This document shows, in pieces, positions 1 through 64,000 of a stretch of 64,000 nucleotides of DNA. Below the pieces are notes generated by a model. The model saw only the letters and a list, made by a program, of their open reading frames with translations. It had not been told where the DNA came from and made no database searches. The stretch is taken from assembly GCF_003790525.1 (NCBI RefSeq), contig NZ_CP033635.1. One strand, written 5' to 3'. Source of the DNA: Escherichia coli (GTDB taxonomy: Bacteria; Pseudomonadota; Gammaproteobacteria; Enterobacterales; Enterobacteriaceae). How positions within the stretch are numbered: the stretch's first letter is position 1; every line of letters begins with the position of its first letter. Both the position numbers and the translations under genes were made by a program.

Positions 1-324
1 TTACTCGAGAAATTACAGCAGGCGCAAGAAAAGGGCGACATGGAACAAATCATTAATGCGAACAGACTATTTCGCTTAGCGATTTATCATCGCTCAAATA
101 TGCCCATCCTGTGTGAAATGATTGAGCAACTGTGGGTCAGGATGGGACCTGGTTTACATTATCTCTATGAAACGATTAATCCAGCGGAATTACGGGAGCG
201 TATAGAAAACTATCATCTATTACTCGCCGCGTTAAAAGCAAAAGACAAAGAGGGATGCAGACATTGTCTTGCTGAAATTATGCAACAAAATATTGCTATT
301 TTATATCAGCAATACAATCGTTAA
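1..324 (+). CDS. mcbR: GntR-family transcriptional regulator McbR/YncC, 3' end (gene starts upstream of window)
   Basis: Frame 1 is open from base 1 to the stop at 322-324; the C-terminal 94 aa match the FadR-like C-terminal domain of McbR. Confidence 0.8.
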   Translation, partial: LLEKLQQAQEKGDMEQIINANRLFRLAIYHRSNMPILCEMIEQLWVRMGPGLHYLYETINPAELRERIENYHLLLAALKAKDKEGCRHCLAEIMQQNIAILYQQYNR

Positions 325-329
325 AGTAA

Positions 330-351
330 ATGCCCGGCAAATACCGGGCAT
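330..351. terminator. Hairpin between convergent mcbR and yncD (likely bidirectional terminator)
   Basis: Perfect inverted repeat atgcccgg-caaata-ccgggcat immediately after the mcbR stop and before the yncD stop. Confidence 0.5.
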
Positions 352-359
352 CAAGGTAA

Positions 360-2462
360 TTACTCAAATCGCCACGCAATATTCATGCCGACACCATAAT
401 TTCGCCCGGGCGCAGGTTCGTAATATCGACCGTTTGACTCATTGACAATGACAGAACCAACGTATCCTTTATCGAATAAATTATCGACACGACCAAATAA
501 ATCCACAGTCAAATTGTGGTAATTGTATTTATACCCGGTGAATAAGCCGACGAGAGTATAAGACGGCGCTTTGGCCGTATTTTCATCATCTGCCATAATA
601 TCGCCCATATATCGCGCTTCCGTGCCTGCATACCAGCCTTCTTCCGGTACATAACCTATCGATGCAAAGCCCATATTACGGGCGATCCCTGGCATCCGGT
701 TACCGTTACAATCCTGTTCATTGCACACATTGCTGCGATAGGTCGCATCAAGCCAGGTCCAGGACGCTTTTACGCGAAAATCTCCCGCGAAACGTTGATC
801 CCATGCCAGTTCAGCGCCTTGACGACGGGTCTTTCCGGCATTTTTATATGTGGTACGCCCACCGCTACTGCTATCGACAACAATTTCATCATCGGTGTCG
901 GTCTGGAACAATGCGAGACTCAGCAGCCCATCACCAATACGCGTTTTACTGCCGATCTCAATTGTATCGTTGGTAGATGGTTTTAAACCAAAGTTCATAC
1001 CGCTTTGCCCATCAGCGCGATAAGACAGTTCATTAATCGTCGGCGTTTCAAAACCACGCCCGGCTGCCAGATAGATATTCCAGGCATCGTTCATTGCATA
1101 TTTTAACGAACCGGCAGGTAGCCATTTGTGATAACTGGCATCACCGCTGTCATCGCCGTTACCCGGAGTAACGTAATGGTCGTTGGAATCAAACCATACG
1201 GAGCTGTAGCGCACGCCAGCATCCAGCGACAGTTTTTCGCTCAGCTGCCACTGTGTCTGTAAATAGGGATCGACATTCCACATCAGATTGCGTTCGTCGC
1301 GACGTAACTCACCTTTTTGCCCGTATTCCGGCACGCCGCTATTCAGGCGGAAGTTATTGTAGCCCTTGCGGTTTTCACTCATGTTTTCGTAGTTCAGGCC
1401 AGTAGTGAACGTGACCGGAACACCCAGCTCGCCATGGTGTGTCCAGCGGCTGTCTATCCCCTGATAATGGCGTTGCAGAGTAATCACGCCGCCCGCATGC
1501 GACGGATTAAGTTGAGGGGCCATCGGGATTGACTGGTACTGGGTCGTTTCTCGCTCTCCGGCATACATCATTACACTCATATCATCTTGCGCGCTCAGGC
1601 TACGTTCATAGCGCAACCCAGCCTGAGTTTGCTTGATGGTTTTTCGCGTGTCGTACTGTTCAGCGCGTGGCGCTTGTTGCGGATTCGCCTTCCATTCTGC
1701 TTCGGTTAGCCCACCTGGGTCATCTGCTTTGATATCCACACTATTGAAAATCAGGCTTAATTTGCTGGCTTCATCAATGCGAACGCCCAGTTTGGCATTG
1801 GCTAAATTTTTCTGTGCGCCACTATGGTCACGATAGCCGTGGGTCGTAAAACGCGTGGTTGAGACGGTGTAATCGACATCGCCAGGCTGTGTGCCGTCGC
1901 CCGTTGCGCCTGTTGCTTTCAGCCCATAGCGCCAGCTGCCAAAACTGCCGTAGTAACTACTGGCTTCAATGGTTGGTGGCTGTTGTCCGGTCTGGGTGAT
2001 GACATTCATTACACCGCCAGACGCGTTGCCATACAGAGCAGAGAAGGGGCCACGCAGCACTTCCACATTTTGCACACTGCTTAAATCGATGTTGGATGTT
2101 TGCCCTTGCCCGTCGGGCATGGTGGCGGGAATACCGTCCACATACAGGCGAATACCGCGAATTCCGTAAGTGGAGCGGGAGCCAAATCCGCGAATCGACA
2201 GCTGTAAATCTTGCGCATAGTTCTGCCGGTTTTGTACCTGCAAACCAGGCACGCCAGTCAGTGATTCAGACAAGTTAATGCGCGGTGTTGCCAGGCGCAT
2301 CTCCTCGCCATCCACCACGCTTACTGCTGCTGGCGTATCCAGTTCTGAAACCACCTGCGGCGCGGCACTGACAATCATGGTCTGTTCATCAGCGGCAAAA
2401 ACAACGGGGGAAAGGACAAGCAGTGCGGGCAAAACGGTCTGTCGGACGGAAAAAATCTTCAT
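360..2462 (-). CDS. yncD: TonB-dependent outer-membrane receptor YncD
   Basis: 700-aa ORF with signal peptide, plug and beta-barrel sequence, and C-terminal aromatic residue (…AWRFE); same length as K-12 YncD. Confidence 0.9.
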   Translation of the reverse strand: MKIFSVRQTVLPALLVLSPVVFAADEQTMIVSAAPQVVSELDTPAAVSVVDGEEMRLATPRINLSESLTGVPGLQVQNRQNYAQDLQLSIRGFGSRSTYGIRGIRLYVDGIPATMPDGQGQTSNIDLSSVQNVEVLRGPFSALYGNASGGVMNVITQTGQQPPTIEASSYYGSFGSWRYGLKATGATGDGTQPGDVDYTVSTTRFTTHGYRDHSGAQKNLANAKLGVRIDEASKLSLIFNSVDIKADDPGGLTEAEWKANPQQAPRAEQYDTRKTIKQTQAGLRYERSLSAQDDMSVMMYAGERETTQYQSIPMAPQLNPSHAGGVITLQRHYQGIDSRWTHHGELGVPVTFTTGLNYENMSENRKGYNNFRLNSGVPEYGQKGELRRDERNLMWNVDPYLQTQWQLSEKLSLDAGVRYSSVWFDSNDHYVTPGNGDDSGDASYHKWLPAGSLKYAMNDAWNIYLAAGRGFETPTINELSYRADGQSGMNFGLKPSTNDTIEIGSKTRIGDGLLSLALFQTDTDDEIVVDSSSGGRTTYKNAGKTRRQGAELAWDQRFAGDFRVKASWTWLDATYRSNVCNEQDCNGNRMPGIARNMGFASIGYVPEEGWYAGTEARYMGDIMADDENTAKAPSYTLVGLFTGYKYNYHNLTVDLFGRVDNLFDKGYVGSVIVNESNGRYYEPAPGRNYGVGMNIAWRFE

Positions 2463-2703
2463 GAAAAAAGCCAGGTTAAGAATGGGAAAACGCCGTCATG
2501 GTAATAAAATTGTAAATTTATGGAAAACGAAACGGCACGATACGTTAAGTAATTGAGAGAATTGTAGTCGTAACGGCAAGAAATGCTCCACATTTGAGAA
2601 AATAATGATTACCATTCCCATTTATAACAAGAGCGTAACGATGATTACGCTTAGCGAAGCATTGTGAAGCAGCAAAAATATCGGTTCATCAAAGGGAGTC
2701 GTC

Positions 2704-3765
2704 ATGCATTTACGTCATCTGTTTTCATCGCGCCTGCGTGGTTCATTACTGTTAGGTTCATTGCTTGTTGCTTCATCATTCAGTACGCAGGCCGCAGAAG
2801 AAATGCTGCGTAAAGCGGTAGGTAAAGGTGCCTACGAAATGGCTTATAGCCAGCAAGAAAACGCGCTGTGGCTCGCCACTTCGCAAAGCCGCAAACTGGA
2901 TAAAGGCGGCGTGGTTTATCGTCTTGATCCGGTTACTCTGGAAGTGACGCAGGCGATCCATAACGATCTCAAGCCGTTTGGTGCCACCATCAATAACACG
3001 ACTCAGACGTTGTGGTTTGGTAACACTGTAAACAGCGCGGTCACGGCGATAGATGCCAAAACGGGCGAAGTGAAAGGACGTCTGGTGCTTGATGAGCGTA
3101 AACGTACCGAAGAAGTGCGTCCGTTGCAGCCGCGTGAGCTGGTAGCTGATGATGCCACGAACACCGTTTACATCAGTGGTATTGGTAAAGAGAGCGTGAT
3201 TTGGGTCGTTGATGGCGAGAATATCAAACTGAAAACCGCCATCCAGAACACCGGTAAAATGAGTACCGGTTTAGCGCTGGATAGCAAAGGCAAACGTCTT
3301 TACACCACTAACGCTGACGGCGAATTGATTACCATCGACACCGCCGACAATAAAATCCTCAGCCGTAAAAAGCTGCTGGATGACGACAAAGAGCACTTCT
3401 TTATCAACATCAGCCTTGATACCACCAATCAGCGTGCATTTATCACCGATTCTAAAGCGGCAGAAGTGTTAGTGGTTGATACCCGTAATGGCAATATTCT
3501 TGCGAAGGTTGCGGCACCGGAATCACTGGCTGTGCTGTTTAACCCAGCGCGTAATGAAGCCTACGTGACGCATCGTCAGGCAGGTAAAGTCAGTGTGATT
3601 GACGCGAAAAGCTATAAAGTGGTGAAAACGTTCGATACGCCGACTCATCCGAACAGCCTGGCGCTGTCTGCAGATGGCAAAACGCTGTATGTCAGTGTGA
3701 AACAAAAATCCACTAAACAGCAGGAAGCTACCCAGCCGGACGATGTGATTCGTATTGCGCTGTAA
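2704..3765 (+). CDS. yncE: Secreted beta-propeller protein YncE
   Basis: 353-aa ORF with N-terminal signal peptide and repeated propeller blades; position and length match yncE. Confidence 0.9.
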   Translation: MHLRHLFSSRLRGSLLLGSLLVASSFSTQAAEEMLRKAVGKGAYEMAYSQQENALWLATSQSRKLDKGGVVYRLDPVTLEVTQAIHNDLKPFGATINNTTQTLWFGNTVNSAVTAIDAKTGEVKGRLVLDERKRTEEVRPLQPRELVADDATNTVYISGIGKESVIWVVDGENIKLKTAIQNTGKMSTGLALDSKGKRLYTTNADGELITIDTADNKILSRKKLLDDDKEHFFINISLDTTNQRAFITDSKAAEVLVVDTRNGNILAKVAAPESLAVLFNPARNEAYVTHRQAGKVSVIDAKSYKVVKTFDTPTHPNSLALSADGKTLYVSVKQKSTKQQEATQPDDVIRIAL

Positions 3766-3846
3766 TAGATATGGCGAGGGTGAAAACGGAGAGACTTGCC
3801 TGACTTTTATCACGCCGTATCCGGCACCTTCGTCAGTAATTTGAAT

Positions 3847-3874
3847 TTGCCCGGCACGTAGCCGGGCAATTTTG
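3847..3874 (+). terminator. Rho-independent terminator downstream of yncE
   Basis: GC stem ttgcccggc/gccgggcaa with 5-nt loop followed by ttttg. Confidence 0.55.
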
Positions 3875-3877
3875 CAA

Positions 3878-5377
3878 TTAACTCGCCGTTTCAGGCTTAA
3901 ACACAATTTCCTGTTGTTCTTCATCTTCCTCGACGACTGGCGCAGTGCTGTGAATTTCAGCAACGCGTTTGCGCACACCAAACCAGCCTATAACCAGCAG
4001 AATACCGATAATCGGTAGCGCCGCGATAGTATAAGTCCCGTTCGGGTAATCGAACGCCATCAGCACCAGAACACTCAGTAAAAACAGTAATGTCAGCCAG
4101 GAAGTGAAGGGCGCGCCAGGCAGTTTAAAACTGACATCCGCTGCTTTGCCTTCTTTAATCGCTTTACGCAGGCGCATCTGGCACACGATGATAAACGCCC
4201 ATGAAGCGATGATTCCCAGCGACGCGAAGTTCAACACAATCTCAAATACGCGCGACGGCACCAGATAGTTGAGGAATACGCCGACGACATACACAACCAG
4301 TGTCGCCAGAATCCCGGCATACGGCACATGCTGACGACTCATTTTCGCCATAAAACTCGGTGCGGAACCGCCCATCGCCATTGAGCGCAGAATGCGTCCG
4401 GTGCAGTACAGACCTGAATTCAGGCTGGAGAGGGCAGCGGTCAGCACCACAATGTTCATAATGCTGCCGATATATGGCACACCCAGTTTAGAGAAAAACG
4501 TCACGAACGGACTTTGCCCCGCCTGATACGCGCTCCACGGCAATAGCATAACCAGCAACACCACGGAGCCGACGTAAAACAGGCCAATACGCCAAATCAC
4601 ACTGTTAATCGCTTTAGGCACCATGGTCTGCGGATCTTTACATTCTCCGGCCGCTGTACCCACCATTTCAATAGAGGCAAAAGCAAACACTACGCCCTGA
4701 ATCAACACCAGCGCAGGCAGCAAACCGTGGGGGAAGAAGCCGCCATTATCGGTAATTAAATGAAAGCCAGTGGTGTTGCCATCCAGCGGCTGACCGCTAC
4801 CGAGGAACACTGTACCCACGACCAAAAAGGTCACGATGGCGAGCACTTTAATAAGCGCAAACCAGAACTCCATCTCCGCAAACCATTTCACACCAATCAT
4901 ATTCATGGTGCCAACGATGGTCAGCGCAGCGAGCGCAAAGACCCACTGCGGCACGCCGCCAAACGCACCCCAGTAATGCATATACAGAGCGACGGCGGTG
5001 ATATCGACAATCCCTGTCATCGCCCAGTTGATGAAGTACATCCAGCCTGCAACGTAAGCGGCTTTCTCTCCTAAAAACTCACGGGCATAAGAGACAAAAC
5101 TGCCACTGGAAGGGCGGTGTAGCACCAGCTCACCCAATGCACGCAGAATAAAAAATGAAAACAGGCCGCAGATTAAATAGACCAGTGCCAGTGCTGGCCC
5201 CGCCATTTGCAGTCGGGCTCCTGCACCTAAAAACAAGCCGGTGCCAATCGCGCCGCCAATGGCGATCATCTGAACCTGGCGATTGCCCATCGCTTTGTGA
5301 TACCCCTCTTCGTGGGCATTAAGCCAGCGGCGTTTCGCGGCGTGCTGATCTGAAGTGTCGGTGTCGTGTTTACTCAT
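3878..5377 (-). CDS. ansP: L-asparagine permease (APC family amino-acid transporter)
   Basis: Multi-TM APC permease ORF; start assigned to the internal ATG (MSKHDTD…) at 5375-5377 giving 499 aa; the ORF-track start at 5428 is probably an upstream extension. Confidence 0.88.
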   Translation of the reverse strand: MSKHDTDTSDQHAAKRRWLNAHEEGYHKAMGNRQVQMIAIGGAIGTGLFLGAGARLQMAGPALALVYLICGLFSFFILRALGELVLHRPSSGSFVSYAREFLGEKAAYVAGWMYFINWAMTGIVDITAVALYMHYWGAFGGVPQWVFALAALTIVGTMNMIGVKWFAEMEFWFALIKVLAIVTFLVVGTVFLGSGQPLDGNTTGFHLITDNGGFFPHGLLPALVLIQGVVFAFASIEMVGTAAGECKDPQTMVPKAINSVIWRIGLFYVGSVVLLVMLLPWSAYQAGQSPFVTFFSKLGVPYIGSIMNIVVLTAALSSLNSGLYCTGRILRSMAMGGSAPSFMAKMSRQHVPYAGILATLVVYVVGVFLNYLVPSRVFEIVLNFASLGIIASWAFIIVCQMRLRKAIKEGKAADVSFKLPGAPFTSWLTLLFLLSVLVLMAFDYPNGTYTIAALPIIGILLVIGWFGVRKRVAEIHSTAPVVEEDEEQQEIVFKPETAS

Positions 5378-5643
5378 TGCTCTCCCTGATTGCTTTAATG
5401 AAAAAGTCATATAAGTTGCCATGAACAATGTTTATTCATCCTGGCGATGATAGTTATCACCATTATTCTTTATGGGTATAAAACTATCGGCGCAGCATCC
5501 TACCCGTTATCGATAAACGATGCAAAACATCCCCTTACAATCCTGAAGGGGAATAATACAACTGACGAAAAAATGACAAATCCTTTTGCTGGTTAACCTG
5601 TGTACTGTCCTACACTTAATCTTTAAAAGATTGTGAGGGGCAT

Positions 5644-6261
5644 ATGATTAAGGTGTATGGCGTACCCGGCTGGGGCTCTACAATCAGTGAGCTGATGCTA
5701 ACACTGGCTGATATTCCTTATCAGTTCGTTGATGTCAGTGGTTTTGACCGCGAGGGAACTTCACGCGAGTTATTGAAAACCCTGAACCCGTTGTGTCAGA
5801 TTCCGACACTGGCGCTGGAAAATGACGAGATTATGACGGAGACAGCGGCGATTGCATTGATGGTTCTCGATCGTCGCCCGGACCTTGCGCCACCGCTTGG
5901 GCGCGTCGAACGTCAGCAGTTTCAACAGTTATTGGTCTGGCTGGTTGCTAATGTCTATCCAACATTCACTTTCGCCGATTACCCTGAGCGTTGGGCTCCT
6001 GACGCACCCGAACAGTTAAAGAATAATGTTATTGAATATCGTAAATCGCTTTATATCTGGCTGAATTCACAATTGACCGCTGAACCGTATGTGTTTGGAG
6101 AGCAACTAACGCTGGTGGACTGTTATCTCTGCACCATGCGCACATGGGGACCGGGACACGAATGGTTTCAGGATAATGCCCCGAACATCAATGCGATTGC
6201 TGATGCTGTATGTCAGATACCAAAGCTAAAAGGGATACTAAAGAGGAATGGAATCATTTAA
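5644..6261 (+). CDS. yncG: Glutathione S-transferase homologue YncG
   Basis: 205-aa ORF with GST-like N-terminal thioredoxin fold sequence; conserved neighbour of ansP. Confidence 0.85.
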   Translation: MIKVYGVPGWGSTISELMLTLADIPYQFVDVSGFDREGTSRELLKTLNPLCQIPTLALENDEIMTETAAIALMVLDRRPDLAPPLGRVERQQFQQLLVWLVANVYPTFTFADYPERWAPDAPEQLKNNVIEYRKSLYIWLNSQLTAEPYVFGEQLTLVDCYLCTMRTWGPGHEWFQDNAPNINAIADAVCQIPKLKGILKRNGII

Positions 6262-6845
6262 TTATTTTTCCCATCGATTTCGCCCACTTTCTTTCGCCCG
6301 GTATAACGCAGCGTCGGCATCTGAAATAATTTGTTCAGCCGTTTTTGCGGGAGCAGAACAGGTAATCCCCTGACTAACCGTAACGAATGCATTAACAGCA
6401 GATGCCTGATGCGGGATAGCTGCCAGTTTAAGTTCTTGCTTCACTCTGGCTGCTACCGTCTCTGCTTCCGGCAATGTTGCATTAAAAAGTATGATGACAA
6501 ACTCTTCGCCACCATAACGGACAACAACATCCTCCGACTGGCGAGTTGAACGCTGTAGAGCGTCGGCAACTTGTATTAGACAACGATCCCCAGCAGGATG
6601 CCCGTAAGTGTCGTTGTAACGTTTAAAAAAATCGACATCCAGCATAATAAGAGCAAATGACCCGCCGTTATCTATCGCGTCGTGTAAGATACTGTTCATT
6701 GCACGTCGGTTTGCTATCCCAGTTAAAGGATCACGATGTGCTAATGCATCAAGGCGATTAATTAACTGGTTGTTATAACTGTTTTGTACCCATGCTTCTT
6801 CAAACCAACGTAACAAAATGAGTCGCCCACCATATAGCGCCAGTG

Positions 6846-6853
6846 AAAAAATA
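6846..6853. repeat. IS1 target-site duplication, left copy (aaaaaata)
   Basis: Same 8-bp sequence directly flanks both IS1 ends. Confidence 0.6.
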
Positions 6854-6868
6854 GGTAATGACTCCAAC

Positions 6869-7372
6869 TTATTGATAGTGTTTTATGTTCAGATAATGCC
6901 CGATGACTTTGTCATGCAGCTCCACCGATTTTGAGAACGACAGCGACTTCCGTCCCAGCCGTGCCAGGTGCTGCCTCAGATTCAGGTTATGCCGCTCAAT
7001 TCGCTGCGTATATCGCTTGCTGATTACGTGCAGCTTTCCCTTCAGGCGGGATTCATACAGCGGCCAGCCATCCGTCATCCATATCACCACGTCAAAGGGT
7101 GACAGCAGGCTCATAAGACGCCCCAGCGTCGCCATCGTGCGTTCACCGAATACGTGCGCAACAACCGTCTTCCGGAGCCTGTCATACGCGTAAAACAGCC
7201 AGCGCTGGCGCGATTTAGCCCCGACATAGCCCCACTGTTCGTCCATTTCCGCACAGACGATGACGTCACTGCCCGGCTGTATGCGCGAGGTTACCGACTG
7301 CGGCCTGAGTTTTTTAAGTGACGTAAAATCGTGTTGAGGCCAACGCCCATAATGCGGGCTGTTGCCCGGCAT
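6869..7372 (-). CDS. insB: IS1 InsB (catalytic part; InsAB' is made by -1 frameshifting)
   Basis: 167-aa ORF matching IS1 InsB; overlaps insA in the -1 frame as in canonical IS1. Confidence 0.9.
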
Positions 7373-7566
7373 CCAACGCCATTCATGGCCATATCAATGA
7401 TTTTCTGGTGCGTACCGGGTTGAGAAGCGGTGTAAGTGAACTGCAGTTGCCATGTTTTACGGCAGTGAGAGCAGAGATAGCGCTGATGTCCGGCGGTGCT
7501 TTTGCCGTTACGCACCACCCCGTCAGTAGCTGAACAGGAGGGACAGCTGATAGAAACAGAAGCCAC
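7291..7566 (-). CDS. insA: IS1 InsA (transposition repressor / N-terminal part of the transposase)
   Basis: 91-aa [42 protein letters not shown]… is the IS1 InsA sequence. Confidence 0.92.
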
Positions 7567-7621
7567 TGGAGCACCTCAAAAACACCATCATATACTAAAT
7601 CAGTAAGTTGGCAGCATCACC

Positions 7622-7629
7622 AAAAAATA
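7622..7629. repeat. IS1 target-site duplication, right copy (aaaaaata)
   Basis: Same 8-bp sequence directly flanks both IS1 ends. Confidence 0.6.
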
Positions 7630-8142
7630 CACCATACAACAGCAAAATGAATATTGATCTGTTGATTAAGCATAAGACTCGCTATTGGAGTGGTGAACCA
7701 TAAGGGAATGACAAATGCGAGCAATGATGGGGTATGGAAATAAAGTGCGATAACGCCACTAAGCATTAATAATACACATAGTGGATAAGCAAACTGCAGC
7801 GTCCAGTACGCAATAAAGTGATAACTACACCATGACCATAGCAGGCTCAGGGCAACTAATAGCACCTGGATAGGTAATGTTTTTTGCCGAGGGATGAGTA
7901 GTAAACCACTGCAAATCAGCAGAATACCCGTTGCAGATATATCAATAGAATGTATAAGGCTTTTTTCATTTAACCAGGGTGGAGTAAGGTCATTAAACAG
8001 AACACGGCGCAGCAAAATTATCAATGCAAAACTGACATTGATAAAAGCAAACCATGGCAAACTAATCGTCATGCCGCGAATAACCATATCGCGGCGGGTT
8101 TTCCATGAGTGATGCGTTTTTCTTCGTTCAGCCATTTTTTAA

Positions 8143-8167
8143 CCAAAAAAGGGCAGGATACCTGCCC
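8143..8167 (-). terminator. Rho-independent terminator after the alkyl-sulfatase gene
   Basis: Stem gggcagg-ata-cctgccc followed on the minus strand by a T-run (plus-strand aaaaaa at 8145-8150). Confidence 0.5.
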
Positions 8168-8181
8168 GGTATGCAGTAAAT

Positions 8182-10158
8182 TTATGGTGTCACTATATTG
8201 AACCAAAATTCAAAATTATCCATATAACCTAACAGCTCGTTGAGTTTTTCCGCATTGCCAGTAATTTTGACATCTTCTTTGGCCGTGGCTTCTTTCAGCG
8301 TCTCTTCTTTCAGTACAATTTTGTTCAATACATCACGAGACAGAGTGATAGTGGCATCAGCATCCGAAGCCTCTACACCAGCGGTATGATTGAGAACACC
8401 ATTTTCAAGCTCCACTTTATAGGTGCCGCCATCTTCACCAAAATCGAAATTCAACACGGTTTTGGCATCTGCCGCTTTCTCACCATTAATATGGACGGCA
8501 AGATAATCAAAGAACATCTCCGGCGTCATCGCACGCACGGTGTCTGGGCTGGCAGTATTTGGTGTTGGTAATTTTTGTACGCCATTACGCAATTCCTGTG
8601 CGCCAGTGAGATAGAAATTACGCCACGGCCCAGATTCAGCCTGATAGCCTAACTGCTCAAGCGCATCAGCTTCCAGATTTCTCGCTGCCTGGTTGTTTGG
8701 ATCGGTAAACACCACCTTACTAACAACTTGGGCAACCCAGCGGAAATTACCCTGGTCATAATCCTGTTTGGCTTTCTGTAAAATGGCATCAGCACCGCCC
8801 ATATACTCGACGAATTTTTTTGCGCCTTCTTCTGGCGGCAGTTCATCAAGCGTCGCGGGGTTACCATCAAACCAGCCGAGATAAAGCACGTAAGTTGCTT
8901 TCACGTCATGACTTACCGAACCGTAATAGCCGCGATTCGCCCAGGTATTAGCCAGTGAAGAGGGCAGTTTAAAGTTTGCGGCAATTTCATCACGGGTCAT
9001 CCCTTGATTTGCCATACGCAGAGTTTGATCATTGATGTAACGATACAAATCACGCTGGCTTTTAAGCAGTTTGACCACGTTATCGTTGCCCCAGGTTGGC
9101 CAGTGATGTTGAGCGAGAATAATCTCGGCTTTATCTCCCCATAAATTGAGAGCTTCGTTAATATATTTTGACCACGGCAGCGGTTGGCGAATTTTAGCCC
9201 CACGCAGCGAATAGGTGTTATGAAGGGTGTGCGTGACATCTTCAGCGGTTTCGATCAGTTTCTTTTCTTCAATAAACCACAGCATTTCAGAAGGCGCTTC
9301 AGAGCCTGGCGCCATCAAGAAATCATAGGTCAACCCGTCAATAGTTTCTTTTTGTCCGGTTTTGGTGATGTAGTTAGTAGGAGCAATCAACGTGACCGTT
9401 CCTGCTGAAGTGGTTGTTCCCAGTCCCGCGCCAACCTGGCCTTTAACATCAGGTTTCAATAAGTTGCCATACATATAACTGGCTCGTCGGCTCATCACAT
9501 TGCCAGCCATAATATTTTCGGAAACGGCTTCCTCCAAAAATCCGGCTGGCGCGTAGATTTTAACTTTGCCTGATTTAACGTCAGCTTCATCAATTACGCC
9601 GCGAACACCACCGTAGTGATCGACATGACTGTGTGTGTAGATAACCGCTACTACCGGTTTTTTGTCGCGATTTTTGTAATAGAGATCCATACCCACTTTG
9701 GCTGTTTCTGCTGAAACAAGGGGATCAACGATGGTAATACCCTCTTTGCCTTCAATGATGGTCATATTTGATAGATCGAGATTGCGAATCTGATAGACAC
9801 CTTCAGTTACTTCGAATAACCCGCTGATATTTATCAGTTGCGCCTGACGCCATAAACTTGGATTCACCGTATCAGGGGCTTTATCACCTTCTTTAATAAA
9901 AGCGTATTGTTGTGGATCCCAGATAACATTTCCTTTTTCGCCCTTAATCACGTCTTGAGGGATAGGGGCAACAAAACCTTTATGGGCATCAGTAAAGTCA
10001 GTGTTATCAGAAAACGGCAACTGGTTGTAGAGTAAATTGTTTGCTTGTTGCGTGGCTGCGGTGGCGTCTTTAGGGGCTTCCGCCGCGAGGAGTGGCAAAG
10101 AACTGGTGGTGAATAATCCCGTTATTAGCAGACTTTTAACAATATGATTAAGCTGCAT
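8182..10158 (-). CDS. Secreted metallo-beta-lactamase-fold alkyl/aryl sulfatase (SdsA1/YjcS-like)
   Basis: 658-aa ORF with Sec signal peptide, MBL metal-binding motif (…YTHSHVDHYGG…), then dimerisation and SCP2-like C-terminal regions typical of type III alkylsulfatases. Confidence 0.8.
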   Translation of the reverse strand: MQLNHIVKSLLITGLFTTSSLPLLAAEAPKDATAATQQANNLLYNQLPFSDNTDFTDAHKGFVAPIPQDVIKGEKGNVIWDPQQYAFIKEGDKAPDTVNPSLWRQAQLINISGLFEVTEGVYQIRNLDLSNMTIIEGKEGITIVDPLVSAETAKVGMDLYYKNRDKKPVVAVIYTHSHVDHYGGVRGVIDEADVKSGKVKIYAPAGFLEEAVSENIMAGNVMSRRASYMYGNLLKPDVKGQVGAGLGTTTSAGTVTLIAPTNYITKTGQKETIDGLTYDFLMAPGSEAPSEMLWFIEEKKLIETAEDVTHTLHNTYSLRGAKIRQPLPWSKYINEALNLWGDKAEIILAQHHWPTWGNDNVVKLLKSQRDLYRYINDQTLRMANQGMTRDEIAANFKLPSSLANTWANRGYYGSVSHDVKATYVLYLGWFDGNPATLDELPPEEGAKKFVEYMGGADAILQKAKQDYDQGNFRWVAQVVSKVVFTDPNNQAARNLEADALEQLGYQAESGPWRNFYLTGAQELRNGVQKLPTPNTASPDTVRAMTPEMFFDYLAVHINGEKAADAKTVLNFDFGEDGGTYKVELENGVLNHTAGVEASDADATITLSRDVLNKIVLKEETLKEATAKEDVKITGNAEKLNELLGYMDNFEFWFNIVTP

Positions 10159-10462
10159 CTTAAGCGTCTCCAGAATGGACTTTTATTGGGGGTAATTACG
10201 GATGAAAATTTTTGTGAGGGCAAGAATAACTATAATGGGCGTTAATAAATTGGCAAGCCGGGAACTTGATGTTTTCTTAATGGCATGTTGGCGAAGAATA
10301 TATTCTGCAAGTTGACGTTTTTGTTGGCGCTTTATTTAAAAGGGTGTAGTACAAATCTGTACAAATTCAAGTAGGCATTATTGCCGTAAAAAAGCATCAC
10401 CGGACACATAACATTCACAACGTGTGTTAATTTTACTGACATCTTTCAAAAGGAGCACAATC

Positions 10463-10690
10463 ATGCCGCACATAGACATTAAATGTTTTCCACGTGAACT
10501 GGACGAACAACAAAAAGCAGCACTTGCTGCAGATATTACCGACGTTATTATTCGCCATCTGAACAGTAAAGACAGTTCGATAAGCATTGCTCTACAGCAG
10601 ATTCAACCAGAATCATGGCAAGCTATCTGGGACACCGAAATTGCGCCCCAAATGGAGACGCTGATAAAGAAACCTGGTTACAGCATGTAA
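10463..10690 (+). CDS. pptA: 4-oxalocrotonate-tautomerase-family tautomerase PptA
   Basis: Start at the ATG of [10 protein letters not shown] (catalytic Pro1 after Met removal), preceded by aaggag RBS at 10450-10455. Confidence 0.85.
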
Positions 10691-10693
10691 TGC

Positions 10694-11263
10694 TTAACCT
10701 GCCGTAACACGCTTGCCGCTGGTAACAAACGTGCCAGCGCCTAAATGATGCAACGTATTGAGCTTATCATCATCAAACTGCCAGCGGCCTTCGACAAATA
10801 CCCGTACGTCTGCCGCTGCAGATACCACTTCGCCAAATAGCGAATCGTATTTTTCTTGCGCGGAAGTTGCAGGTAGCAGGCGACACTCCATCCACGCCAG
10901 ACATTTTTCCTCGACCAGCGGCAAACCAAGCACCGGGCCTTTCACAACCGGAATACCATAGCAATTAAACTTATCTTCATCACGCCCCGACACACTTCCC
11001 ACCGCCCACGTCCAGTTAGTTGCTGCAACGCCCGGGATAACGATGCCAAATTTACCGTTACGTTCAATCAACTCCCTGGTCCATGTCGATTTATCTACCA
11101 CAATCGCGACGCGTGGCGGTTCAAACTCCACCGGCATTGACCAGGCTGCAGCCATAATGTTACGCCGCTGGGATTGCTCATCGAAACTGGTGATCATGAC
11201 AGTTGGGCCATGATTTAACAGACGGCTGGCATGGTGTAATTCGACGGGGATGAATCGGCTCAC
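10694..11263 (-). CDS. yddH: Flavin-reductase-like protein YddH
   Basis: 189-aa ORF with flavin reductase-like domain sequence; convergent with pptA at 3-bp spacing. Confidence 0.85.
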   Translation of the reverse strand: MSRFIPVELHHASRLLNHGPTVMITSFDEQSQRRNIMAAAWSMPVEFEPPRVAIVVDKSTWTRELIERNGKFGIVIPGVAATNWTWAVGSVSGRDEDKFNCYGIPVVKGPVLGLPLVEEKCLAWMECRLLPATSAQEKYDSLFGEVVSAAADVRVFVEGRWQFDDDKLNTLHHLGAGTFVTSGKRVTAG

Positions 11264-11437
11264 GGTATCGCCTCGCTAAGAAGGGTGTTTTAAAAGCGTA
11301 GCTCGTAACGCTATAAGTAACGAAATTAACGGGATTGGCGATTTGCGAACGTGATGCATGTCCGCGATCGCACAAAATAGCCGGTGCAGCGTCTATTCCA
11401 GGTTATAAGTTGAGAAAACCACTAAGGGAAACGCCTG

Positions 11438-12283
11438 ATGACGCCCATTCTGAATCATTATTTTGCCCGTATTAACTGGTCGGGAGCTGCTGCGGCCAAT
11501 ATTGATACGCTGCGTGCATTGCACCTGAAACACAATTGCACCATTCCATTTGAAAACCTCGACGTTTTGCTGCCAAGGGAAATACAGCTTGATGATCAAT
11601 CGCTGGAAGAGAAACTGGTGACAGCCCGTCGTGGCGGTTACTGTTTTGAGCAGAATGGCGTGTTTGAGCGTGTGTTACGCGAGCTGGGGTTTAACGTTCG
11701 CAGCTTGTTAGGGCGCGTAGTGTTATCAAATCCGCCAGCATTACCGCCGCGCACCCATCGTTTGTTGTTGGTGGAACTGGAAGGGGAAAAATGGATTGCT
11801 GATGTCGGTTTCGGTGGACAGACGCTAACCGCGCCGATTCGGTTAGTTCCCGAGCTCGTGCAGACCACGCCACACGGAGAGTATCGGTTGTTGCAGGAGG
11901 GTGATGATTGGGTGTTGCAGTTTAATCATCATCAGCACTGGCAGTCGATGTACCGTTTTGATCTCTGCGAGCAGCAACAAAGCGATTATGTGATGGGCAA
12001 TTTCTGGTCGGCGCATTGGCCGCAGTCGCATTTTCGCCATCATTTGCTGATGTGCCGCCATTTACCGGACGGCGGCAAGCTGACACTGACCAATTTTCAT
12101 TTTACCCATTATGAAAATGGGCACGCAGTTGAGCAGCGAAATCTACCAGATGTGGCGTCGTTATATGCCGTGATGCAGGAACAGTTTGGTCTGGGCGTAG
12201 ATGATGCGAAACATGGCTTTACTGTGGATGAGTTAGCGCTGGTGATGGCGGCGTTTGATACGCACCCGGAGGCGGGAAAATAA
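11438..12283 (+). CDS. nhoA: Arylamine N-acetyltransferase (N-hydroxyarylamine O-acetyltransferase)
   Basis: 281-aa ORF with the NAT-family catalytic cysteine context (…RRGGYCFEQN…). Confidence 0.9.
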   Translation: MTPILNHYFARINWSGAAAANIDTLRALHLKHNCTIPFENLDVLLPREIQLDDQSLEEKLVTARRGGYCFEQNGVFERVLRELGFNVRSLLGRVVLSNPPALPPRTHRLLLVELEGEKWIADVGFGGQTLTAPIRLVPELVQTTPHGEYRLLQEGDDWVLQFNHHQHWQSMYRFDLCEQQQSDYVMGNFWSAHWPQSHFRHHLLMCRHLPDGGKLTLTNFHFTHYENGHAVEQRNLPDVASLYAVMQEQFGLGVDDAKHGFTVDELALVMAAFDTHPEAGK

Positions 12284-12293
12284 TTTATGTCAG

Positions 12294-12375
12294 GTTGCCG
12301 GATGTGGCGTAAATGCCTAATCCGGCATACATTAGTCCGGTTGTAGGCCTGATAAGCGAAGCGCATCAGGCAACG
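12294..12375. repeat. REP/BIME-type extragenic palindromes between nhoA and yddE
   Basis: Two palindromic units (gccggat…atccggc and gtaggcctgataagcgaagcgcatcaggca) with the characteristic REP signature. Confidence 0.5.
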
Positions 12376-12378
12376 GTT

Positions 12379-13272
12379 TCAGAGTTTAATTGCCCATTCG
12401 GCATGAAACAAAATCACCGCCGTGCCAGAAATGGTGACTTTCTCCGGTTGGTTATCACGAATTGTCACCGTCACTTCAATCACGCCGTCACGCCCTAATG
12501 CGCGCCCCTGATGGCCTTTAACACGCAACACGTTGCCATCGTGTGGCAATACGTTGTGATGTACTAACTATGCACCCATCGGGCCATTGGCATTGCCAGT
12601 CACCGGATCTTCCACAATACCAATCGCAGGCGAGAACATGCGACCATCGGTTTCGTTTTTGCCTGGGCGGATCTGGAACGGGAAGAAACCATTGCAGCCA
12701 ATCTGTTTGCTGATTGTGGTCAGCGCAGCAAGGTCAGGCGAAAGGGCGTCGATATCCACTTCCGGCTTCAGTGGAATCATCACTTTTGAGTGTCCTGTGG
12801 TAGCCACCTGGATTGGCAAGCCTTGCAAAATATCGTCTTCAGTGAGATGAAGCGCGTTGATAATCGCTGCACGTGTTTCACCTTCCAGCGGTGGTTCAAA
12901 GCCCGGCGTACCTTGCTCCAGCGAAATACGATAATCATCATTTTGCTTTTCGATAGTCACACGATGTTTTCCTGCCAGCGACGTTTGCCAGACGGTGCAA
13001 TTTCCTAAACCTAACACCTTTGCACGTACATAGTGCGCAGCTACTGTCGCGTGACCACAAATCGGAACTTCAACCGTTGGCGTAAAGTAGCGGATGCGCA
13101 CATCGCTGTCGTCGCTGTGCAGCAGAAAAGCAGTTTCCGAATGACCTAACTCGCGGGCGATAAGCTGCATTTGCGCTTCGCTAAGATTATCGGCGGGGAA
13201 AACAACACCGGCAGAATTGCCGCGAAACGGTTGAGAGGTAAAAGCATCGACGTGGTAAACCTGCGGTTTCAT
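12379..13272 (-). pseudogene. yddE: PhzF-family isomerase YddE, interrupted by an in-frame amber codon
   Basis: The ORF stops at TAG (plus-strand cta, 12568-12570) after 234 codons; the same frame then runs a further 62 codons to TGA at 12379-12381, giving the 297-aa full-length YddE. Confidence 0.7.
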
Positions 13273-13351
13273 TAATGTTCTCCTGTGGCTGGAGAACTAT
13301 CATAGCCTGCAAGTGGCCGGAGAGCGAAGAGCTATCCGGCCCGCGAGAGAA

Positions 13352-14032
13352 TTAACGCCGCGAACGCACAATCTGATACCGACGAGTAAAGTACTCAAAC
13401 GGCGCGCTCCAGACATGCACCAGTCGGGTGAACGGGAAGAGCAGAAAGATGGTCATTCCAAGCACCAGATGAACGCGGAATATAAAGGCGACACCATCAA
13501 GATGCGTAGATGCACCGCCCTGGAAAGTGACAATGCTTTGCGCCCAGCCCACCAGCTTCATCATTTCACTGCCGTCCGGATGTTGTGCTGAAAAAGGAAT
13601 GGTGGTTAACCCAAGAATGCACTGAATTAACAAAATGGCGAGGATCAGGATATCCGCACCAGAAGACGTCGCCCTGATACGCGGATTTGTTAAACGACGC
13701 ACCAGTAGCCCCGCACCGCCAATCAGCGTCAATACCCCGCATATTCCGCCGAGGATCATCGCCATCTGCTGTTTTACCGCCACCGGCAGAAACCACGCGT
13801 ACATCCAGTGCGGTGTTAACATGCCGAACAGGTGCCCGAAGAAAATCCCCAAAATGCCAATATGGAACAGATTCGACCATATCACCATCCCGCGTTTATC
13901 GAGCATTTGACTTGAGGAGGCGCGCCAGGTGTACTGCCCGTAGTCATAGCGCAGCCAGCTGCCAAGGAAAAACACCGTCGCACAAATGTACGGGTAGATA
14001 TCGTAAAAAAAGACGTTCAGATACTGAATCAT
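13352..14032 (-). CDS. narV: Nitrate reductase Z gamma subunit (heme b membrane subunit)
   Basis: 226-aa multi-TM ORF; 4-bp overlap with narW. Confidence 0.9.
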
Positions 14033-14724
14033 TTCCCACCTCCCGCACTGATGTCGACATATTGCGGCGCGACATCCTGGCTAAAGCGTCGCTGATATTG
14101 ATTAAGCGGCGAGCTGTCACACGCCGTGGCGTTATCTTCAATAAACTTCACCTGTTCCTCTTCCCACACCGCATCCAGTGCCTGGCGGGTGTCATCGCGC
14201 TCCTCACTGTTCACCTGTTTTGTGACACTGTCACTTGAAAGTGTACTTCCTGCCAGTTGCAACAGGGTGTCAAATAACGCGTACCACGGTGCCTCGCGTT
14301 GTTTTAAGCGTCCGCCAAGCAGGGCGAGGATCGGCGCAACGTTGAGCAAGCCTTCTTTCGCCTGATCGTCCGGCAGTACGCTTAAGTACTCCAGATACAG
14401 CGGTAGATAATCGGGCAGTTCTCGACAATCCAACTGCAGGCCGACCTTTTCATACTCCGCCAGCAGGTCCACCATTGCCTGGCCGCGATCGCGGGACTCG
14501 GCATGAACATGTTCGAACAGCAGCAGCGATGTGGTACGTCCACGGTCAAACACTTCGCACCATTCGGCCTGTTTATCCAGCAGCGGCGCGTTAAGCAGGT
14601 TGCGGGTAAAATCCGTAAGCATCGGTGCGTCGCGGCGGATCAACGCCAGCGCGTCCTCCTTACATTCCCACAACAGCTCGTCCGGATACTCCATCAACAG
14701 GCCGATCACTTTGAGGATCTGCAT
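14029..14724 (-). CDS. narW: Nitrate reductase Z assembly chaperone (NarJ-type)
   Basis: 231-aa ORF between narY and narV, translationally coupled to both. Confidence 0.9.
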
Positions 14725-16268
14725 TATTCGCCCTCCGCTTTGTCGCGCACTTCGGTGATGTTGATGGCATCGATACGGCTACTGTTGAACAGGTTGAATT
14801 TGCTGTCCGAGCCGTGGCAACCGTCGCCAAAGGTAAAACCGCAGCCGTTGCGTTCTGCGAAGGCATCGCCCGCCATTTCCCGATGGCTTGTCGGGATGAC
14901 AAAACGGTCTTCATAGTTGGCAATGGCGAGGTAACGATACATCTCTTCGACCTGGGCGACGCTCAGACCTACTTCGTCGATGGCACGAGTATCAGTAACG
15001 CCTTCCACGGTTTGTGAACGCATATAGTGGCGCATCGCCATCATCCGTTTCAGCGCCCGCAGTACCGGACCGGTATCACCGGCACTCAACATATTGGCGA
15101 GATATTGCACCGGAATACGCAGGCTTTCGATGGCGGGCAGCACGCCTTCGCTTTTCGGCAAACCTCCCGCATCAGCGTAGGACTGAATCGGTGACAGCGG
15201 CGGAACGTACCAGACCATCGGCAGGGTGCGGTATTCAGGGTGCAGCGGTAGCGCCAGTTTCCAGTCCATTGCCATTTTGTAGACTGGCGAACGCTGGGCA
15301 GCGTCAATCACGTTTTGTGGAATACCTTGTTTCAGGGCTTCCTCGATCACCGAGGGATCGTGCGGATCGAGGAACACTTCGCACTGGCGTTCATAGAGGT
15401 CAACTTCGCGCTCGGTGCTCGCCGCTTCCTCGATGCGGTCGGCGTCGTAAAGCAGCACGCCCAGATATCGGATGCGACCCACGCAGGTTTCTGAGCACAC
15501 GGTGGGTTGGCCTGACTCAATTCGTGGGTAACAGAAGATGCATTTTTCTGACTTGCCGCTTTTCCAGTTGAAGTAGATTTTTTTGTACGGACAACCGCTA
15601 ATGCACAAACGCCAGCCACGGCATTTATCCTGATCAATCAGCACAATGCCGTCTTCTTCACGTTTGTAGATAGCACCGCTTGGGCAGGTCGCCACGCAGC
15701 TGGGATTGAGGCAGTGTTCGCACAGGCGCGGCAGGTACATCATGAACGTGTTTTCAAACTGCCCGTACATCTCCTTTTGCATGGCCTCGAAGTTGCGGTC
15801 GCGGGCGCGTTTTTCAAATTCGCCGCCCAACAATTCTTCCCAGTTTGGCCCCCAGATCACTTTGTCCATCCGTTTGCCGTCAATCAGTGAACGCGGGCGC
15901 GCAGTAGGAATATGTTTACCTTCTGGCGCGCTATGCAAATGTTCGTAGTCGAAGGTGAAAGGTTCGTAGTAATCATCAATCTGCGGCACCACCGGGTTGG
16001 CGAAGATTTTGGTAATCACGCCCATCTTGCTGCCCAGACGCGGGCGGATCTTGCCATTCACATCACGCACCCAGCCGCCTTGCCACTCTTCCTGATCTTC
16101 CCAGTTTTTCGGATAACCAATGCCCGGTTTGGTTTCGACGTTGTTAAACCATGCGTACTCCATGCCTTCGCGTCCGGTCCAGACGTTTTTACAGGTCACC
16201 GAACAGGTATGGCAGCCGATACATTTATCGAGGTTAAGCACCATGCCGACTTGCGAACGTATTTTCAT
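14724..16268 (-). CDS. narY: Nitrate reductase Z beta subunit (Fe-S)
   Basis: 514-aa ORF with several ferredoxin-type Cys clusters (CIGCHTCSVTC, CEHCLNPSCVATCP…). Confidence 0.92.
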   Translation of the reverse strand: MKIRSQVGMVLNLDKCIGCHTCSVTCKNVWTGREGMEYAWFNNVETKPGIGYPKNWEDQEEWQGGWVRDVNGKIRPRLGSKMGVITKIFANPVVPQIDDYYEPFTFDYEHLHSAPEGKHIPTARPRSLIDGKRMDKVIWGPNWEELLGGEFEKRARDRNFEAMQKEMYGQFENTFMMYLPRLCEHCLNPSCVATCPSGAIYKREEDGIVLIDQDKCRGWRLCISGCPYKKIYFNWKSGKSEKCIFCYPRIESGQPTVCSETCVGRIRYLGVLLYDADRIEEAASTEREVDLYERQCEVFLDPHDPSVIEEALKQGIPQNVIDAAQRSPVYKMAMDWKLALPLHPEYRTLPMVWYVPPLSPIQSYADAGGLPKSEGVLPAIESLRIPVQYLANMLSAGDTGPVLRALKRMMAMRHYMRSQTVEGVTDTRAIDEVGLSVAQVEEMYRYLAIANYEDRFVIPTSHREMAGDAFAERNGCGFTFGDGCHGSDSKFNLFNSSRIDAINITEVRDKAEGE

Positions 16269-19200
16269 TTTTTCGCCTCCTGAACCTGATCGCGACCTTC
16301 ATCATCCAGCCAGTTAACGTTCTTCATCTTGCGGATCATGATGAATTCGTCGCGGTTCGAGCCGACGGTGCCGTAGTAGTTAAAGCCCCAGGCCAGCTGC
16401 GCGTAACCGCCAATCATATGCGTTGGTTTCGGACAAACGCGGGTGACCGAGTTATGAATGCCGCCGCGCATGCCAGTTACTTCCGAACCAGGAATATTCA
16501 TAATGCGTTCCTGGGCGTGATACATCATGGTCATACCCGGCGGTACACGTTGGCTGACCACCGCGCGGGCAGTCAGCGCGCCGTTGGCGTTAAACACTTC
16601 CACCCAGTCGTTATCGACAATGGTCAGTTCACGGGCATCGGTTTCGCTGATCCAGACAATTGGTCCACCGCGAGAGAGCGTCAGCATTAGCAGGTTTTCA
16701 CTGTAGGTTGAGTGAATGCCCCATTTCTGGTGCGGCGTCAGGAAGTTAAGTGCTTTTTCCGGGAAGCCGTTTGGCGGTATCTGGCGCATTTCACTGACGC
16801 TACGGGTGTCGATAGGCGGGCGATAAGCCACCAGGCTTTCACCAAAAGCACGCATCCACGGATGATCCTGATAGAGCTGCTGGCGTCCCGACAGCGTGCG
16901 CCACGGAATTAACTCATGAACGTTGGTGTATCCCGCGTTATAGGAAACGTGATCGCTTTCCAGACCGGACCATGTGGGGCTGGAGATAATTTTACGTGGC
17001 TGCGCCTGAATATCGCGAAAGCGAATCTTCTCGTCCTCTTTGTGCAGCGCCAGATGGGTATGTTCGCGTCCGGTGATCTCGCCCAGCGCCTGCCACGCTT
17101 TGACTGCAACATGACCGTTGGTTTCCGGTGCCAGCGCCAGAATCACTTCTGATGCGTCAATGGCGGTGTCAATCAGCGGACGCCCCTGTGCCGGGCCTTC
17201 ACGCTTGGTGTAGTTGAGTTTGCCGAGGAAATCGATTTCATCCTGGGTATTCCACGAAATCCCTTTACCGCCGTTGCCAAGTTTGTCCATCAATGGCCCG
17301 AGCGAGGTAAAGCGTTCATAGGTAGCAGGGTAGTCGCGTTCCACCGCCACAATATTGGGCGCGGTTTTACCCGGGATCAGATCGCATTCGCCTTTGCGCC
17401 AGTCGAGCACTTCACACGGCTGGGAGAGTTCTGCCGGAGAGTCATGTAGCAGTGGTTGTAATACCACGTCGGTTTCTTTGCCAAGATGACCCACGCACAG
17501 TTGCGAAAATGCTTTGGCGATACCTTTGTAGATTTCCCAGTCGCTGCGTGATTCCCACGCCGGATCGACCGCCGCAGAAAGCGGATGAATAAACGGATGC
17601 ATATCCGAGGTGTTCATATCGTCTTTTTCGTACCAGGTGGCGGTGGGCAGAACGATATCGGAGAACAGGCAGGTACTGGACATACGGAAGTCGAGCGTCA
17701 CCAGCAGGTCGAGCTTGCCTTCAATCGCCGCAGTTTGCCACTCGACTTCTTCCGGTTTGATCCCGTCGCTGGCACCGAGTTCCTCGCCCTGAATCCCGCT
17801 TTCGGTCCCCAGCAGATACTTCTGCATATACTCGTGGCCTTTGCCGGAGGAACCAAGCAGGTTAGAACGCCAGACAAACAAATTACGCGGATGATTGCTG
17901 CCGCTATCGGGTTGTTCGCAGGCCATACGTAAATCGCCCGATTTCAACGCCTGGGCGGTGAATTCTGTGGGAGATAATCCGGCCTTGTCGGCTTCAGCTT
18001 TAATCCCGAGCGGATTACGCCCCAACTGCGGCGCAGAAGGTAGCCAGCCCATACGTTCGGCGCGAACGTTGAAATCAATCAGATGACCGCTGTACTTACT
18101 GGCATCGGCAAGCGGTGAAAGTAACTCCTGAGCAGAGACTTTTTCATAGCGCCATTGGCTGGAATGATTGTAGAAAAACGAGGTGCTGTTCATCTGGCGC
18201 GGTGGTCGGTTCCAGTCGAGCGCAAAGGCCAGAGGCAGCCAGCCGGTTTGCGGGCGCAGTTTTTCCTGACCGACATAGTGTGCCCAGCCGCCACCGCTTT
18301 GCCCGACACAACCGCAGAAGATCAGCATGTTGATCATCCCACGGTAGTTCATGTCCATGTGATACCAATGGTTGACGCCAGCACCGAGGATAATCATCGA
18401 ACGCCCATGCGTTTTATGGGCGGTATCGGCAAATTCACGGGCGATGGTTTCAATATACTGGCGCGGCACGCCGGTAATTTGCTCACCCCAGGCTGGGGTG
18501 TACGGTTTGATTTCAGCGTAATCTTTCGCGCTGTTTTCATCTTCCAGCCCGCGATCGAGGCCATAATTCGCCAGTACCAAATCATAAACGCTGACGACCG
18601 GACAGGTGTTGCCATCGGCTAATGTCAGGTTTTTAACGGGCAATTGGCGCACCAGGACCGGATTGTGTTTTACGCGGCGAAAATGCGGATTTTCAATGCC
18701 GCCAAAGTAGGGGAAGGCCACGCCTGCAACGGCATCATGTTGACCGAGCAGAGTTAACGACAATTCGGTTTCCGTACCGGCGGCAATGGATTCCAGATTC
18801 CATTTGCCTTTTTCTCCCCAGCGAAAACCAATCGAACCGTTCGGCACCACCAGTTCACCTGCGGTATTAACTGCCACGGTTTTCCACTGCGGATTATTGC
18901 TTTCGCCCAGTCCATCCACCAGGTCAGATGCGCGGACCATGCGCCCGGGAACGTAGCTGCCGTCGTCGCGAGGTTCCAGCATTACCAGCATCGGCATGTC
19001 GCTGTAGCGGCGGCAGTAGTTGATAAAGTAGTCGCTGGGATTATCGAGATGAAACTCTTTTAAAATGACATGGCCCATTGCCATTGCCAGGGCACTATCA
19101 GTGCCTTGTTTCGGTGCCAGCCACTGGTCGCACAATTTGGCCACTTCAGAGTAGTCAGGGGTAATGGCGATGGTTTTAGTGCCTTTGTAGCGTACTTCGG

Positions 19201-20005
19201 TAAAGAAATGGGCGTCCGGCGTACGTGTCTGCGGTACGTTAGACCCCCAGGCGATGATGTAACTGGAGTTATACCAGTCGGCAGATTCCGGTACGTCGGT
19301 TTGCTCGCCCCAGGTCATCGGCGAGGCGGGCGGCAGGTCGCAATACCAGTCGTAGAAGCTTAAACAGGTGCCACCTAACAGCGACAGATAACGTGTTCCG
19401 GCGGCGTAAGAAACCATCGACATCGCCGGGATCGGCGAGAAACCGGCAACGCGATCCGGGCCGTAAGTTTTGATGGTCCAGACGTTAGCAGCGGCAATCA
19501 GCTGGTTTAGCTCCTGCCAGTTGGAGCGGATAAAGCCGCCGCGTCCACGTACTTGTTTGTAGCTCAGGCACTTTTGCGGATCGTTCATAATTGATGCCCA
19601 CGCCAGTACCGGATCGCTGTGTTGCTTGAGGGCTTCGCGCCACAGTTCAATCAGTCGTTTACGAATGAGCGGGTATTTCAGGCGGTTAGCGCTGTAGAGA
19701 TACCAGGAGTAACTTGCGCCACGCGGGCAGCCGCGAGGTTCGTGATTTGGCAGGTCAGGGCGAGTGCGCGGGTAGTCGGTCTGTTGGATTTCCCAGGTCA
19801 CCAGACCATTTTTAACGTAGATTTTCCAGCTACAGGAGCCTGTACAGTTAACACCGTGGGTGGAACGCACGATTTTGTCGAACTGCCAACGCTGGCGATA
19901 GCTGTCCTCCCAGTCGCGGTTGCTATGCATCACCTGTCCGTGACCATCGGCAAAGGTATCGCCCTTTTGTTTGAAGTAGCGAAAGCGATCCAAAAGTTTA
20001 CTCAT
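16265..20005 (-). CDS. narZ: Nitrate reductase Z alpha subunit (molybdopterin catalytic subunit)
   Basis: Start set to the ATG of MSKLLDRFRYFKQ… (20003-20005), giving 1246 aa; the ORF-track start at 20128 is an upstream extension. Confidence 0.92.
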   Translation of the reverse strand: MSKLLDRFRYFKQKGDTFADGHGQVMHSNRDWEDSYRQRWQFDKIVRSTHGVNCTGSCSWKIYVKNGLVTWEIQQTDYPRTRPDLPNHEPRGCPRGASYSWYLYSANRLKYPLIRKRLIELWREALKQHSDPVLAWASIMNDPQKCLSYKQVRGRGGFIRSNWQELNQLIAAANVWTIKTYGPDRVAGFSPIPAMSMVSYAAGTRYLSLLGGTCLSFYDWYCDLPPASPMTWGEQTDVPESADWYNSSYIIAWGSNVPQTRTPDAHFFTEVRYKGTKTIAITPDYSEVAKLCDQWLAPKQGTDSALAMAMGHVILKEFHLDNPSDYFINYCRRYSDMPMLVMLEPRDDGSYVPGRMVRASDLVDGLGESNNPQWKTVAVNTAGELVVPNGSIGFRWGEKGKWNLESIAAGTETELSLTLLGQHDAVAGVAFPYFGGIENPHFRRVKHNPVLVRQLPVKNLTLADGNTCPVVSVYDLVLANYGLDRGLEDENSAKDYAEIKPYTPAWGEQITGVPRQYIETIAREFADTAHKTHGRSMIILGAGVNHWYHMDMNYRGMINMLIFCGCVGQSGGGWAHYVGQEKLRPQTGWLPLAFALDWNRPPRQMNSTSFFYNHSSQWRYEKVSAQELLSPLADASKYSGHLIDFNVRAERMGWLPSAPQLGRNPLGIKAEADKAGLSPTEFTAQALKSGDLRMACEQPDSGSNHPRNLFVWRSNLLGSSGKGHEYMQKYLLGTESGIQGEELGASDGIKPEEVEWQTAAIEGKLDLLVTLDFRMSSTCLFSDIVLPTATWYEKDDMNTSDMHPFIHPLSAAVDPAWESRSDWEIYKGIAKAFSQLCVGHLGKETDVVLQPLLHDSPAELSQPCEVLDWRKGECDLIPGKTAPNIVAVERDYPATYERFTSLGPLMDKLGNGGKGISWNTQDEIDFLGKLNYTKREGPAQGRPLIDTAIDASEVILALAPETNGHVAVKAWQALGEITGREHTHLALHKEDEKIRFRDIQAQPRKIISSPTWSGLESDHVSYNAGYTNVHELIPWRTLSGRQQLYQDHPWMRAFGESLVAYRPPIDTRSVSEMRQIPPNGFPEKALNFLTPHQKWGIHSTYSENLLMLTLSRGGPIVWISETDARELTIVDNDWVEVFNANGALTARAVVSQRVPPGMTMMYHAQERIMNIPGSEVTGMRGGIHNSVTRVCPKPTHMIGGYAQLAWGFNYYGTVGSNRDEFIMIRKMKNVNWLDDEGRDQVQEAKK

Positions 20006-20099
20006 GACATAACTCCTGCTCCAGGAATGAATTGGGATCTGATGCTTTGTCGGGTGCGACACGGTTGTAGCCTGATAAGACGTGTCAGGCATCGATCTC

Positions 20100-30961: not shown

Positions 30962-31607
30962 GTCGAAAATGATTGTGCGCACCAAGTTTATTGATCGCGC
31001 CTGTCACTGGACCGTGGTGATTTGCTTCTTCCTGGTGGCGCTGTCCGGGATTTCGTTCTTCTTCCCGACGCTGCAATGGCTGACGCAAACCTTCGGTACG
31101 CCGCAGATGGGACGCATTTTGCACCCGTTCTTCGGCATTGCGATTTTCGTCGCGCTGATGTTTATGTTTGTGCGTTTTGTGCATCACAACATCCCGGATA
31201 AGAAAGATATTCCGTGGCTGTTGAACATTGTCGAAGTATTAAAAGGCAATGAGCACAAAGTGGCGGATGTTGGTAAGTACAACGCCGGGCAGAAGATGAT
31301 GTTCTGGTCGATCATGAGCATGATTTTCGTGCTGCTGGTGACCGGGGTGATTATCTGGCGTCCGTACTTTGCGCAGTACTTCCCGATGCAGGTTGTTCGC
31401 TACAGCCTGCTGATTCACGCGGCTGCGGGTATCATCCTGATCCACGCCATCCTGATCCATATGTATATGGCATTCTGGGTGAAAGGATCGATTAAAGGGA
31501 TGATCGAAGGGAAGGTGAGCCGTCGCTGGGCGAAGAAACACCATCCGCGCTGGTATCGTGAAATCGAGAAGGCAGAAGCGAAAAAAGAGAGTGAAGAAGG
31601 GATATAA
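30954..31607 (+). CDS. fdnI: Formate dehydrogenase-N gamma subunit (cytochrome b556)
   Basis: Start at ATG 30954 ([10 protein letters not shown]…) preceded by gaggaggag RBS; 217 aa; overlaps the fdnH stop by 8 bp. Confidence 0.9.
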
Positions 31608-31629
31608 TCTCTTTTGAACTTTAAGCTGA

Positions 31630-31660
31630 AAATGGCGCTTTAAGAAGCGCCATTTTTTTA
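31630..31660 (+). terminator. Rho-independent terminator after fdnI
   Basis: Stem aaatggcgctt-taag-aagcgccattt followed by ttttttta. Confidence 0.65.
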
Positions 31661-31942
31661 TTGCGTAACCAGACGGCGCAGTCGCGACACATCCACCGTT
31701 TTTTCAGCCTCTGCCAGGCTCCAGGCGTTTTGCAGATTCAGCCACATTTGCGGCGAACTGCCGATCACCACGGAAAGTTTAATTGCCATTTCTGGCGTCA
31801 AAGCTGCTTTTCCGGTCAGCAATCGGCTTGCCGTTGAGGGAGCAATTTCCATTGCTCTGGCAAACTCGCGCAGGCTGACATTAAGTTCGTCCAGTGATTC
31901 CTGAATAATGTCCCCCGGGCGGGGATGATTGGCCATTTTCAT
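31658..31942 (-). CDS. yddM: XRE-family HTH protein, HigA-like antitoxin homologue
   Basis: 94-aa product from the [13 protein letters not shown]… start, with an HTH (…[23 protein letters not shown]…); the ORF-track start at 32020 is an extension. Confidence 0.8.
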
Positions 31943-32087
31943 CAGTGTCTTTACTCTCAGTAGCGTTCCTTCACCAGGAGCACTATCATTATTGTTCCTT
32001 CCTACGCAACAATAATCCACTTAGCCATTTCATGTTGGAGAGTGTGCGATGCTGCGACCCGAACATGGCAGTCGCAGCAAAGGCCTC

Positions 32088-33098
32088 TTAGCGGCGGAAA
32101 TCAATCACCATACGGCCACGGATTTTGCCTTCTTCCATCTCAGTAAAGATTGTGTTGATGTCCGCTAACGGACGCAGGGCGACCTTCGGTACCACTTTGC
32201 CTTCGGCGGCAAACTGGAAGGCTTCAGTTAAATCCTGGCGCGTGCCGACCAGCGAACCGACCACTTCAATACCATCCAGCACAAGGCGTGGGATATCCAG
32301 GCTCATAGACTCCGGCGGCAGACCGACTGCCACAACACGCCCGCCTGCACGGACAGCATCAACTGCCGAGTTAAACGCAGCTTTAGCTACCGCTGTCACC
32401 ACCGCAGCGTGAGCGCCACCGGTTTTTTCCTGCACAATTTTGGCGGCGTCTTCGGTGCGTGAGTTAATCGCTAAATCAGCGCCCATTTCGGTTGCCAGTT
32501 TTAACTGCTCATCATTGACATCAATGGCGATCACTTTGGCGTTAAAGACATTCTTCGCGTATTGCAGGGCGAGGTTACCCAGACCGCCAAGACCGTAGAT
32601 AGCAATCCACTGCCCTGGACGAATTTTTGACAGCTTAACGGCTTTGTAGGTGGTGACCCCCGCACAGGTAATGCTGCTGGCCGCCGCCGAGTCCAGGCCA
32701 TCCGGCACTTTAACCGCGTAATCGGCGACCACGATGCATTCTTCAGCCATCCCGCCATCAACGCTGTATCCGGCATTTTTTACTGAACGGCAGAGCGTTT
32801 CGTTACCACTGTTACAGTATTCGCAATGACCGCATCCTTCATAGAACCACGCCACGCTGGCACGATCGCCTGGTTTTAATGAAGTGACACCTGGGCCAAC
32901 TTCTGCCACCACACCAATACCTTCGTGTCCCAGAATCACGCCGGTTTTGTCACCAAAATCGCCATTCTTAACATGAAGATCGGTATGACATACACCACAA
33001 CACTCCATTTTCAGCAGGGCTTCGCCATGTTTCAGTGAGCGCAGTGTTTTATCCGTAACGTCAACATGATGATCCTTCGTAACAACTGCAGCCTTCAT
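32088..33098 (-). CDS. adhP: Zn-dependent alcohol dehydrogenase, propanol-preferring
   Basis: 336-aa MDR-family ORF from MKAAVV… with the GHEGIG zinc motif; aggagg RBS upstream. Confidence 0.9.
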
Positions 33099-33182
33099 AG
33101 TTCCTCCTTTTCGGATGATGTTCTGCATAGCAGGTGAGGCAAATGAGATTTATTCGCCACTACCCAGTATGGATGAGATCTG

Positions 33183-33224
33183 AAAAAGGGAGAGGGAAAT
33201 TGCCCGGTAGCCTTCACTACCGGG
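33183..33224 (-). terminator. Rho-independent terminator after maeA
   Basis: Stem gcccggtag-ccttcac-taccgggc followed on the minus strand by a T-run. Confidence 0.5.
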
Positions 33225-33231
33225 CGCAGGC

Positions 33232-34929
33232 TTAGATGGAGGTACGGCGGTAGTCGCGGTATTCGGCTTGCCAGAAATTATCATCAATGGCCTGTTGCAG
33301 AGCTTCGGCGGAGGTTTTCACCGCCACGCCTTGCTGCTGCGCCATTTTGCCAACCGCAAACGCAATTGCGCGGGAGACTTTCTGTATATCTTTCAGTTCC
33401 GGTAGTACCAGACCTTCGCCGTTCAGGACCAGCGGCGAATACTGAGCAAGCGTTTCACTTGCCGACATCAGCATTTCATCGGTGATACGTGACGCGCCGG
33501 AAGCAATAACACCCAGCCCGATGCCCGGGAAAATAAAGGCGTTATTACACTGGGCGATAGGGTAGATTTTATCTTTCCATACCACTGGATTAAATGGACT
33601 GCCAGTGGCGACCAGCGCGTTACCTTCAGTCCAGGCGATAATGTCCTGCGGTGTTGCTTCGACGCGTGAAGTCGGGTTAGACAGCGGCATCACGATCGGA
33701 CGCGGACAGTGTTTATGCATCTCACGGATGATCTCTTCCGTAAACAGCCCGGTCTGTCCTGAGACGCCAATCAGAATATCTGGTTTTACATTGCGCACCA
33801 CATCCAGCAGTGACAGCACATCGCTGTCGGTATCCCAGTCACTGAGGTTTTCGCGTTTCTGCACCAGTTTGGTCTGGAAAGGCAGCAGGTTCGGCATCTT
33901 GTCGGTCAGCAGGCCAAAGCGATCGACCATAAAGACTTTCTGCCGCGCCGTTTCCTCGCTTAATCCTTCACGCTGAGTCTGGGCAATGATCATTTCGGCA
34001 ATCCCGCACCCCGCAGAGCCTGCGCCGAGGAAGACAATCTTTTTCTCGCTCAGTTGACCACCCGCCGCGCGGCTGGCTGCGATCAGTGTGCCGACCGTTA
34101 CCGCCGCGGTGCCCTGAATGTCATCGTTAAAAGAACAAATTTCATTGCGATAGCGGTTAAGTAACGGCATCGCATTTTTTTGTGCGAAGTCTTCAAACTG
34201 CAACAGTACGTCCGGCCAGCGTTGTTTCACAGCCTGGATAAATTCATCAACGAATTCATAGTATTCGTCGTCAGTGATACGCGGATTACGCCAGCCCATA
34301 TACAGCGGATCGTTAAGCAGCTGTTGGTTGTTCGTCCCGACATCCAGCACCACCGGAAGGGTATACGCCGGGCTGATGCCGCCACAGGCGGTATAGAGTG
34401 ACAGTTTACCGATCGGAATGCCCATCCCTCCGATGCCCTGGTCACCAAGCCCCAGAATACGTTCGCCGTCAGTCACCACAATCACTTTGATATTATGGTT
34501 TGGTACGTTTTGCAGAATATCGTCCATATTGTGGCGGTTCTGGTAAGAGATAAACACACCGCGTGAACGGCGGTAGATCTCAGAAAAACGCTCACAGGCT
34601 GCGCCGACGGTTGGGGTGTAAATGACTGGCATCATCTCATCAAGATGATTGTTTACCAGACGGTAGAAGAGGGTTTCGTTAGTGTCCTGGATGTTACGCA
34701 GGTAGATGTGTTTGTCGATTTCGGTTTTGAATCCCTGATACTGGATCCATGCTCGTTCCGCTTGTTCTTCGATGGTTTCGACCACTTCCGGCAGTAACCC
34801 CAGCAGGTTGAAGTTACGGCGTTCTTCCATGCTGAAGGCGCTGCCTTTATTCAACAACGGAAATTCCAGCAATACAGGGCCAGCGTAAGGGATATAAAGC
34901 GAACGCTGTTTTTTTGTTTTTGGTTCCAT
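33232..34929 (-). CDS. maeA: NAD-dependent malic enzyme
   Basis: 565-aa ORF from [18 protein letters not shown]…; malic enzyme Rossmann motifs (GAGSAG). Confidence 0.92.
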
Positions 34930-35029
34930 GTCACTCACTCTTTTTTGAATATCCATCCCTGGCACGCTTTTATCGTCTTTGCTTTACCGCCAGGGCGTCG
35001 GCCCCAAGTATAAAGCAGATAAAAACAAA

Positions 35030-35055
35030 AACACCATTGCGCAGGCAATGGTGTT
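35030..35055 (-). terminator. Rho-independent terminator after sra
   Basis: Stem aacaccattgc-gcag-gcaatggtgtt followed on the minus strand by tttttgttttt. Confidence 0.55.
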
Positions 35056-35085
35056 TAATCGTCATTGAGGACTGATGGTTATGAA

Positions 35086-35223
35086 TTACTTTTCAGCGGG
35101 GCGTTTTCTGCCGGTTGGGTTATTTACCACGCTGGATTTGTCACCTTCAGTAACTATTTTGCGCTGGTTAGATATTTTATGGTCCAGTCCAAGAATATGA
35201 CGTGCCTGACGGTTCGATTTCAT
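35086..35223 (-). CDS. sra: Stationary-phase-induced ribosome-associated protein (45 aa)
   Basis: Manual minus-strand translation gives [45 protein letters not shown]; it is below the ORF-track size cutoff. Confidence 0.85.
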
Positions 35224-35324
35224 TTTAACTCCTCAATCCTGTTGCTAGTTTTAAGGACAACATCGCCGTAGCGAAGAAACACGTGCTAAACCCCTAAATT
35301 AGGTTGCCGATCAAGCATAGCACC

Positions 35325-35540
35325 TTAAAGTGTAGGGTGCTGGCCACTGACCACATAATTGATCGTTTGCTGGTAGATATCACTGAGGATGTCGTTATCA
35401 GAAGCTTCCACCCATTTGGTCAGCTCCATGAGAATGTCATCTTCAGTGACAACACCGTGCTCTGCCCGAAGGCCTTGCTCAATGGCATTAACCAGAGCGG
35501 GTTCTGCTGTTGAATTTTCTGCCTGATAATAAGTAAACAT
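35325..35540 (-). CDS. bdm: Biofilm-dependent modulation protein
   Basis: 71-aa product MFTYYQAENSTAEPALVNAIEQ… from the internal ATG at 35538-35540. Confidence 0.85.
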   Translation of the reverse strand: MFTYYQAENSTAEPALVNAIEQGLRAEHGVVTEDDILMELTKWVEASDNDILSDIYQQTINYVVSGQHPTL

Positions 35541-35884
35541 AGTGATTCTCCGTGTCTGTGTATTTATGGTGTCTGCTACGGATCGCAGATTTATAAAGCA
35601 CATTCAGCATGGCAAATATTTGCCGCTTCGTTGTTAAGATTAGTCCTGGTTGATAATTTTTATATTTTAACCCCATGATATTGATAGGTATTATTATTGT
35701 GGTGAGTTGAATGATATTGATGCAATATCTCTTGATATATATATTCCCGGTAATCTATTGTGGGAATTTAATTTAAGTGCAGAAGTAATATTTTCGCCGG
35801 ATTTTATTCGGAATAACCTGCTTATCCTCGTGCGGTTTCTCACGTAGTCTATAATTTCCTTTTTAAGCCCACAGGAGAGCAACA

Positions 35885-36316
35885 ATGACAATCCATAAGA
35901 AAGGTCAGGCACACTGGGAAGGCGATATCAAACGCGGGAAGGGAACTGTATCCACCGAGAGCGGCGTGCTGAACCAACAGCCGTATGGATTTAACACGCG
36001 TTTTGAAGGCGAAAAAGGAACCAACCCTGAAGAACTGATTGGCGCAGCGCATGCCGCATGTTTCTCAATGGCGCTTTCATTAATGCTGGGGGAAGCGGGA
36101 TTCACGCCAACATCGATTGATACCACCGCCGATGTGTCGCTGGATAAAGTGGATGCCGGTTTTGCGATTACTAAAATCGCACTGAAAAGCGAAGTTGCGG
36201 TGCCGGGTATTGATGCCTCTACTTTTGACGGCATTATCCAGAAAGCAAAAGCAGGATGCCCGGTTTCTCAGGTACTGAAAGCTGAAATTACGCTTGATTA
36301 CCAGTTGAAATCATAA
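35885..36316 (+). CDS. osmC: Osmotically inducible peroxiredoxin OsmC
   Basis: 143-aa OsmC/Ohr-family ORF with the two conserved cysteines (…AACFSMAL…, …AGCPVSQ…). Confidence 0.92.
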   Translation: MTIHKKGQAHWEGDIKRGKGTVSTESGVLNQQPYGFNTRFEGEKGTNPEELIGAAHAACFSMALSLMLGEAGFTPTSIDTTADVSLDKVDAGFAITKIALKSEVAVPGIDASTFDGIIQKAKAGCPVSQVLKAEITLDYQLKS

Positions 36317-36330
36317 AGCGTTGCCGTATG

Positions 36331-36360
36331 ACGCGTCAGGCGCGTGATTGCCTGATGCGT
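36331..36360. repeat. REP-like palindrome between osmC and ddpF (probable terminator)
   Basis: Near-perfect inverted repeat acgcgtcaggc…gcctgatgcgt. Confidence 0.4.
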
Positions 36361-36371
36361 TGTTAGCGTCT

Positions 36372-37298
36372 CTACAGCGCCCGCCAGCACCGGATCTCAC
36401 GTCCGTCCTCCCTTATTGTTAATGATTGCCGGACTTCACACCCGTGGGTTGCCAGAGGGCAACGTTCGCAGAAAAAACAGCCTTGTGGCAACGTGCGGTT
36501 TCCTGGTAGATCCGTTTTACGTAATGCCCATTCTTCCTCCAGCGGTTTATCAATGGCGGGGAGGGAATCCAGCAATAATCGGGTGTATGGATGTGCCGGA
36601 GCTGTCAGCACCTGTTGCGCGTCTCCTAATTCCACAATCTGTCCGAGATACATCACCGCCACCCGATCGCTCATATGACGTATCACGGAGACATTGTGTG
36701 AAATCAGCACATAAGTCAGCTCGCGATTTTCCTGTAGCGTTACCAGTAAATTGAGGATCTGCGCCTGCACGGAGATATCCAGCGCCGAGGTTGGTTCATC
36801 AAGCACAATCACGTCAGGCTGCGAAGAGAGTGCTCTGGCAATGGCGATACGTTGCCGCTGCCCGCCTGAGAACGCATGAGGCAAGCGATCGAGATACTCC
36901 GGACGAATACCCACCTGCACAGCCAGCTCCTCTGCCAACGCTCGCCGCTGTTGTTCACTACTACGCTTAGCAATCCAGAGCGGTTCCGTGATGATGCGCC
37001 ACACCGGTAAGCGCGGATTAAGCGAAGAGAGCGGGTCCTGAAACACCATCTGCATAATGCGTTGTGATCCTGAACGGATGTACTGCCCGTGGCTCGGTTG
37101 CAGCATACCCATTAAAAGCTGTGCGAGGGTGCTTTTGCCGCAGCCTGACTCACCGACGATCCCTAAGGTTTCACCACGACGGATCTGTAAATCAATACCA
37201 TTGATGGCATGAACATGTTCCGTAGTTTTACCAAGCCAGTTTTTTCGGGCAGGGAAATTGATATGGACGTCGCGTAACGTTAATAACGTATCAGACAC
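36372..37298 (-). CDS. ddpF: D,D-dipeptide ABC transporter ATP-binding protein
   Basis: ABC ATPase with Walker A (GESGCGKST); start tentatively at GTG 37296-37298 (VSDTLLTL…), directly after the ddpD stop. The ORF-track start at 37352 is the alternative. Confidence 0.8.
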   Translation of the reverse strand: MSDTLLTLRDVHINFPARKNWLGKTTEHVHAINGIDLQIRRGETLGIVGESGCGKSTLAQLLMGMLQPSHGQYIRSGSQRIMQMVFQDPLSSLNPRLPVWRIITEPLWIAKRSSEQQRRALAEELAVQVGIRPEYLDRLPHAFSGGQRQRIAIARALSSQPDVIVLDEPTSALDISVQAQILNLLVTLQENRELTYVLISHNVSVIRHMSDRVAVMYLGQIVELGDAQQVLTAPAHPYTRLLLDSLPAIDKPLEEEWALRKTDLPGNRTLPQGCFFCERCPLATHGCEVRQSLTIREDGREIRCWRAL

Positions 37299-38277
37299 TA
37301 ATGACCTCCTGCTGCGGATACCAACAGGCGCAGCGGTGGTTGTTGTCACCACACGCTGTCAGCGCCGGGACGTTTTCACACTGTGTACCTGCCGCATAGC
37401 AACGATCGCGAAAAGCGCAGCCGTCAGGCAAATGGGTGAGGTTTGGTACCGTCCCCGGAATAGCGGGTAATGGCTGGCGCGGTATTCCATGTTCCGGTGC
37501 GCATTGCAGCAAACCAATGGTATACGGATGCCGGGGATGATGGATAACGTCTGCCGTCACGCCGCTCTCAATCACGCTTCCGGCATACATCACGTAAACG
37601 CTATCGCACAGTTGCGACACCACGGCCATATCATGGCTGATGAACAGTACCGCAGTTCCACTGGCGCGGGCTTTATGTTTAAGCAGACGCAGTACCTGCA
37701 ACTGTACCGTGACGTCCAGCGCCGTAGTCGGTTCGTCGGCAATAATCAATTGCGGCTCGCAGGAGAATGCCAGCGCAATCATTACCCGCTGGCGCATACC
37801 ACCTGAAAGCTCAAACGGATAGCGCGACATAACTTCCACGGCATCCGGGATTTGCATCTCTTCCAGCAGGGCAATCGCTTTAGCTCTGGCTTCCCGACGA
37901 CTTATTGGTTGATGATGGCGGATCACGTCCATCATCTGAAGACCTATTCGACGTGTCGGATTGAGGGCGGTCATCGGTTCCTGAAAGATCATCGCCACTC
38001 GTGCGCCGCGCCACTGACGAAGCTGCTTTTCCCGAGCGTTAAGAACATCTTCTCCCAGCAGTGAAATATGTCCCCGATGTACGCAATAACTGCCCGTCGG
38101 TAGCAGACGCATAATCAACATTGCAGTGACTGATTTACCCGAGCCGGATTCTCCCACCAGACCGACAATTTCACCGCGGTTGATTTTCAATGACACATTG
38201 TTGAGCGCGTGAACGTCGCCGTTAAAACCGGGGAAACTCAAATGCAGTTGTTGAATGTCCAGAACGGGTTGAGTCAT
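37291..38277 (-). CDS. ddpD: D,D-dipeptide ABC transporter ATP-binding protein
   Basis: 328-aa ABC ATPase (GESGSGKS Walker A); overlaps ddpC by 4 bp. Confidence 0.9.
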   Translation of the reverse strand: MTQPVLDIQQLHLSFPGFNGDVHALNNVSLKINRGEIVGLVGESGSGKSVTAMLIMRLLPTGSYCVHRGHISLLGEDVLNAREKQLRQWRGARVAMIFQEPMTALNPTRRIGLQMMDVIRHHQPISRREARAKAIALLEEMQIPDAVEVMSRYPFELSGGMRQRVMIALAFSCEPQLIIADEPTTALDVTVQLQVLRLLKHKARASGTAVLFISHDMAVVSQLCDSVYVMYAGSVIESGVTADVIHHPRHPYTIGLLQCAPEHGIPRQPLPAIPGTVPNLTHLPDGCAFRDRCYAAGTQCENVPALTACGDNNHRCACWYPQQEVISV

Positions 38278-39170
38278 GACTGCTTTCCTCCTGCTTTCGG
38301 GTCAAGCAGATCGCGAATACCATCGCCAAAGAGATTAAACCCGACGGCGGTAAGCAAAATCGCTGCCCCCGGAAATGCGCAATACCACCATTGATCGAGC
38401 ACATAGTTGCGACCATTCGCCACCATCGCCCCCCATTCAGCACTCGGTTGTTGAGCACCAAGGCCAATAAATCCCAACGTGGCGGCCATTAAAATCGCGC
38501 TACCGATATCCAGCGATGCCTGCACAATCAGCGGCGGCAGGGAGTTACGTAAAATATGCCAGTTGATCAGATGCCAACGCGACGCACCAAAGGTTTTCGC
38601 CGCCTGAACATAGGTATACTGGCGAACAACTAATGTTTGCCCCCGCGCCAGGCGCACATAAAAGGGAATTCGTACAATAGCAATCGCCAGCATGGCGTTA
38701 AACAAACTCGGCCCGAGAGCGGCTGCCAGTGCCATTGTCAGTACCAGCGAAGGAATCGACAGCATAATGTCCATGATGCGCATGATAATCGCGTCTGCGC
38801 GTCCGCCAAGCACACCGGATAGACACCCGAGTAGCGACCCCATCATACCTGCAATGGCGACCACCACTAATCCGGCGAGAATTGATTGCTGACTGCCGAC
38901 CAGTACGCGGCTGAACAGATCGCGTCCCACTTCATCGGTGCCAAACCAGTGCGCCGCAGAAGGCGGCAAAAGGCGGGCGGTTAAATCAATGGCGTTGGGA
39001 TCATGCGTCGCCAGCCACGGTGAAAAAATCATCATCAATAGCATTAATACAATGATGACTGCGCCGGTCACGGTGAGCGGGCTGCCTTTCAGCATCCATA
39101 CCAGTTTTGCACCGTTAAATCGCGTTTGTTTTGGTGGGCGCACGGCTGACGTTTCCTCGCTTAGCATCAT
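38274..39170 (-). CDS. ddpC: D,D-dipeptide ABC transporter permease
   Basis: 298-aa multi-TM permease; overlaps ddpB by 4 bp. Confidence 0.9.
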   Translation of the reverse strand: MMLSEETSAVRPPKQTRFNGAKLVWMLKGSPLTVTGAVIIVLMLLMMIFSPWLATHDPNAIDLTARLLPPSAAHWFGTDEVGRDLFSRVLVGSQQSILAGLVVVAIAGMMGSLLGCLSGVLGGRADAIIMRIMDIMLSIPSLVLTMALAAALGPSLFNAMLAIAIVRIPFYVRLARGQTLVVRQYTYVQAAKTFGASRWHLINWHILRNSLPPLIVQASLDIGSAILMAATLGFIGLGAQQPSAEWGAMVANGRNYVLDQWWYCAFPGAAILLTAVGFNLFGDGIRDLLDPKAGGKQS

Positions 39171-40189
39171 TCACCACCTCCACGTCCGATACGCGGATCA
39201 ATCCACAAATAGAGCAAATCCACCACCAGGTTCACCAGCACATAAGCAAACGAAACCACGACGGCAAAGCCCATCACTGCCGGGAAGTCGAGCGCCTGTA
39301 TTGATGTTACTACCCATGCACCCATTCCGGGCCAGGCAAAAACGGTTTCGGTGAGCACTGCGCCATACAACAAATCGCCCAGTGCCAGTCCCAATACGGT
39401 AATCGAGGGGATCAACGCATTGGGTAGCGCATAACATAAAACGATATACCAGCCGGGCAAGCCGCTGGCCCGGGCGGTACGAATGTAGTCTTCACTCAAT
39501 TGTTCCAGCATCGCTGAGCGGATCTGGCGGGCGACAATCCCCAGGTGAACGAACGCCAGCGTTAATGCCGGTAAGATAAGATGTTGCAACGCATTGAAGA
39601 AGACCTCACCGTTGCCTTCAAGCAGCGCATCGAGCAGATAAAAGCCGGTAACGTGCGTTGGTGGATCCAGCCAGTCATCAAGCCTTCCGCCGCCGGGAAG
39701 AATTTGCAGATGTCCATAAAACAGCACAATGACGCCCAGCCCAAGCCAGAACGCAGGTGTGGAGATTCCGGTAATGGCCATTATTCGCACCAGATGATCC
39801 AGCCAGCGATTTCGCCAGACTGCAGAGAGTATGCCCAGCGGGATGCCAATCAGAAGTGCCAGCAGCAGGGCACAAAAAGCCAGTTCCAGCGTCGCCGGGA
39901 AAAATATACGCAACTCTTCCAGCACCGGACGCCCGGTACGAATGGATGTTCCCAGATCACCCTGAAACAGATCGCTGACGTAGCGGTAAAACTGTACGTA
40001 CAGTGGCTGGTCCAGCCCCAGTTGCTGGCGAATATTTTCCACGATGGCATCGCTGGCGCGGTCGCCAGCCAGCAACCGCGCCGGATCGCCGGGGATAAGA
40101 TGCGAGATAATAAACGTAATTACGCAGACGCCCGCCACCACGAGCACCAGCCCCCAGCAGCGTTGGCGTAAAATGCTCCAGAAGGTCAC
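39167..40189 (-). CDS. ddpB: D,D-dipeptide ABC transporter permease
   Basis: 340-aa DppB-like permease. Confidence 0.9.
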   Translation of the reverse strand: MTFWSILRQRCWGLVLVVAGVCVITFIISHLIPGDPARLLAGDRASDAIVENIRQQLGLDQPLYVQFYRYVSDLFQGDLGTSIRTGRPVLEELRIFFPATLELAFCALLLALLIGIPLGILSAVWRNRWLDHLVRIMAITGISTPAFWLGLGVIVLFYGHLQILPGGGRLDDWLDPPTHVTGFYLLDALLEGNGEVFFNALQHLILPALTLAFVHLGIVARQIRSAMLEQLSEDYIRTARASGLPGWYIVLCYALPNALIPSITVLGLALGDLLYGAVLTETVFAWPGMGAWVVTSIQALDFPAVMGFAVVVSFAYVLVNLVVDLLYLWIDPRIGRGGGE

Positions 40190-40190
40190 G

Positions 40191-41741
40191 TTATTTACTC
40201 ATGGTATTGATATTGAAGACCTGTTCCAGCATGGGATTGAACACAAAGCCTTTCACCTCTTTGTTCATCGCCAGTTGGTAGTTTTTCTGGAACAGATACA
40301 CATAAGCAGCGTCATCAATGACGATTTTCTGTGCCTGCTGGTAGTCCCGGGTACGCTGCGTCTGGTCGGTGGTCGCTAGCGCATTGCGCAGTAACTTATC
40401 GACCTCACTGTTTTCATAGAACGAGCGGTTACCCGGCAGACCTTTTTTGTCGGACTCAAACCAGTAATTCATAAACATATACGGGTCGGCAAAATCCGGA
40501 CTCCAGTTGCCAATCGCGATGTCGTAATCACCTTTACCCACTCTGTCGCGCATGGTGGCGTTCGCCAGCTTTTCCAGCTTCACATTGATGCCCAGCTTGT
40601 TGAGACTGGATTGTGTCGCCAGAGCAATAGGCTCCCAGTTCGGATCATTATCAGAATAGAGAAACGTCAGGCTGGTGGGTTTGCTCGTCACTTTATCCCA
40701 TTCGGCTTTGGCTTTCGTTTCGTCATGGTTGTATTGCATTGCCGTCGCATCGTATCCCCACATGCCTTCCGGAATCGGGCCGCGCATTTGTTTTCCGTTA
40801 CCACTCAGAATGCCGTTAACCATACCCTGATAATCGGTAGACCAGGAAATGGCCCGACGCAGATCCGCCTGATTAAGTGGCGCTTTGCTGTTATTCAGAT
40901 ACAGATAGGTGACGCGCAGTGACGGATACTCTGCCACATTGACTTTGTTTTCCTGCTTCAGTGCGTTGAGTTGATCCACCGGCAGCGCATCGGCAATGTC
41001 AATGTCGCCACGGGAGAGCTGCAGGCGACGGGAAGCACTTTCACCGATAATTTTTACCGATACCCGTTTGAAATTCGGTTTATTGCCGGGGTAATGCGGA
41101 TTTGGCACCAGAACTAATTGCTGACCTTTTTGCCAGCTTTTCAGCATAAACGGTCCGGAGCCAGCGGTATTTTGCGCGAGGAAACCACGGGCATCATCCG
41201 CCGCATGCTCCTTTAAGACCGCCGGATTGATAATGGATGCACCGTCATTCGCCAGCGTGTAGAGGAACGGTGCGAATGGCTGGCTAAGGGTAAACCTCAC
41301 TGTATGTTCGTCGGGAGCATCAATCTTTAAATCTTTGGGAAATGCTTCTGCTGGCCCCTGGCCGATTTTTAGTAACCGCTCAAAAGAGAGTTTTACTGCT
41401 TCGGCAGTGACAGGTGTGCCATCGGCAAATTTAGCGTCGTTTTTCAGGGTGAACGTCCACTCTTTTTGATCGTCAGACGCTTTCCAGCTACTTGCCAGAT
41501 CGCCTTCAACGTCGGTTGAGCCTTTATCACCGTCCGTTTTGTACTGAACCAGTCGCTGATAAGACGGGTAGGTCACTGTCCAGTCGTTATTATCAATTGT
41601 CACCGCTGGGTCGAGGGTTTGTGGGTCGGCAGCTTTACCGATCACCAGCATATCTTTCGGTACGGCGGCGTGCGCAACCGGCATTGTTGTGGCAAGGACG
41701 ATCGCGAGCAATGTAGGACGAAACAAAATCGATCTCTTCAT
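40191..41741 (-). CDS. ddpA: D,D-dipeptide periplasmic substrate-binding protein
   Basis: Family-5 SBP; start set to MKRSILFRPTLLAIVLA… (signal peptide), 516 aa. Confidence 0.9.
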   Translation of the reverse strand: MKRSILFRPTLLAIVLATTMPVAHAAVPKDMLVIGKAADPQTLDPAVTIDNNDWTVTYPSYQRLVQYKTDGDKGSTDVEGDLASSWKASDDQKEWTFTLKNDAKFADGTPVTAEAVKLSFERLLKIGQGPAEAFPKDLKIDAPDEHTVRFTLSQPFAPFLYTLANDGASIINPAVLKEHAADDARGFLAQNTAGSGPFMLKSWQKGQQLVLVPNPHYPGNKPNFKRVSVKIIGESASRRLQLSRGDIDIADALPVDQLNALKQENKVNVAEYPSLRVTYLYLNNSKAPLNQADLRRAISWSTDYQGMVNGILSGNGKQMRGPIPEGMWGYDATAMQYNHDETKAKAEWDKVTSKPTSLTFLYSDNDPNWEPIALATQSSLNKLGINVKLEKLANATMRDRVGKGDYDIAIGNWSPDFADPYMFMNYWFESDKKGLPGNRSFYENSEVDKLLRNALATTDQTQRTRDYQQAQKIVIDDAAYVYLFQKNYQLAMNKEVKGFVFNPMLEQVFNINTMSK

Positions 41742-41754
41742 GACAGTTTCCTGA

Positions 41755-42336
41755 TTAACTGGCGTGCTGTGTGCCAGGGGATATAAAACAGGTGAATTGA
41801 TCAGCGAGTAGTGGGTAACTCGCTGCCTGGGGTAATTCGAAGTGCCACCATTCGCTCGGGATACCGACAAAGCCACCGCCAGTCATAATCGCATTCAGCA
41901 ACAGCCGATTGCGCTGAGCGGCTGGCGGGACGGAAGGGTGATAAGCATGGGAACGTTCGTGCATTTCATCGAACTCTGCACCCATATCCAGTATGTTCCC
42001 GTGCTCATCACGAAGCGTCAGGTCGATCGCCGTGCCACGGCTGTGATTAGAACCGACCGCCACATCAACAACATATTGCGGGTCTGGGCAGGCTTGCCAC
42101 AACATCGCCTGTGCTTGTTGTGGGCGATACGCATCGTAAATCACCAGTTGTAAGCCTGACAGCTGGGCGATACTGATACTTTTCGCCAGCGCGGTAATCG
42201 CATCCTTGTGTAACAGACAACGCGCTTGCTGATAAATAGCTTTACCTGTGATGTTATCAGCGCAGGCGTATTTCAGTTCGATCTCCAGATCAGGGAAGGT
42301 CACGGCTAAATCAACCAGTTCGGTGGTATCCGACAT
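41755..42336 (-). CDS. ddpX: Zn-dependent D-Ala-D-Ala dipeptidase (VanX homologue)
   Basis: 193-aa ORF with VanX-type motifs (SNHSRGTAIDLTL; EWWHFE). Confidence 0.9.
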   Translation of the reverse strand: MSDTTELVDLAVTFPDLEIELKYACADNITGKAIYQQARCLLHKDAITALAKSISIAQLSGLQLVIYDAYRPQQAQAMLWQACPDPQYVVDVAVGSNHSRGTAIDLTLRDEHGNILDMGAEFDEMHERSHAYHPSVPPAAQRNRLLLNAIMTGGGFVGIPSEWWHFELPQAASYPLLADQFTCFISPGTQHAS

Positions 42337-42593
42337 AAACGGTTCCTGTATAAGACAAAAATTGCTGCGCTTTCCGCTTATGCAGATCTCATGCCATGCC
42401 GGGATAAGCGCCAGAATGCTGGCTTAAAGTTATATTTTTTAACTTTTGATCAACATTTGTGCAGCGTAGTGCAGTTTTGGTGCAAGAGGGGAAGTTAAGG
42501 AAGGAATCTCCCGGAATCGTAGCTGAAATCACAGTATTTAAGTGACAGTGTCACGTTAAAAGAAAACCCGCGAGTGCGGGCGAGAGGAAAATG

Positions 42594-44993
42594 TCAGATT
42601 TTCAGCGGTAACACGCTGCTCATCCAGCCTGGAATTTCTTCGGCGGGTAGGGGGCGGGAAAAGAAATATCCCTGAATAACGCGACAGTGGATCTTGCGTA
42701 GCATCTCAAATTGCTCTTTGGTTTCGACGCCTTCCGCCACGACGGTTAAATTAAGGCTTTGCCCAATGCTGGTAATGGCTTCAAGTAAGGCAAGGATGCG
42801 TTTTTCGGTCAGACAACGATCGACAAAACTTTTGTCAATTTTGATTTCCGTTACTGGAAGACTGACTAAGCGGGATAATCCGGAAAAGCCCGTGCCAAAA
42901 TCATCTACCGATAAACCCACGCCCATATCGCGCAGGATCTGAATGCGCTTAAAGATTTCGGTATCGTGTTCCATCATCATGCTTTCCGTGATTTCTACCG
43001 TCAGCTGGTGGCCGTCAATACCCCAGGCTTGCATTGCATCAGACACCTGATTAGGCAGCTGATTACTGCGAAAGTGCAGCGCCGACAAGTTCACGGATAA
43101 CGCCGGGATATGAATATTCTGGCTACGCCATTCTGCTAACTGACGGCAAGCTTCCGCGATGACCCAGCGTCCAATATTTTCGATTTCACCGATCTCTTCT
43201 GCGAGAGGAATAAACCGTGAAGGGGGCACATGACCATGCAGGGGATCGTGCCAGCGAGCAAGGGCTTCGATGCCGTACAGTTCACCCGTTTCTGCGAAGA
43301 TTTGTGGCTGGTAAACCAGTTTCAGTTGGTTATTGCTAATTGCTTCTTTCAGCGCCGCGCCTAAAACCAAACGCTCTTTTACCATTTCGTTCATCGCCGG
43401 GCTGAAGAACTGCCAGCCGTTACCGCCATTTTTGCGAATAAAATCCATTGCATTGTGAGCAGTGGAGAGCAGGTAATCGCGGTTTTTACCCACGTCGTAG
43501 CTGATGCCAATGCTCAAGGTGAGCGGGAATGGTTTATCGTCAATCATTATCGGCTTGCTGACCACATTCCGTAGCTCATCGGCGATCTGCGTAATGTTAC
43601 TGACGTCGTTTTCGAGGCTCACGAGGACAAACTGCGTACCTTCGATACGACAGAGATATTGATCCGGTTTGAGTTTTTCACGAAAGCGATTGACCACTTC
43701 CAGCAATGCCTGATCGGCCCACGCATAGCCAAGGCTATCAATCACATCCTGAATATGGTCAACACCGATGAGATACACCACTGGAGAGACGGCTTTGTCG
43801 ACCAGGTCATCGAGGTAATTGTGCAGGTTATTGCGATTTGGCAGACCGGTCATCGGATCAAATTGGATGAGTTGTTCAATATGCTGACGGCTTTTTTCCT
43901 GTTCCAGCGCCAGCGCGGCCATATGCTGGCTGATATCTGCCACGCGTTCGATAAAGGCGCTGGTTTCTGCTCCTGACGAGGTTTTAATTTGCAGGATCCC
44001 CGCCGGCGCGCCATCACGCTGACGAATGGTCGCTGACCAGCTTTGCGCATTTTGAACTTCTGTACCGTGCGAAGATGACGCCCAGTGTATCGGCATCCCG
44101 TTGCGCAGCGCGTACAGCGAAACATGCGATTCGTTGAGTACAGATTCGATGTTACGACAAATGATTTCCCCCATTTCATGAAATGGCGGGCTGCTGCACA
44201 TGGCGGCGAGAATATTGCCTTCAAGCTGGCGGATTTGCCGTTCTTCGGTGATATCCGAGAAGGTCATTACCAGGTTCTGCAGATGCGCGAGCACGTCATA
44301 AACCGGGCTGATAGAGGCTTTAATCCAGATTTTTTCACCGGTGCGCGTCAACAGCAGAAATTCATCCTGATCGCGGGCGGTTTTCCATAGCAACTGTTGT
44401 AAACGAATGCGGTTATCGGCAGGGAATTCAGGAATGTTAAGGAGTGAATCGGGCTGCATACCGCTGGCTTCGCTAATGCAGTAACCAAACATTTCGGTAA
44501 ATGCGCGATTGCACTGCACAATATGGCGTTCCGGATCGAGGACAATCACCGGTCGGTCGAGATGGTCAACGGCAATAATCAATTGTCGGGTCTGTTCTTT
44601 TTGCGCCATTTCTACGCTGGCATCCCGTACCAGCGCCAGGTAATAAACTTTCCCCTCGGCGCTCACTTTCGATAGCGCAAAACGGGTCCAGATTTTACTG
44701 CCGTCTTTTTTCTCCAGCTGCAGCTCCCGACTCATCCCCTCGACGCGCGCTTTACCGCCTTCACGGTTATGACGAATGTATTCAGGATGCGCAGGACGCA
44801 AATCCCGCGGAATCAGCATATCAATGTTATTGCCAATGACTTCTTCACGTTTGTACCCCCAGAGCTTCTCTGCGGCGGGGTTGAAAAACATCACTTCATC
44901 ATTTTCGTTAATTAACACCGCACCCATCATATTTTGCTCAAGGGCGGGGAAAAAAATGCCATCGGCGGCATTATCCGCATCGGTTAGCTTCAT
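42594..44993 (-). CDS. dosP: Heme-regulated c-di-GMP phosphodiesterase (PAS-PAS-GGDEF-EAL)
   Basis: 799-aa product from MKLTDADNAADGIFF…; the EAL-domain sequence (…GIEALARW…) is present. Confidence 0.9.
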   Translation of the reverse strand: MKLTDADNAADGIFFPALEQNMMGAVLINENDEVMFFNPAAEKLWGYKREEVIGNNIDMLIPRDLRPAHPEYIRHNREGGKARVEGMSRELQLEKKDGSKIWTRFALSKVSAEGKVYYLALVRDASVEMAQKEQTRQLIIAVDHLDRPVIVLDPERHIVQCNRAFTEMFGYCISEASGMQPDSLLNIPEFPADNRIRLQQLLWKTARDQDEFLLLTRTGEKIWIKASISPVYDVLAHLQNLVMTFSDITEERQIRQLEGNILAAMCSSPPFHEMGEIICRNIESVLNESHVSLYALRNGMPIHWASSSHGTEVQNAQSWSATIRQRDGAPAGILQIKTSSGAETSAFIERVADISQHMAALALEQEKSRQHIEQLIQFDPMTGLPNRNNLHNYLDDLVDKAVSPVVYLIGVDHIQDVIDSLGYAWADQALLEVVNRFREKLKPDQYLCRIEGTQFVLVSLENDVSNITQIADELRNVVSKPIMIDDKPFPLTLSIGISYDVGKNRDYLLSTAHNAMDFIRKNGGNGWQFFSPAMNEMVKERLVLGAALKEAISNNQLKLVYQPQIFAETGELYGIEALARWHDPLHGHVPPSRFIPLAEEIGEIENIGRWVIAEACRQLAEWRSQNIHIPALSVNLSALHFRSNQLPNQVSDAMQAWGIDGHQLTVEITESMMMEHDTEIFKRIQILRDMGVGLSVDDFGTGFSGLSRLVSLPVTEIKIDKSFVDRCLTEKRILALLEAITSIGQSLNLTVVAEGVETKEQFEMLRKIHCRVIQGYFFSRPLPAEEIPGWMSSVLPLKI

Positions 44994-45017
44994 AATTACC
45001 TCTGCATCCTGACGCAT

Positions 45018-46400
45018 CTAAAGACTGGCTTTCCAGAGTTCAACACGGTTTCTACCTCGTCTTTTGGCGATATACAGAGCTTCATCGGCTATTTGAATGA
45101 GGCGCTCATAGTCAGGATGACCATTAAACATGGCGGCACCGATGGAAAGTGAGAGGGCAATATCCTCGCCGTTTGCGGCTTTCAGTTTGGTTTTCTCCAC
45201 CCGACTGCGAATACGTTCTGCGGTACGTAACGTTTCGTTTTCCGAAGCTTCAGTCAAAACAATGATAAATTCATCGCCCCCGTAGCGGAAAACATAATCA
45301 CTACTGCGGACGTTGTCATAAAAGGCCTGAGAGACTTTACGCAGAATTTCATCGCCAGTGTTATGGCCCCACGTATCGTTAATCTCTTTGAATTTATCAA
45401 CGTCAATAATCAGCACTGACAGCGGTGTACCGGTCCGGTTGGCATGGGCAATTTCGCGTTTGAAGATCGTCGGCAGGAAACGGCGGTTAAGTAATTTCGT
45501 CAGTACATCCATACCGACTTCGTGGCGCGATACTTCTTCAAACAATTCACGCAACAAGGTAATAATTTGCGATACGGTATTTCTTATCTGTAATAAAAAT
45601 TTCACCCGTAAACTTCTGTTATTCAAATTCCTGGTGTTACGCATGGTTTGATTGAAAATACCGTCGAAATCCTGAATCAGACGGGAGATATGGCCCACTT
45701 CGGCTATGCCGCTAAAATAATGTCGACCTTTATGGTTAAACCACAGGCCAAAATCAGCCTGGCTTAAAGGCAAACTACTGCCTAAATCAGAATCCAGCAG
45801 GACTTTATAGATAATATCTATTTCCCATGAAAGTATTGAGGCTATTTGCCGTTCTTTTTCTTCTTCGGCATTTTCCAGTAACGAGAAGATACGATAGTTT
45901 TCATCTTCCTTTGAGGCACTACTGTCACTAAAGGTAAACGCGCGGGTCATCACTTCCATAGCGATATCAATACTGTTAATCGAGAAATGGTAGACCTGAA
46001 GTTTTTCCGCGGCGGAATAATCCGAAGAGAAGATGACCGGATAGAGGATTTTTTTCAGCACCCGAAACCCCATCTCGACAATTTCTACCGGAATTCCTAT
46101 GCGGGCATGCACTTCCGCGACGGTATGCTGGATTTGTATTAGCCTTTCGACATCGTCAACCTGGGCAGAAAGCACGTTAATAATCCAGCGTTCCATCGCA
46201 CTTTTCAACTGCCGCTCAACTTGTTCATTACTCAAGAATTCTTCGGCATGCGGGTCGATACGGACAATTCGGTAAAACTCAATACTCAGATAATGGGCAT
46301 GCGCAACGGCAATTTCCGCGGCTTTAGCACGAATGAGCGGATCTGCTTGTTCGACAAGCCCGGTCCACTCATCTTTCATTCTTTTAAAATACATCTCCAT
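45018..46400 (-). CDS. dosC: Globin-coupled diguanylate cyclase
   Basis: 460-aa ORF with N-terminal globin sensor and C-terminal GGDEF (RYGGDEF); 24 bp upstream of dosP. Confidence 0.9.
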   Translation of the reverse strand: MEMYFKRMKDEWTGLVEQADPLIRAKAAEIAVAHAHYLSIEFYRIVRIDPHAEEFLSNEQVERQLKSAMERWIINVLSAQVDDVERLIQIQHTVAEVHARIGIPVEIVEMGFRVLKKILYPVIFSSDYSAAEKLQVYHFSINSIDIAMEVMTRAFTFSDSSASKEDENYRIFSLLENAEEEKERQIASILSWEIDIIYKVLLDSDLGSSLPLSQADFGLWFNHKGRHYFSGIAEVGHISRLIQDFDGIFNQTMRNTRNLNNRSLRVKFLLQIRNTVSQIITLLRELFEEVSRHEVGMDVLTKLLNRRFLPTIFKREIAHANRTGTPLSVLIIDVDKFKEINDTWGHNTGDEILRKVSQAFYDNVRSSDYVFRYGGDEFIIVLTEASENETLRTAERIRSRVEKTKLKAANGEDIALSLSIGAAMFNGHPDYERLIQIADEALYIAKRRGRNRVELWKASL

Positions 46401-46724
46401 AATTCACACCCTTATAAGGCTGGGAAAGCAGACGGAATCAAAACGAAACGCAACGTGCGAGATCGACTAACTGCACCATACTCTCCTGAAATATGAAGAT
46501 ATACTGAAAACAAATAAGCGACTTAGGACAGTTTCAATCTACGCTACTGTTCTTCAGAAGAGTATAGCCCATCGTAATTATTTTTCGGTGACAGCGAATA
46601 TCGTATGTTTTTTCATGTTCATACATTTTTATTAGGGGATTTATGACTGTTTAACTAAGTGTGGTTAATTGCGTAGTTAATTTGACTTAAGTAAGCATGA
46701 TTACTAGTGGGATATTTCAAGAGG

Positions 46725-46758
46725 GTAACAAGCCGGGGGGAAAGCACCGGCTTGTTAC
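46725..46758 (-). terminator. Hairpin downstream of yddW (possible terminator)
   Basis: 11-bp stem taacaagccgg/ccggcttgtta with a 10-nt loop; no clean T-run. Confidence 0.35.
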
Positions 46759-46775
46759 AAAGTAAGAATGGGAGT

Positions 46776-48095
46776 TTAACTGCCCCAACGACTTTGCAGA
46801 TAGCTGACCGCTTGTTGAGTCTGTGGCTTATTCAGATAGTCCTCACGGAACAAGATTGTGCCGCTAATTTCTGGCACGGCATCGTTAAGATCGAGCTGCT
46901 TTTTCAGTTCCGGTACGCCGCCGTTAATTATCCAGTCTGGCTCTATCTTTGAAGGTTCACCCACTTTATAGAAGGCGATACCGATATACAGGCGGGTCCT
47001 GGTCGGTTTAACGACATCCGCCCACCATTTTGCCAACACGTCATAACGCGCGGCACTCCGTGAGAATGGCCAGTAAATTTGGGGAGCAATGTAATCCAGC
47101 AACCCTTGTTCCACCCATCGACGGGTATCAGCGTAGGATTCGTCATAGGCTGCCGCGCCTCGGGTATCGGAACCGAGCGGATCGTGTGATCGGTTACGCC
47201 ACACGCCTGCCGGGCTAACGCCAAATTCGACTTCCGGCTTAATGCTTTTAATGGTGTGCGATACCTTCGCAATTAACTGCTGAGTATTGTTGCGCCGCCA
47301 GTCTGCTTTTGACGCAAATGCGCCGCCGTATTTGCGGTACGTTTCATTATCATTTAGCCGTGAACCTGGCGACTCAGTATAGAAATAGTCGTCAAACTGC
47401 ACGCCATCTACCGGATAGCGGGAAACCACTTCTGCAACTATTGATGTGATCCAGTCCTGAACCTCAGGTATGCCCGGGTCGAGGACAAAGCGATCGCCGG
47501 ACGTTCTGATCCAGTCGCGGTGTTGCACATAGACGCTCGCCGGTTGTTGAGACAGGGTGCTATTCAGTTCCCTGATAGTACCGGGCTTCGTATTAACCGA
47601 TACGCGATAGGGGTTAAACCAGACGTGTACTTTCATCCCACGCTTGTGGGCTTCGTCGAGCATGAATTGCAGCGGATCGTAACCCGGATTTTCACCAATC
47701 TTACCGGTCATAAGATCGGACCACGGCAAAATTTTCGATGGCCACAGGGCGGTACCGTCTGGCTTGACCTGGAAAAAGACCGTGTTTATGCCGAGACGTT
47801 GCAGATGATCCAGTTTGTCGATCATCGCCTGTTGTTGTACACGGGCCCGGCTGGTGGGGTTACTAATGTTAACCGAGGAAACCGGTGGCCAGTCGAGGCG
47901 AGACACCGTGGCCAGCCAGATGCCACGCATCGGTTGTGACGATTGTTGCGTCGTGGCTGGTGGCTTTGAACCCGCTGGTGGTGTCACCATGGACTCTGGA
48001 GGCGTGCTTTTACAACTACACAGTAAAAGTGCCAGTGCAACCAGTATCGCTGGTCTTCTAATCGCTAATTTCTCGTTTCGGGAGCAGATATCCAT
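46776..48095 (-). CDS. yddW: Lipoprotein YddW, glycoside-hydrolase-like
   Basis: 439-aa ORF with lipoprotein signal (…LLCSC). Confidence 0.85.
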   Translation of the reverse strand: MDICSRNEKLAIRRPAILVALALLLCSCKSTPPESMVTPPAGSKPPATTQQSSQPMRGIWLATVSRLDWPPVSSVNISNPTSRARVQQQAMIDKLDHLQRLGINTVFFQVKPDGTALWPSKILPWSDLMTGKIGENPGYDPLQFMLDEAHKRGMKVHVWFNPYRVSVNTKPGTIRELNSTLSQQPASVYVQHRDWIRTSGDRFVLDPGIPEVQDWITSIVAEVVSRYPVDGVQFDDYFYTESPGSRLNDNETYRKYGGAFASKADWRRNNTQQLIAKVSHTIKSIKPEVEFGVSPAGVWRNRSHDPLGSDTRGAAAYDESYADTRRWVEQGLLDYIAPQIYWPFSRSAARYDVLAKWWADVVKPTRTRLYIGIAFYKVGEPSKIEPDWIINGGVPELKKQLDLNDAVPEISGTILFREDYLNKPQTQQAVSYLQSRWGS

Positions 48096-48170
48096 ATGTG
48101 CTGGTTTCCGGTAAACAGATGTGCGCTCATTCTCGTACTTATCCCGGTTAAGTCAATACGACAGCAAGCA

Positions 48171-48200
48171 CGAAAAAGGGAGCGATGAATTATCGCTCCC
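48171..48200 (-). terminator. Rho-independent terminator after gadC
   Basis: Stem gggagcgat-gaatt-atcgctccc followed on the minus strand by ttttt. Confidence 0.55.
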
Positions 48201-48225
48201 TTGTCTTATAACCATTCAGACATGG

Positions 48226-49761
48226 TTAGTGTTTCTTGTCATTCATCACAATATAGTGTGGTGAACGTGCACGCGGGTGCAGGAAGAAGTGACCTTTTGG
48301 TGCGTTCTGACTGTTGATTGGCTCCAGAGTAACGCCGGTATTCCCTTTGCCTTTACGATCATGAACAGCATAGAGAATAAAGGGCAGGGCAAGTACCACC
48401 AGGAAACTCACGACCAGTAATTCAACATACATATCGGTAGAGTCACCCTGGATGTTATCCGGCGGCAGGAAGGAAACAATAAACGCCATAATTGAAGTCA
48501 GCAGACCGACAATAGCCACGACCAGTTTCACCCCTTTACCACCAGGGATATTAAATGTGCGTTTTAAGTCAGGATGTTTAAGAACCAACACAATGTAGCC
48601 AATAAACAGCATGAAATAAGCACACAGATAAATCACCACCGTCAGTGCCAGTGCGATCAGGAAGGACATGTTGTTACCGCCACCGGTATTGGTGAGGATG
48701 ATCAACGCGATAGAAGTAATCACCAGCTGCGAAATGACCAGCGTTACCGGTACGCCATTTTTGTTCATTTTAGCGAATGCTGCTGGCAGCAGGTTTTTCT
48801 GCGCTGTGACATACATCCCGCGAGAAGGACCAACAATCCAGGAAGCGATTTCCGCCAGAACACCCAGCAACAGCAGTGCGGAGATCACGCGAACCGTCCA
48901 CTCAATTTCCGGTGCCACATGTGACATCAGAACGGTAAAGGTTTGCATTACCCCTGCGGAGAGGTTGATTTCATTACCCGGAATGACCATCGCAATAGAC
49001 AAACCGCCAACAGAGCTTAAGCAGATTGCCGCTACCATCAGCAGTAACATAGCCAGTGGATAGTCGCGCCCGGGGTTGCTCATTTCATTGACGTGGGTTG
49101 CGGAAGCTTCAACGCCCATATAACTCAAAATGAAGGCAACAAATACAACCAGGGTGCCCACTTTAGAGAAGTCAGGGAAGAAGGTCTTCGCATCCATTTC
49201 GATAGCAACGGGGGCACCGGAGTGCAGATAAATAGCCGCTAATGCGATCAAAATAAATGCAGGTAACAGGATACCGGCGAAGAAGCCAACTTTAGCAATG
49301 CGCGCCGTGTATTTCGTGCCACCAAACTGCGTTAATGCCAGCGCCCAAAGAATGATGAGTGCTGCAATAGTTTTGGTAATGGGGTCTTCATTCAGCGCTG
49401 GCCATTTCAGGATGTAGGAGAGTGCCCCTAACACGAAATAGAGCATCGGAATAAAACCAATGGCGATTTGCAGATAACCAAATGAGATCGCTGCAAATCC
49501 CCATCTCGGCCCCAAAGTATTTGATACCCAGGCGAAGACGCCACCTTCTTCCCAGCCGTCGACGGTAGCCATTTCCGCAGCACAAAGTCCCACGGGAATA
49601 AACCATAAAATCCCGCCTAATAGCAGGAAGAAGACTAATGAAAAGCCCGATGTTGCGAAGGTAGGGTATTCATAAACAGCCATTACCATCGATGCCGTTA
49701 TGGCAAAGAATCCGAGTAATGTGAGCTGCTTAGCTTTACCTGTCTGTACTGATGTAGCCAT
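48226..49761 (-). CDS. gadC: Glutamate:GABA antiporter
   Basis: 511-aa APC-family transporter directly downstream of gadB. Confidence 0.92.
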
Positions 49762-49916
49762 ATTATCCCCCTAAAACGGTATTCCTGTCGGAACCGCACC
49801 TGTTTTGTTCTGAAGCGTATTCAGAACAATATTTTCCGTTGCTAATGCCAGTGAACAGACTTTGGAAATTGTCCCGAAACGGGTGTGTTTCGGGACACCG
49901 TTACCGTTAAACGTTA

Positions 49917-51317
49917 TCAGGTATGTTTAAAGCTGTTCTGCTGGGCAATACCCTGCAGTTTCGGGTGATCGCTGAGATATTTCAGGGAGGCTTTGTAGTC
50001 TTCCAGCAACAGTTCAGCAAAGTCCATTTCGAAGCCGCGACGACACATAATGCGCATCACCACGATGTCAGTGGCTTCACCGCCGAGAGTGAAGGCCGGA
50101 ACCTGCCAGCCGCGCAGACGCAGACGTTCAGAGAGGTCGTAGAGGGTGTATCCCGGATCTTCACCATCTTTCAGTTTGAAGCAAACCGCCGGGATGCCTT
50201 CGTCCGGGCGACCGGTACAGATAAACTCATACGGTCCCAGTTTGGCGATTTCATCCGCCAGATAAGCGGCAACCTGGTAGGAAGCGTTCTGTACTTTGGT
50301 ATAGCCTTCACGACCGAGGCGCAGGAATTCATAGTACTGTGCAATCACCTGACCCGCCGGGCGGGAGAAGTTGATGGCGAAAGTCCCAATCTGACCGCCG
50401 AGGTAGTCAACGTTGAACACCAGTTCCTGCGGCAGCGCTTCTTCATCACGCCAGATAACCCAGCCGCAGCCCAGCGGAGCCAGACCGAATTTATGGCCTG
50501 AAGCACTGATCGATTTCACACGCGGCAGGCGGAAGTCCCAGACGATATCCGGGGCGACGAACGGTGCCAGGAAGCCACCGCTGGCGGCGTCGATGTGCAT
50601 GTCGATGTCGATACCGGTGTCGGCCTGGAATTTATCCAGCGCATCGTGCAGCGGCTGCGGGAACTCATAGTTACCGGTGTAGGTCACGCCGAAAGTCGGC
50701 ACCACGCCGATGGTATTTTCGTCGCAGGCTTCAATCATGCGTTTCGGGTCCATAAACAACTGACCGGGGCGCATAGGGATCTCACGCAACTCCACATCCC
50801 AGTAGCGGGCGAATTTATGCCAGCAGATTTGCACCGGACCGCACACCAGGTTTGGTTTATCCGTTGGTTTGCCTGCAGCTTCCATACGCTTGCGCCAACG
50901 CCATTTCATCGCCATCCCGCCAAGCATACAGGCCTCGGAAGAACCAATGGTGTTGGTGCCAACGGCCTGACCATTTTTCGGCGCAGGCGCATGCCACAGA
51001 TCGGCAACCATGTTTACGCAACGCAGGTCGATGGCTGCGGATTGCGGATATTCTTCTTTGTCGATCCAGTTTTTGTTAATGGATAAATCCATCAACTTGT
51101 GGACGTTTTCGTCGTCCCAGGTCTGGCAGAAAGTGGCCAGGTTCTGACGAGCGTTGCCATCAAGATATAATTCGTCATTGATAATCTGAAATGCGACATC
51201 GTCGCGCATTTCGTGCAGCGGAAAACGTTTTGATTCTGCGATAGTGGAAATAGACTTTGCACCAAAACGTGAATCGAGTAGTTCCGACCTTAAATCCGTT
51301 ACTTGCTTCTTATCCAT
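49917..51317 (-). CDS. gadB: Glutamate decarboxylase beta (PLP-dependent)
   Basis: 466-aa product from [18 protein letters not shown]…; PLP-lysine context ([10 protein letters not shown]). Confidence 0.92.
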
Positions 51318-51396
51318 TTTAAACTCCTTAAAATGATTGGATCGCATTAAAAAAGTAGGATTTATCGATAAAGTAAGCAAGTGCAAAGGACTCGTG

Positions 51397-51416
51397 TTTA
51401 AATAACAAAATCCTAA
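51397..51416 (-). promoter_or_regulatory. GAD box (GadE/RcsB site) upstream of gadBC
   Basis: Minus-strand sequence ttaggattttgttatttaaa matches the 20-bp GAD box, about 80-100 bp upstream of the gadB ATG. Confidence 0.7.
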
Positions 51417-51678
51417 TGTTATTTATCGCGAGATATTATGCGAATTATATTTTATCATTGAAAATCAATATATTATTGAATTCTTGGGTGGTGGCAAGGT
51501 GTTTTATGCTGTTATTTTTATGCACTTTCTACGCCTCCTGAATTATCACGTAAAAATCAGACCTTAAAATATCACTATTAGCACTCGGCTATTATTTTGA
51601 ACGCATTTATAAAATTATTACATAAAAATGGCGAATATTGCTAAAATCCCCGCCAACGAGGTGTTGACGGGGCTGTTA

Positions 51679-54474
51679 TTATTTTGGCAATAATACTCCG
51701 GTATAGGTATTCACCGGATGAGAAAGATATTGTTTAACGGCAGTGTTAACATTCTCTACCGTCATTTGTTTCAATAATTGCTCCTGCTCAGTCCATGCTG
51801 CAGGATCGTCATATTGAATAAGACTATTTACAATGGTGTTCGCTAATTGTTGAACGCTACGCTGTTGGATATCGAGGCTGCGCTGAACGTTTTGCTGGTA
51901 TTCATTCAGTTCTTGCTCACTGATCCCTTTAGCCAGGCGCTTAACCATCACTTCATTCGCTAACGTTAACAGTTCATCATGTCGTTCTGGTTGACAAGTA
52001 AAAGCCAGCAAATGACTGATATCTTTGGCCTGAGGATCAACCGAGAGGCGAGAAGAAACGCTGTATGCTCCAGATGCCTGTTCACGAATATTAACGCGTA
52101 GATCTTTTGCCAGTGCGACGTTAAAAGCATCGAGCGCCATACGCGTCTCCAGATTTACAGGTGTCCGGGAATCATAACGCTTCCACTGTGAAACCTGTGC
52201 CACAGGTTCATTTTGTTCTTTTACAGTAACCGATGCGTTGTCCGTCGCGCGAGTTAATGGTTTACCTGCGGCTAATGGCGAATCAGAGTGTTTGATTGAT
52301 CCTAAGTAACGCGTAATTAACGCCACGAGTTTGTCTTCTGCGACATTACCGACAATGACAAAGGTGATATCCGCTGGAGATGAAAACAACTGGCGATCGG
52401 CAGCCAGCGCATCTGCGGCAGTAAACTGTGCAATCTGATTTTCTTGCAGTAATTTCGTGCGGTCATCAGCATAGCGCGTCTCATACATCTGCTGGGCGAA
52501 TTTCTCCGCTGGACGCTGGTCGAGCGTTTTCAACGCCTGAATTTGAGCATTTTGTAGCGATGCCCAAATATTATCGTTAATCGTGCTGTGGGTGATTCGC
52601 TGGTTAATCAACTGGAAACCAGGTTCAGGGTTATTAGTCCGCGCGCTAACAGAGAGCAATGTATTCATGCCACTGACTTTACTGCTCATGGTTACCGAGT
52701 TTTCCGCACTCCAGCGTTTCAGGCTGGAAGAGGAGAGTTCACCAACGCCGCTTCCGCTTACTGCTTTATTTGCCAGCGCGATAAGTGATTTTTGCTGCGC
52801 AGGGAAACTTAAATCGCCTTTATTAGATACGGCAGTAATTTGTAGCTTTTGCTCTTCACCCGCGGATTTTGCCAGAATAACCCTGGCACCATTGGAAAGT
52901 GTTAATGATGTCAGATTCTCAGCCAGCGTTTCTTTGCTGCTAATTTCCGCCTGTGGGTCAGCGTCTACTGTTAACGATAAATTTCTGCCTGGGAAGATGT
53001 AAGCCGCCAGCTTTTTGTTGGCGTACTCTTTTTCCAGCGCCAGGATAGCCGCAGGAGACAATGCTTTTTTGGCGGCAACCTCATTGTTTACCATTTGCTC
53101 CCAAAATGCGTCCTGGTTCTTTCTTAACTGCTGCCATTTTTCCGCCAGACTTTGCACGGTAATTTGCTGCCACAGACGTTTCGAAAGTTGATATGTCTCT
53201 TCCGGCGACAAGAACGGCGTATTATTTAATGAGCTGGATGCCAGGCGACTGGTCAGCATACGTAAATCACGCTCAGCTTGCTGATCAACCGCATTTTTCA
53301 GCCAGGTAAGGCGGGTAGATTTAACATCATCGAGTTCTTCAGCAGAAAAGCCATGCTGATCAATGGTTGCCAACTCTGCCATTAATGCATTCGCAGCATC
53401 CTGCATATTATCGTCTTGTGCATTTACACGGAAAAACAGCGACTGATAATCGGGTGCAATTTTGACGCTGCGCGCAGTGCCGCCAGAAATAGTCTTCAAC
53501 TCGCCCGACTGTATGCGTTCTTGCAGACGTTGGTTGAACAGCTGAACTAACATGCTCCATTCAGCTTGTTCGATAAAGCTTTGCTCATCGCTCACTTGCA
53601 CCATTGGCAGGCGATAATAGAGTGCGATGCCGTTCACCCGGTTTTCTTTATCATTGATGATATTAAAGCGCAGGTGGTTTTCGGCTTTTGTCGGCCAGAC
53701 GCGATTTTCAGCTGCTTTGTTAGCCGGAAGCTTACTTAAATTATCCTTTATCAGCGCCAGCGCTTCTTTACTGTCGATATCGCCGACCACAATAAAGGTC
53801 ATATTATTTGGTTGATACCAGCGTTGATAAAATTGGCGCAATTGTGCCGGTGTGACCGTGGCGACGGTATCCATCAGGCCGATAGGTTCACGGTCTAAAT
53901 TACGGGTATTTGCCAGCAGGAAAGGGCGGCGCGCCTGAGAGGTGCGCCATTTTGCATCCTGATGGGCACGCCATTCCTCAGTAATTACGCCACGTTCAGC
54001 GTCTACTTCGAGTTTTTCAAAGGTTGCGGCATTACTCCATTCACTGAAGATTGCCATCACTTGTTGCAGATTTTGTTTCTGCGTAGTCGGCAAACTCACC
54101 TGATACACTGTTTCGTCATAGCTGGTATAGGCATTAACATCGCGACCAAAACGAAGGCCCATTGACTCAAATGTTTCGATGACTTTATTACCCGGCCATG
54201 TTTTTGTGCCGTTAAACATCATATGTTCTACAAAATGAGCCACGCCGCGCTCATTGTCCTCTTCCTGCAATGAACCGGTATGAATTTGCAGCCATAAATT
54301 TACCTGATCCTTTGGTTGAGCATGCGGATAAATCAGATATCGCAAGCCATTGTCCAGTTGCCCGGTAATTAACTTTTCATCCTGCGGTAAGGCGGCGGCA
54401 ATCAGTCGCCCGGGGAGCAACAGAGTTGCCACTAACGTCAGTAAGAAACAGAGGTTTCTCATAATTATCTCCAT
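51679..54474 (-). CDS. pqqL: Periplasmic M16-family zinc metallopeptidase
   Basis: 931-aa ORF with signal peptide and inverzincin motif HFVEH…E (…GVAHFVEHMMFNGT…). Confidence 0.9.
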   Translation of the reverse strand: MEIIMRNLCFLLTLVATLLLPGRLIAAALPQDEKLITGQLDNGLRYLIYPHAQPKDQVNLWLQIHTGSLQEEDNERGVAHFVEHMMFNGTKTWPGNKVIETFESMGLRFGRDVNAYTSYDETVYQVSLPTTQKQNLQQVMAIFSEWSNAATFEKLEVDAERGVITEEWRAHQDAKWRTSQARRPFLLANTRNLDREPIGLMDTVATVTPAQLRQFYQRWYQPNNMTFIVVGDIDSKEALALIKDNLSKLPANKAAENRVWPTKAENHLRFNIINDKENRVNGIALYYRLPMVQVSDEQSFIEQAEWSMLVQLFNQRLQERIQSGELKTISGGTARSVKIAPDYQSLFFRVNAQDDNMQDAANALMAELATIDQHGFSAEELDDVKSTRLTWLKNAVDQQAERDLRMLTSRLASSSLNNTPFLSPEETYQLSKRLWQQITVQSLAEKWQQLRKNQDAFWEQMVNNEVAAKKALSPAAILALEKEYANKKLAAYIFPGRNLSLTVDADPQAEISSKETLAENLTSLTLSNGARVILAKSAGEEQKLQITAVSNKGDLSFPAQQKSLIALANKAVSGSGVGELSSSSLKRWSAENSVTMSSKVSGMNTLLSVSARTNNPEPGFQLINQRITHSTINDNIWASLQNAQIQALKTLDQRPAEKFAQQMYETRYADDRTKLLQENQIAQFTAADALAADRQLFSSPADITFVIVGNVAEDKLVALITRYLGSIKHSDSPLAAGKPLTRATDNASVTVKEQNEPVAQVSQWKRYDSRTPVNLETRMALDAFNVALAKDLRVNIREQASGAYSVSSRLSVDPQAKDISHLLAFTCQPERHDELLTLANEVMVKRLAKGISEQELNEYQQNVQRSLDIQQRSVQQLANTIVNSLIQYDDPAAWTEQEQLLKQMTVENVNTAVKQYLSHPVNTYTGVLLPK

Positions 54475-54518
54475 GCGAAAACCGGGCGAATTTACCCGGT
54501 TAAGTAAAATCCGAACTA

Positions 54519-56891
54519 TTAAAATTTCATGCTGACATCAAGCCAGAAAGTACGGCCACTGGCGTAGGTCGCCACACCGGTATTCGTTGTATCAACAGCG
54601 GTTTTGCTATCCAGTACATTGAGAATATCGGCACTGAACGTCAGGTTTTGTTGTTTCAGAAATTGTGGCGTCCAGGACAAGCGGGTGTCCCAGGTCAGGC
54701 TGCTATCCAGTTTTTCGTCAACATACTGCTTGTAATCTGAATATTCGCTGATGTATTGCGCATTCGTCTTACCCAGGATAATGCGAGCTTTACGCGCTTC
54801 TTGCCAGGTCAGCGTATTCGCCCACACCAACCCGCTCGGTTGATGCGTGAAATCCATGTTTAAGGAGATCTTTAATGGATTATTAAAATCCGCCACTGGA
54901 ACGCTATCGTAAGAGACCAGATTACCGTTATAAACCACCTGGTTATCACCGGTATTGCTCTCCTCATAACCATTGTTTAACGACAAGTTGCCCTTGCTCT
55001 TGATATAGCTAAAGACAATTTGCGGGTTAATATCTACCTGGCTGATATGCAGGGGTTCGGCCAGTTCAAAACTGAGGTTGAACGAATGCGTTTTGGTTTT
55101 ACCGTCGTTGTTATATTCAGTAATGGTGGTTTTAGTCGCGCTGTCGGTACGACTGCTTTTACTGATTTGATCATGCGCTTCACGGTAAACATAGTTTGCA
55201 CGCGCAATAACGTTCTTACCGATTTTCTGCTGCAACCCCATTGCCAGTTCATCGTTATAAGGCGTTTTCAAATCCTGATAACGCGTCAGGGTTTTATTGC
55301 CTGATACCGATTCCGTCCAGCTATTGCGGATATCACGTAATCCCATATCAAGAATATTCCCGCCATAGTAACGGTTATAACCTGCGGTAATCATTGAGGT
55401 TTGATCAGCAAAAATATCCCATTCCGTCATAAAGCGCGGGGAGATATTGTGGTTTGACAGATAGTTGTCATAGTCATACCGCACGCCGGGCATTAATGAC
55501 ACATTACGCCAGCTAATGCGATCCGCCATATACAGCGTGTAGTTGTCAATTCCCAGGCTGCCTTTACCTTTATGGTAAATGGTATGGTTAGTTTTCTTTC
55601 CGGCAGCATTAATCACATAGGATTCAGACTGGTTATGGCGTTCAGTCCATGCATCGGAATAGATGTATTCCGCGCCGAAGTAGGGTTGATGCGAAACATT
55701 ACCCACGGTGAATTTTTGCCAGTCCAGGCGTGTTTTGAAGGTGTAATTATCTACAGCCTGGGAAATGTGTCCTAATCCGCCACGGGTGCAACGCCCTGTA
55801 ATATCACCATATGTACATGAAAGTTCGGTGTACCAGATGTCATGATCGTGACGGGTATAATCACTAATATGATCCCAACCAACGGTGGTACGCAGTTTGG
55901 CCCATGCGAGCTGGGTATCCATATCCCATGCCAGACCATAGGATTTATTACCCATTTCGCGATCAGACTCCGGGAAGGTGCTGGTATTATAATCACGGCT
56001 GGAGCCGGTATATTTTAAGGTTAAATCGTGGGTAAAGCGGTCGCTGGCAAACCAGGTAAATTTGCTCAATGCAGTATCGATAACGTTTTTATACTGTGCC
56101 CGGCCGGCGACAATGCCGTCATTCGAAACATAATCCGCGCGGGTGATATCAGACTGGCGGCGCGATAAACCGGCGGTAACGCCAAAGTTATCAGCGAGTT
56201 CCTGATTAAACGACAAGGTATAAAAGTTCTTTTTAAAATCTGGAGAGTAATAAGTACTTCCTGAAGAACCTTGATTAAATGCGCTCTTGTTATTCTCATC
56301 GATATGCGATGTTAACCAGTCCGAACGCGTAGTGCGATAACCCAGTTTCACGCTGCTATCATCAGCGTTGAAGCGTTTGATCTTTGCATCAATTACCCCG
56401 CCATTGAAGCGACCGAATTCAACCGGCACAAAACTGTCATAAAGCGTCACATTGTCCAGTAAGCTGACATCAAGATAATACCCCTGTGACATCCCGCTAA
56501 TATTGGTTGCACTACTGGCATCGGACTCATTCGCTGGGTTCAGGTTATTCGTTGCACTAATACCGTCAATCAAATAGGCATTCTGGTAGGGCGACGCACC
56601 GTGAATAGAGATTTTCTCCGGGCGAATATCTCCCTGGTTCAATGAGGTACTTTGCGTTGAATCCATGCGTACCGCAGGGTTGGTTCTCAGCAGATCGCTG
56701 ATATTGCCATTCCCGGTCGGTAAACGCTCGATGCTTTCACTGGTGTAATGCGTGTTGCCGTTTACGGGTACAGGGACAGGAGCATAGACCGTCATCTCTT
56801 CAAAAACATGCATGTACATATTTTTGTCATCGACGGCCTGCGCTACATCAGCGCCACATAAAATGACGCCAGGAATAAGAACTCGCTTCAT
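54519..56891 (-). CDS. yddB: TonB-dependent outer-membrane receptor
   Basis: 790-aa ORF with signal peptide, plug and barrel, and C-terminal …DVSMKF. Confidence 0.9.
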   Translation of the reverse strand: MKRVLIPGVILCGADVAQAVDDKNMYMHVFEEMTVYAPVPVPVNGNTHYTSESIERLPTGNGNISDLLRTNPAVRMDSTQSTSLNQGDIRPEKISIHGASPYQNAYLIDGISATNNLNPANESDASSATNISGMSQGYYLDVSLLDNVTLYDSFVPVEFGRFNGGVIDAKIKRFNADDSSVKLGYRTTRSDWLTSHIDENNKSAFNQGSSGSTYYSPDFKKNFYTLSFNQELADNFGVTAGLSRRQSDITRADYVSNDGIVAGRAQYKNVIDTALSKFTWFASDRFTHDLTLKYTGSSRDYNTSTFPESDREMGNKSYGLAWDMDTQLAWAKLRTTVGWDHISDYTRHDHDIWYTELSCTYGDITGRCTRGGLGHISQAVDNYTFKTRLDWQKFTVGNVSHQPYFGAEYIYSDAWTERHNQSESYVINAAGKKTNHTIYHKGKGSLGIDNYTLYMADRISWRNVSLMPGVRYDYDNYLSNHNISPRFMTEWDIFADQTSMITAGYNRYYGGNILDMGLRDIRNSWTESVSGNKTLTRYQDLKTPYNDELAMGLQQKIGKNVIARANYVYREAHDQISKSSRTDSATKTTITEYNNDGKTKTHSFNLSFELAEPLHISQVDINPQIVFSYIKSKGNLSLNNGYEESNTGDNQVVYNGNLVSYDSVPVADFNNPLKISLNMDFTHQPSGLVWANTLTWQEARKARIILGKTNAQYISEYSDYKQYVDEKLDSSLTWDTRLSWTPQFLKQQNLTFSADILNVLDSKTAVDTTNTGVATYASGRTFWLDVSMKF

Positions 56892-56928
56892 TTATTTATA
56901 TCTCCGTACAGCAGGGCTTTTATTGTTT

Positions 56929-58614
56929 TTATAAAACCGCGCTAATGTCACAAATATCATCGGCCAGGTTCCAGACACCGGGTTGATGTGTAACCATAAT
57001 GACGCCGCTTGTGGGGAGTTTTTCTCGCACTAAACGCAGTAAGCGGATTGCCTCTTGTTCCTCAAGATGAGAGGTAGTTTCGTCAAGAAATATCCATTTC
57101 GGACGTCGTAAAATTAATCGAGCCAGGGCGATACGTTGTTTTTCGCCGCTGGAAAGAATATCTCCCCAGCGATCGTGGTCATGAATACGCGTAGCCAATT
57201 TCCCCAGCCCAACCTGATGCAGTACTTCACTCAACGATTTATCGTCTACGGACAGGGGAAGTGCTTTACAAATAATCTCTTTCAGTAAGCCGGTTTTGAT
57301 TAACGGTGTTTGTGACACATACCAACTGTCAGCAGGAGAAGAAATATCACCTTTAAACCACGGCCAGCAGTGGGATAATGTTTTAAGCAGTGTGGTTTTT
57401 CCCGTACCAGAGTAACCTTTCAGCAATAGCCATTTGCCTGGCAAAACATGAAAGTTCAGGTTCTCTAATATGATCTTATTATCAGGAGTACGAATACTCG
57501 CGTCAGCCACTTGTACCGCATGTTGGCAATTTTTAGGCTTATTCGTAGGGCGCTGTTCGGTGAGTTGATGGAACTCAGACAAGCGATCGATAACCGCAGC
57601 CAGTACAGCAAGTTCATCATATTTATAAATAAACCAGCTTAAATTGTTCGATACCAGCATAAATGCCTGGCGCGATTTCATCAGTCCGCCCAGATTGATC
57701 TGTCCGCTAATAAACTGCGGCAATAACAGAAAGTAGGGAAGAACGCTAAGCGAGCGCGAATAAATATTCTGCCAGTAATCAAGCCACCGCTGACGATTCA
57801 TTAAACGATGCCAGTTCTCTTTAATGGTATGAAAATTTTCGCTCAACTCCTGGCGTTGTAGAGACTCAGCATTGCTTAGCGCAATCAGTTCTGCCTGCTT
57901 ATTATGCTGCACAAGATTAGTTCGAAATGTCGCTTCGCTACGTTGTTTTTCCACATTAAGCGGACGAATACGTTTACCAACCTTATGGGTAAATAAAGTT
58001 CCACCGATCACAATGAGCACGACGGTATAGACCATATACCCCTGGATATTCCATTCAGTTCCACCAACAGTGAATGAGAGCGTACCCGCGCTTTGCCAAA
58101 GAATAACGGTAAAGGTGATCAGCATGCTAAGTGACTGGATGAAGCCAAATGAAAGACTGAGCGTTTTGCTGATCAGTAAGAGAATGTCTTCAGCGATACG
58201 TTGGTCAGGGTTATCTGTATTTTTATGCTCGCCGTAGATCTGCGTGAAGTAGTAGTTTTTATCTGCAAACCAGCGATTAAGGTAGTAATCTGTTAACCAT
58301 TCGCGCCAGCGAATAGTCAGTAGTTTAATTAACCATGTTTTGTTTACGGATATTAATACAAAGATCCCCAGCAGGGCAGGGAACCAAAGGACAAGCTGCC
58401 AAAGCTTATCAGTTTCTTTCTGGCTTAGCGCATTGAAAAAATCATTATTCCAGTCGTTTAACCAGACCTGAATTTTAACCACGCCAAGGATCATGGCGAG
58501 GATAATAATGATTAACAACACTGAAGTTTTATTATTCTTACGCAGCCAAAAGGGCTTCAGCAGACAGAGATACTTTGCTATCAACATACAAAACGTAATG
58601 GGAATGGTTATCAT
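56929..58614 (-). CDS. yddA: ABC transporter, fused permease/ATPase (SbmA/BacA-like N-terminal domain)
   Basis: 561-aa ORF: N-terminal TM domain plus C-terminal ABC ATPase (GYSGTGKTT Walker A; LSSGEKQR signature). Confidence 0.88.
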   Translation of the reverse strand: MITIPITFCMLIAKYLCLLKPFWLRKNNKTSVLLIIIILAMILGVVKIQVWLNDWNNDFFNALSQKETDKLWQLVLWFPALLGIFVLISVNKTWLIKLLTIRWREWLTDYYLNRWFADKNYYFTQIYGEHKNTDNPDQRIAEDILLLISKTLSLSFGFIQSLSMLITFTVILWQSAGTLSFTVGGTEWNIQGYMVYTVVLIVIGGTLFTHKVGKRIRPLNVEKQRSEATFRTNLVQHNKQAELIALSNAESLQRQELSENFHTIKENWHRLMNRQRWLDYWQNIYSRSLSVLPYFLLLPQFISGQINLGGLMKSRQAFMLVSNNLSWFIYKYDELAVLAAVIDRLSEFHQLTEQRPTNKPKNCQHAVQVADASIRTPDNKIILENLNFHVLPGKWLLLKGYSGTGKTTLLKTLSHCWPWFKGDISSPADSWYVSQTPLIKTGLLKEIICKALPLSVDDKSLSEVLHQVGLGKLATRIHDHDRWGDILSSGEKQRIALARLILRRPKWIFLDETTSHLEEQEAIRLLRLVREKLPTSGVIMVTHQPGVWNLADDICDISAVL

Positions 58615-58904
58615 TAGCGAAAATTTATTGTGCCATCCAATGATTATCTATGGCAATGATATACTGATGAAATTTATTTAAGTATCATTTAACAATATGA
58701 AATATAAAGAAATATTTTATTTTCAGTGGTTATGGTTATGCTATTGATAATCAAGGGTATTGCTAATGCCCTGACGCATACCTCGTAAGCCAGGATTTTC
58801 GCAAAGGAAGATGATGAAGACGAAACACCCGACAGGAATTTATGTCGGGTGCCTTGTTAAGGTCATAAGAAGGAGGCTAAGAATGGAGCTAAGGGGGAGC
58901 GTTA

Positions 58905-60062
58905 TTAATTATTCTCCATTTGTTTTGCAACATCCATAATGTGGTAAAGCGGTACTCTGTTCTTAGCTAACTCCACCATGGCGTTCATATAAGGTACCAT
59001 GGTTGAAAAAAGGATTTTATAACCTTCGCAAAAATAGGAAACAGTCTCATTGTTTACTTTAGTAATACGATGCTTAGGGCAACCACCATTGCAGATAGGT
59101 TTATATGCACATTGCTGACATTTCGCTGAAATCCGTTTTTTTTGCGCTGTCAGTTGAACACTGTTCATCGTTTTGAGTTCAGATTTATTAATGTTTCCAA
59201 TTTTGTACTGTGGATAGACAAAATGGTCGCATTCGTAAATGTCTCCATTACTTTCAACAACCAGATTATCCTTGCAGGACGCCTGGAAAATACAACTGGT
59301 ATGCCCATTCCCCAAAAAACGGCTGACAAAGCTTTCAAACTGACGGATGAAAATTTCACCCACATCGTTTTTAACCCATTGCATAAAAATGGTTGACATA
59401 AACTTGCCATAAGCCGTAGGAGGCACAGAAAAATCAATGATACGGAATGTGTTCTCACTATGACCACTGAAATCAATATTCGGCGTCCCGGTTTCGAGCA
59501 ATTCGATAAATTGCATATGTTTACTGCCGATAGATTTTAAAAAATGATAAACCTCAAGAGGGTAATGGACATTAACGTTATTAATGACGGTTAACGTATT
59601 AAACTCTACTTGATATGATTTCAGACGCTCGATGGCTGCTATCACTTTTGCAAAAGTACCGTTACCTGAATTACTGCGTCTGTAACGGTCATGTAGCTCC
59701 TGGGGTCCATCGATCGAGATACCAACCAGAAACTCATGTTCTTTGAGAAAGGCACACCATTCATTATTCAATAAAATGCCATTCGTTTGTAATGCATTAA
59801 AAATACGTTTTTGGCCTGCATAGCGTTGTTGATAGTGAATAACTTTACGGAAAAAATCCAGGCCAGCCAGAGTGGGTTCACCGCCTTGCCAGGTAAAATA
59901 GACCTGATTGCCAGACGCTGCGATATATTGTTTGATGAACTCTTTCAGAGTGCTGTCATCCATCCATTTTTCATGAGTAAACTGCGACTCTTTTTCAAGG
60001 TAAAAACAGTAATCACATTTGAGATTACATTGAAAACTGGAGGGCTTGGCTGTAACGTGCAT
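58905..60062 (-). CDS. ydeM: Radical-SAM anaerobic sulfatase-maturating enzyme homologue
   Basis: 385-aa product from [19 protein letters not shown]… (CxxxCxxC radical-SAM motif) with C-terminal auxiliary Cys clusters. Confidence 0.88.
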
Positions 60063-60113
60063 CGCTATCTCGCTCAATAAGGCGGCGGAAAAATCCGCCG
60101 CATGAAGGTTTAG

Positions 60114-61796
60114 TTATTTCGCTTCGCTTAGTGCTTTCTTGATATTGTTAAACTTCTCCTGATTTACCTCGCTAAGTGGTGGTTGGCTGCTGTCGATAAA
60201 CTCTCTTACCACGCCTTGCATCTCTTTAACGACCTGCGGATTGGCGGCGGCAAGGTTATCTTTTTGCTGTAGATCCGTCAGTTTGTATAGACCTAACTGA
60301 TTGTTTTCTACTGTATAGACAAGCGAATAATCGTTATTTCTTACCGTATAAGAGAATTGGCTTAAATCCTCGGTGTTGGGGTTATGCGGGTAATCGTCTG
60401 ACTGATGGCGGACAAATTTGTGGTAATTATCCCAGAATGGAATATTTTCCTCGTCAAACCAGTGAGAATAAGAGGTTATCCAGGTCAGATTTTTATGTGG
60501 CTCGCCTTGTTTCTTATCTTGCAACCACGGCAGCAAGGAAACGCCATCCAGCTTAAGGTCTTTTGGAATGCTGATATCGGCTGCATCAAGAGCTGTCGGG
60601 TAGAAATCCATTGCGGAAATCAGCTTGTCATAATTACCGGGTTGAAGTTTTCCTTTCCACCACATAAACATTGGGGTGTGAGTACCGCCAGGATAGGTCT
60701 GACTCTTATAGCCTTTTTGCGCCCCGTTCAGCGGCAGAGGACCATCGATAACCGCACCATTATCGGAGGTAAAGAGAATAATAGTATTGTCATACTGTCC
60801 GTTTTTCTTCAGTTGTTCGAGAATGCGTTTTACACCCTGATCAACAGAATAAACGGAAGCGTAGTAGTTATCTGCTGTTTGACTACCGGTATTAAATTGC
60901 TTCTGATATTGCTCCGGTGCAGGATTATCATTTGGCAGGTGCGGAGCATTATAAGCCAGGTAAAGCATAAAAGGCTGGTCAAGTGTTTTGGCACGATCAA
61001 CAACGCCAATTGCCTCATCGGTTAACTGATCGCTGATATAACCTTTTGCGGGGACGCGTTCACGGTTTTTGAACAGTGAAGGGGAGTTGTAATATGCCGT
61101 TCCTGCAGCGTGGAATCCCATAAAGTAATCAAAGCCACGGTTTTGAGGTTGCCATTCTTCCGCAGAAAATGTGGTGAAGTTGTCATGATAGTCACGCGTT
61201 TGTTTATCTTCCGGTACCGGCACATTACTGATTTTTGACAAGTGCCATTTACCTACTGCTGCAGTGTAATAACCATGATTCTGGAATAATTCAGGCAAGA
61301 AAGTTTCTGTTAGCGGAATACCATCCTGAGCATCGGTATTGGAATAGACACCAAAGCGGGCGGGCGCTCGACCGGTCATTATTGCAGCGCGGGAGGGGCC
61401 GGAAACACCGTGCGCCACATAGCCGTTAGTAAAACGCACGCCTTCATCCATTAATGAAAGGAGCGTCGGCGTTGATTTTTGCGCAGCTTCAATGGCTTTA
61501 TCTATCCCTATTTTGTAGGTATCGACAACTTCACGATTTTCCATTGTTTTTGGGTCAAAAGATCCCTTATCAAAAGGAAGTTGTCCATAACCAAGATCAT
61601 CCATGGTCAGTACGATAATATTTGGCTTTCCTTTGGTACTGTATTCAGTCGGCGTAAAGTCTGAGAAAGCAACGTTTGTTTTGGTTGCTTTCAGCTTTAC
61701 ATCATCTGCCGCATGAGCAGCAAATGCAGCCATACCAGATGCCAGTATCAAAGATATCGAGGTACTTACGACACTTTTCTTTAATGCAGACTTCAT
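60114..61796 (-). CDS. ydeN: Secreted Ser-type sulfatase
   Basis: 560-aa product from MKSALKKSVVSTSI… (signal peptide); sulfatase signature S-x-P-x-R present (…HGVSGPSRAAIMTGR…). Confidence 0.88.
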   Translation of the reverse strand: MKSALKKSVVSTSISLILASGMAAFAAHAADDVKLKATKTNVAFSDFTPTEYSTKGKPNIIVLTMDDLGYGQLPFDKGSFDPKTMENREVVDTYKIGIDKAIEAAQKSTPTLLSLMDEGVRFTNGYVAHGVSGPSRAAIMTGRAPARFGVYSNTDAQDGIPLTETFLPELFQNHGYYTAAVGKWHLSKISNVPVPEDKQTRDYHDNFTTFSAEEWQPQNRGFDYFMGFHAAGTAYYNSPSLFKNRERVPAKGYISDQLTDEAIGVVDRAKTLDQPFMLYLAYNAPHLPNDNPAPEQYQKQFNTGSQTADNYYASVYSVDQGVKRILEQLKKNGQYDNTIILFTSDNGAVIDGPLPLNGAQKGYKSQTYPGGTHTPMFMWWKGKLQPGNYDKLISAMDFYPTALDAADISIPKDLKLDGVSLLPWLQDKKQGEPHKNLTWITSYSHWFDEENIPFWDNYHKFVRHQSDDYPHNPNTEDLSQFSYTVRNNDYSLVYTVENNQLGLYKLTDLQQKDNLAAANPQVVKEMQGVVREFIDSSQPPLSEVNQEKFNNIKKALSEAK

Positions 61797-62196
61797 AAAT
61801 GTTCCTCTTCTTATTGTACTTAATTCCAAAGTAATTTTACGAAGAGAAATAAGTGGATGTAAGTGAAGTGAGTCACATAAAGAGATAGCAGATTTAGCTA
61901 AAAAAGGGAAATAACAGTCCATAAAGCGTTGACATTACTTTCTGTTCTACTAAGTAATTTCTCGCCGATAAACAACTAATCTATTGATATTTAATAAATT
62001 ATTGCATTTTAATGACAAAATGCCGAATTGAGATCATAAATAATCATGCAACAGGTTATGCAAATGCATAAATATGTGATGAATGTCACTTATTTATTTC
62101 AAGAAATATATCGCCTAAAAACAACGCGGGGCAGGAAATGGCTGCCCCATTTAATTCTTACGTAGCGTGTGTGGTTGACTACTCGTTAGCAAATAA

Positions 62197-62958
62197 TCAA
62201 ATAGCTAAAGCACTCATCGTGTTGTCCGTGTTCATACCGGTGTGCCTTTGACAACGGTACTCCTTCGAAACTCTCTTCGGACTGTTGCCGAAATGTTTGC
62301 GGAACGCATAAATAAAATAAGATGTACTCGCATAACCACATTGTTCGGCAATTTTATTGACTGAACCTTCTACGCGTATCAAATTTTTTGCGTGCTGCAT
62401 TCTGGCATCTAAAAGAATCTGTGAGAATGTCGTTTGCTCTTGCTTTAGTTTTTTCTTCAACAGGCTTTCACTGATGTACAGGCAGTCACAAATATCTTTC
62501 AGCTTCCATGGGTGCGCCAGCTTCATGTTGACAATATTTCTCACTTTCCCGGAAACGGATAGCACACCGTTAGTTAATAGTGTAATGAAACCTTTGCATG
62601 CGGCAAAAATAGACAGGCAAGAAAAAAGCAAAAGTTCTGAAAAGTTATGATGATTGCGTTCTTCCGAGTTGAGATAAGCAATCATTTCATTAAGCAATCC
62701 CGTCGGTACATTTGAAGCACGTAAAAACTTCGCAGGAACAGGCACCGTCACTGTCTGGATGTTAGTGCATTGTAGATATTTTTTAATGGTGTTTTCATTA
62801 AATCCGATTTCTTTGAAATGCCGCTCATAAGGTTCAAAATGCGTACGAACAGCGTTATCTACCATCAGGATCTCGCCGTCAGAGAAGGCGTAATCTTTAT
62901 CTAAAATGTTAGCGTTGAAGGCATGATGAATAAATATAACAGAACAAACGAGCGACAT
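62197..62958 (-). CDS. ydeO: AraC-family acid-resistance regulator
   Basis: 253-aa ORF with C-terminal AraC HTH; upstream neighbour safA. Confidence 0.9.
   Translation of the reverse strand: MSLVCSVIFIHHAFNANILDKDYAFSDGEILMVDNAVRTHFEPYERHFKEIGFNENTIKKYLQCTNIQTVTVPVPAKFLRASNVPTGLLNEMIAYLNSEERNHHNFSELLLFSCLSIFAACKGFITLLTNGVLSVSGKVRNIVNMKLAHPWKLKDICDCLYISESLLKKKLKQEQTTFSQILLDARMQHAKNLIRVEGSVNKIAEQCGYASTSYFIYAFRKHFGNSPKRVSKEYRCQRHTGMNTDNTMSALAI

Positions 62959-64000: not shown

Follow-up and report, generated by a model that had tools for sequence, protein, structure and literature searches.

We report that the diguanylate cyclase gene dgcY is interrupted by an insertion sequence in the window, a term used here for the whole stretch of 64,000 nucleotides of Escherichia coli DNA that was analyzed. 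It is very likely that an IS1A element transposed into dgcY with duplication of 8 bp, that the gene was split, and that the full-length enzyme was lost, giving an allele that we write dgcY::IS1. An IS1A-type element transposed into the chromosomal dgcY of a strain very close to SMS-3-5 (phylogroup F), where an 8-bp staggered cut led to the duplication of AAAAAATA and to the splitting of dgcY after nt 514. The MASE5 part of the product is thus reduced to a 172-aa stub, ...WCIFW* (ORF 7617-8135), whose last Trp and stop codon are supplied by the IS1 end, and the GGDEF domain is left with neither a start codon, nor a ribosome-binding context, nor a membrane anchor. Since the stub ends in IS1 and the GGDEF part has no start, full-length DgcY should no longer be made, and dgcY::IS1 would therefore be a loss-of-function allele. 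Judged from the sequence, the functional consequence would be the loss of DgcY.

The inserted element occupies positions 6854..7621 and measures 768 bp between canonical IS1 ends. Its transposase genes lie on the minus strand, in the same orientation as dgcY. The left inverted repeat, proximal to insA, is located at 7599..7621 (minus strand, GGTGATGCTGCCAACTTACTGAT; plus-strand reading ATCAGTAAGTTGGCAGCATCACC) and the right inverted repeat, distal to insB, at 6854..6876 (minus strand; plus-strand reading GGTAATGACTCCAACTTATTGAT). In the insA-to-insB orientation, the termini form imperfect inverted repeats in which 18 of 23 bases agree. The insA gene (7291..7566, minus strand, 91 aa), taken from the list of open reading frames, encodes a product that aligned with positions 1-81 of the NCBIfam profile NF033558 (transpos_IS1) and also matched the IS1 zinc-binding domain. 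The product of insB' (6869..7372, minus strand, 167 aa) aligned with positions 75-199 of the same profile (E = 1.8e-42). An A6C motif, TTAAAAAACTC, is present at 7307..7317 (minus strand), at IS position 305; we take it to be the site of the programmed -1 frameshift by which insA and insB' are fused into the InsAB' transposase. With its canonical termini at 6854 and 7621 and its intact insA and insB', the element is indeed the complete 768-bp IS1 that the original prediction had described. As every one of its sequence features is intact, this copy may have kept the ability to transpose.

Compared with IS1A and the IS1 family, the element shows no substantial difference: the length of 768 bp, imperfect repeats of 23 bp at the ends, the insA and insB' genes, the A6C motif and the duplication of 8 bp of an A+T-rich target are all shared, and only the exact sequence variant is uncommon. 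A single IS1 copy is present in the 64-kb window. A Shigella origin of the DNA, considered on account of the IS1, was set aside in view of this single copy and of the near identity of the window to E. coli SMS-3-5. Six E. coli plasmids of 130-150 kb, most of them from chicken isolates, carry copies that match the element at 100% identity and are annotated as 'IS1-like element IS1A family transposase'; these six exact matches were found in the best-scoring 5000 PLSDB plasmid records, which makes the variant uncommon. Because the exact variant matches copies on six E. coli plasmids, a plasmid-borne donor of the inserted copy is plausible.

The element is bordered by two direct copies of AAAAAATA, at 6846..6853 and at 7622..7629. 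The duplication is of exactly 8 bp, with no extension to 9, since the bases beyond both copies differ. When 6262-6853 was joined to 7630-8135, the equivalent of excising 6846-7621, 1098 nt were restored in frame, or 365 aa and a stop codon, so that the in-frame ORF of about 365 aa that had been expected after excision was obtained. At least 30 complete genomes have an uninterrupted gene, annotated as 'GGDEF domain-containing protein', that is 100% identical to the restored gene (1098/1098 nt); in SMS-3-5, this counterpart lies at 1723273-1724370 of NC_010498.1. When the interrupted region (6200-8250) was used as the query, both flanks were found adjacent in the same genomes, with a matched span of 1275 bp, i.e., the 2051-bp query less the 768 bp of IS1 and the 8 bp of one repeat. 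In the direct comparison of the window with SMS-3-5, the left flank ends and the right flank starts at one reference coordinate, and a single AAAAAATA is present there. The contiguity of the flanks around this single copy proves a pair of filled and empty sites and not a chance repeat. The predicted 8-bp duplication is thus confirmed by two copies here for one in SMS-3-5. Likewise, the uninterrupted homologues that the original prediction presupposed were found, identical at 100%, and the flanks, which it took to be contiguous in relatives, are adjacent in SMS-3-5 and in other genomes.

Both parts of dgcY are read on the minus strand. The 5' part (nt 1-514, 7622..8135) encodes the N-terminus, the predicted helices 1-5 of the MASE5 domain and the first half of helix 6, and the 3' part (nt 507-1098, 6262..6853) encodes the second half of helix 6 and the entire GGDEF domain. 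The hydropathy scan of the restored protein gave about six predicted transmembrane segments, and the last of these (residues 163-183) contains the insertion point, after nt 514 (codon 172). Pfam assigned residues 25-206 to MASE5 (PF17178, model positions 2-192 of 192, E = 7.4e-44) and residues 207-362 to GGDEF (PF00990, model positions 1-161 of 161, E = 1.7e-48), and the product scored 158 bits against TIGR00254, for a cut-off of 37.4. The GGEEF motif is found at residues 283-287 (window 6499-6513, minus strand). These matches, the hydropathy profile and the motif agree with the multi-helix N-terminal domain and the GGDEF domain with GGEEF that had been read from the sequence. They also settle the N-terminal sensor family that was to be identified, namely MASE5 (PF17178); the gene itself had already received a name, dgcY, as that of an accessory cyclase. 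The product is accordingly described as an accessory, non-K-12 membrane cyclase, with a MASE5 domain of about six predicted helices and a cytoplasmic GGDEF domain carrying GGEEF.

The GGDEF domain aligns over its full length to the solved cyclases WspR, PleD and DgcZ. In an alignment of the MASE5-GGDEF family made with approximately 50%-identical homologues from Enterobacter, Salmonella, Hafnia, Pantoea and Leclercia, residues D241, D243, K246, N249, D250, D258, R281, K356 and R360 are invariant. On these grounds, intact DgcY would be an active cyclase that makes c-di-GMP. The canonical allosteric I-site, RxxD located five residues before GGEEF, was not found, as the positions aligned with the RxxD of WspR read QSED. 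Many cyclases have such a site, but it is not required. At residues 273-277 (window approx. 6529-6543, minus strand), the protein has RxxxD, with the Arg one residue further upstream, and this arrangement is conserved throughout the family. It suggests that product inhibition is altered or absent in the MASE5-GGDEF family. As for the start of the protein, the RefSeq product begins at M17 (window 8087) and has 349 aa (WP_000236738.1), and the longest ORF has 365 aa. The N-terminus before M17 has counterparts in other genera, and only M17-V18 is invariant there.

In the SalmoNet2 paper (10.1101/2021.12.20.473597), which cites Povolotsky and Hengge (2016), the gene of SMS-3-5 is named dgcY (yreP in Salmonella), and the alkyl-sulfatase gene EcSMS35_1714/yjcS is given as its neighbour. 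The window copy shares with the SMS-3-5 gene 100% of its nucleotides after excision, and the same locus between yncG and EcSMS35_1714. It differs in being broken by IS1 after nt 514, whereas the gene of SMS-3-5 is uninterrupted. Two other identities were considered and rejected. DgcX, a MASE4-GGDEF cyclase, is absent from K-12, membrane-anchored, endowed with GGEEF, patchily distributed among strains and horizontally acquired (PMC10459773). The dgcY product resembles it as a horizontally acquired, non-K-12, membrane-anchored accessory cyclase with GGEEF and a patchy distribution. However, the Pfam match is to MASE5 and not to MASE4, and the known dgcX loci (ybhC/ybhB, ydaW/uspF and argW/dsdC) are prophage-associated, unlike the yncG-pptA locus of the window; for DgcX, moreover, activity was shown by experiment. 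DgcF (YneF) was dismissed too, at 27% identity restricted to the GGDEF domain alone, and the DgcF of SMS-3-5 has no MASE5 match.

Our search detected dgcY in 443 of 5426 complete E. coli genomes (8%), with at least 99% identity in 434 records. In 436 of the 443 records, at least 80% of the gene is in one place, and it forms a single piece in all the rows that were sampled. Since the gene is nearly always in one piece in complete genomes, an insertion hotspot in dgcY is unsupported, and a recurrent destruction of the gene was rejected on the same count. The dgcY::IS1 allele itself was present in none of the 5426 complete RefSeq genomes of E. coli; the sole record covering more than 80% of the interrupted query is arranged differently, its gene being intact and accompanied by an ISAs1 fragment and an IS1 of 93% identity. 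Over the 64-kb window, the differences from SMS-3-5 amount to IS1, 3 SNPs and one single-base indel, and the restored dgcY has no substitution relative to SMS-3-5. The insertion is considered recent because of these zero substitutions, of the 3 SNPs and 1 indel over 63 kb, and of its absence from the 5426 genomes. The same three observations support the recent inactivation put forward in the original prediction.

The allele is not confined to one assembly. A 156-aa stub, running from M17 to ...WCIFW with its final Trp encoded by the IS1 end, is present in the protein collection. Its contig, Logan SRR25608274_194, comes from an independent short-read assembly, is recorded in 7 samples, and has at its end the very junction of dgcY and IS1 seen here, down to the variant base of the window IS1. 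Other lesions of dgcY were observed elsewhere. In OZ040295.1, the gene carries a 1195-bp IS5-like insertion after nt 619, with a 4-bp duplication (locus L007, 2761-3955); at the same locus, an IS1 (353-1120) that differs from the window IS1 at 4 positions is inserted in the sulfatase gene and yncG is truncated. In DBFPVN010000023.1 (locus L006, 3342-4438), dgcY has a 1-bp deletion. The dgcY lesions in these two records are independent of dgcY::IS1.

The other differences between the window and SMS-3-5 fall outside this locus. In yddE, which encodes a PhzF-family isomerase (12379-13272, minus strand), codon W235 is changed to TAG at 12568-12570, owing to the T at 12569. In SMS-3-5 the codon is TGG and the gene, of 297 aa, is intact, which makes yddE the second inactivated gene of the window strain. 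The SNP at 27214 affects codon 66 of fdnG (E66 in the window, D in SMS-3-5), and that at 57578 affects codon 346 of yddA (S346 in the window, Y in SMS-3-5). All three point differences in 63 kb (3/3) change a protein, a number too small for any conclusion. The indel, at 35955, lies in osmC (35885-36316, plus strand), which is an intact ORF of 143 aa in the window; in the RefSeq sequence of SMS-3-5 there is one C fewer and the gene is annotated as frameshifted. This corresponds either to a real difference or to an error in the older SMS-3-5 assembly.

The SMS-3-5 gene order is yncG, dgcY, the alkyl/aryl-sulfatase gene, then pptA. In the window, the upstream neighbour of dgcY, identified from the RefSeq annotation of the identical SMS-3-5 gene, is this alkyl/aryl-sulfatase gene (8182..10158, minus strand, 658 aa), whose product matches the Pfam families Lactamase_B, Alkyl_sulf_dimr and Alkyl_sulf_C. 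This gene, the known partner of dgcY, is untouched by IS1. On the other side, yncG (5644..6261, plus strand; ORF list and annotation), a member of the glutathione S-transferase family, is convergent with dgcY. The stop codons of yncG and dgcY are directly adjacent at 6261/6262 (6259-6264, 0-bp spacing), so that the dgcY-sulfatase block abuts yncG with no intergenic terminator. No downstream gene should be affected by the insertion, as no co-oriented gene follows dgcY and yncG is convergent, and no polar effect of IS1 on other genes is expected. A 48%-identical MASE5-GGDEF homologue adjoins a 659-aa alkyl-sulfatase gene in Salmonella enterica subsp. indica (loci L014/L015, 1736-5128), where the pair is divergently oriented and occupies another chromosomal locus. 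No sulfatase neighbour was found for the MASE5-GGDEF homologues of Enterobacter and Hafnia. A universal linkage between dgcY and the sulfatase gene was thus rejected, as it is seen in E. coli and S. enterica subsp. indica and is absent in Enterobacter and Hafnia. A functional tie between alkyl-sulfate or detergent metabolism and a DgcY-type cyclase is nevertheless possible, in view of the gene neighbourhood.

The gap between the sulfatase gene and dgcY (8135-8182) is filled by a strong terminator-like hairpin and a T-run, leaving no room for a promoter before the first ATG of dgcY. This hairpin, predicted by a consensus scan (GGGCAGG-TAT-CCTGCCC, then TTTTTT; 8151..8167, minus strand), separates the stop codon of the sulfatase gene from the start of dgcY and lies 16 nt before the first ATG. 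The scan for consensus promoters of dgcY yielded none that was convincing, with one weak promoter-like match inside the gene. Because of this upstream hairpin and of the want of a convincing promoter, dgcY may be poorly expressed even when intact. In the papers that were read, no report on the enzymatic activity or expression of DgcY was found.

The loss of dgcY may change c-di-GMP levels, the c-di-GMP network or the behaviour of the strain. E. coli has many other cyclases besides DgcY, and the phenotype of dgcY::IS1 is perhaps small since these include an intact dosC in the window. The genes dosC (45018-46400) and dosP (42594-45017) are located about 37 kb from dgcY. Both are annotated as intact in SMS-3-5, and none of the four SNP or indel differences falls inside them. 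The earlier statement that dosC and dosP are intact therefore holds, their sequence being the same as that of the intact SMS-3-5 genes.

One reading accepts the insertion as real and denies it any phenotype: dgcY would be silent or conditional in this lineage, and the c-di-GMP network effectively unchanged. Given the hairpin before the first ATG and the lack of a convincing promoter, we regard such a silent loss as a serious possibility, if a tentative one. The accessory nature of a gene carried by 8% of complete genomes, together with the other lesions known (the IS5-like insertion in OZ040295.1 and the 1-bp deletion in DBFPVN010000023.1), also speaks in its favour. However, the gene is almost always intact in the complete genomes that have it and all its catalytic motifs are conserved, which points to purifying selection and hence to a use of dgcY. 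Also, the promoter of a Pantoea MASE5-GGEEF gene was reported to be active in biofilm and on roots (PMC8294551), which argues against silence. The return of the sulfatase pairing in S. enterica subsp. indica likewise speaks against a gene of no use.

A further reading keeps the loss of the enzyme and gives it an adaptive value. The dgcY::IS1 allele would then mark a clonal sub-lineage of SMS-3-5-like strains (phylogroup F), represented by at least 7 samples, in which the loss was selected as the pruning of a sulfatase-linked c-di-GMP input; in a variant of this proposal, the MASE5 stub would be regulatory. It draws also on the independent IS5-like insertion and 1-bp deletion in dgcY. We consider it improbable.

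That the split gene gives active products, with a 172-aa MASE5 stub that interferes with partner proteins and a soluble, deregulated GGDEF domain expressed by read-through from IS1, is more doubtful still. In its favour, dgcY and the IS1 transposase genes are co-oriented, and the C-terminal ORF of 201 aa (6262-6867) extends without a stop into the IS1 end, where a TTG is found at 6867, two nt after the insB' stop. Against this, the sequence before the GGDEF domain contains no ATG, and the TTG codons found there lack a recognisable ribosome-binding site. Strong polarity is a known trait of IS1 insertions, whichever way they are oriented. Moreover, GGDEF domains need dimerisation, which usually comes from the N-terminal part. 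Finally, the misplacement of an IS1 copy into dgcY during assembly is hardly credible: assemblies do often break or misjoin at multicopy repeats such as IS1, but the exact 8-bp duplication around exact IS1 termini, and an independent short-read contig with the identical left junction in 7 samples, speak against such an artefact.

The preferred interpretation is therefore still that of an IS1A insertion that abolished full-length DgcY. Both IS1A and dgcY are already catalogued, and the insertion is a known, ordinary kind of event, even though no publication describing the dgcY::IS1 allele was found. Strain-specific loss of single GGDEF or EAL genes is common in E. coli and Shigella (PMC5635695; PMC5635171; PMC10333796). 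For example, other lesions in c-di-GMP genes of E. coli include the 5' deletion of dgcF in K-12 and frameshifts or stops in pdeR, yjcC and ycgG, and in Shigella the decay is driven by IS elements. These cases share with ours the inactivation of a single gene by mobile elements or point mutations; here the gene is dgcY and the cause is IS1.

Beyond strain annotation, dgcY::IS1 matters little. The window strain should be recorded as dgcY-negative, and this status is relevant for comparisons of biofilm and motility among SMS-3-5-like and phylogroup F isolates. Also, SMS-3-5, in which the gene is intact, and the dgcY::IS1 strain, which departs from it at only a few other sites per 64 kb, form a near-isogenic pair, which may serve as a natural knockout for the study of DgcY and its alkyl-sulfatase partner.

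Follow-up and report, generated by a model that had tools for sequence, protein, structure and literature searches.

An accessory alkyl sulfatase gene and an IS1-interrupted MASE5-GGDEF cyclase gene between yncG and pptA of Escherichia coli

The interval between yncG and pptA in this Escherichia coli genome is a two-gene accessory module in a simple, Rhs-free configuration like that of E. coli SMS-3-5. Its content is very probably best explained as an alkyl sulfatase gene accompanied by a MASE5-GGDEF diguanylate cyclase gene that survives only as an IS1-generated null allele. The locus is of an already known kind and mostly ordinary. All positions refer to the window, a 64,000-nucleotide stretch of contig NZ_CP033635.1 (assembly GCF_003790525.1) presented as one strand (Table 1).

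Homology to both K-12 and ECONIH1 ends on the left at 6259 and resumes on the pptA side at 10374 (K-12) or 10089 (ECONIH1). In K-12 the same interval holds yncH, rhsE', ydcD, yncI' and ydcC, an H-repeat gene, in agreement with a preliminary description of this DNA that had assigned yncH and an Rhs/H-repeat remnant to this position in K-12. The yncG gene is 100% identical to that of SMS-3-5, and its TAA stop codon abuts the stop codon of the cyclase gene with zero spacer.

Table 1. Positions of features in and around the yncG-pptA interval
Feature	Position	Strand	Description
yncG	5644-6261	+	ORF; glutathione S-transferase family; left boundary of variable interval
Cyclase, C-terminal fragment	6262-6853	-	Native residues ~170-365; GGDEF domain with GGEEF; severed from start codon
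Target-site duplication, left copy	6846-6853		AAAAAATA, 8 bp
IS1	6854-7621	-	Complete, IS1A-like, 768 bp; splits cyclase at about codon 170
IS1 terminal inverted repeats	6854-6876 and 7599-7621		23 bp, imperfect
insB'	6869-7372	-	NCBIfam transpos_IS1
insA	7291-7566	-	NCBIfam transpos_IS1
A6C frameshift motif of IS1	around 7310-7316
Target-site duplication, right copy	7622-7629		AAAAAATA, 8 bp
Cyclase, N-terminal fragment	7622-8135	-	ORF 7617-8135; 171 native MASE5 residues, then Trp and stop inside IS1
Intrinsic-terminator-like hairpin and T-tract	8141-8167	-	GGGCAGG-TAT-CCTGCCC then TTTTTTGGTT
Type III (MBL-fold) alkyl sulfatase	8182-10158	-	ORF and Pfam; 658 aa, intact
Sigma-70-like promoter, best predicted match upstream of sulfatase	10229-10256	-	TTGCCA-16-TATAGT, 10/12, bare consensus match
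pptA	10463-10690	+	Tautomerase; NCBIfam PRK01271 equivalog, 158.8 bits; right boundary

IS1 insertion in the cyclase gene

The element that splits the cyclase gene is the only IS1 copy in the window and is 99.0-99.6% identical to annotated IS1A copies. Every hallmark of an IS1 insertion that we looked for was found: full length, terminal inverted repeats, insA and insB', a target-site duplication, and an empty site in a relative. The case resembles known inactivations by IS1 (IS1A) in these structural features, in its A6C motif and in its A/T-rich target, but the duplication is 8 bp long, whereas 9 bp is more usual for IS1. Excising the element together with one copy of the repeat yields a 365-codon cyclase ORF, while excising 9 bp does not restore the ORF. 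The empty site is provided by SMS-3-5, which has an intact cyclase gene and a single copy of AAAAAATA; the two BLAST blocks that align the genomes overlap by 8 bp. In strain M21170, an independent IS1 lies at the 5' end of the sulfatase gene, with a 9-bp overlap.

The flanks of the element match SMS-3-5 at 100% over 4,448 nt and at 99.987% over 7,537 nt, and the remaining window is 99.994% identical. Because the flanks agree this closely with an empty-site genome, and because the junction was found in none of the other complete E. coli genomes (0/5,426), the insertion is, judged from these comparisons, very recent.

When reconstructed, the cyclase has a multi-pass hydrophobic N-terminus (segments covering residues 24-183) that coincides with a Pfam MASE5 domain (PF17178, 7.4e-44, residues 25-206), followed by a GGDEF domain (Pfam, 1.7e-48) whose GGEEF active site is intact at residues 283-287. 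The canonical RxxD inhibitory site, a mark solely of the feedback-inhibited subclass of cyclases, is absent: the sequence is RQSEDVVVRY-GGEEF, and the position where RxxD would fall, five residues before GGEEF, reads QSED. We placed the start at the ATG at 8135, a choice backed by N-terminal conservation across genera; the RefSeq start, which gives a protein of 349 aa, probably lies 16 codons too far downstream. The uninterrupted protein, WP_000236738.1, occurs in RefSeq on at least 1,000 contigs, and the C-terminal fragment in the window is identical to the 3' part of its SMS-3-5 gene. Its domains are those of Enterobacterales MASE5-GGDEF cyclases annotated as 'membrane-associated sensor domain-containing protein / GGDEF domain-containing protein', but here the gene is split.

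Two other membrane-anchored GGDEF proteins of E. coli were considered and rejected as identities. DgcX of EAEC/O104:H4 is also strain-variable, but it lies at attB beside lambdoid prophages and has an eight-helix N-terminal domain of ~270 aa in common with YcdT and YeaI (PMC4287979), whereas the cyclase described here lies at yncG-pptA and has a MASE5 N-terminus of ~200 aa. Close paralogy to DgcF/YneF of K-12 was set aside on the basis of 27% identity, in the GGDEF domain alone, and of the absence of Pfam MASE5 from DgcF.

An intact cyclase would make c-di-GMP in response to some membrane signal received through its multi-pass MASE5 domain. IS1 has entered the last predicted transmembrane segment of that domain, which is physically split in the window; no uninterrupted frame joins the sensor and catalytic domains there. 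Since the catalytic domain is parted from both its start codon and its membrane sensor, this is almost certainly a null allele. The preliminary description had correctly traced GGDEF coding sequence downstream of the sulfatase gene, on the same strand and ending at 6262, but it missed the IS1 that divides the gene.

One observation counts against a null allele. A 201-codon ORF (6262-6867) opens at a TTG inside the end of IS1 and encodes one hydrophobic segment and a complete GGDEF domain with GGEEF, from which read-through out of IS1 may yield a residual truncated cyclase. Driven by such read-through or by a hybrid promoter, a sensor-less GGDEF protein would lead to deregulated c-di-GMP synthesis; the cyclase and IS1 share an orientation, and hybrid promoters are known to arise at the ends of IS1. 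However, the TTG start has no evident ribosome-binding site, IS1 classically exerts polar effects on the genes downstream of it, and the dimerization that GGDEF domains require normally comes from an N-terminal module. The confinement of this allele to a single genome also gives no sign of selection for it. We consider deregulated synthesis from this ORF highly improbable, and retain loss of function as the reading of the allele.

The alkyl sulfatase and its predicted transcription

The sulfatase is 100% identical to SMS-3-5 WP_001176575.1 and combines Lactamase_B, Alkyl_sulf_dimr (3.6e-62) and Alkyl_sulf_C (7.3e-44) domains with a match to SCP2 (3.7e-06). Its best solved relatives are 7TL5 (~79% identity) and SdsAP of Pseudomonas sp. 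S9 (PDB 4NUR, ~69%), both compared over the full length and without gaps; both have the same three-domain architecture, zinc ligands and Tyr/Gly pair. These score 1036-1183 bits, versus 706 bits for E. coli YjcS (4PDX), which together with Pisa1 (2YHE) and SdsA1 (2CFU) is a more distant relative. The sulfatase gene is accessory and distinct from its YjcS paralog.

In SdsAP, zinc is bound by H192/H194/D196/H197/E303/E322/H367, and specificity for primary alkyl sulfates resides in Y246/G263 (PMC5426288). Alignment with SdsAP places all seven ligands at H176/H178/D180/H181/E287/E306/H351 (HxHxDH plus Glu/Glu/His) and both specificity residues at Y230/G247, so that the refuting case named in the preliminary description, a catalytically dead homologue without metal ligands, does not apply. 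The N-terminus, MQLNHIVKSLLITGLFTTSSLPLLA followed by AEAP, has a hydrophobic core, and its end coincides with the start of the mature SdsAP construct; it is apparently a cleaved Sec-type signal peptide of ~25 aa, predicted from hydrophobicity and alignment only, that would direct export to the periplasm. The three domains, seven zinc ligands and predicted signal peptide fit the earlier designation of a secreted, SdsA1-like MBL-fold sulfatase. The protein is probably active as an enzyme: a Sec-exported, periplasmic, binuclear-zinc sulfatase of the SdsAP/SdsA1 type that would most likely convert primary (SDS-like) alkyl sulfates to alcohol and sulfate. No SdsB-like regulator was seen near the gene.

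The sulfatase gene probably has a promoter of its own within the 304 bp beside pptA, a region where the total of promoter-like sites is not above shuffle expectation, and its transcripts would end at the intrinsic terminator. The hairpin proper (8151-8167) has a 7-bp stem with six GC pairs and a 3-nt loop, and is followed by TTTTTTGG. Spacers of 15 nt separate it from the sulfatase stop codon on one side and from the cyclase ATG on the other. The centroid fold has an energy of -13.5 kcal/mol, and the folding energy of the terminator region is not significantly lower than that of shuffled sequences (z = -1.11). A GC-rich hairpin and T-tract occupy the same position in every tandem paired locus examined in other genera, lending weight to the hairpin terminator proposed at the outset between the two genes. 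Because 15 nt between hairpin and ATG leave no room for a separate promoter in Escherichia, cyclase transcription may depend on read-through from the sulfatase gene.

Distribution of the pair in E. coli

Of 5,426 complete E. coli genomes, 439 carry a full-length sulfatase gene and 436 a full-length cyclase gene; about 8% have the pair, which K-12-like genomes lack. The interval is strain-variable, as had been proposed, and its content is not universal in the species. The accompanying idea that sulfatase and cyclase stand in place of Rhs holds for the 86 genomes with the Rhs-free layout, but about 350 genomes carry Rhs, an ISAs1 remnant (ISAs1'), cyclase and sulfatase together. The yncH-rhsE-ydcD-yncI-ydcC arrangement of K-12 occupies the same interval, but is no simple alternative to the pair. 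In a further 88 genomes that lack the pair, the first 70 bp of the sulfatase gene remain beside an ISAs1 copy, a pattern that points to ISAs1-associated deletion.

Recurrent pairing across Enterobacterales

In Enterobacterales, sulfatase and cyclase genes are immediate neighbors in no fewer than five unrelated contexts and in three relative orientations: at pptA/yncG in Escherichia; between tynA and feaB in the Enterobacter/Lelliottia/Leclercia/Pseudenterobacter clade; between purE and yahO in Atlantibacter; in reversed order in Pantoea rodasii; and head-to-head in Salmonella enterica subsp. indica. Adjacency is kept even where the paired cyclases have diverged to ~50% identity.

This recurrence favors a coupling in which both genes function and MASE5 could, for example, detect in the inner membrane either an alkyl sulfate or the fatty alcohol that the sulfatase sets free, and raise c-di-GMP. 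The lack of promoter room upstream of the Escherichia cyclase, with the read-through it suggests, is in keeping with such a link. There is also a precedent: in P. aeruginosa, SDS triggers c-di-GMP-dependent aggregation through SiaA/SiaD (PMC4768041). SiaABCD likewise turns detergent exposure into aggregation, but SiaD is a soluble cyclase under a phosphatase/kinase partner-switch, whereas the cyclase described here is a MASE5 membrane protein, and the precedent implies no genetic link to a sulfatase. The similarity to SiaD is only of the generic GGDEF kind (155 bits against a 290-bit cut-off).

Weighing against coupling, the cyclase is absent from 66 of 77 sulfatase loci in other species, and in Hafnia paralvei and Pantoea agglomerans the cyclase occurs with no sulfatase partner. 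Terminator-like hairpins part the genes in all tandem paired loci examined, neither a regulator nor a transporter accompanies the two genes, and MASE5 has no known ligand. In this window coupling would be inoperable, the cyclase being split by IS1. The surfactant/c-di-GMP connection advanced in the preliminary description is accordingly broken in this genome, while recurrent adjacency, non-obligatory on both sides, gives modest comparative backing to a functional link elsewhere. Overall we regard coupling as unlikely. Less likely still is the fuller proposition that sulfatase and MASE5-GGDEF cyclase form a conserved mobile Enterobacterales module in which MASE5 senses alkyl sulfates or fatty alcohol and thereby governs c-di-GMP and biofilm.

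The alternative is that unrelated genes have been inherited or transferred together as neighbors into recombination-prone sites, an account to which we give an even chance. The hairpins imply separate transcription units, the association is obligatory for neither gene, Citrobacter carries the sulfatase alone and one gene away (yddH-sulfatase-pptA), and Rhs, ISAs1 and IS1 are all active at the Escherichia site, a hot spot of rearrangement. Passive linkage predicts less readily that adjacency should survive the changes of order and orientation seen in P. rodasii and S. enterica subsp. indica, as well as four or five differing insertion contexts. Some GGDEF gene also lies within 6 kb of the sulfatase at 18 of the 77 loci, which by a rough estimate is above chance for ~20 GGDEF genes per ~5-Mb genome, the loci being phylogenetically non-independent.

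For this genome, the annotation is corrected: the cyclase is an IS1 pseudogene rather than a working signaling gene. More broadly, the yncG-pptA interval shows an older accessory module eroded by Rhs, ISAs1 and IS1 activity in E. coli. One lead reaches further: genes for an SDS-type sulfatase and a MASE5 cyclase recur as neighbors in several genera and contexts, which yields a testable hypothesis for the MASE5 signal, and SMS-3-5 and the IS1 allele would provide a near-isogenic natural control. If true, the module reading would give MASE5 its first ligand and make the IS1 allele a natural knockout of the circuit.

IS1 in the cyclase gene

The preliminary description of the yncG-pptA interval listed an alkyl sulfatase gene followed by one ordinary diguanylate cyclase gene. 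This observation holds only in part, since it overlooked an insertion sequence. Our ORF listing over window positions 3000-14000 returned no single cyclase gene; two minus-strand ORFs are split by 768 bp, identified as IS1 by reading the DNA and by a repeat search. Both small ORFs in this segment match the NCBIfam IS1 transposase model, the element matches annotated IS1A copies at 99.0-99.6% identity, and its ends are 23-bp imperfect terminal inverted repeats (18/23 positions matching). The direct repeat AAAAAATA lies on either side, and deletion of IS1 together with one 8-bp copy regains a 365-codon ORF. A 9-bp target duplication was ruled out because only the 8-bp removal restores the frame. 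The insertion point falls near codon 170, within the final hydrophobic stretch of MASE5, and no second IS1 copy was found elsewhere in the window.

Features of the interval, with remoter GGDEF genes from comparison loci of other genomes
Feature	Sequence	Coordinates	Strand	Remark
yncE	window	2704-3765	+	
yncG	window	5644-6261	+	
GGDEF-containing cyclase ORF	window	6262-6867	-	201 aa
Direct repeat	window	6846-6853 and 7622-7629		8 bp
IS1	window	6854-7621		768 bp
Two small ORFs between the cyclase ORFs	window	6869-7372 and 7291-7566		
Hydrophobic cyclase ORF	window	7617-8135	-	172 aa
Hairpin and following tract	window	8167-8141	-	
Alkyl sulfatase ORF	window	8182-10158	-	658 aa
pptA	window	10463-10690	+	
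nhoA	window		+	
ansP, yddH, yddE, narV	window		-	
Remoter GGDEF gene	L036 (Serratia proteamaculans)	8202-8954		partly covers MASE5 region
Remoter GGDEF gene	L073 (Enterobacter sp. CC120223-11)	4987-5745		partly covers MASE5 region
Remoter GGDEF genes	L042, L044, L054 (Citrobacter spp.)	~3480-4010		

A megablast of the whole interval was swamped by IS1 copies (82,009 places), and its parts were searched one by one. In this interval the near-identical E. coli SMS-3-5 carries, in order, yncG, a GGDEF gene without interruption (WP_000236738.1), an alkyl/aryl-sulfatase (WP_001176575.1) that is 100% identical to ours, and pptA. Window positions 2406-6853 and 7622-15158 are 100% and 99.987% identical to SMS-3-5; the two alignment blocks share just the 8 bp of the repeat, which shows SMS-3-5 to carry the empty site. 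Identity over the other 48.8 kb is 99.994%, and none of the 5,426 complete E. coli genomes searched covers a 120-nt probe of the left IS1 junction. Near-identical flanks around an empty site, together with a junction absent from this set, indicate that IS1 entered an SMS-3-5-like genome recently and in this lineage only.

Relative to RefSeq SMS-3-5 the window has three substitutions and one indel, and it thus stems from another isolate or assembly of that lineage. In minus-strand yddE (PhzF-family, 297 aa as annotated in SMS-3-5), T at 12569, C in SMS-3-5, turns TGG into TAG (12568-12570) and cuts the gene to a 234-aa ORF (12568-13272). The plus-strand osmC is intact (143 aa, 35885-36316); RefSeq SMS-3-5 is one C short (window 35955), and its osmC is annotated as frameshifted. 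The other substitutions lie at 27214 (A for T, fdnG region) and 57578 (G for T, yddA region). Separately, strain M21170 has an independent IS1 (L003 7109-7876, corresponding to window 10145-10153) at sulfatase codons 2-5, which cuts the gene from its upstream region and shows a 9-bp overlap, as would fit a duplication of that length. Across strains, IS1 has thus struck the sulfatase as well as the cyclase.

Predicted properties of the sulfatase and the cyclase

The sulfatase carries the Pfam domains Lactamase_B, Alkyl_sulf_dimr and Alkyl_sulf_C/SCP2. Among solved structures it is most similar to 7TL5 (1183 bits, ~79% identity), then to the SDS hydrolase SdsAP (4NUR; 1036 bits, ~69%), followed by E. 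coli YjcS (4PDX, 706 bits), Pisa1 and SdsA1. SdsAP binds zinc through H192, H194, D196, H197, E303, E322 and H367, and its hydrolysis of SDS requires Y246 and G263 (PMC5426288). In an ungapped alignment with SdsAP all nine positions are kept (H176, H178, D180, H181, E287, E306, H351, Y230 and G247), which argues against the catalytically dead homologue, with metal ligands missing, that the preliminary description had allowed for. Residues 1-25 have a hydrophobic core and end at LLA|AEAP, the point at which the mature SdsAP construct begins. A text search found no literature specific to the E. coli yncG-pptA alkyl sulfatase.

The reconstructed cyclase comprises MASE5 (residues 25-206, 7e-44) and GGDEF (207-362, 2e-48) domains (Pfam), with GGEEF at residues 283-287 and QSED at the canonical RxxD I-site position. 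RefSeq gives the intact protein 349 aa, from a start equivalent to 8087; the ATG at 8135 gives 365 aa. Because tblastn alignments with orthologues from other genera begin at residue 1 or 10, and the N-terminal peptide encoded by the 16 upstream codons is conserved, the ATG at 8135 appears to be the better start. DgcX was ruled out as an identity for the cyclase: it lies at another locus, attB beside prophages, and has a different N-terminal domain, of ~270 aa and eight helices (PMC4287979). Close paralogy with K-12 DgcF was also rejected (27% identity, confined to the GGDEF domain; no MASE5 in DgcF by Pfam). Public sources name the protein only as 'GGDEF domain-containing' or 'membrane-associated sensor domain-containing protein'. 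DgcY, a name reportedly used by Povolotsky & Hengge 2016, is a tentative candidate for this protein; text searches of the literature for DgcY and MASE5 returned nothing relevant.

Between the genes, the hairpin GGGCAGG-TAT-CCTGCCC is followed by TTTTTTGG; a 15-nt gap separates the start of the hairpin from the sulfatase stop, and another of 15 nt separates its end from the cyclase ATG. All tandem sulfatase-cyclase loci examined in other genera have a different GC-rich hairpin and T-tract at the same position. The terminator proposed from the sequence is upheld by this hairpin and T-tract pattern and by its positional conservation, on which the call is based; the folding z-score was not significant over the 56-nt stretch. 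There would be no room in Escherichia for a separate promoter between hairpin and ATG, so cyclase transcription would need to begin ahead of the hairpin.

Distribution and history in E. coli

The content of the interval is strain-variable, as had been proposed: of the 5,426 complete E. coli genomes, 439 have a full-length sulfatase, a further 88 keep only its first ~70 bp, and 436 carry the cyclase. K-12 carries yncH, rhsE', ydcD, yncI' and ydcC, in agreement with the yncH and Rhs/H-repeat remnant of the preliminary description, and homology returns at window 10374; ECONIH1 has yncH, vgrG and ISAs1 copies, with homology returning at 10089, within the sulfatase. In 86 genomes, SMS-3-5 and CE10 among them, yncG joins the cyclase directly. 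In the remaining ~350 cyclase-bearing genomes homology ends 8 nt past the cyclase stop, beyond which lie a truncated ISAs1 and an Rhs element (M21170, E26). In Escherichia whittamii, too, the pair occupies this interval. The simplest reading is that an earlier yncG-cyclase-sulfatase-pptA layout would have taken in an Rhs/ISAs1 insertion, and that ISAs1-associated deletions would afterwards have removed the pair from most lineages.

The convergent yncG and cyclase genes abut in the window, with the yncG TAA and the cyclase stop (TTA on the plus strand) occupying 6259-6264 with zero spacer. Homology to K-12 and ECONIH1 stops exactly at 6259. Over its final 80 nt, yncG shares only ~83% identity with most E. 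coli yncG alleles, a divergence suggestive of an old recombination joint.

Claims about the sulfatase and c-di-GMP content of the region are also touched by two gene pairs at window ~42500-46300 and ~58000-61900 (by correspondence with comparison locus L083), identified from the SMS-3-5 annotation: dosC-dosP, a c-di-GMP pair, and ydeN-ydeM, a type I sulfatase and its anaerobic maturase. Both are unrelated to the sulfatase-cyclase pair.

The sulfatase-cyclase neighbourhood across Enterobacterales

A sulfatase scan with one genome per species, limited to the best 80 loci, returned 77 sulfatase loci. Among the matches listed, 10 loci (Escherichia, Atlantibacter, Lelliottia, Enterobacter and Pseudenterobacter) have a full-length MASE5-GGDEF orthologue immediately downstream on the same strand, and Pantoea rodasii has the cyclase upstream. 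Outside Escherichia, cyclase identity is 45-52% and sulfatase identity 83-91%. The pair lies between tynA and feaB-feaR in the Enterobacter clade and between purE and yahO in Atlantibacter; the P. rodasii flanks resemble neither. Searches begun from the cyclase added tynA-sulfatase-cyclase-feaB in Leclercia and E. hormaechei, and a head-to-head arrangement in a fifth context in Salmonella enterica subsp. indica. In Hafnia paralvei and Pantoea agglomerans the cyclase occurs by itself, and most of the 77 sulfatase loci lack it; one example is Citrobacter, whose sulfatase sits between yddH and pptA. The association is therefore recurrent, not obligatory. No third co-travelling regulator or transporter gene was found in the loci examined.

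A DUF1471 (YahO / YhcN / BhsA family) periplasmic stress protein of ~90 aa adjoins the pair only in Atlantibacter (L007 9287-9562) and P. rodasii (L043 8236-8505), whose flanks are otherwise unrelated. In additional genera, some sulfatase orthologues have a remoter GGDEF gene, 31-41% identical to the cyclase, alongside or no more than ~2 kb away. In a metagenome contig (L089; cyclase 63% identical) the order is narH-narJ-narI-nhoA-yddH-cyclase up to the contig end, with no pptA, yddE or sulfatase between yddH and cyclase; its gene order marks it as a further variant of the same neighbourhood, in a relative.

The preliminary description had speculated that the sulfatase is coupled to c-di-GMP signalling, for which SiaA/D of P. 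aeruginosa offers an SDS-triggered precedent (PMC4768041). For intact alleles, recurrent adjacency lends modest comparative support to a functional link, tempered by an association that is not obligatory, and the earlier interpretation is partly supported. The locus itself amounts to members of known families that are already annotated, plus an ordinary recent IS1 knockout; its only lead of wider value is the conserved neighbourhood of sulfatase and MASE5 cyclase.

Follow-up and report, generated by a model that had tools for sequence, protein, structure and literature searches.

Within a 64-kb stretch of Escherichia coli DNA (hereafter the window) the yddE reading frame stops at an amber codon, and the frame stays open for a further 62 codons behind it. 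This raises the question whether yddE was inactivated by a genuine mutation, whether the stop is an error of the record, or whether a useful YddE protein is still produced.

The yddE reading frame and the codon behind the stop

The open reading frame list, its translation and the sequence around the start codon define the following features at this locus:

12568..13272, minus strand: truncated yddE frame (ATG at 13272-13270, 234 sense codons, then TAG)
12568..12570, minus strand: premature amber TAG at codon 235 (plus-strand CTA; mutated base 12569)
12379..12567, minus strand: orphaned 3' remainder of yddE (62 sense codons in frame, then the original TGA at 12381-12379)
13279..13284, minus strand: Shine-Dalgarno-like AGGAGA, 6 nt 5' of the yddE ATG
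11438-12283, plus strand: nhoA, convergent with yddE

The original prediction had placed the amber codon after codon 234 and followed the frame through 62 further open codons. Position, codon count and peptide all agree with the translation, in which the 62-codon stretch (LVHHNVLPHDGNV...AEWAIKL) runs to the TGA without frame damage. The translation start signal of yddE is predicted to be intact, and the orphaned 3' part is no longer translated from it. What remains is the N-terminal 79% of a PhzF-family isomerase. When the TAG is read as a sense codon, the product has 297 amino acids, the length of K-12 YddE, as had been stated in the original prediction; the restored protein matches the K-12 crystal structure entry over its whole length (PDB 1qy9, 297 aa, E = 2.7e-197). 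A scan of the yddE region for promoters and terminators gave counts no higher than those in shuffled sequences.

Direct comparison with the yddE gene of strain SMS-3-5 (NC_010498.1 1718136-1719029, WP_000804420.1) revealed 893 of 894 bases in common. The sole difference is G704A, which turns TGG (Trp235) into TAG (W235*). At window position 12569 the plus strand has T where SMS-3-5 has C, corresponding to A and G on the coding strand. The part of the gene 3' of the TAG is 100% identical to SMS-3-5. The yddE gene of strain IAI39 differs at seven other sites, but has TGG at codon 235, and residue 235 of K-12 YddE is Trp as well. Judged by SMS-3-5, IAI39 and K-12, the ancestral codon 235 is TGG. 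The original prediction had guessed that a Tyr codon (TAT/TAC) was replaced, and this guess is contradicted by all three strains. Its proposal of a single-nucleotide nonsense mutation in an incipient pseudogene holds up: the allele is one base away from an intact one, the ancestral codon is TGG, and the downstream frame is undamaged. An in-frame stop facing a sense codon in the intact orthologues, with the ancestral state established, is what characterizes a nonsense pseudogene, and the window yddE shows both. We also considered a Dcm hot spot as the origin of the C-to-T change. The plus-strand context is CCATG and not the Dcm site CC(A/T)GG, and the change is therefore an ordinary G:C to A:T transition.

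The window YddE and K-12 YddE (PDB 1qy9, 1qya, 1sdj) are encoded by the same gene at the same locus, and the restored protein is about 97% identical to the K-12 protein. Apart from codon 235, where TAG replaces TGG and leaves residues 1-234 only, the two differ by a few lineage-typical substitutions such as I94V, H110Q, P149Q and E296K.

Clone background and rarity of the allele

The 64 kb of the window align collinearly and in reverse orientation with SMS-3-5 (NC_010498.1, roughly 1.667-1.731 Mb), and the identity over this stretch exceeds 99.99%. Across the 64 kb we found three SNPs, one 1-bp indel and one 768-bp IS1 insertion, and nothing else. The polarity of these differences was set with two more members of the clone, strains 2D and KFu014. 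Private to the window lineage are yddE W235*, fdnG D66E (27214) and yddA Y346S (57578). Strains 2D and KFu014 have two private SNPs each in 39 kb, compared with three in 63 kb for the window, and members of the clone differ by about 5e-5 per site. This similar density rules out a hypermutator or a poor assembly as the source of the private changes. With so few differences over 64 kb, the clean background indicates that the change in yddE is recent. One private SNP of KFu014 also falls inside yddA, at window position 57125, and YddA of this strain is filed under a separate protein accession.

The 1-bp indel concerns osmC (plus strand, about 35885-36316). At position 35956 the window has one C more than SMS-3-5 and encodes an intact OsmC of 143 aa; strains 2D and KFu014 match the window at this site, and osmC of SMS-3-5 is annotated as frameshifted. 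By this comparison the frameshift is private to the SMS-3-5 record, where it represents either a real mutation or an old sequencing error.

The IS1 insertion lies elsewhere in the window and involves these features:

6262-8135, minus strand: IS1-disrupted MASE5-GGDEF diguanylate cyclase gene (ECSMS35_RS08675 in SMS-3-5)
6854-7621: IS1 copy of 768 bp with InsA and InsB open reading frames (Pfam PF03811, PF12759, PF03400)
6846-6853 and 7622-7629: flanking repeats of the 8-bp target duplication AAAAAATA

The element splits the cyclase gene inside the MASE5 sensor domain and is missing from this site in SMS-3-5. Among the matches listed, no complete genome covered the insertion contiguously. The IS1 insertion is a second recent loss-of-function event in the window lineage.

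To place the TAG allele among known genomes, we searched 5,426 complete E. coli genomes with megablast. The 894-bp region found yddE in 5,394 of them, with no match at 100%; the best 24 genomes matched at 99.9%. SMS-3-5 and 23 other complete genomes of the clone have TGG and an intact gene, annotated as PhzF family isomerase, where the window has TAG. With a 61-mer that has the TAG at its centre, 4,301 genomes matched, but not one at 100%; for other haplotypes this result is still compatible with a TAG accompanied by a second nearby difference. A TAG-centred 31-mer had no match in the 5,426 genomes. Because megablast with a 31-mer depends on an exact 28-mer match, a genome without the A is not found, and the test covers those genomes that share the local haplotype. 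The control 31-mer with G matched 289 genomes, and the count for this haplotype is hence 289 G versus 0 A.

The pattern of private changes invites an adaptive explanation, in which selection, and not neutral drift, led to the loss of yddE in this clone. All three private SNPs alter proteins (the two besides W235* are missense), IS1 also disables a nearby diguanylate cyclase gene, and, as described below, the TAG is common to several sequenced samples. Three SNPs are, however, too few for any test, and the private SNPs of the relatives are mostly non-synonymous too. An excess of non-synonymous changes is usual in very recent divergence, before purifying selection acts. Furthermore, neither the 61-mer nor the 31-mer search detected a parallel W235* event in other lineages. 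We therefore regard selection for the loss of yddE as quite unlikely. A wider version, in which a selected yddE loss marks an expanding sub-clone of the SMS-3-5 lineage, perhaps together with the IS1 knock-out of the cyclase, or in which an amber suppressor is present, also seems quite unlikely to us.

The TAG allele in public assemblies

The original prediction had left open that the stop was a sequencing error. Under this explanation the true base would be G and yddE intact in the window genome, and the single-base substitution is indeed found in no complete RefSeq genome. Identical DNA from other sequencing runs argues against it. The exact 234-aa product is present in a collection of 15 billion proteins, where it is sourced from Logan assemblies only. 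Two contigs carry the TAG allele: one of 15,286 bp from SRR25608274, which 7 samples have in common, and one of 975 bp from SRR25608277. Both contigs, assembled independently from short reads, match the window at every base, TAG included, over 8,930 bp (SRR25608274) and 975 bp (SRR25608277). Since several independent read sets carry the TAG, a random sequencing error is not a likely source. The quality of the window is also high, with three SNPs and one indel relative to SMS-3-5 in 63 kb, and this one indel represents the intact osmC state that is common to strains 2D and KFu014. Moreover, modern assemblies do not typically fail by substitution errors. An error in the window genome is thus very unlikely, and the identical allele in the Logan assemblies indicates that W235* is a real mutation.

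We then asked how the Logan isolates relate to the window genome. YddA with S346 and FdnG 1-195 with E66 have no record in the public exact-match collection, whereas the control FdnG with D66 was found in more than 21,000 blocks. The window genome itself is therefore not the source of the Logan assemblies. By its geometry, the SRR25608274 contig would span window positions 12343-27628, which include the site of fdnG D66E. The TAG-bearing Logan isolates thus probably lack D66E, and the TAG probably predates this change. The accession numbers of the runs are consecutive, and the runs could all stem from a single study of one clone; for this reason they speak for inheritance or reproducibility of the allele and not for a wide distribution. 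A literature search on the run accessions found no match.

The two Logan contigs have one end in common (…TCAGGCCTAC), at about 12343-12378 of the window and 3' of the yddE stop. This end falls in a REP-like palindromic sequence (gcctgatgcgcttcgcttatcaggcctac) between yddE and nhoA, which suggests that a dispersed repeat interrupted the assembly.

A metagenome contig from ENA (L006; ERZ27280762 k141_144179) was examined as a further candidate carrier of the TAG and was rejected. Its last bases are ...GCATG, so that it has the wild-type G and breaks off within codon 235. The contig corresponds to window positions 14104..12569 and has the exact yddE haplotype up to the variant base, at which it ends. 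This break could be due to chance, or to a split of the assembly graph at a G/A polymorphism with both alleles in the sample.

Consequences for YddE and for the clone

Profile searches place the encoded protein in the PhzF family (PF02567, TIGR00654, NF007625), with scores above the curated cut-offs. On the restored protein, Pfam PF02567 (PhzC-PhzF) covers residues 8-290 (E = 6.5e-93, 311.7 bits versus a cut-off of 27). The YddE equivalog profile NF007625 (cut-off 386) scores 553.4 bits with the restored protein and 444.7 bits with the truncated one, which covers profile positions 1-238 of 301.

A homologue search in 1.84 billion representative proteins yielded 13,532 with E-values up to 0.001; full-length homologues, of about 285-310 aa, cover approximately residues 4-292 of the query. 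For the analysis of conservation, 80 homologues were aligned with the restored protein (81 sequences). The possibility raised in the original prediction that reference YddE proteins themselves end at residue 234 does not hold, since all 80 aligned homologues run 50-72 residues beyond position 235. Within this tail the residues Q255, G256, R261, G283 and A285 are each at least 90% conserved. Column 235 itself is aromatic, with Y in 71 of the 81 sequences and W in E. coli, and Y, W, L, H and F occur across the family.

An AlphaFold2 model of the restored protein, built on the homologue alignment (mean pLDDT 97.1), agrees closely with the crystal structure 1qy9 (TM 0.99, rmsd 0.8 Å). According to the model, the stop lies inside helix 226-238, so that the end of the helix is lost, and the strands 248-255, 263-272, 275-283 and 285-292, all in the C-terminal domain, are deleted. 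The claim that the lost C-terminus is part of the PhzF domain is thus borne out by both profiles and by the model, and the translated product is incomplete with respect to the two-domain fold.

Among known enzymes, PhzF of Pseudomonas fluorescens (trans-2,3-dihydro-3-hydroxyanthranilate isomerase; PDB 1u1v, 1t6k, 5iwe) is a close counterpart and belongs to the same Pfam family. The YddE model has the same two-domain DapF-like fold (TMq 0.85-0.86 with 5iwe, 1t6k and 1xub, at 28-29% identity), and the catalytic Glu, His and Asp motifs of PhzF are conserved in the YddE sequence. P. fluorescens PhzF is full-length, whereas the window allele encodes a truncated, putative isomerase. To our knowledge E. 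coli has no phenazine pathway.

The catalytic residues of PhzF are E45, H74, D208 and S213 (PMC5524880). Their YddE equivalents, assigned by motif and not by superposition, are E46, H74, D222 and T225, and all of them precede the stop, as do the motifs SETAF, CGHAT and EDPVTG that contain them. Conservation in the 81-sequence alignment reaches at least 90% at H74 and D222 and is complete at E221 and G226; position 225 is T, S or N in all 81 sequences, and E46 lies within the consensus SETAF motif. By motif, the sequence of the truncated product hence contains the conserved active-site positions of the PhzF family. The scaffold around these residues is incomplete, and for this reason the truncated YddE is expected from conservation and the structure model to be misfolded and non-functional.

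A full-length YddE could still be made if the amber codon were read through, naturally or by a suppressor tRNA, with a substitution at residue 235. The 62 downstream codons are perfectly intact, and the range of residues found at position 235 in the family means that insertion of Tyr would probably be tolerated. However, an intact tail is expected anyway at such a young age (about 5e-5 per site), and none of the 289 complete genomes that share the local haplotype has the stop. Natural isolates of E. coli seldom carry amber suppressors, and UAG is read through at a background rate well below 1%. Within the 64-kb window we found no tRNA genes. Functional readthrough is accordingly extremely improbable.

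The gene might also have been shortened or split, with the 234-aa protein still active, either by itself or in combination with a C-terminal fragment translated on its own, and the position of all catalytic motifs upstream of residue 235 and a 56-aa open reading frame from a TTG at 12549 would fit this; we consider it extremely doubtful, given that all 80 homologues retain the tail with its near-invariant residues, that a core helix is cut and four long β-strands of the C-terminal domain are removed in the model, and that neither the TTG at 12549 nor the GTG and TTG codons just after it have a Shine-Dalgarno-like sequence in front of them. Reinitiation after the stop was rejected on the same ground, as the in-frame TTG and GTG codons have no such sequence in front of them. 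A natural two-piece gene of the PhzF family was not found among the homologues once truncated YddE-like representatives were left out.

P0016, P0020, P0029, P0030, P0040, P0052, P0062 and P0125 are such cluster representatives; they have 97-246 aa and are 80-99% identical to E. coli YddE over the N-terminal 71-182 residues only. Several partial or truncated products, among them P0016, P0020, P0029 and P0040, show 78-99% identity over part of the protein. These sequences look like frameshifted, truncated or contig-cut yddE products in other assemblies; in that case, sporadic disruption of yddE may be common, and disrupted alleles need not be exceptional in public data.

Taken together, the stop is very probably a genuine, recent and lineage-specific nonsense mutation that inactivates yddE in a clone near-identical to SMS-3-5. 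In this explanation, a G:C to A:T transition at window position 12569 would have made Trp235 (TGG) an amber codon (TAG). Translation would end after residue 234; the catalytic positions would be kept, but the C-terminal domain would lose the last part of its central helix and the four β-strands that follow. The genes narZ, narY (annotated narH), narW and narV (annotated narI) lie upstream of yddE, and nhoA is convergent downstream. Because the next gene is convergent, there is no co-directional gene on which the stop could be polar, and no neighbour should be affected.

The yddE gene is dispensable, and for this reason the allele can persist as a young pseudogene without further decay. E. coli survives the deletion of yddE in the Keio collection with no more than a mild sensitivity to boric acid, which can be complemented (PMC11502571), and megablast gave no yddE match in 32 of the 5,426 complete E. 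coli genomes. That the 62-codon tail is undamaged agrees with a very recent origin of the mutation, given the small divergence of the clone. The comparisons show the mutation itself, its polarity and rarity, its presence in independent assemblies, and the conservation and structural place of the lost segment; loss of function and near-neutrality of W235* are inferred.

Ordinary nonsense pseudogenes of young clones likewise combine a single transition, a dispensable gene, an otherwise undecayed sequence and restriction to one young lineage, and no feature of the window yddE sets W235* apart from this pattern. The gene is well known and its stop an ordinary, recent and clone-restricted one, so that mechanistically nothing new is involved. 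For annotation, the locus should be treated as a pseudogene with an internal stop (W235*) and not as a gene for a 234-aa protein. W235* is a clean single-base marker of one sub-clone of the SMS-3-5 lineage and could be used for strain typing. Finally, the allele would amount to a naturally occurring yddE null mutation in a wild strain, and comparison with the intact sister strains could help to address the function of YddE.

Follow-up and report, generated by a model that had tools for sequence, protein, structure and literature searches.

The closest described systems to yddM are HigBA toxin–antitoxin modules, among them that of the Proteus vulgaris plasmid Rts1 (PDB 4MCT/4MCX), a plasmid-borne pair with its toxin in place and the toxin gene first. 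The orthologous pair in Escherichia coli shares with it the toxin-first order, a 92-aa toxin and a toxin C-terminus reading EDYH. Counted from the alignments, this E. coli toxin is ~57% identical over its full length to P. vulgaris HigB, a ribosome-dependent endoribonuclease (112 bits), and YddM is ~41% identical to HigA. The Rts1 promoter, Phig, has two inverted-repeat operators flanking its core, an architecture like that at yddM, although the yddM operators (TGTTSC-N7-GGAACA) are lineage-specific and unlike the Rts1 operators in sequence. Pseudomonas aeruginosa HigA is likewise a HigA-family helix-turn-helix dimer that acts on palindromes; unlike YddM, it still has its toxin partner, and it represses mvfR besides its own operon (PMC6987408).

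Within E. coli, HigA of strain CFT073 and HigA-2 of AIEC NRG857c are identical in sequence to YddM (100% over 94 aa; WP_000781370.1 in NRG857c), and NRG857c higA-2 occupies the same chromosomal place, between fdnI and adhP. Both of these strains carry a 92-aa toxin gene directly upstream, whereas the strain analyzed here does not; its yddM locus differs from Rts1 both in being chromosomal and in missing the toxin. Bustamante and Vidal (2020) listed the pair as TA20 (parE-2/higA-2) in NRG857c and reported that HS and K-12 encode the antitoxin partner alone at this locus (PMC7232551). We checked their coordinates, which correspond to the fdnI-yddM-toxin-adhP locus. The orphan state of yddM is thus already known: the HigA structure has been solved, and the absence of the toxin from K-12 and HS has been published. 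A comparable case is ybaQ (higA-1), likewise a chromosomal antitoxin without a working toxin in K-12, of which toxin-bearing versions circulate in the species.

The window analyzed here, a single 64-kb stretch of E. coli DNA taken at its full length, matches E. coli SMS-3-5 (NC_010498.1) with 100% identity throughout the region compared. The yddM gene is framed in it by two terminators:

31629..31656, no strand assigned: terminator hairpin common to the convergent fdnI and yddM (inverted repeat I1, arms 31629-31640 and 31645-31656)
31658..31942, minus strand: yddM coding sequence with the stop codon counted in; 94-aa product, RefSeq WP_000781370.1
32050..32079, minus strand: adhP terminator hairpin, GCTGCGAC ... 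GTCGCAGC (inverted repeat I3)

The 145-bp spacer between adhP and yddM given in the initial annotation (31943-32087) is exact; the adhP stop codon, on the minus strand, begins at 32088. On the other side of yddM, the length of the 50-bp gap (31608-31657) was also right, but it had been measured from the fdnI terminator, and its true start is the stop codon of fdnI, which runs on the plus strand and ends at 31607. The terminator hairpin (12-nt arms, a 4-nt loop and a T-run after it on the plus strand) lies inside this gap and ends 1 nt short of the yddM stop codon. The adhP hairpin is common to toxin-less and toxin-bearing alleles (97-100% identical in toxin-bearing loci) and marks the left edge of a diverged spacer segment. 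A promoter and terminator consensus scan of 31550-32200 made no calls, and no Rfam family reached threshold in the yddM region, the sub-threshold matches to sRNA models being driven by the fdnI terminator hairpin alone. A 120-aa, GTG-started ORF (31658-32020) was considered as the real yddM and rejected; its 26-aa extension crosses the operators, is unconserved and is missing from both the RefSeq annotation and the crystal structure.

The fdnI-yddM gap varies in length among strains. It measures 50 bp in the window, has one additional unit of ~178 bp in O145 and has two such units in tandem in K-12 (L004 609-835 and L003 609-1014 compared), each unit containing REP-like sequences and one copy of the terminator hairpin. 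In strain MLI109 an IS200/IS605 transposase is inserted in this region. Further along the window, the mechanical ORF list gives fdnG from 27653 only (27653-30064, 803 aa), because it is broken by an upstream in-frame stop, which we take to be the known selenocysteine TGA of formate dehydrogenase-N.

The 94-aa product had been described as a HigA-class XRE protein, and the family models and solved structures agree. YddM scores 93.7 bits against TIGR02607, the HigA equivalog (cutoff 47.7; residues 3-81 covered), and 39 bits against PF01381 HTH_3 (cutoff 23), with an XRE/Cro-type helix-turn-helix. All 94 of its residues match those of the 'antitoxin HigA' of PDB 2ICP/2ICT (100% identity); the 2ICP entry is attributed to E. 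coli CFT073, and the HigA dimer has been described (PMC6987408). The next-best solved relatives are P. vulgaris HigA (70 bits, at the identity given above) and then P. putida GraA (47 bits). Because its best matches are all antitoxins, YddM is not closer to XRE regulators outside toxin–antitoxin systems. A family trait of HigA, a position directly downstream of a HigB-family toxin gene, is absent in the window and present at the orthologous locus of other genomes, so assignment by gene context rests on orthology.

The toxin itself is missing. As first described, no toxin-sized ORF flanks yddM on either side, the longest spacer ORFs being 24-25 aa, so that the 145-bp spacer with its ORFs of at most 25 aa leaves the window without a complete type II HigBA module. 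When we queried it by tblastn with the orthologous 92-aa toxin, nothing was found in 31550-32200, and the whole 64-kb window gave chance-level matches only (best E = 0.32). There is accordingly no protein-level remnant of the toxin around yddM and no conserved small toxin ORF adjoining it in this genome; SMS-3-5 itself is among the genomes with the toxin-less spacer. At a DNA identity of at least ~70%, the cognate toxin occurs in one place only in each E. coli genome that carries it and nowhere else. The yddM of the window is a solitary antitoxin, with no cognate toxin adjacent to it or, at the DNA level, elsewhere.

Across the species, the same locus exists in two states. A megablast search with 31500-32300 against 5,426 complete E. 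coli genomes recovered the yddM locus in 5,413 of them, a subset of which carry between yddM and adhP a gene annotated as 'type II toxin-antitoxin system RelE/ParE family toxin'. Its ORF is 279 bp long (92 aa; protein WP_000605675.1), overlaps the yddM start by 1 nt (TGATG; for example in L001, L002 and NRG857c, L047) and matches PF05015 HigB-like at 64 bits. The toxin gene is found in 1,331-1,333 of the 5,426 genomes (~25%), always in single copy, and the toxin-less spacer in 4,081 (about three quarters); the 1,331 toxin-bearing and 4,081 toxin-less genomes together account for approximately all of those holding the locus. A second, independent route to an orphan antitoxin is also present within E. 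coli: in 545 genomes (~10%; for example GN03449, L051 701-978), an intact yddM follows a higB with a 1-nt deletion near codon 32 (CACCGACTC to CACCACTC), flagged as frameshifted by PGAP, at a site that is intact in 612 genomes. Over the 48-mer compared, all 545 genomes have the same sequence, which points to a single lineage that has been sampled heavily.

Beyond E. coli, a scan of one genome per bacterial species yielded 41 loci encoding YddM relatives, 29 of them assessable close relatives. An intact HigB-like ORF stands at the same spacing in 24 of these 29, covering E. albertii, two cryptic Escherichia lineages, ~13 Citrobacter species, Cedecea, Buttiauxella, Pluralibacter, Enterobacter, Chimaeribacter and Erwinia. 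Escherichia, Citrobacter and a few others have fdnI on the downstream side; on the upstream side, adhP is found in Escherichia and in two Citrobacter. Since an intact toxin gene is found in so many of these relatives, the adhP-higB-higA-fdnI arrangement is ancestral and the window allele is derived. The comparison of syntenic loci that the initial annotation had proposed thus shows yddM directly preceded by an intact HigB-like gene in ~25% of E. coli and nearly all related species. It also bears out the idea of a solitary HigA-like protein derived from a degraded toxin–antitoxin module, although not as a decayed pseudogene: the toxin is almost wholly deleted, leaving a vestige of at most 22 nt.

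Damage to the toxin is recurrent. In five other lineages, the toxin was independently damaged while the antitoxin stayed intact, through an internal deletion (L009), frameshifts (L015 and L029) or loss of all but the toxin C-terminus (L030 and L032). The survival of the antitoxin here and in at least five other lineages is explained by the one order in which such a module can safely decay: the toxin has to go first, since prior loss of the labile antitoxin leaves the cell poisoned.

What the toxin-less allele has kept upstream of yddM resembles the control region of a HigBA operon. Reading from yddM towards adhP, the candidate elements are as follows:

31943..31964, minus strand: 22-nt leader between O2 and the yddM ATG, GCTACTGAGAGTAAAGACACTG, with a GAGAG Shine–Dalgarno-like motif
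31964..31982, minus strand: candidate operator O2, TGCTCC-N7-GGAACG, a pattern match (consensus TGTTCC-N7-GGAACA)
31982..31987, minus strand: candidate -10 hexamer GATAGT, inferred, between O1 and O2
31993..32011, minus strand: candidate operator O1, TGTTGC-N7-GGAACA, an exact pattern match kept in all Escherichia and Citrobacter alleles
32004-32009, minus strand: candidate -35 hexamer TTGCGT, overlapped by O1

The two putative operators are 19-bp palindromes 10 bp apart and are the only two matches to the O1/O2 pattern in the whole 64 kb. The left half-site of O2 in SMS-3-5 reads TGCTCC, a single T>C mismatch. When the toxin-less allele is set against the toxin-bearing allele of E. coli, 22-24 of the 24 half-site positions are conserved as against 6-7 of the 14 operator spacer positions (Fisher p = 0.0003-0.006). 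The toxin-bearing allele of Citrobacter has the same pattern of half-sites and spacers relative to E. coli, and the O2 half-sites are kept across Escherichia and Citrobacter while the spacers diverge. The 10-mer between the operators is conserved at nine of its ten positions among toxin-less, toxin-bearing and Citrobacter alleles. Judged from the sequence, O1, O2 and the -10-like core are arranged as one would expect of a promoter autoregulated by HigA, and the toxin-less allele has kept this arrangement. A simple sigma-70 consensus scan called no promoter in the adhP-yddM spacer; genomic SELEX with RpoD holoenzyme gave a signal for yddM at the adhP-yddM position in K-12 (PMC3946193).

The 22-nt leader offers a tentative clue to how the toxin was lost. 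Aligned to the final ~27 nt of the toxin ORF, it scores better than 98.5% of shuffles (74 of 5,000 reach the score), and it shows no alignment to the toxin 5' leader (2,950 of 5,000 shuffles do as well). The leader may therefore be what is left, in decayed form, of the 3' end of higB, and may provide yddM with its ribosome-binding site. The toxin 3' end is likewise kept where the toxin has decayed independently in other genera. An attractive alternative is a simple deletion by microhomology between two ATGAA sequences, one at the start of the toxin and one at that of yddM. We rejected it on the dissimilarity of the leader to the toxin 5' leader; because the leader aligns to the 3' end and not to the 5' leader, retention of a 3' vestige is preferred.

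The remainder of the toxin-less spacer is far more diverged from the toxin-bearing allele than the genes around it, and two further features are needed to describe it:

31988..32016, minus strand: 29-nt element with perfect 9-nt inverted repeats, ATTATTGTT/AACAATAAT, around the O1 spacer (inverted repeat I2)
32017..32050 (spacer nt 38-71), minus strand: toxin-less-specific segment, without a match in any toxin-bearing locus by blastn-short

Between the window and the toxin-bearing locus L001, yddM is 99.3%, fdnI 99.5% and adhP 98.7% identical. From the adhP terminator to the yddM ATG, by contrast, the operator core alone aligns (81%), and neither the 22-nt leader nor 32017-32050 has a close counterpart in the toxin-bearing allele. 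Identity over the operator core, counted from printed strings, is 81% between the toxin-less and E. coli toxin-bearing alleles, 83% between the toxin-less allele and Citrobacter, and 79% between the latter two. By these comparisons, the toxin-less spacer did not arise by simple deletion from the toxin-bearing allele circulating in E. coli.

Several searches were made for the origin of this spacer. A chimeric query for a toxin-bearing progenitor with toxin-less-type upstream sequence found, among the 5,426 E. coli genomes, none that covers both halves, and two pattern scans of metagenomes gave 0 matches. In the 41 related loci of other species, the terminator and the operator core alone match, and the only plasmid matches are chromosomal adhP-yddM fragments captured by IS26 or ISEcp1. 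Chromosomal adhP is found beside one or other of these elements on the conjugative plasmids NZ_CP086392.1 and NZ_AP018396.1 (L048 and L049), and one such capture also brought yddM and fdnGHI.

The toxin-less allele is itself diverse. In a second toxin-less haplotype (L052 636-664), the 11-nt center of the 29-nt element is inverted exactly, from GCGTAGGAAGG to CCTTCCTACGC. This has the look of a small inversion polymorphism within the putative operator, arisen by template switching or through a hairpin. This second type falls in an 80-90% identity class over a 110-nt query and is found in 1,061 of 5,426 E. coli genomes. A separate oddity is O157:H7 TR01 (L050 1102-1246), whose adhP-yddM spacer has the same 145 bp as the window and is a mosaic. 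Its O1 element, the 29 nt bounded by inverted repeats, sits between two blocks of toxin-bearing type, one of 35 nt following the terminator and one of 45 nt ahead of yddM, in which the final 44 nt of the toxin ORF are included. That the block lengths come out equal points to an artefact of reference guidance or polishing, yet the block edges coincide with the inverted repeats.

The toxin-bearing allele has its own peculiarity: the higB-yddM cassette is 96-98% identical in DNA between E. coli (L001) and E. albertii (L006 2223-2785), against only 88% for adhP next to it, a hint of either a recent exchange between Escherichia species or an unusual constraint on synonymous sites. The divergence of the toxin-less spacer would be compatible with an allele that is old or introgressed, its flanks having been homogenized by recombination. 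A toxin-less operator core as far from the E. coli toxin-bearing one as the latter is from that of Citrobacter, flanks at ~99% and a cassette at 96-98% would also fit an old balanced polymorphism, as opposed to recent decay, in which a spreading, addictive higBA cassette is opposed by a long-maintained orphan allele that gives immunity, with linkage eroded by recombination up to the indel. We regard this reading as unlikely.

We consider it highly probable that yddM descends, as the antitoxin gene, from an ancestral chromosomal higBA module, higB having been almost wholly deleted and the promoter and operators retained. Although their yddM genes differ by 2-14 nt, SMS-3-5, K-12, toxin-bearing E. 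coli and E. albertii all encode the same YddM protein (WP_000781370.1). The yddM genes of the window and of K-12, both toxin-less, differ by seven synonymous and no non-synonymous changes; recombination with toxin-bearing alleles confounds the assignment of these changes, such that synonymous-only differences cannot be cleanly attributed to toxin-less lineages. The pattern suggests that YddM is under purifying selection, with its maintenance after toxin loss confounded by recombination between alleles. In K-12, ChIP-exo placed YddM among ten confirmed DNA-binding proteins and among six with a palindromic motif (PMC6237786).

These observations make it improbable that yddM is a non-functional relic, undecayed since the toxin was lost and doing nothing. 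Such a relic would fit with the lack of a phenotype firmly tied to yddM, the only screen match being the epetraborole hypersusceptibility of the Keio yddM deletion, which was not complemented; slow decay would be expected of so small a gene, and one O2 half-site is mutated in SMS-3-5. It is harder to reconcile with a protein that is invariant across E. coli and E. albertii, with synonymous differences only, in a gene kept in all but 13 of 5,426 genomes, or with operator half-sites conserved amid a deeply diverged spacer. The toxin-less haplotype is also old, because its types 1 and 2 differ by the inversion and by an 80-90% identity band over 110 nt, and YddM binds DNA in vivo in K-12.

Still less probable is an ancestral toxin-less state, with the toxin gene arriving later in some E. 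coli by insertion upstream of a regulator that already stood alone. The likeness of the higB-yddM cassette between E. coli and E. albertii, set against that of adhP, does suggest horizontal movement of the toxin-bearing cassette, and toxin-bearing IAI39 and CE10 stand beside toxin-less SMS-3-5 within what we take to be one phylogroup. However, in all other species sampled, as far out as Erwinia and Xenorhabdus, the toxin or its recognizable remains are found at the same spacing; YddM is a member of the HigA equivalog family; and the two-operator higBA promoter is still there in the toxin-less spacer, possibly together with a vestige of the toxin 3' end. Insertion is therefore largely refuted already. 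There is scarcely any chance of a cryptic partner toxin, be it an unannotated spacer ORF or a cognate toxin elsewhere that is controlled in trans: 24-25-aa spacer ORFs do exist (for example 31989-32066, minus strand), as do other HigA/HigB-like loci in E. coli such as that of ybaQ (PMC7232551), but the ORFs of the spacer run across the operators and the terminator of adhP, have no toxin similarity and lie in sequence that is absent from or different in toxin-bearing alleles, no E. coli genome has a second DNA-level copy of the cognate toxin, and no Rfam family at threshold in the region points to a known RNA there.

Returning to loss of the toxin from a HigBA module, we envision the following course. 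A module of the P. vulgaris Rts1 type, toxin first, stood between adhP and fdnI, and almost the whole higB ORF was removed in the lineage that supplied the window allele, in which the higBA promoter with O1 and O2 now lies 22 nt upstream of yddM. YddM dimers would still occupy both operators, repressing their own transcription. The concept of anti-addiction comes from chromosomal ccd systems. YddM could have been kept for neutralizing HigB from toxin-bearing alleles or mobile elements, as a form of anti-addiction immunity, for new DNA targets, or for both.

In itself the finding is of little consequence, as the gene is annotated as HigA, its structure is solved and the loss of the toxin from commensal and laboratory E. 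coli is published. Its interest lies in providing a clean and well-sampled case of toxin–antitoxin decay in which the toxin went first, deleted in ~75% of genomes and frameshifted in ~10%, while the antitoxin and its operators persist under constraint. A modest residual puzzle is the age and origin of the toxin-less haplotype, whose divergence from the toxin-bearing one far exceeds that of the flanks. If the orphan is indeed a long-maintained immunity allele against a spreading higBA, the locus would be a tractable natural system in which to test the anti-addiction hypothesis in E. coli.

Follow-up and report, generated by a model that had tools for sequence, protein, structure and literature searches.

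An exact copy of the 20-bp GAD box upstream of gadB raises the question of whether this is the site through which the main acid-resistance operon is switched on in this strain, and how much an unaltered box can say about control by GadE. In the 64-kb window, which is the whole stretch of E. coli DNA that was analysed, the 20-mer is the canonical GAD box and the upstream activator site of the E. coli gadBC promoter. It is a textbook element in its usual place, shared by ~99% of E. coli genomes, and as such it is already known. The full reading, in which the gadBC GAD box is a site for the GadE-RcsB heterodimer that directly activates the acid-resistance operon, is given a probability of about 93%.

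The GAD box and the gadB core promoter

A motif search of the window found the 20-mer TTAGGATTTTGTTATTTAAA on the minus strand at 51397-51416, with 20 of 20 bases and 0 mismatches. Neither strand of the 64 kb has a second match, even with up to 3 mismatches allowed, a stringency at which dinucleotide-preserving shuffles gave a mean of 0.03 chance matches. None of the three G residues in the 20-mer is altered in the window; PMC2887963 describes the M1 mutant as a G-to-C change in the box, and the conserved G as critical for binding of the GadE-RcsB heterodimer. The box has the same orientation as gadB and lies 80-99 nt upstream of its ATG (A at 51317). An earlier note on this DNA had placed an exact GAD box on the minus strand about 80-100 bp before the gadB start, and both the sequence and the distance were borne out.

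The 20-bp box was reportedly defined by Castanie-Cornet and Foster in 2001 as the block common to the gadA and gadBC promoters. The earlier note had also called the sequence an exact match to the consensus; the match itself holds, but the statement is near-circular, as it is in the gadA and gadBC promoters that the archetypal copies are found (PMC2887963). Since the printed consensus equals the gadA/gadBC sequence and the full 20-mer is limited to those two promoters, 'canonical' means that the sequence is that of the reference gadB promoter, rather than that an independent model was matched.

A check against a weight matrix of GadE sites, which had been asked for earlier, did not recover the box: the stand-in used, the printed ChIP-exo consensus TTARGAWWWWAAATA, missed it at up to 2 mismatches and disagrees with its right half. 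In the five K-12 GadE peaks that were extracted, the shared information was essentially TTAGGA plus an AT-rich tract, so a matrix test has little to offer on top of the exact match. The peak at gadA contains the same 20-mer as the window. The K-12 GadE ChIP-exo sites of hdeD, yhiM and gadE have the left core TTAGGA and the AT-rich tract as in the box, but depart from the 20-mer by 5, 8 and 9 bases, respectively, and the full box was found only at gadA and gadB among the K-12 GadE sites compared. The loose pattern TTAGGAWWWWWWWW, searched with up to 1 mismatch, showed no enrichment in the window (4 found, 5.4 expected). Compared with RcsB and RcsAB boxes (NarL/FixJ-type sites), the GAD box has no RcsB half-site in its right half and, unlike them, needs GadE for binding at low RcsB concentration.

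On the minus strand, the promoter reads ATAAATAACA-TTAGGATTTTGTTATTTAAA-CACGAGTCCTTTGCAC-TTGCTT-ACTTTATCGATAAATCC-TACTTT-TTTAATGCGATCCAATCATTTTAAGGAGTTTAAA-ATG GAT AAG AAG CAA GTA, with 16 bp between the GAD box and the -35 hexamer TTGCTT, 17 bp between this and the -10 hexamer TACTTT, and a start ~27 nt before the ATG (Table 1). In gadA and gadBC, the GAD box was described as lying 16 bp upstream of the -35 and centred 63 bp upstream of the starts (PMC2887963). The latter distance would put the start here at 51343-51344, and the centre of the K-12 ChIP-exo peak, at -62.5 from the start, would put it at 51345. With the K-12 start transferred, the centre of the box falls at -61.5 to -62.5, which is the published geometry.

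Both TTGCTT (compared with TTGACA) and TACTTT agree with the consensus at 3 of 6 positions. A scan for consensus sigma-70 promoters, with at least 4/6 matches per hexamer and a spacing of 16-18 nt, missed the gadB promoter because each of its hexamers has just 3/6 and falls below this threshold. The 3 other promoter sites reported by the scan were set aside as unrelated to gadB and at chance level (3 found, 2.1 expected). The weak hexamers fit a promoter that depends on an activator and is associated with RpoS in vivo (PMC2887963; PMC4918353 supplement). The RcsB box reads CGATAAATCCTA in the window and GGATAAATCCTA in a gadA promoter, with GATAAATCCTAC kept between the two; its left end is C in gadB and G in gadA, in agreement with PMC2887963.

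Table 1. Features of the gadBC locus in the 64-kb window; positions relative to the transcription start use the start mapped in K-12.
Feature	Position	Strand	Remarks
gadC, glutamate/GABA antiporter	48226..49761	-	511 aa, intact frame; TIGR00910 1026.2 bits, full-length
gadB, glutamate decarboxylase	49917..51317	-	466 aa, intact frame; TIGR01788 692.7 bits, cutoff 380.4
gadB Shine-Dalgarno AAGGAG	51324..51329	-	Kept in all Escherichia gadA and gadB copies
Expected transcription start	51343..51345	-	26-28 nt upstream of ATG; transferred from K-12
-10 hexamer TACTTT	51352..51357	-	17 bp after -35; kept in gadA and other Escherichia species
RcsB box CGATAAATCCTA	51356..51367	-	Boundaries approximate; abuts and overlaps -10; repressive at high RcsB concentration
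-35 hexamer TTGCTT	51375..51380	-	16 bp downstream of the box; kept between gadA and gadB
GAD box TTAGGATTTTGTTATTTAAA	51397..51416	-	~-72 to -53; unique exact match
GadX/GadW-type motif AGGTCTGATTTTTACGTGAT	51545..51564	-	~-220 to -201; 19/20 to published degenerate AKGKCTGWTWTTWWYMYVAK
pqqL intrinsic terminator hairpin	51648..51672	-	10-bp stem, then AUUUUAG; upstream limit of the gadBC regulatory region
Candidate tuning variants			CA, CC or AC at ~-52/-51; linker changes a few bases on; dense variation from ~-113 upstream, in the GadX-bound region

The gadBC operon and its surroundings

GadB and GadC both scored above the curated cutoffs of their families (TIGR01788 and TIGR00910), indicating that a glutamate decarboxylase operon is located downstream of the box. 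The product starts with MDKKQV, which is the gadB type, while gadA copies begin with MDQKLL. Together with gadC downstream and pqqL upstream, this N-terminus identifies the gene as gadB and not gadA. Over 451 bp (51250-51700), the window has 100% identity to E. coli AR_0077, in which RefSeq annotates gadB, gadC and, upstream, pqqL. The window is a piece of the E. coli chromosome: from 10089 onwards its identity to AR_0077 is 99.3%, and its first 10 kb is 100% identical to SMS-3-5-like strains; the annotation of AR_0077 is therefore valid for the gadBC end, and that of SMS-3-5 was used instead for the first 10 kb.

On the far side of the intergenic region, the pqqL terminator has a folding energy of -18.6 kcal/mol (z = -4.58), and 0 of 200 shuffles folded as well. 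A scan of the whole window with Rfam gave no RNA family between gadB and pqqL. The motif of the GadX/GadW type is the sole match in the window and straddles the transferred K-12 GadX ChIP-exo peaks P6 and P7, yet it is weak evidence, as 27 out of 100 shuffles gave at least one match.

Other regulators of acid stress and their targets are encoded or represented elsewhere in the window. The promoter region of ydeN is present (60114-61922), and GadX is listed as a ydeN repressor in K-12 ChIP-exo data, so that a further GadEWX regulon member is located here. About 11 kb from gadBC, ydeO (62197-62958, an AraC-type acid-stress regulator of 253 aa), safA (63033-63230) and the start of ydeP all have open reading frames (62197-64000). 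They belong to the upstream part of the EvgA-YdeO-GadE cascade, which is relevant to whether GadE-dependent control is intact, but does not suffice to establish it.

At the opposite end of the window, the segment 1-10088 (the end of mcbR, pqqU, yncE, ansP, yncG, a GGDEF gene and a sulfatase gene) has no AR_0077 counterpart at the same position. A type VI Vgr/Rhs/ISAs1 block takes its place in AR_0077, and the boundary of a variable region lies near 10089. Within this segment, an IS1 (transposase ORF at 6869-7372 on the minus strand, PF03400) interrupts a MASE5-GGDEF diguanylate cyclase gene (region 6262-8135), leaving an N-terminal piece at 7617-8135 and a C-terminal piece at 6262-6867; the SMS-3-5 counterpart is one intact CDS of 349 aa. 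In addition, fdnG contains the Rfam selenocysteine insertion element SECIS_3 (27599-27657, plus strand, 84.3 bits), as expected for formate dehydrogenase-N.

Conservation of the box and variation beside it

The 30-mer made up of ATAAATAACA and the box (51397-51426) was found as an exact match, counted as at least 28 of 30 bases, in 5364 of the 5426 complete E. coli genomes (~99%). Six exact copies of the 30-mer were on plasmid-labelled E. coli records, and these could be real mobilised copies or artefacts of assembly or labelling. When a 42-mer around the box was used, 3649 of the 5387 matching records were exact and 1738 had 1-2 changes. In the five variant strains that were sampled, all of the changes were outside the box, some of them directly adjacent to it and on both sides. 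The surrounding 451-bp region had at least 99% identity to the window in only 95 of the 5410 records and 90-95% in 3767. The gadB-pqqL intergenic region (51318-51678) is therefore unusually polymorphic, with changes concentrated from ~-113 upstream and close against the invariant box. Compared with the gadBC box of K-12 (gadBp), the window has the same 20-mer, the same promoter from the ATG to ~-112 and the same neighbours, pqqL and gadC. The only differences are single nucleotides between ~-113 and the pqqL terminator, giving an overall identity of 97%.

Among 100,044 species representatives, with one genome for each species, the exact 20-mer was present at 11 places. Eight of these were in Escherichia (two representatives named E. 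coli, E. albertii, E. whittamii and Escherichia sp. E1V33), each copy being 79-80 nt upstream of an ATG of the gadA or gadB type, and it was only in this genus that the exact 20-mer preceded gad genes in this set. The remaining 3 copies were in metagenome-assembled genomes, one from Lentisphaeria and two from Bacteroidales. They had no gad context and were rejected as being at about chance level; by our estimate, ~0.5 or more occurrences of a 20-mer are expected by chance in 298 Gb.

Within E. coli, the paralogous gadA promoter in the acid fitness island allows a further comparison. The gadA and gadB promoters have in common the 20-mer, the -35 hexamer, GATAAATCCTAC of the RcsB box followed by the -10, the Shine-Dalgarno sequence and a distance of 79-80 nt from box to ATG, whereas the 16-bp linker, the flanking DNA and all sequence upstream of the box, including the GadX/W region, have diverged. 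This patchy conservation favours selection acting on the box over a tract of gene conversion.

Proposed binding by GadE and RcsB and the alternative readings

The evidence that GadE acts at this site comes from K-12, in which the MG1655 box is located at 1572125-1572144 (NC_000913.3). From the ATG to ~-112, the promoter in the window is identical to that of MG1655. Subtracting 1976 bp, which we take to be the offset between the MG1655 genome versions at gadBC, gives 1570149-1570168 in the older coordinates, and when the analogous offset was checked at gadA, the box fell within the gadA ChIP-exo peak. By this transfer of coordinates, the MG1655 box interval is inside the GadE ChIP-exo peak P3 (1570144-1570175), which is listed as an activator site of gadBC at a distance of -62.5 with RpoS marked as yes; its ChIP-exo signal is modest (S/N 2.78) (PMC4918353 supplement). 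Deletion of gadE at pH 5.5 lowered gadB from 2532 to 29 FPKM (log2 -6.44, ~87-fold) and gadC from 1189 to 21 FPKM (log2 -5.85) (PMC4918353 supplement), and deletion of gadX changed gadB and gadC by less than 2-fold (PMC4918353). Occupancy by GadE and dependence of gadBC on GadE would carry over to this strain from these K-12 experiments, which concern the identical sequence.

The biochemistry of the complex was carried out on the gadA copy of the box (PMC2887963): the footprint, gel shifts, point mutants and in vitro transcription all concern the gadA promoter and not gadBC. There, GadE and RcsB protected -50 to -76, the complex on the box contained both proteins, and a G-to-C change in the box abolished binding and GadE-dependent activation. 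The gadA promoter was weak without activator, and its transcription in vitro was activated by purified RNA polymerase with GadE and RcsB. Transferred from this paralogue, the requirement for a heterodimer and the direct activation would also apply to gadBC. GadE (LuxR-type) and RcsB (a response regulator) would bind the GAD box at ~-62 as a heterodimer and directly stimulate RNA polymerase at an otherwise feeble, RpoS-associated promoter with a weak -35. The location at -62 suggests that RNA polymerase may be contacted from a class-I-like position. As an outcome, the glutamate decarboxylase GadB and the antiporter GadC would be switched on for acid resistance.

In the original model, which the earlier note implied, a GadE homodimer would bind the box on its own and RcsB would be dispensable. 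Binding of MBP-GadE to the box was described in earlier reports (refs 8, 21 and 22 in PMC2887963), and ChIP-exo places GadE on the site in vivo while being silent on its partner. However, MBP-GadE free of RcsB neither protected nor shifted the box of the gadA promoter, and the earlier results were ascribed to co-purified RcsB (PMC2887963). In BL21(DE3), whose gadA/B, gadC and gadE match those of MG1655 exactly, the system is also inactive, owing to the absence of rcsB and dsrA (PMC5040553), so binding by GadE alone is improbable, even though the loss of dsrA complicates that strain. Another, not mutually exclusive reading is that the box is a contested site, at which GadE/RcsB displaces H-NS, GadX and GadW from an AT-rich promoter rather than recruiting RNA polymerase. 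The intergenic region is 68% A+T compared with 52% in the whole window, the gad promoters are subject to repression by H-NS, and GadX and GadW are described as competitors at the box in some circumstances (PMC2887963 Fig. 7 legend; PMC6128205); that GadE possibly blocks the binding of repressors has also been raised (PMC4918353). Displacement as the main mode of action is nevertheless unlikely, as RNA polymerase, GadE and RcsB activate gadA in vitro without H-NS (PMC2887963), and the effect of the gadX deletion on gadB was below 2-fold versus more than 50-fold for gadE. Displacement of a silencer and stimulation of RNA polymerase by GadE/RcsB can occur side by side.

The identity of the box between gadA and gadB could also be explained by gene conversion between the paralogues instead of selection on a binding site, and the 5' coding regions and 5' UTRs of the two genes are indeed similar enough to be compatible with conversion tracts. 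This is very improbable, as the divergence of the linker and upstream DNA around a box matching at 20/20 leaves no continuous tract, the polymorphisms of the five sampled E. coli strains flank the box directly on both sides without entering it, and E. albertii, E. whittamii and Escherichia sp. E1V33 have retained the box despite differing flanks. A functionless chance match in AT-rich DNA, for which the base composition of the region and the three copies outside gad contexts in unrelated metagenome-assembled genomes could be cited, has a negligible probability. The shuffles rarely produced a match even with 3 mismatches, and the position, orientation and spacing equal those of the experimentally defined site; together with the ~99% conservation across E. 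coli, this refutes a chance origin.

The earlier note had concluded that GadE-dependent control is intact here. For the cis element, core promoter and RcsB box, as well as the reading frames of gadB and gadC, this stands, but it goes too far for the remainder, as GadE needs RcsB and, according to the annotation, neither gadE nor rcsB is in the 64-kb window. Because the box is bound by the heterodimer and both genes are outside the window, only the cis side can be called intact. An intact operator is uninformative on the trans half of the system (GadE, RcsB, RpoS and DsrA), whose genes lie in other parts of the genome and are known to be defective in certain laboratory lineages.

To summarise, the main E. 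coli acid-resistance operon has its standard cis-regulatory wiring in this strain, a finding useful only as annotation. The variation between lineages directly beside the box and in the GadX-bound upstream region could, although we consider this rather doubtful, tune the expression of gadBC, in which case the promoter may be a place where the regulation of acid resistance undergoes micro-evolution in E. coli.

Follow-up and report, generated by a model that had tools for sequence, protein, structure and literature searches.

The yddA-yddB-pqqL operon of Escherichia coli: a Fur-controlled locus encoding the components of a probable Fus-like protease-associated import system

What might be imported, and in what form, by an ABC transporter, a TonB-dependent receptor and an M16 protease that are encoded side by side in Escherichia coli? 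The genes in question lie on the minus strand of a 64,000-nucleotide window (the whole stretch of DNA that was analysed), where the open reading frame list gives three co-oriented frames, all starting with ATG (Table 1). They are separated by 37 bp (yddA/yddB, 56892-56928) and 44 bp (yddB/pqqL, 54475-54518), exactly the gaps reported in the first-pass annotation, and, given their strand, are transcribed from high to low coordinates in the order yddA, yddB, pqqL, with gadB on one side and ydeM on the other. The DNA from 51000 to 59200 is 100% identical to that of E. coli SMS-3-5 and other strains, in which it is annotated with the same three names that the first-pass annotation had used; the window is 100% identical in SMS-3-5-type strains and ~98% identical in most other E. 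coli strains. The locus is, with virtual certainty, the E. coli yddA-yddB-pqqL operon; it differs from the operon described in K-12 and CFT073 (Grinter et al. 2019, PLoS Genet, PMC6793856; Subashchandrabose et al. 2013, PLoS Pathog, PMC3855560) only as an allele, with the same genes, order, flanks and published Fur box.

Table 1. Features of the yddA-yddB-pqqL locus, in window coordinates
Feature	Coordinates	Strand	Description
yddA	56929..58614	-	inner-membrane type IV ABC transporter, SbmA/BacA-like membrane domain and C-terminal ATPase (annotated 561 aa)
yddB	54519..56891	-	FusA-family TonB-dependent outer-membrane transporter, 790 aa
pqqL	51679..54474	-	FusC-like periplasmic single-chain M16 zinc metalloprotease, annotated 931 aa
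Fur box	58600..58618	.	15/19 consensus matches
Candidate sigma-70 promoter	58627..58656	-	consensus scan and conservation in L009
yddB/pqqL stem-loop	54478..54500	-	folding; candidate leaky terminator or mRNA-stabilising hairpin
Intrinsic terminator of operon	51643..51672	-	folding; begins 7 nt past pqqL stop codon

The operon and its assignment as a Fus-like protease-associated import system have been described before. The first-pass annotation, which mentioned an earlier proposal of this kind and rated the finding as not new, was right on both counts: Grinter et al. (2019; PMC6793856) used the same name and model, and earlier papers report co-transcription, Fur control, the crystal structures of YddB and PqqL, the location of PqqL in the periplasm and a contribution to fitness in bacteraemic mice. 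What is added here is small, namely a probable start of yddA further downstream, a conserved hairpin between yddB and pqqL, and the deletion of the operon in a fraction of complete E. coli genomes.

The three products are of the types first noted from the letters alone, and Pfam domains agree. YddA, an ABC transporter of the inner membrane, has a membrane domain of the SbmA/BacA type and matches ABC_membrane_2 (PF06472, 8.8e-44), SbmA_BacA (PF05992, 2.9e-33) and ABC_tran (PF00005, 1.4e-17). Its ATPase motifs are a Walker A (GYSGTGKT, residue 400) and a signature (LSSGE, residue 487), and LDE 510-512 and H543 are invariant in six homologues. Translation probably begins at the ATG at 58587, 27 nt downstream of the annotated start, giving 552 rather than 561 amino acids. 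YddA is not an SbmA orthologue, as it scores 84 bits against an SbmA equivalog cut-off of 492.

YddB, a TonB-dependent transporter of the outer membrane, has 22 strands, and its extracellular cavity is unusually large. It carries a TonB-dependent receptor Plug domain (4e-07) and matches its own structure, 6OFR, with 1726 bits over residues 30-790, followed by the ferredoxin receptor FusA (4ZGV, 5e-80). Its signal peptide ends in AQA, its C-terminal residue is Phe, and a TonB-box-like EEMTVYA at about residues 31-37 is found again in homologues; a Shine-Dalgarno GGAG (56905-56902) lies 10 nt ahead of its ATG. In the crystal structure the cavity measures ~28 Å and, like that of FusA, would fit a small globular protein (PMC6793856).

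PqqL is a FusC-type zinc protease, active and periplasmic; it has Peptidase_M16 (7e-41) and two Peptidase_M16_C domains (3.2e-54), a signal peptide, and the motif HFVEH at residues 80-84. The M16 assignment and the length of 931 amino acids in the first-pass annotation were borne out, but "secreted" should read periplasmic, because of the signal peptide and the published fractionation (PMC6793856). Like YddB, it matches its own PDB structures (6OFS and 6OFT) at ~1700-2000 bits, then 9LDY (1.6e-81) and FusC 6B03, 6B05 and 6BRS (~1e-58). The ribosome-binding site is better at another in-frame ATG, at 54462, than at the annotated start. The protease closes round a protein-sized chamber and prefers F/Y-F/Y-V/A; human ferredoxins, globins and a plant ferredoxin were not cleaved (PMC6793856).

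Do these genes act as one unit, and under which signal? The first-pass annotation had named a Fur box upstream of yddA as the feature to look for, and one is present at the yddA promoter. Read on the coding strand it is GCTAATGATAACCATTCCC, which matches exactly the putative Fur box published earlier, GGGAATGGTTATCATTAG (PMC3855560). No site in the window scores higher (p 0.002 when the intergenic region is shuffled); one site ties with it, in the pqqU(yncD)-yncE intergenic region, which serves as an internal positive control since yncE is a known Fur target (PMC4676285). L009, an E. fergusonii-type locus, retains the box, and in three further homologous loci the best Fur match of the locus lies just upstream of the yddA homologue (L001 and L002, 16/19; L003, 15/19). 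The candidate sigma-70 promoter consists of a -35 TTGCCA (58656-58651), an 18-nt spacer and an extended -10 TG-n-CACAAT (58632-58627); L009 keeps the -35, the spacer length and TGGCACAAT, while the surrounding sequence has diverged.

A strong terminator was found only after pqqL in the folding scan of the locus (CCCCGUCAAC-ACCUC-GUUGGCGGGG, then AUUUU; -18.6 kcal/mol, z = -3.35, with equally good folds in 2 of 200 shuffles), and L009 likewise has a hairpin there. The yddA/yddB gap, when folded, gave no stable structure. Between yddB and pqqL, a stem of ACCGGGU and GCCCGGU with a 6-nt loop is followed by UUU (-13.4 kcal/mol); with z = -1.4 it is weak on its own, and at the same position L009 has a stronger hairpin with a U-tract (-22.2 kcal/mol, z = -3.65). 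Judged by folding, it may be a leaky terminator or an mRNA-stabilising hairpin, and transcripts read through it (PMC3855560).

This hairpin, together with many weak internal promoter-like sites in a consensus scan, would suit the view that yddA, yddB and pqqL are neighbours by position only, each with a function and signals unrelated to those of the others. However, such sites are no commoner than chance (19 promoter-like against 16.6 in shuffles, 10 terminator-like against 8.4), and the trio is conserved in six homologous loci with unrelated flanks. RT-PCR amplicons cross both junctions, showing a single mRNA; urine induces yddA, yddB and pqqL by more than 30-fold, and loss of fur derepresses all of them (PMC3855560). 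Fur binds upstream of the operon, with higher RNA levels in the presence of RyhB (PMC4676285). Independence is refuted by the published co-transcription, and the import interpretation, against which the first-pass annotation had set separate transcription and unrelated signals, therefore stands. We are highly confident that this is one Fur-controlled operon. The iron response itself is inconsistent, in that chelating iron was by itself not enough to induce the transcripts in CFT073 (PMC3855560), whereas bipyridyl chelation raised PqqL protein (PMC6793856).

Among the nearest described systems is the ferredoxin uptake system of Pectobacterium (FusA, FusB, FusC and FusD), which shares a large-cavity TonB-dependent transporter (FusA 4ZGV), a periplasmic M16 protease of one chain that carries HxxEH (residues 80-84 of PqqL; FusC 6B03, 6.7e-59), an ABC transporter in the cluster and iron regulation (PMC6793856). 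It differs in that YddB and FusA are only ~24% identical and that PqqL leaves plant and human ferredoxins uncleaved (PMC6793856). It also differs in its dedicated TonB; no FusB homologue or other dedicated TonB was found in the E. coli cluster among its open reading frames and Pfam domains. FusB is needed by the Pectobacterium system for ferredoxin import. For YddA, the best solved relative in the PDB is Rv1819c of Mycobacterium tuberculosis (6TQE, 2.8e-66 over residues 35-552; also 6TQF), a type IV ABC transporter that takes up hydrophilic compounds and likewise fuses an SbmA/BacA-like membrane domain to an ATPase, but belongs to another organism and envelope and is unlinked to a TonB-dependent receptor or M16 protease. 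The proton-driven SbmA/BacA (SLiPT) peptide importers have a membrane domain homologous to that of YddA; unlike YddA, SbmA lacks an ATPase domain and runs on the proton gradient, and phylogeny derives it from a YddA-like ancestor (PMC13316013).

Taken together, we favour a Fus-like protease-associated import system of three genes repressed by Fur, with a probability of roughly 0.65 for the full mechanism. Under iron limitation, YddB would bind a small protein or polypeptide, probably iron-bearing and of host or gut-community origin, and pass it to the periplasm, powered by the general TonB-ExbBD of the cell since the cluster lacks a TonB of its own. PqqL would then engulf and cut the cargo, and YddA may carry a freed cofactor or peptide fragment into the cytoplasm. 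Import and cleavage of a protein or polypeptide are reasonably probable, and import by YddA of what the first two steps yield is slightly favoured. The literature reports no substrate, in agreement with the first-pass annotation, which had called it poorly defined.

The cargo might instead be an unstructured peptide, for instance a ribosomally made or an antimicrobial one, or a cofactor bound to a peptide, that YddB admits, PqqL trims and YddA imports in the manner of SbmA, BacA and BclA, in which case iron need not be the nutrient gained. Relatives of YddA do import peptides and other hydrophilic cargo, as the SbmA_BacA match and Rv1819c indicate, and B. cepacia needs its YddA homologue to take up the lasso peptide ubonodin (bioRxiv 10.1101/2022.03.09.483586); moreover, PqqL cuts short peptides with the F/Y-F/Y-V/A motif and none of the folded proteins tested (PMC6793856), and an E. 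coli pqqL fragment complemented Methylobacterium mutants in the processing of the PQQ-precursor peptide (cited in PMC3855560). In our small sample of ten YddB-homologue loci an M16 protease is always accompanied by an SbmA-type ABC transporter, and neither occurs alone (both present in six, both absent in four). Yet the YddB cavity and the PqqL chamber are protein-sized, the Fur control conserved among homologues points to iron, and no peptide substrate has been reported, so that we consider this reading unlikely. The same complementation, of pqqE/pqqF mutants, gave pqqL its name and, with a weak match to the PqqF model, suggested a PqqF-type protease in a cluster for PQQ production. This is effectively refuted: the score of 48 bits falls far short of the PqqF equivalog cut-off (320), the open reading frame list and domain search show no pqqA-E genes in the vicinity, E. 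coli does not make PQQ (PMC3855560) and imports it via PqqU/YncD, annotated elsewhere in the same window, and PqqL is periplasmic.

The direction of YddA is disputed, and its role as an importer is predicted from homology to Rv1819c. It could be an ATP-driven exporter of drugs or an endogenous compound that adjoins yddB and pqqL through shared regulation. It has a type IV "exporter" ABC fold and its remaining PDB matches are ABCD and ABCB exporters; in whole cells, yddA and acrB yddA deletions were reported to increase sensitivity to and accumulation of drugs, with inhibition by vanadate and including norfloxacin and ethidium for yddA, and YddA was called a multidrug exporter (PMC9728188). However, Rv1819c shares this fold yet imports, and a 2026 study still lists the YddA family as "of unknown function" (PMC13316013). 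Since yddA is first in the operon, deleting it may have polar effects on yddB and pqqL, and since the operon is Fur-repressed, expression in the rich medium of efflux assays should be low. The ABC gene also tracks the M16 protease in distant homologous loci, rearranged ones included, which is hard to reconcile with an unrelated efflux pump. We regard export as improbable.

Import by a receptor-protease-transporter trio is the reading we retain. The trio is kept in six of the ten loci (L009, L001, L002, L003, L005 and L006), at YddB identities from 87% down to 28%, with two different gene orders. In E. coli, the operon is deleted in ~15% of complete genomes, including one ST131 blood isolate, and is dispensable in some lineages. 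In iron-limited LB, deletion of yddB or pqqL caused no growth defect, even in the absence of all other TonB-dependent iron transporters (PMC6793856); in systemic infection of mice, yddB and pqqL mutants were less fit (PMC3855560).

The yddA-yddB-pqqL cluster forms a Fur-controlled single transcription unit that encodes a FusA-type outer membrane transporter (YddB), an active periplasmic FusC-type protease (PqqL) and an SbmA-fold ABC transporter (YddA), where FusA and FusC are the receptor and the protease of the Pectobacterium ferredoxin uptake (Fus) system. An ORF listing covering 49000-61500 returned three co-oriented ORFs with spacers of 37 and 44 bp, exactly where the first-pass annotation had placed them, with transcription running towards lower coordinates from yddA through yddB to pqqL (see table). 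The annotation had called the cluster a protease-associated import system that was not new, and it was right on both counts: Grinter et al. 2019 gave the system the same name by analogy with Fus (PMC6793856), and its genetics, regulation and structures are already published. Our finding is thus a correct re-identification of a system already described at these levels and not a new kind of system. Nothing in the window alters the published picture, nor does the window make the substrate or the role and direction of YddA more tractable.

The G+C content is about 0.44–0.49 across the genes and 0.36–0.39 in the flanking intergenic regions. By megablast against 5,426 complete E. coli genomes, 51000-59200 is 100% identical to SMS-3-5 and others, in which the genes are annotated as pqqL, yddB and yddA between gadB and ydeM. 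In two otherwise window-identical strains (NZ_CP019392.1 and NZ_AP045773.1), yddA is split by an IS1 insertion and its pieces are annotated separately as "ATP-binding cassette domain" and "SbmA/BacA-like". Between pqqU and pqqL the window is 777 bp longer than SMS-3-5 because of an IS1 copy of its own, which splits a GGDEF diguanylate-cyclase gene.

Features of the yddA-yddB-pqqL region (window coordinates) and of homologue loci (coordinates within each locus; percentages are identities of the receptor to YddB)
Feature	Coordinates	Strand	Description
yddA	56929-58614	-	561 aa, annotated ORF
yddB	54519-56891	-	790 aa ORF
pqqL	51679-54474	-	931 aa ORF
Candidate promoter of yddA	58656-58627	-	TTGCCA, 18-nt spacer, TG-n-CACAAT; TTGCCA/TGGCACAAT
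Fur box at yddA	58600-58618		15/19 to the 19-bp consensus
Hairpin and U-tract between yddB and pqqL	54500-54478	-	-13.4 kcal/mol
Operon terminator	starts 7 nt past pqqL stop	-	10-bp G+C-rich hairpin, then AUUUU; -18.6 kcal/mol, z = -3.35
pqqU (yncD)	360-2462	-	TonB-dependent PQQ receptor; SMS-3-5 annotation
yncE	2704-3765	+	SMS-3-5 annotation
Fur site at pqqU-yncE	2601-2619		15/19; AATAATGATTACCATTCCC; divergent intergenic region
IS1 copy	~6854-7621		InsA-like ORF 7291-7566; InsB-like ORF 6869-7372; perfect terminal repeat 7599-7621
GGDEF gene fragments	6262-6867; 7617-8135		split by the IS1 copy
L009 (E. fergusonii type)			87%; SbmA-type ABC, receptor, M16 protease
L001			61%; SbmA-type ABC, receptor, M16 trio
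L002 (Orbaceae)			45%; SbmA-type ABC, receptor, M16 trio
L003			45%; SbmA-type ABC, receptor, M16 trio
L005	5465-15306		30%; order receptor-ABC-M16, preceded by TonB, ECF sigma factor and FecR
L006 (Muribacter muris)			28%; trio, ABC gene convergent
L011	5760-9487		31%; receptor adjoining CCP_MauG di-haem peroxidase; without protease and ABC
L012	7001-10652		30%; receptor adjoining CCP_MauG di-haem peroxidase; without protease and ABC
L013			26%; receptor adjoining TonB-like gene only
L004			32%; receptor by itself

YddB has the plug, 22-strand barrel and TonB box of FusA-family TonB-dependent transporters. Its sole Pfam domain is the TonB-dependent receptor Plug (4e-07), no NCBIfam family was reached in the NCBIfam scan, and the sequence carries a signal peptide ending in AQA, a TonB-box-like EEMTVYA and a C-terminal Phe. 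At E≤1e-5, its PDB matches comprise its own structure (6OFR) and FusA (4ZGV, 5e-80). A canonical siderophore receptor was rejected, as neither a curated siderophore-receptor model nor the TonB_dep_Rec barrel matched and FusA is the sole non-self PDB match. The YddB crystal structure has a cavity of ~28 Å (PMC6793856).

PqqL likewise has the make-up of a FusC-like, single-chain, four-domain M16 protease, with one Peptidase_M16 and two Peptidase_M16_C domains in Pfam, an N-terminal signal peptide and an HxxEH zinc site (HFVEH, residues 80-84). After its own structures (6OFS/6OFT), the next PDB matches are another M16 peptidase (9LDY, 1.6e-81) and then FusC (6B03/6B05/6BRS, ~1e-58). Assignment to pitrilysin (M16A) was rejected (NF011681, 35.2 bits vs. 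a cut-off of 765). The protein is periplasmic with its signal peptide cleaved, is induced by bipyridyl and urine, adopts an open clam-shell in the crystal, prefers F/Y-F/Y-V/A as a peptidase, and leaves ferredoxins and globins uncleaved (PMC6793856); an M16 review of December 2025 gives its substrate as "n/a" (PMC12731061). Two in-frame ATGs, 12 nt apart (54474 and 54462), could start pqqL, of which only the second has a GGAG 6 nt upstream. Both the GGAG and the second ATG are kept in L009, the E. fergusonii-type locus, whose gene call (928 aa) begins at that second ATG, and the N-termini of distant homologues (MKIIKK..., MIKIIR...) are compatible with either start.

YddA belongs to the YddA/BclA type, joining a PF05992/PF06472 membrane domain to an ABC ATPase in which Walker A, signature, Walker B and H-loop are all intact. 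Pfam returned ABC_membrane_2 (8.8e-44), SbmA_BacA (2.9e-33) and ABC_tran (1.4e-17); Walker A (GYSGTGKT) lies at residue 400 and LSSGE at 487, and D511, E512 and H543 are invariant in six homologues. An SbmA/BacA (SLiPT) secondary transporter was rejected on the NF008306 score (84.4 bits vs. a cut-off of 492) and on the presence of the ABC_tran domain. The best solved relative is Rv1819c (6TQE, 2.8e-66), followed by ABCD-type transporters, and Rv1819c is also named as nearest structural homologue in an April 2026 paper that describes the YddA family as "of unknown function" (PMC13316013). Uptake of the lasso peptide ubonodin requires a B. cepacia YddA homologue (bioRxiv 10.1101/2022.03.09.483586).

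The Fur box that the first-pass annotation had proposed to look for 5' of yddA was recovered by a full mismatch scan as the top-scoring match anywhere in the window; such a match has a chance of 0.002 in shuffles of the yddA-upstream intergenic region. The consensus gave no match at ≤3 mismatches, the site at the yddA promoter having four. The same site was published as a putative Fur box for CFT073 (PMC3855560), and an information-theory scan likewise picked it up (PMC2189734). The sole other 15/19 site in the window lies between pqqU and yncE and differs hardly at all from the yddA box in its right half; because Fur is known to target yncE (PMC4676285), the site between pqqU and yncE doubles as an internal positive control. 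The candidate promoter lies immediately upstream of the yddA box, and L009 conserves this box together with the -35 and the extended -10. Furthermore, the best Fur matches in the more distant trio loci L001 (16/19), L002 (16/19) and L003 (15/19) fall 60–90 bp upstream of the yddA homologue. Therefore, the recurrence of these boxes, together with the conservation in L009, indicates that iron control is a conserved property of the module. Iron-responsive expression is supported here at the sequence level, while Fur binding upstream of the operon, as well as higher RNA levels with RyhB (PMC4676285), and derepression (PMC3855560) come from the literature. In CFT073, the transcripts were not induced by iron chelation alone (PMC3855560).

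As annotated, yddA starts at an ATG (58614) that falls within the Fur box, with the predicted transcription start only ~6 nt away. The corresponding ATG of L009 leads to an in-frame TAG, a 1-nt indel is present in this part of the locus, and the L009 gene call uses the ATG equivalent to 58587; the N-termini of the homologues in L003, L005 and L006 align to Met10 of E. coli YddA. Taken together, these comparisons suggest that the true start is probably the ATG at 58587 and that the annotation is nine codons too long, in which case the Fur box, instead of "overlapping the start codon", would occupy the transcription start and 5' UTR.

Generic scans for promoters (19 vs. 16.6 in shuffles) and terminators (10 vs. 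8.4) did no better than shuffles, and these elements were judged instead by their conservation in L009 and by folding z-scores. In the yddA-yddB gap, which has no stable structure, a GGAG precedes the yddB ATG by 10 nt. The hairpin between yddB and pqqL has a stronger counterpart in L009 (8391-8420; -22.2 kcal/mol, z = -3.65) at the same position but with a different sequence, and might act as a leaky terminator or stabilise the mRNA. Rfam gave no match at E≤1 in 51000-59200, and the hairpin therefore lies outside described RNA families.

The YddB homologue search with contig look-ups yielded ten informative neighbourhoods; a Corticibacter homologue (P0039, 34% identity) has no contig on record and stands outside this sample. 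Linkage of receptor and protease extends beyond close relatives, with the trio present in L009, L001, L002, L003, L005 and L006, and all three proteins diverge in parallel across these loci. M16 protease and SbmA-type ABC transporter are both present at six of the ten loci and both absent from the other four, a small sample in which this joint presence and absence suggests that the transporter handles the product of the protease. These results agree with the survey of Grinter et al. 2019, including its peroxidase-associated branch and its loci without protease or ABC transporter (PMC6793856). Flanks are unrelated at every homologue locus; therefore, ydeM (a radical-SAM/SPASM maturase) and ydeN (a sulfatase) were rejected as cluster members.

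Measured against the Fus-like class of Grinter 2019, the cluster agrees in receptor, protease, linkage and Fur control. However, Pectobacterium Fus includes a dedicated TonB (FusB) in its cluster, whereas yddA-yddB-pqqL, flanked by gadB and ydeM/ydeN, contains no TonB_C ORF; in this it also differs from L005 and L013, where TonB-like genes occur with the homologues. L005 carries a full Fus-like set of TonB, ECF sigma factor, FecR, STN-domain receptor, ABC transporter and M16 protease.

Two further observations concern YddB-like sequences. An E. coli O146 contig (L008, 6001-8364) carries a second YddB-like receptor, 70% identical and a few kb from IS66 transposase genes, which may be a mobile paralogue; no yddA lies upstream of it, and the contig stops right after the receptor, so that the locus is uninformative on linkage. 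Many database "proteins" of 900–1200 aa from the homologue search (entries P0003-P0005, P0009-P0011, P0016, P0017 and P0035) fuse YddB parts to PqqL, YddA or neighbours, and probably arose through deletions, frameshifts or assembly joins in single E. coli genomes.

In the mechanism that we propose, YddB would, under iron limitation, import a small protein or polypeptide via the housekeeping TonB complex, PqqL would enclose and cut this cargo, and YddA would bring the fragment or cofactor set free in this way into the cytoplasm. No growth defect was seen in iron-limited LB (PMC6793856). The cargo might be a peptide and not a folded protein, which we consider unlikely, though with a real chance of being so. 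An exporter role for YddA, unrelated to the import chain, is improbable. One study with whole-cell assays calls E. coli YddA a multidrug exporter (PMC9728188), but its deletions hit the gene that heads a Fur-repressed operon and its cells were in rich medium, and therefore polarity and low expression are concerns in that report. Moreover, the ABC gene stays beside the protease even in rearranged and distant loci, which points to a shared pathway.

It is very hard to sustain that the cluster serves PQQ biosynthesis, with PqqL as a PqqF-like protease, given a TIGR02110 score of 48 bits vs. a cut-off of 320 and no pqqA-E genes nearby. Independent transcription of the three genes, which the first-pass annotation had named as the outcome that would overturn its reading, is barely credible, since RT-PCR detected one mRNA, urine raises the expression of all three genes more than 30-fold, and a fur mutation derepresses them (PMC3855560). 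Beyond the import chain from YddB through PqqL to YddA, we offer a doubtful extension, in which M16 protease and SbmA-type ABC transporter would be an obligate pair, a PqqL-made peptide fragment, possibly with a cofactor, would enter the cytoplasm rather than free iron, and the polypeptide taken up by E. coli would come from the gut or the host, whether or not it is an iron protein.

Of 5,405 genomes that gave a match, only 4,603 carry at least 80% of the operon, and about four of 30 evenly spaced ranks keep only the last 914–1163 bp of pqqL; a remnant of this kind is all that ~15% of complete E. coli genomes have left. A clean deletion in the ST131-O25b blood isolate CCUG 73778 (L007; NZ_CP041337.1, 7001-7924) has removed yddA, yddB and two-thirds of pqqL from its 5' end, and the pqqL remnant adjoins ydeM; a second strain (L014; NZ_CP146667.1, 3001-4164) has another deletion endpoint. 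As the endpoints differ, the operon has been lost at least twice. Such natural deletion contrasts with the fitness role reported for CFT073 bacteraemia, where yddB and pqqL mutants were outcompeted in mouse systemic infection (PMC3855560).

The probable yddA start, the placement of the Fur box with respect to the promoter, the joint occurrence of ABC transporter and M16 protease, and the natural deletion in ~15% of genomes could be useful for expression constructs and substrate screens. The locus is one of a small group of systems believed to carry whole proteins across the Gram-negative outer membrane, and in a mouse model of bloodstream infection the operon makes uropathogenic E. coli fitter (PMC3855560). 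If the obligate pairing of protease and transporter were true, repeated loss of the operon, including in ST131, would mark a niche-specific substrate and not a general virulence function.

Follow-up and report, generated by a model that had tools for sequence, protein, structure and literature searches.

The genes ydeN and ydeM pose a compact question: does a sulfatase that depends on an oxidised serine stand here next to the enzyme that would activate it, and, if so, on what might it act? Within the stretch of Escherichia coli DNA analysed (64,000 nucleotides of contig NZ_CP033635.1, hereafter the window), the two genes lie on the minus strand and together fill positions 58905-61796 in both the ORF list and RefSeq, with the ydeN ATG starting at 61796 and the ydeM stop codon ending at 58905 (Table 1). 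They constitute an already annotated operon, whose families and structure are known from RefSeq and the literature: RefSeq names ydeM "anaerobic sulfatase maturase" and ydeN "sulfatase-like hydrolase/transferase", both genes are identical to the annotated pair of E. coli SMS-3-5, and later papers credit the sulfatase/maturase assignment to earlier work that they cite (Schirmer and Kolter, 1998; Berteau, 2006; Benjdia, 2007). The literature nonetheless still describes YdeN as a "putative sulfatase" whose substrates are unreported. From the sequence analysis, and by analogy with characterised systems, the two genes very probably make up an operon in which ydeN encodes a serine-type sulfatase of the periplasm and ydeM the cytoplasmic enzyme dedicated to activating it. 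As a discovery this matters little, and sequence analysis yields modest leads only. Regarding gene boundaries, the mechanical ORF for ydeM begins at a TTG (60077, 390 aa) and the RefSeq gene at an ATG (60062, 385 aa); we favour the latter because RefSeq calls it and because the alignment to the curated anSME family TIGR03942 begins at residue 7 of the TTG ORF.

Table 1. Positions in the window of the ydeN-ydeM operon, its main predicted features and the second sulfatase gene.
Feature	Position	Strand	Evidence
Secreted MBL-fold (class III) alkyl/aryl sulfatase, 658 aa, HSHVDH zinc motif	8182..10158	-	PF00753, PF14863, PF14864, PDB matches
Terminator-like hairpin ~50 nt past the ydeM stop, then UUUCGUCUUC	58823..58854	-	Fold -22.1 kcal/mol, z -4.1
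ydeM CDS, radical-SAM/SPASM anaerobic sulfatase-maturating enzyme (predicted), 385 aa	58905..60062	-	TIGR03942, PF04055, PF13186, 4K36
SPASM region of YdeM: C257, C263, C278, C315, C318, C324, C328, C345 and Asp279	59028..59294	-	Alignment to anSMEcpe
Radical-SAM motif C12-x3-C16-x2-C19 of YdeM (CNLKCDYC, residues 12-19)	60006..60029	-	Aligns to anSMEcpe C15, C19, C22
Intercistronic GC-rich hairpin GCGGCGGAtttttCCGCCGC, between ydeN and ydeM	60082..60101	-	Fold -21 kcal/mol, z -2.5
ydeN CDS, Ser-type S1 (formylglycine-dependent) sulfatase (predicted), 560 aa	60114..61796	-	ORF, RefSeq, PF00884, ARSA residue mapping
Extended sulfatase signature SGPSRAAIMTGR, 12 residues, Ser132 the predicted formylglycine precursor	61368..61403	-	Sequence, alignment to ARSA C69
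YdeN residues 68-107, loop after the DD metal motif with clade-specific ~26-residue insertion relative to ARSA and S1_19 structures	61476..61595	-	HMMER split, spacing
Predicted Sec-type signal peptide MKSALKKSVVSTSISLILASGMAAFAAHA, A-H-A cleavage site, no twin-arginine	61710..61796	-	Read from sequence
ydeN upstream region, from the ydeO terminator (62127-62149) to the ydeN start; Shine-Dalgarno AAGAGGA	61797..62126	-	Sequence, scans

YdeN matches the sulfatase family PF00884 over the entire profile (positions 1-301 of 301; 1.3e-70; 238.6 bits, cut-off 25), and 88 PDB sulfatases match it at E <= 1e-3, while none of the named sulfatase equivalogs in NCBIfam is reached (best 124 bits, cut-off 481). 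A preliminary description of this DNA had pointed to an S-x-P-x-R sulfatase signature and to serine as the source of the catalytic formylglycine, and both claims hold. The SGPSR motif spans residues 132-136 (61389-61403) within SGPSRAAIMTGR and aligns, as S132-G-P-S-R136, to C69-T-P-S-R73 of human arylsulfatase A (ARSA; the reference being the PDB ARSA chains from residue 19 on, except the C69A of 1E2S). Because YdeN contains no cysteine at all, formylglycine, if made, can only derive from Ser132, and 118 of the 120 nearest homologs share SxPxR, 58 homologs having TA-R instead of TG-R at the end of the signature. The remainder of the active site maps equally well (D29/D30 to D66/D67, C69 to S132, R73 to R136, K123/H125 to K183/H185, H229 to H286, D281/N282 to D345/N346, and K302 to K364), all ten aligned ARSA catalytic positions being identical save for Ser in place of C69, and D66, D67, R136, K183, H185, H286, D345, N346 and K364 are the same in five orthologs. 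YdeN thus keeps every canonical ARSA catalytic residue, the point at which the preliminary description had proposed that its reading be checked. By its sequence YdeN is a Ser-type sulfatase with predicted Sec export to the periplasm, the signal peptide cleavage site having been placed by the -3/-1 rule. A peculiarity of the clade is the loop that follows the DD motif, where the HMMER alignment breaks and the spacing to the TP motif widens from 17 residues in ARSA to 43 in YdeN; many of its columns are invariant across orthologs. An AlphaFold2 model of YdeN computed from 15 aligned sequences (70-84% identity) averaged a pLDDT of 51, too poor for active-site geometry, and was discarded.

Were Ser132 itself the nucleophile, on the pattern of the phosphatases, phosphodiesterases and transferases of the alkaline-phosphatase superfamily, YdeN could instead hydrolyse phospho- or phosphono-esters or act as a transferase, with YdeM modifying some other target. 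The cautious RefSeq name allows for this, as do secondary matches to Pfam Phosphodiest (1.3e-7) and, weakly, to PehA, LtaS and YejM in NCBIfam. A direct serine nucleophile would, however, leave unexplained the complete 12-residue formylglycine signature found throughout the clade, the conserved sulfate-binding residues K183, H185, H286 and K364, and the presence directly downstream, in four genera, of a genuine anSME gene; moreover, the nearest solved relatives of YdeN are all true S1 sulfatases. We regard this alternative as highly improbable and continue with YdeN as a formylglycine-dependent enzyme.

The preliminary description had also called the adjacent ydeM product anSME-like on account of a CxxxCxxC motif, and this is amply borne out. 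YdeM scores 504.3 bits against TIGR03942 (cut-off 349.45) over model positions 1-362 of 363, carries the Pfam domains PF04055 and, at 3.2e-6, PF13186 (SPASM), and has as its top solved homolog the Clostridium perfringens enzyme anSMEcpe (4K36; E 2e-63, residues 4-359). Beyond the three radical-SAM cysteines, anSMEcpe C255, C261, C276, C317, C320, C326, C330 and C348 correspond in order to the eight SPASM cysteines of YdeM, and the catalytic D277 to D279; after the 4K36 structure, we take these cysteines to group as C257/C263/C278/C328 and C315/C318/C324/C345. With all eight auxiliary cysteines retained, the second check that the preliminary description had proposed does not refute it either. 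All 11 cluster cysteines are invariant in orthologs of 53-66% identity, and the SPASM cysteines and Asp279 across four genera. The GGE SAM-binding motif (G60-G61-E62) likewise aligns to anSMEcpe and is invariant in orthologs, and CFY and GGEP motifs are shared with 4K36. Taken alone such short motifs are weak, since [CS]xPxR arises by chance in 5.6% of YdeN shuffles and CxxxCxxC in 0.9% of YdeM shuffles; what makes them meaningful is their placement within full-length family alignments (PF00884, TIGR03942, 4K36).

Enzymes of the SPASM type also mature ribosomally synthesised peptides (RiPPs), and YdeM could be conceived as one of these, for instance a DynA- or DarE-like cyclophane-forming enzyme, given its sub-threshold matches to DynA (219 bits), DarW, DarE, YhhB and other SPASM maturases. 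Yet those scores fall far under cut-offs of 450-650 bits, whereas the TIGR03942 cut-off is exceeded by 155 bits; no small precursor-peptide gene is annotated adjacent, the conserved partner is always the sulfatase, and among solved structures the closest homolog is anSMEcpe. On the NCBIfam cut-offs we dropped this identity, whose probability we consider minimal. YdeM is an anSME-family radical-SAM/SPASM enzyme with a predicted capacity for Ser/Cys oxidation.

How the two proteins might work together we infer from Klebsiella AtsA/AtsB and Clostridium anSMEcpe: the reaction itself, its timing ahead of export and the role of YdeM as the enzyme acting on YdeN are all drawn from these relatives. 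As a radical-SAM/SPASM enzyme carrying three [4Fe-4S] clusters, YdeM would grip the not-yet-folded YdeN precursor at S132-G-P-S-R, and SAM would be reductively cleaved at the C12/C16/C19 cluster, yielding a 5'-deoxyadenosyl radical that would take the C-beta hydrogen of Ser132. The hydroxyl proton would pass to Asp279 and the electron would leave via the two auxiliary clusters, the product being C-alpha-formylglycine formed independently of O2. The modified precursor would then be exported via Sec by its N-terminal AHA signal peptide, and in the periplasm the hydrated formylglycine would attack a sulfate ester, with a divalent metal coordinated by D66, D67, D345 and N346 and with R136, K183, H185, H286 and K364 assisting. 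The Ser-type Klebsiella AtsA requires co-expression of AtsB when produced in E. coli, and deletions of aslB and ydeM are reportedly without effect on the maturation of Cys-type sulfatases in E. coli; these results would imply that chromosomal ydeM is either silent under laboratory conditions or specific for YdeN.

A hairpin separates the two cistrons, and hairpins of other sequence occur at the analogous spot in three further genera; an Rfam scan of 58500-62300 gave a sole match, to isrK at this hairpin, which is sub-threshold (20 bits, gathering cut-off 50) and was read as chance. The hairpin beyond ydeM, the probable end of the operon, folds more stably than any of 200 shuffles. A scan for consensus terminators returned that of ydeO alone; the hairpins that follow ydeN and ydeM do not satisfy its T-run rule. 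Promoter-like matches upstream of ydeN are weak and not above chance level. The pair is present in 5373 of 5426 complete E. coli genomes (99%), at 95-100% identity, and a sulfatase gene followed on the same strand by a radical-SAM gene, after a gap of 57-222 nt, recurs in Aeromonas, Anaerobiospirillum and Yersinia, where the flanking genes differ.

Might the E. coli operon nevertheless be cryptic or a functionally decaying relic, its genes intact yet in effect silent, so that no active sulfatase arises in nature? The chance-level promoter matches would agree with this, as would a literature that reports no YdeN activity or substrate, and to our knowledge E. coli K-12 displays no arylsulfatase activity in the laboratory. 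Decay is, however, hard to reconcile with two open reading frames that are intact and so widely and closely conserved within the species, or with catalytic and cluster residues that are all conserved across genera. The transcript, moreover, is regulated: ydeM shares its transcript with ydeN, AraC acts on ydeN directly, and loss of araC leads to high ydeMN expression (PMC10878103); AraC binds upstream of ydeN with arabinose only (PMC3738151); an azo dye induces the ydeN/ydeM transcript; and by ribosome profiling ydeN is among the genes most strongly down-regulated at pH 4.4, with a 5-log2 drop (PMC10746267). The protein, too, has been seen by proteomics, in anaerobically grown O157 (PMC3936929). 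A relic appears improbable. The published AraC site was not located by our scans: tandem half-sites at 21-bp spacing were not found upstream of ydeN, and the half-site consensus with 3 mismatches matches 437 times in the whole window against 425 expected, which is uninformative.

Two broader statements in the preliminary description stand in part. It had placed the pair in an acid-resistance neighbourhood, and the neighbours named by RefSeq in the window (gadB, pqqL, yddB, yddA, ydeO, safA and ydeP) agree; but the repression of ydeN at pH 4.4 and its control by AraC mean that this location is no proof of co-regulation, and the link is positional only. It had also singled out a second sulfatase system at 8182-10158, an MBL-fold alkyl sulfatase, which is confirmed by three domains, Lactamase_B (PF00753), Alkyl_sulf_dimr (PF14863, 2.2e-62) and Alkyl_sulf_C (PF14864, 1.4e-44), and by matches to PDB 7TL5, 4NUR, 4PDX (YjcS), 2YHE and 2CFU (SdsA1), Pisa1 being among the enzymes matched, with E from 0 to 5e-186 (YjcS 5e-211, SdsA1 5e-186). 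Like SdsA1, Pisa1 and YjcS, with which it shares the three domains and the HxHxDH motif, this enzyme needs no formylglycine, and as a class III sulfatase it is unlike ydeNM in fold, mechanism and distribution. The two systems are mechanistically distinct and make up no functional cluster: the alkyl sulfatase gene is accessory, occurring in 527 of 5426 E. coli genomes (~10%, as against 99% for ydeNM), so its nearness is incidental and a functional link was rejected.

As to substrate, the best guess from sequence is a sulfated sugar, for the closest solved relatives of YdeN are S1_19 carrageenan (galactose-4-sulfate) sulfatases (9HH2/9HH3, 6BIA, 6B0J/6B0K; E 3e-52 to 3e-50, residues 109-436). 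By subfamily, PDB matches reach 175-181 bits for S1_19, 150 for S1_7 and 138 for S1_16, which is nearest-PDB evidence and not a SulfAtlas assignment; the literature suggests instead a likeness to the GlcNAc-6-sulfatase BT4656. The core signature xGPSRxAIxTGR is identical between YdeN and the carrageenan enzymes, but the latter are marine and Cys-type (CGPSR in wild-type 9HH3 and in 6BIA), whereas YdeN is Ser-type, and they do not have its ~26-residue insertion. A fuller picture, tentative and on balance unlikely, would make YdeN a galactose/GalNAc-4-O-sulfate carbohydrate sulfatase with YdeM strictly cognate, serving enterobacteria in the periplasmic desulfation of host (mucin, chondroitin) or dietary glycans when arabinose is absent; the insertion would then shape the pocket for the substrate, while the hairpin between the cistrons would set the sulfatase:maturase ratio. 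Proof of formylglycine made by YdeM at Ser132, together with a gut substrate for YdeN, would fill a gap in the annotation of E. coli "y-genes", and the substrate could bear on how Enterobacteriaceae forage on mucin or dietary glycans.

Among known systems, AtsA/AtsB of Klebsiella pneumoniae, the prototype of a Ser-type sulfatase served by a radical-SAM maturase, resembles ydeNM in combining an S1 sulfatase of the periplasm, whose (C/S)xPxR motif has Ser, and an adjacent, co-oriented radical-SAM/SPASM maturase with three cysteine clusters, and there cytoplasmic maturation precedes Sec export. The order in ydeNM is sulfatase, then maturase; AtsA is an arylsulfatase induced by sulfate starvation, whereas the activity of YdeN is putative only, and, in the comparison with AtsB, it is sequence that places YdeM in TIGR03942. 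With anSMEcpe (PDB 4K36-4K39) YdeM shares the radical-SAM cysteines, the eight auxiliary cysteines, Asp277 (D279), GGEP and Tyr24 (Y21), but its Cys103, invariant in the clade, is absent from the clostridial enzyme. The natural substrate of anSMEcpe is a Cys-type sulfatase, although Ser is also oxidised in vitro, and the presumed substrate of YdeM differs in being Ser-type. Within E. coli itself, AslA/AslB and YidJ belong to the same S1 family and are encoded at other chromosomal loci, outside the window, and aslAB, as far as the earlier studies are related in papers that cite them, likewise pairs a sulfatase with an anSME (Schirmer and Kolter, 1998; Benjdia, 2007).

The ydeN-ydeM pair is already known, and its presence in this strain is confirmed; its outer limits (58905-61796) were placed exactly in the preliminary description, as the RefSeq annotation of the two genes shows, and its interpretation as a sulfatase with its maturase is supported. 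Over these 2892 bases the window matches E. coli SMS-3-5 (NC_010498.1, 1669613-1672504) at 100% identity; of 5426 complete E. coli genomes, 5373 contain a matching stretch, almost always with 95-100% identity. Both genes are longer in a mechanical ORF list, with ydeN opening at 61922 (ATG) and ydeM at 60077 (TTG); the RefSeq starts are favoured over these versions, since an AAGAGGA Shine-Dalgarno sequence precedes the ydeN start at 61796, the signal peptide begins at that Met, and the alignment to the anaerobic sulfatase-maturating enzyme (anSME) model TIGR03942 begins at residue 7 of the longer ydeM ORF. A RefSeq call for a 41-aa protein overlapping the final 35 nt of ydeM and the hairpin beyond is probably spurious. 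In SMS-3-5, an IS3-family element adjoins the truncated fimbrial gene ydeR just past the window's right end.

YdeN belongs to the sulfatase family (Pfam PF00884, 1.3e-70, profile positions 1-301 of 301), and SGPSR forms residues 132-136 within the full signature SGPSRAAIMTGR. A bare [CS]xPxR arises in 5.6% of YdeN shuffles, so that SGPSR gains significance only through where it falls. Its placement was tested in an alignment of human arylsulfatase A (ARSA) with YdeN and five of its orthologs; from residue 19 onwards the ARSA sequence used agrees with the PDB ARSA chains at every position, C69A in 1E2S being the sole exception. All canonical ARSA catalytic residues are identical in YdeN, except for Ser in place of Cys. 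YdeN as a whole contains no cysteine, and Ser132 would therefore be the only possible source of formylglycine, as had been proposed from the SGPSR signature. The same Ser-type signature occurs in 118 of the 120 closest homologs (all at least 70% identical), from Leminorella, Salmonella, Citrobacter, Yersinia, Proteus, Aeromonas, Shewanella, Iodobacter and Anaerobiospirillum. At the N-terminus, MKSALKKSVVSTSISLILASGMAAFAAHA resembles a Sec signal and has no twin-arginine motif. Neither formylglycine in YdeN nor any YdeN activity has been reported in the literature. Several database "proteins" in which YdeN is fused to AraC-type HTH (YdeO-like) or molybdopterin (YdeP-like) domains (P0001, P0003, P0008, P0013, P0015) are single-contig calls in automated assemblies and appear to be artefacts of gene calling, not genuine fusions.

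The radical-SAM, anSME-like nature attributed to ydeM from its CxxxCxxC motif is borne out by its Radical_SAM and SPASM domains (Pfam) and by the curated anSME equivalog TIGR03942, whose cut-off of 349.45 bits YdeM exceeds with a score of 504.3. Aligned residue by residue with the Clostridium perfringens enzyme of known structure (anSMEcpe, PDB 4K36; E 2e-63), YdeM shows the three radical-SAM cysteines and all eight auxiliary Fe-S cysteines, and these 11 are invariant in Aeromonas, Anaerobiospirillum and Yersinia orthologs at 53-66% identity. Neither of the two losses named in the preliminary description as refuting its reading, of catalytic residues in YdeN or of auxiliary-cluster cysteines in YdeM, is seen. 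A role as a RiPP maturase was also considered and rejected, all such SPASM models (DynA, DarE/DarW, YhhB and others) scoring far under their own cut-offs.

Features and aligned residues of the sulfatase loci (window coordinates; L-prefixed loci lie outside the window and carry their own)
Feature	Position	Strand	Remark
ydeN	60114-61796	minus	560 aa; RefSeq "sulfatase-like hydrolase/transferase"
ydeM	58905-60062	minus	385 aa; RefSeq "anaerobic sulfatase maturase"
ydeO terminator	62127-62149		upstream of ydeN
Intercistronic hairpin	60082-60101	minus	20 nt, GC-rich, stable; just after ydeN stop, before ydeM
Terminator-like hairpin	58823-58854		strong, U-rich tail; downstream of ydeM
RefSeq "hypothetical protein"	58814-58939	plus	41 aa
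YdeN insertion	61476-61595	minus	residues 68-107
YdeM C103 codon	59754-59756	minus	
Accessory insert	7000-10158		between yncG and pptA
GGDEF-domain gene	about 7038-8087		adjoins MBL-fold sulfatase gene
MBL-fold sulfatase gene	8182-10158		
IS3-family element, ydeR	L001:16290-18005		SMS-3-5
Hairpins in Aeromonas, Yersinia, Anaerobiospirillum	L002:5696-5722, L008:5680-5706, L004:5833-5863		between sulfatase stop and maturase gene
YdeN-paralog region	L006:2615-5544, L011:5001-7930		outside window
Porin, Aeromonas veronii	L002:1156-2235		
Porin, E. coli paralog island	L006:2615-3751		
YdeN D66, D67			ARSA D29, D30
YdeN S132			ARSA C69
YdeN R136			ARSA R73
YdeN K183, H185			ARSA K123, H125
YdeN H286			ARSA H229
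YdeN D345, N346			ARSA D281, N282
YdeN K364			ARSA K302
YdeM C12, C16, C19			anSMEcpe radical-SAM C15, C19, C22
YdeM C257, C263, C278, C328			anSMEcpe auxiliary C255, C261, C276, C330
YdeM C315, C318, C324, C345			anSMEcpe auxiliary C317, C320, C326, C348
YdeM D279			anSMEcpe catalytic D277
YdeM GGEP			conserved anSMEcpe motif

In the three genera inspected (Aeromonas, Anaerobiospirillum and Yersinia), the radical-SAM gene follows the sulfatase gene by 57-222 nt on the same strand amid wholly different flanking genes, the pattern expected of a self-contained enzyme-plus-maturase module. The E. coli genes are co-transcribed, and ydeN is directly targeted by AraC, ydeMN being highly expressed in a ΔaraC strain (PMC10878103). 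The roughly 330 nt upstream of ydeN are AT-rich, with promoter matches at chance level only, and the hairpin with a U-rich tail downstream of ydeM is probably the transcript end. In the other three genera, stable GC-rich hairpins whose sequences differ stand at this same place between the two genes, which suggests that the one in E. coli may be a partial terminator or a 3'-end/mRNA stabiliser setting the sulfatase-to-maturase ratio; it would keep the sulfatase message more abundant than that of the maturase.

The preliminary description had also placed the pair in an acid-resistance neighbourhood. This holds for position, with gadB-pqqL-yddBA on one side and ydeO-safA-ydeP on the other, but not for regulation: ydeN is among the genes most strongly down-regulated at pH 4.4 (log2 -5.3; PMC10746267), and ydeNM is not co-regulated with these neighbours. 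Similarly, of the two distinct sulfatases noted in the window, the second is real, yet the two form no joint system. Judged from its sequence, the second is a genuine MBL-fold alkyl/aryl sulfatase of class III, with Lactamase_B, Alkyl_sulf_dimr and Alkyl_sulf_C domains, an HSHVDH motif, and matches to the structures of SdsA1, Pisa1 and YjcS (E 0 to 5e-186). Only about 10% of complete E. coli genomes (527 of 5426) carry its gene, which forms a small accessory insert with the GGDEF gene; that it lies ~50 kb from ydeNM, a core operon, is thus a strain-specific coincidence.

In 114 of the 5426 E. coli genomes there is another Ser-type sulfatase gene, whose product shares 77% identity with YdeN; 13 of the places where it occurs are on plasmids. 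IS elements surround it, and the island that holds it is close to Ag43 and a haem receptor. There is no YdeM homolog within 6 kb of it, and activation of this paralog would therefore fall to a maturase supplied in trans. It is preceded, 95 nt upstream and in the same orientation, by a porin gene; a porin gene (32% identity between the two porins, E 8e-60) also precedes the YdeN-type sulfatase in Aeromonas veronii, a recurrence hinting that the anionic substrate may have an outer-membrane entry route of its own.

What the sequence establishes is family membership, full sets of catalytic and cluster residues, a Ser-only site, a predicted export signal and a gene pairing conserved across genera; the steps that may link them are modelled on systems already characterised, AtsA/AtsB of Klebsiella and the anSME of C. 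perfringens. By this analogy, cytoplasmic YdeM would use radical-SAM chemistry to oxidise Ser132 of unfolded pre-YdeN to formylglycine, Sec would then export the modified protein, and periplasmic YdeN would act as a metal-dependent sulfate-ester hydrolase. Klebsiella AtsA made in E. coli requires its own AtsB. Benjdia et al. in 2007 reportedly found Cys-type maturation in E. coli unaffected by aslB and ydeM deletions. Towards the substrate of YdeN and the proposed Ser-to-formylglycine conversion, the analysis adds minor leads, namely an S1_19-like affinity, an insertion specific to the clade and the conserved hairpin between the two genes.

The nearest solved relatives of YdeN are the S1_19 carrageenan sulfatases 9HH2/9HH3, 6BIA and 6B0J (E 3e-52 to 3e-50), behind which ranks the GlcNAc-6-sulfatase BT4656 (5G2V; 3e-30), chosen as the comparison for YdeN in a recent paper. 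Immediately after the DD metal motif, YdeN carries an insertion of ~26 residues, conserved among orthologs, at which its HMMER alignments split and which adjoins the active site; neither human ARSA nor the S1_19 structures have it. YdeM in turn has a twelfth cysteine, C103, invariant in orthologs from four genera, whereas anSMEcpe has Ala at the aligned position.
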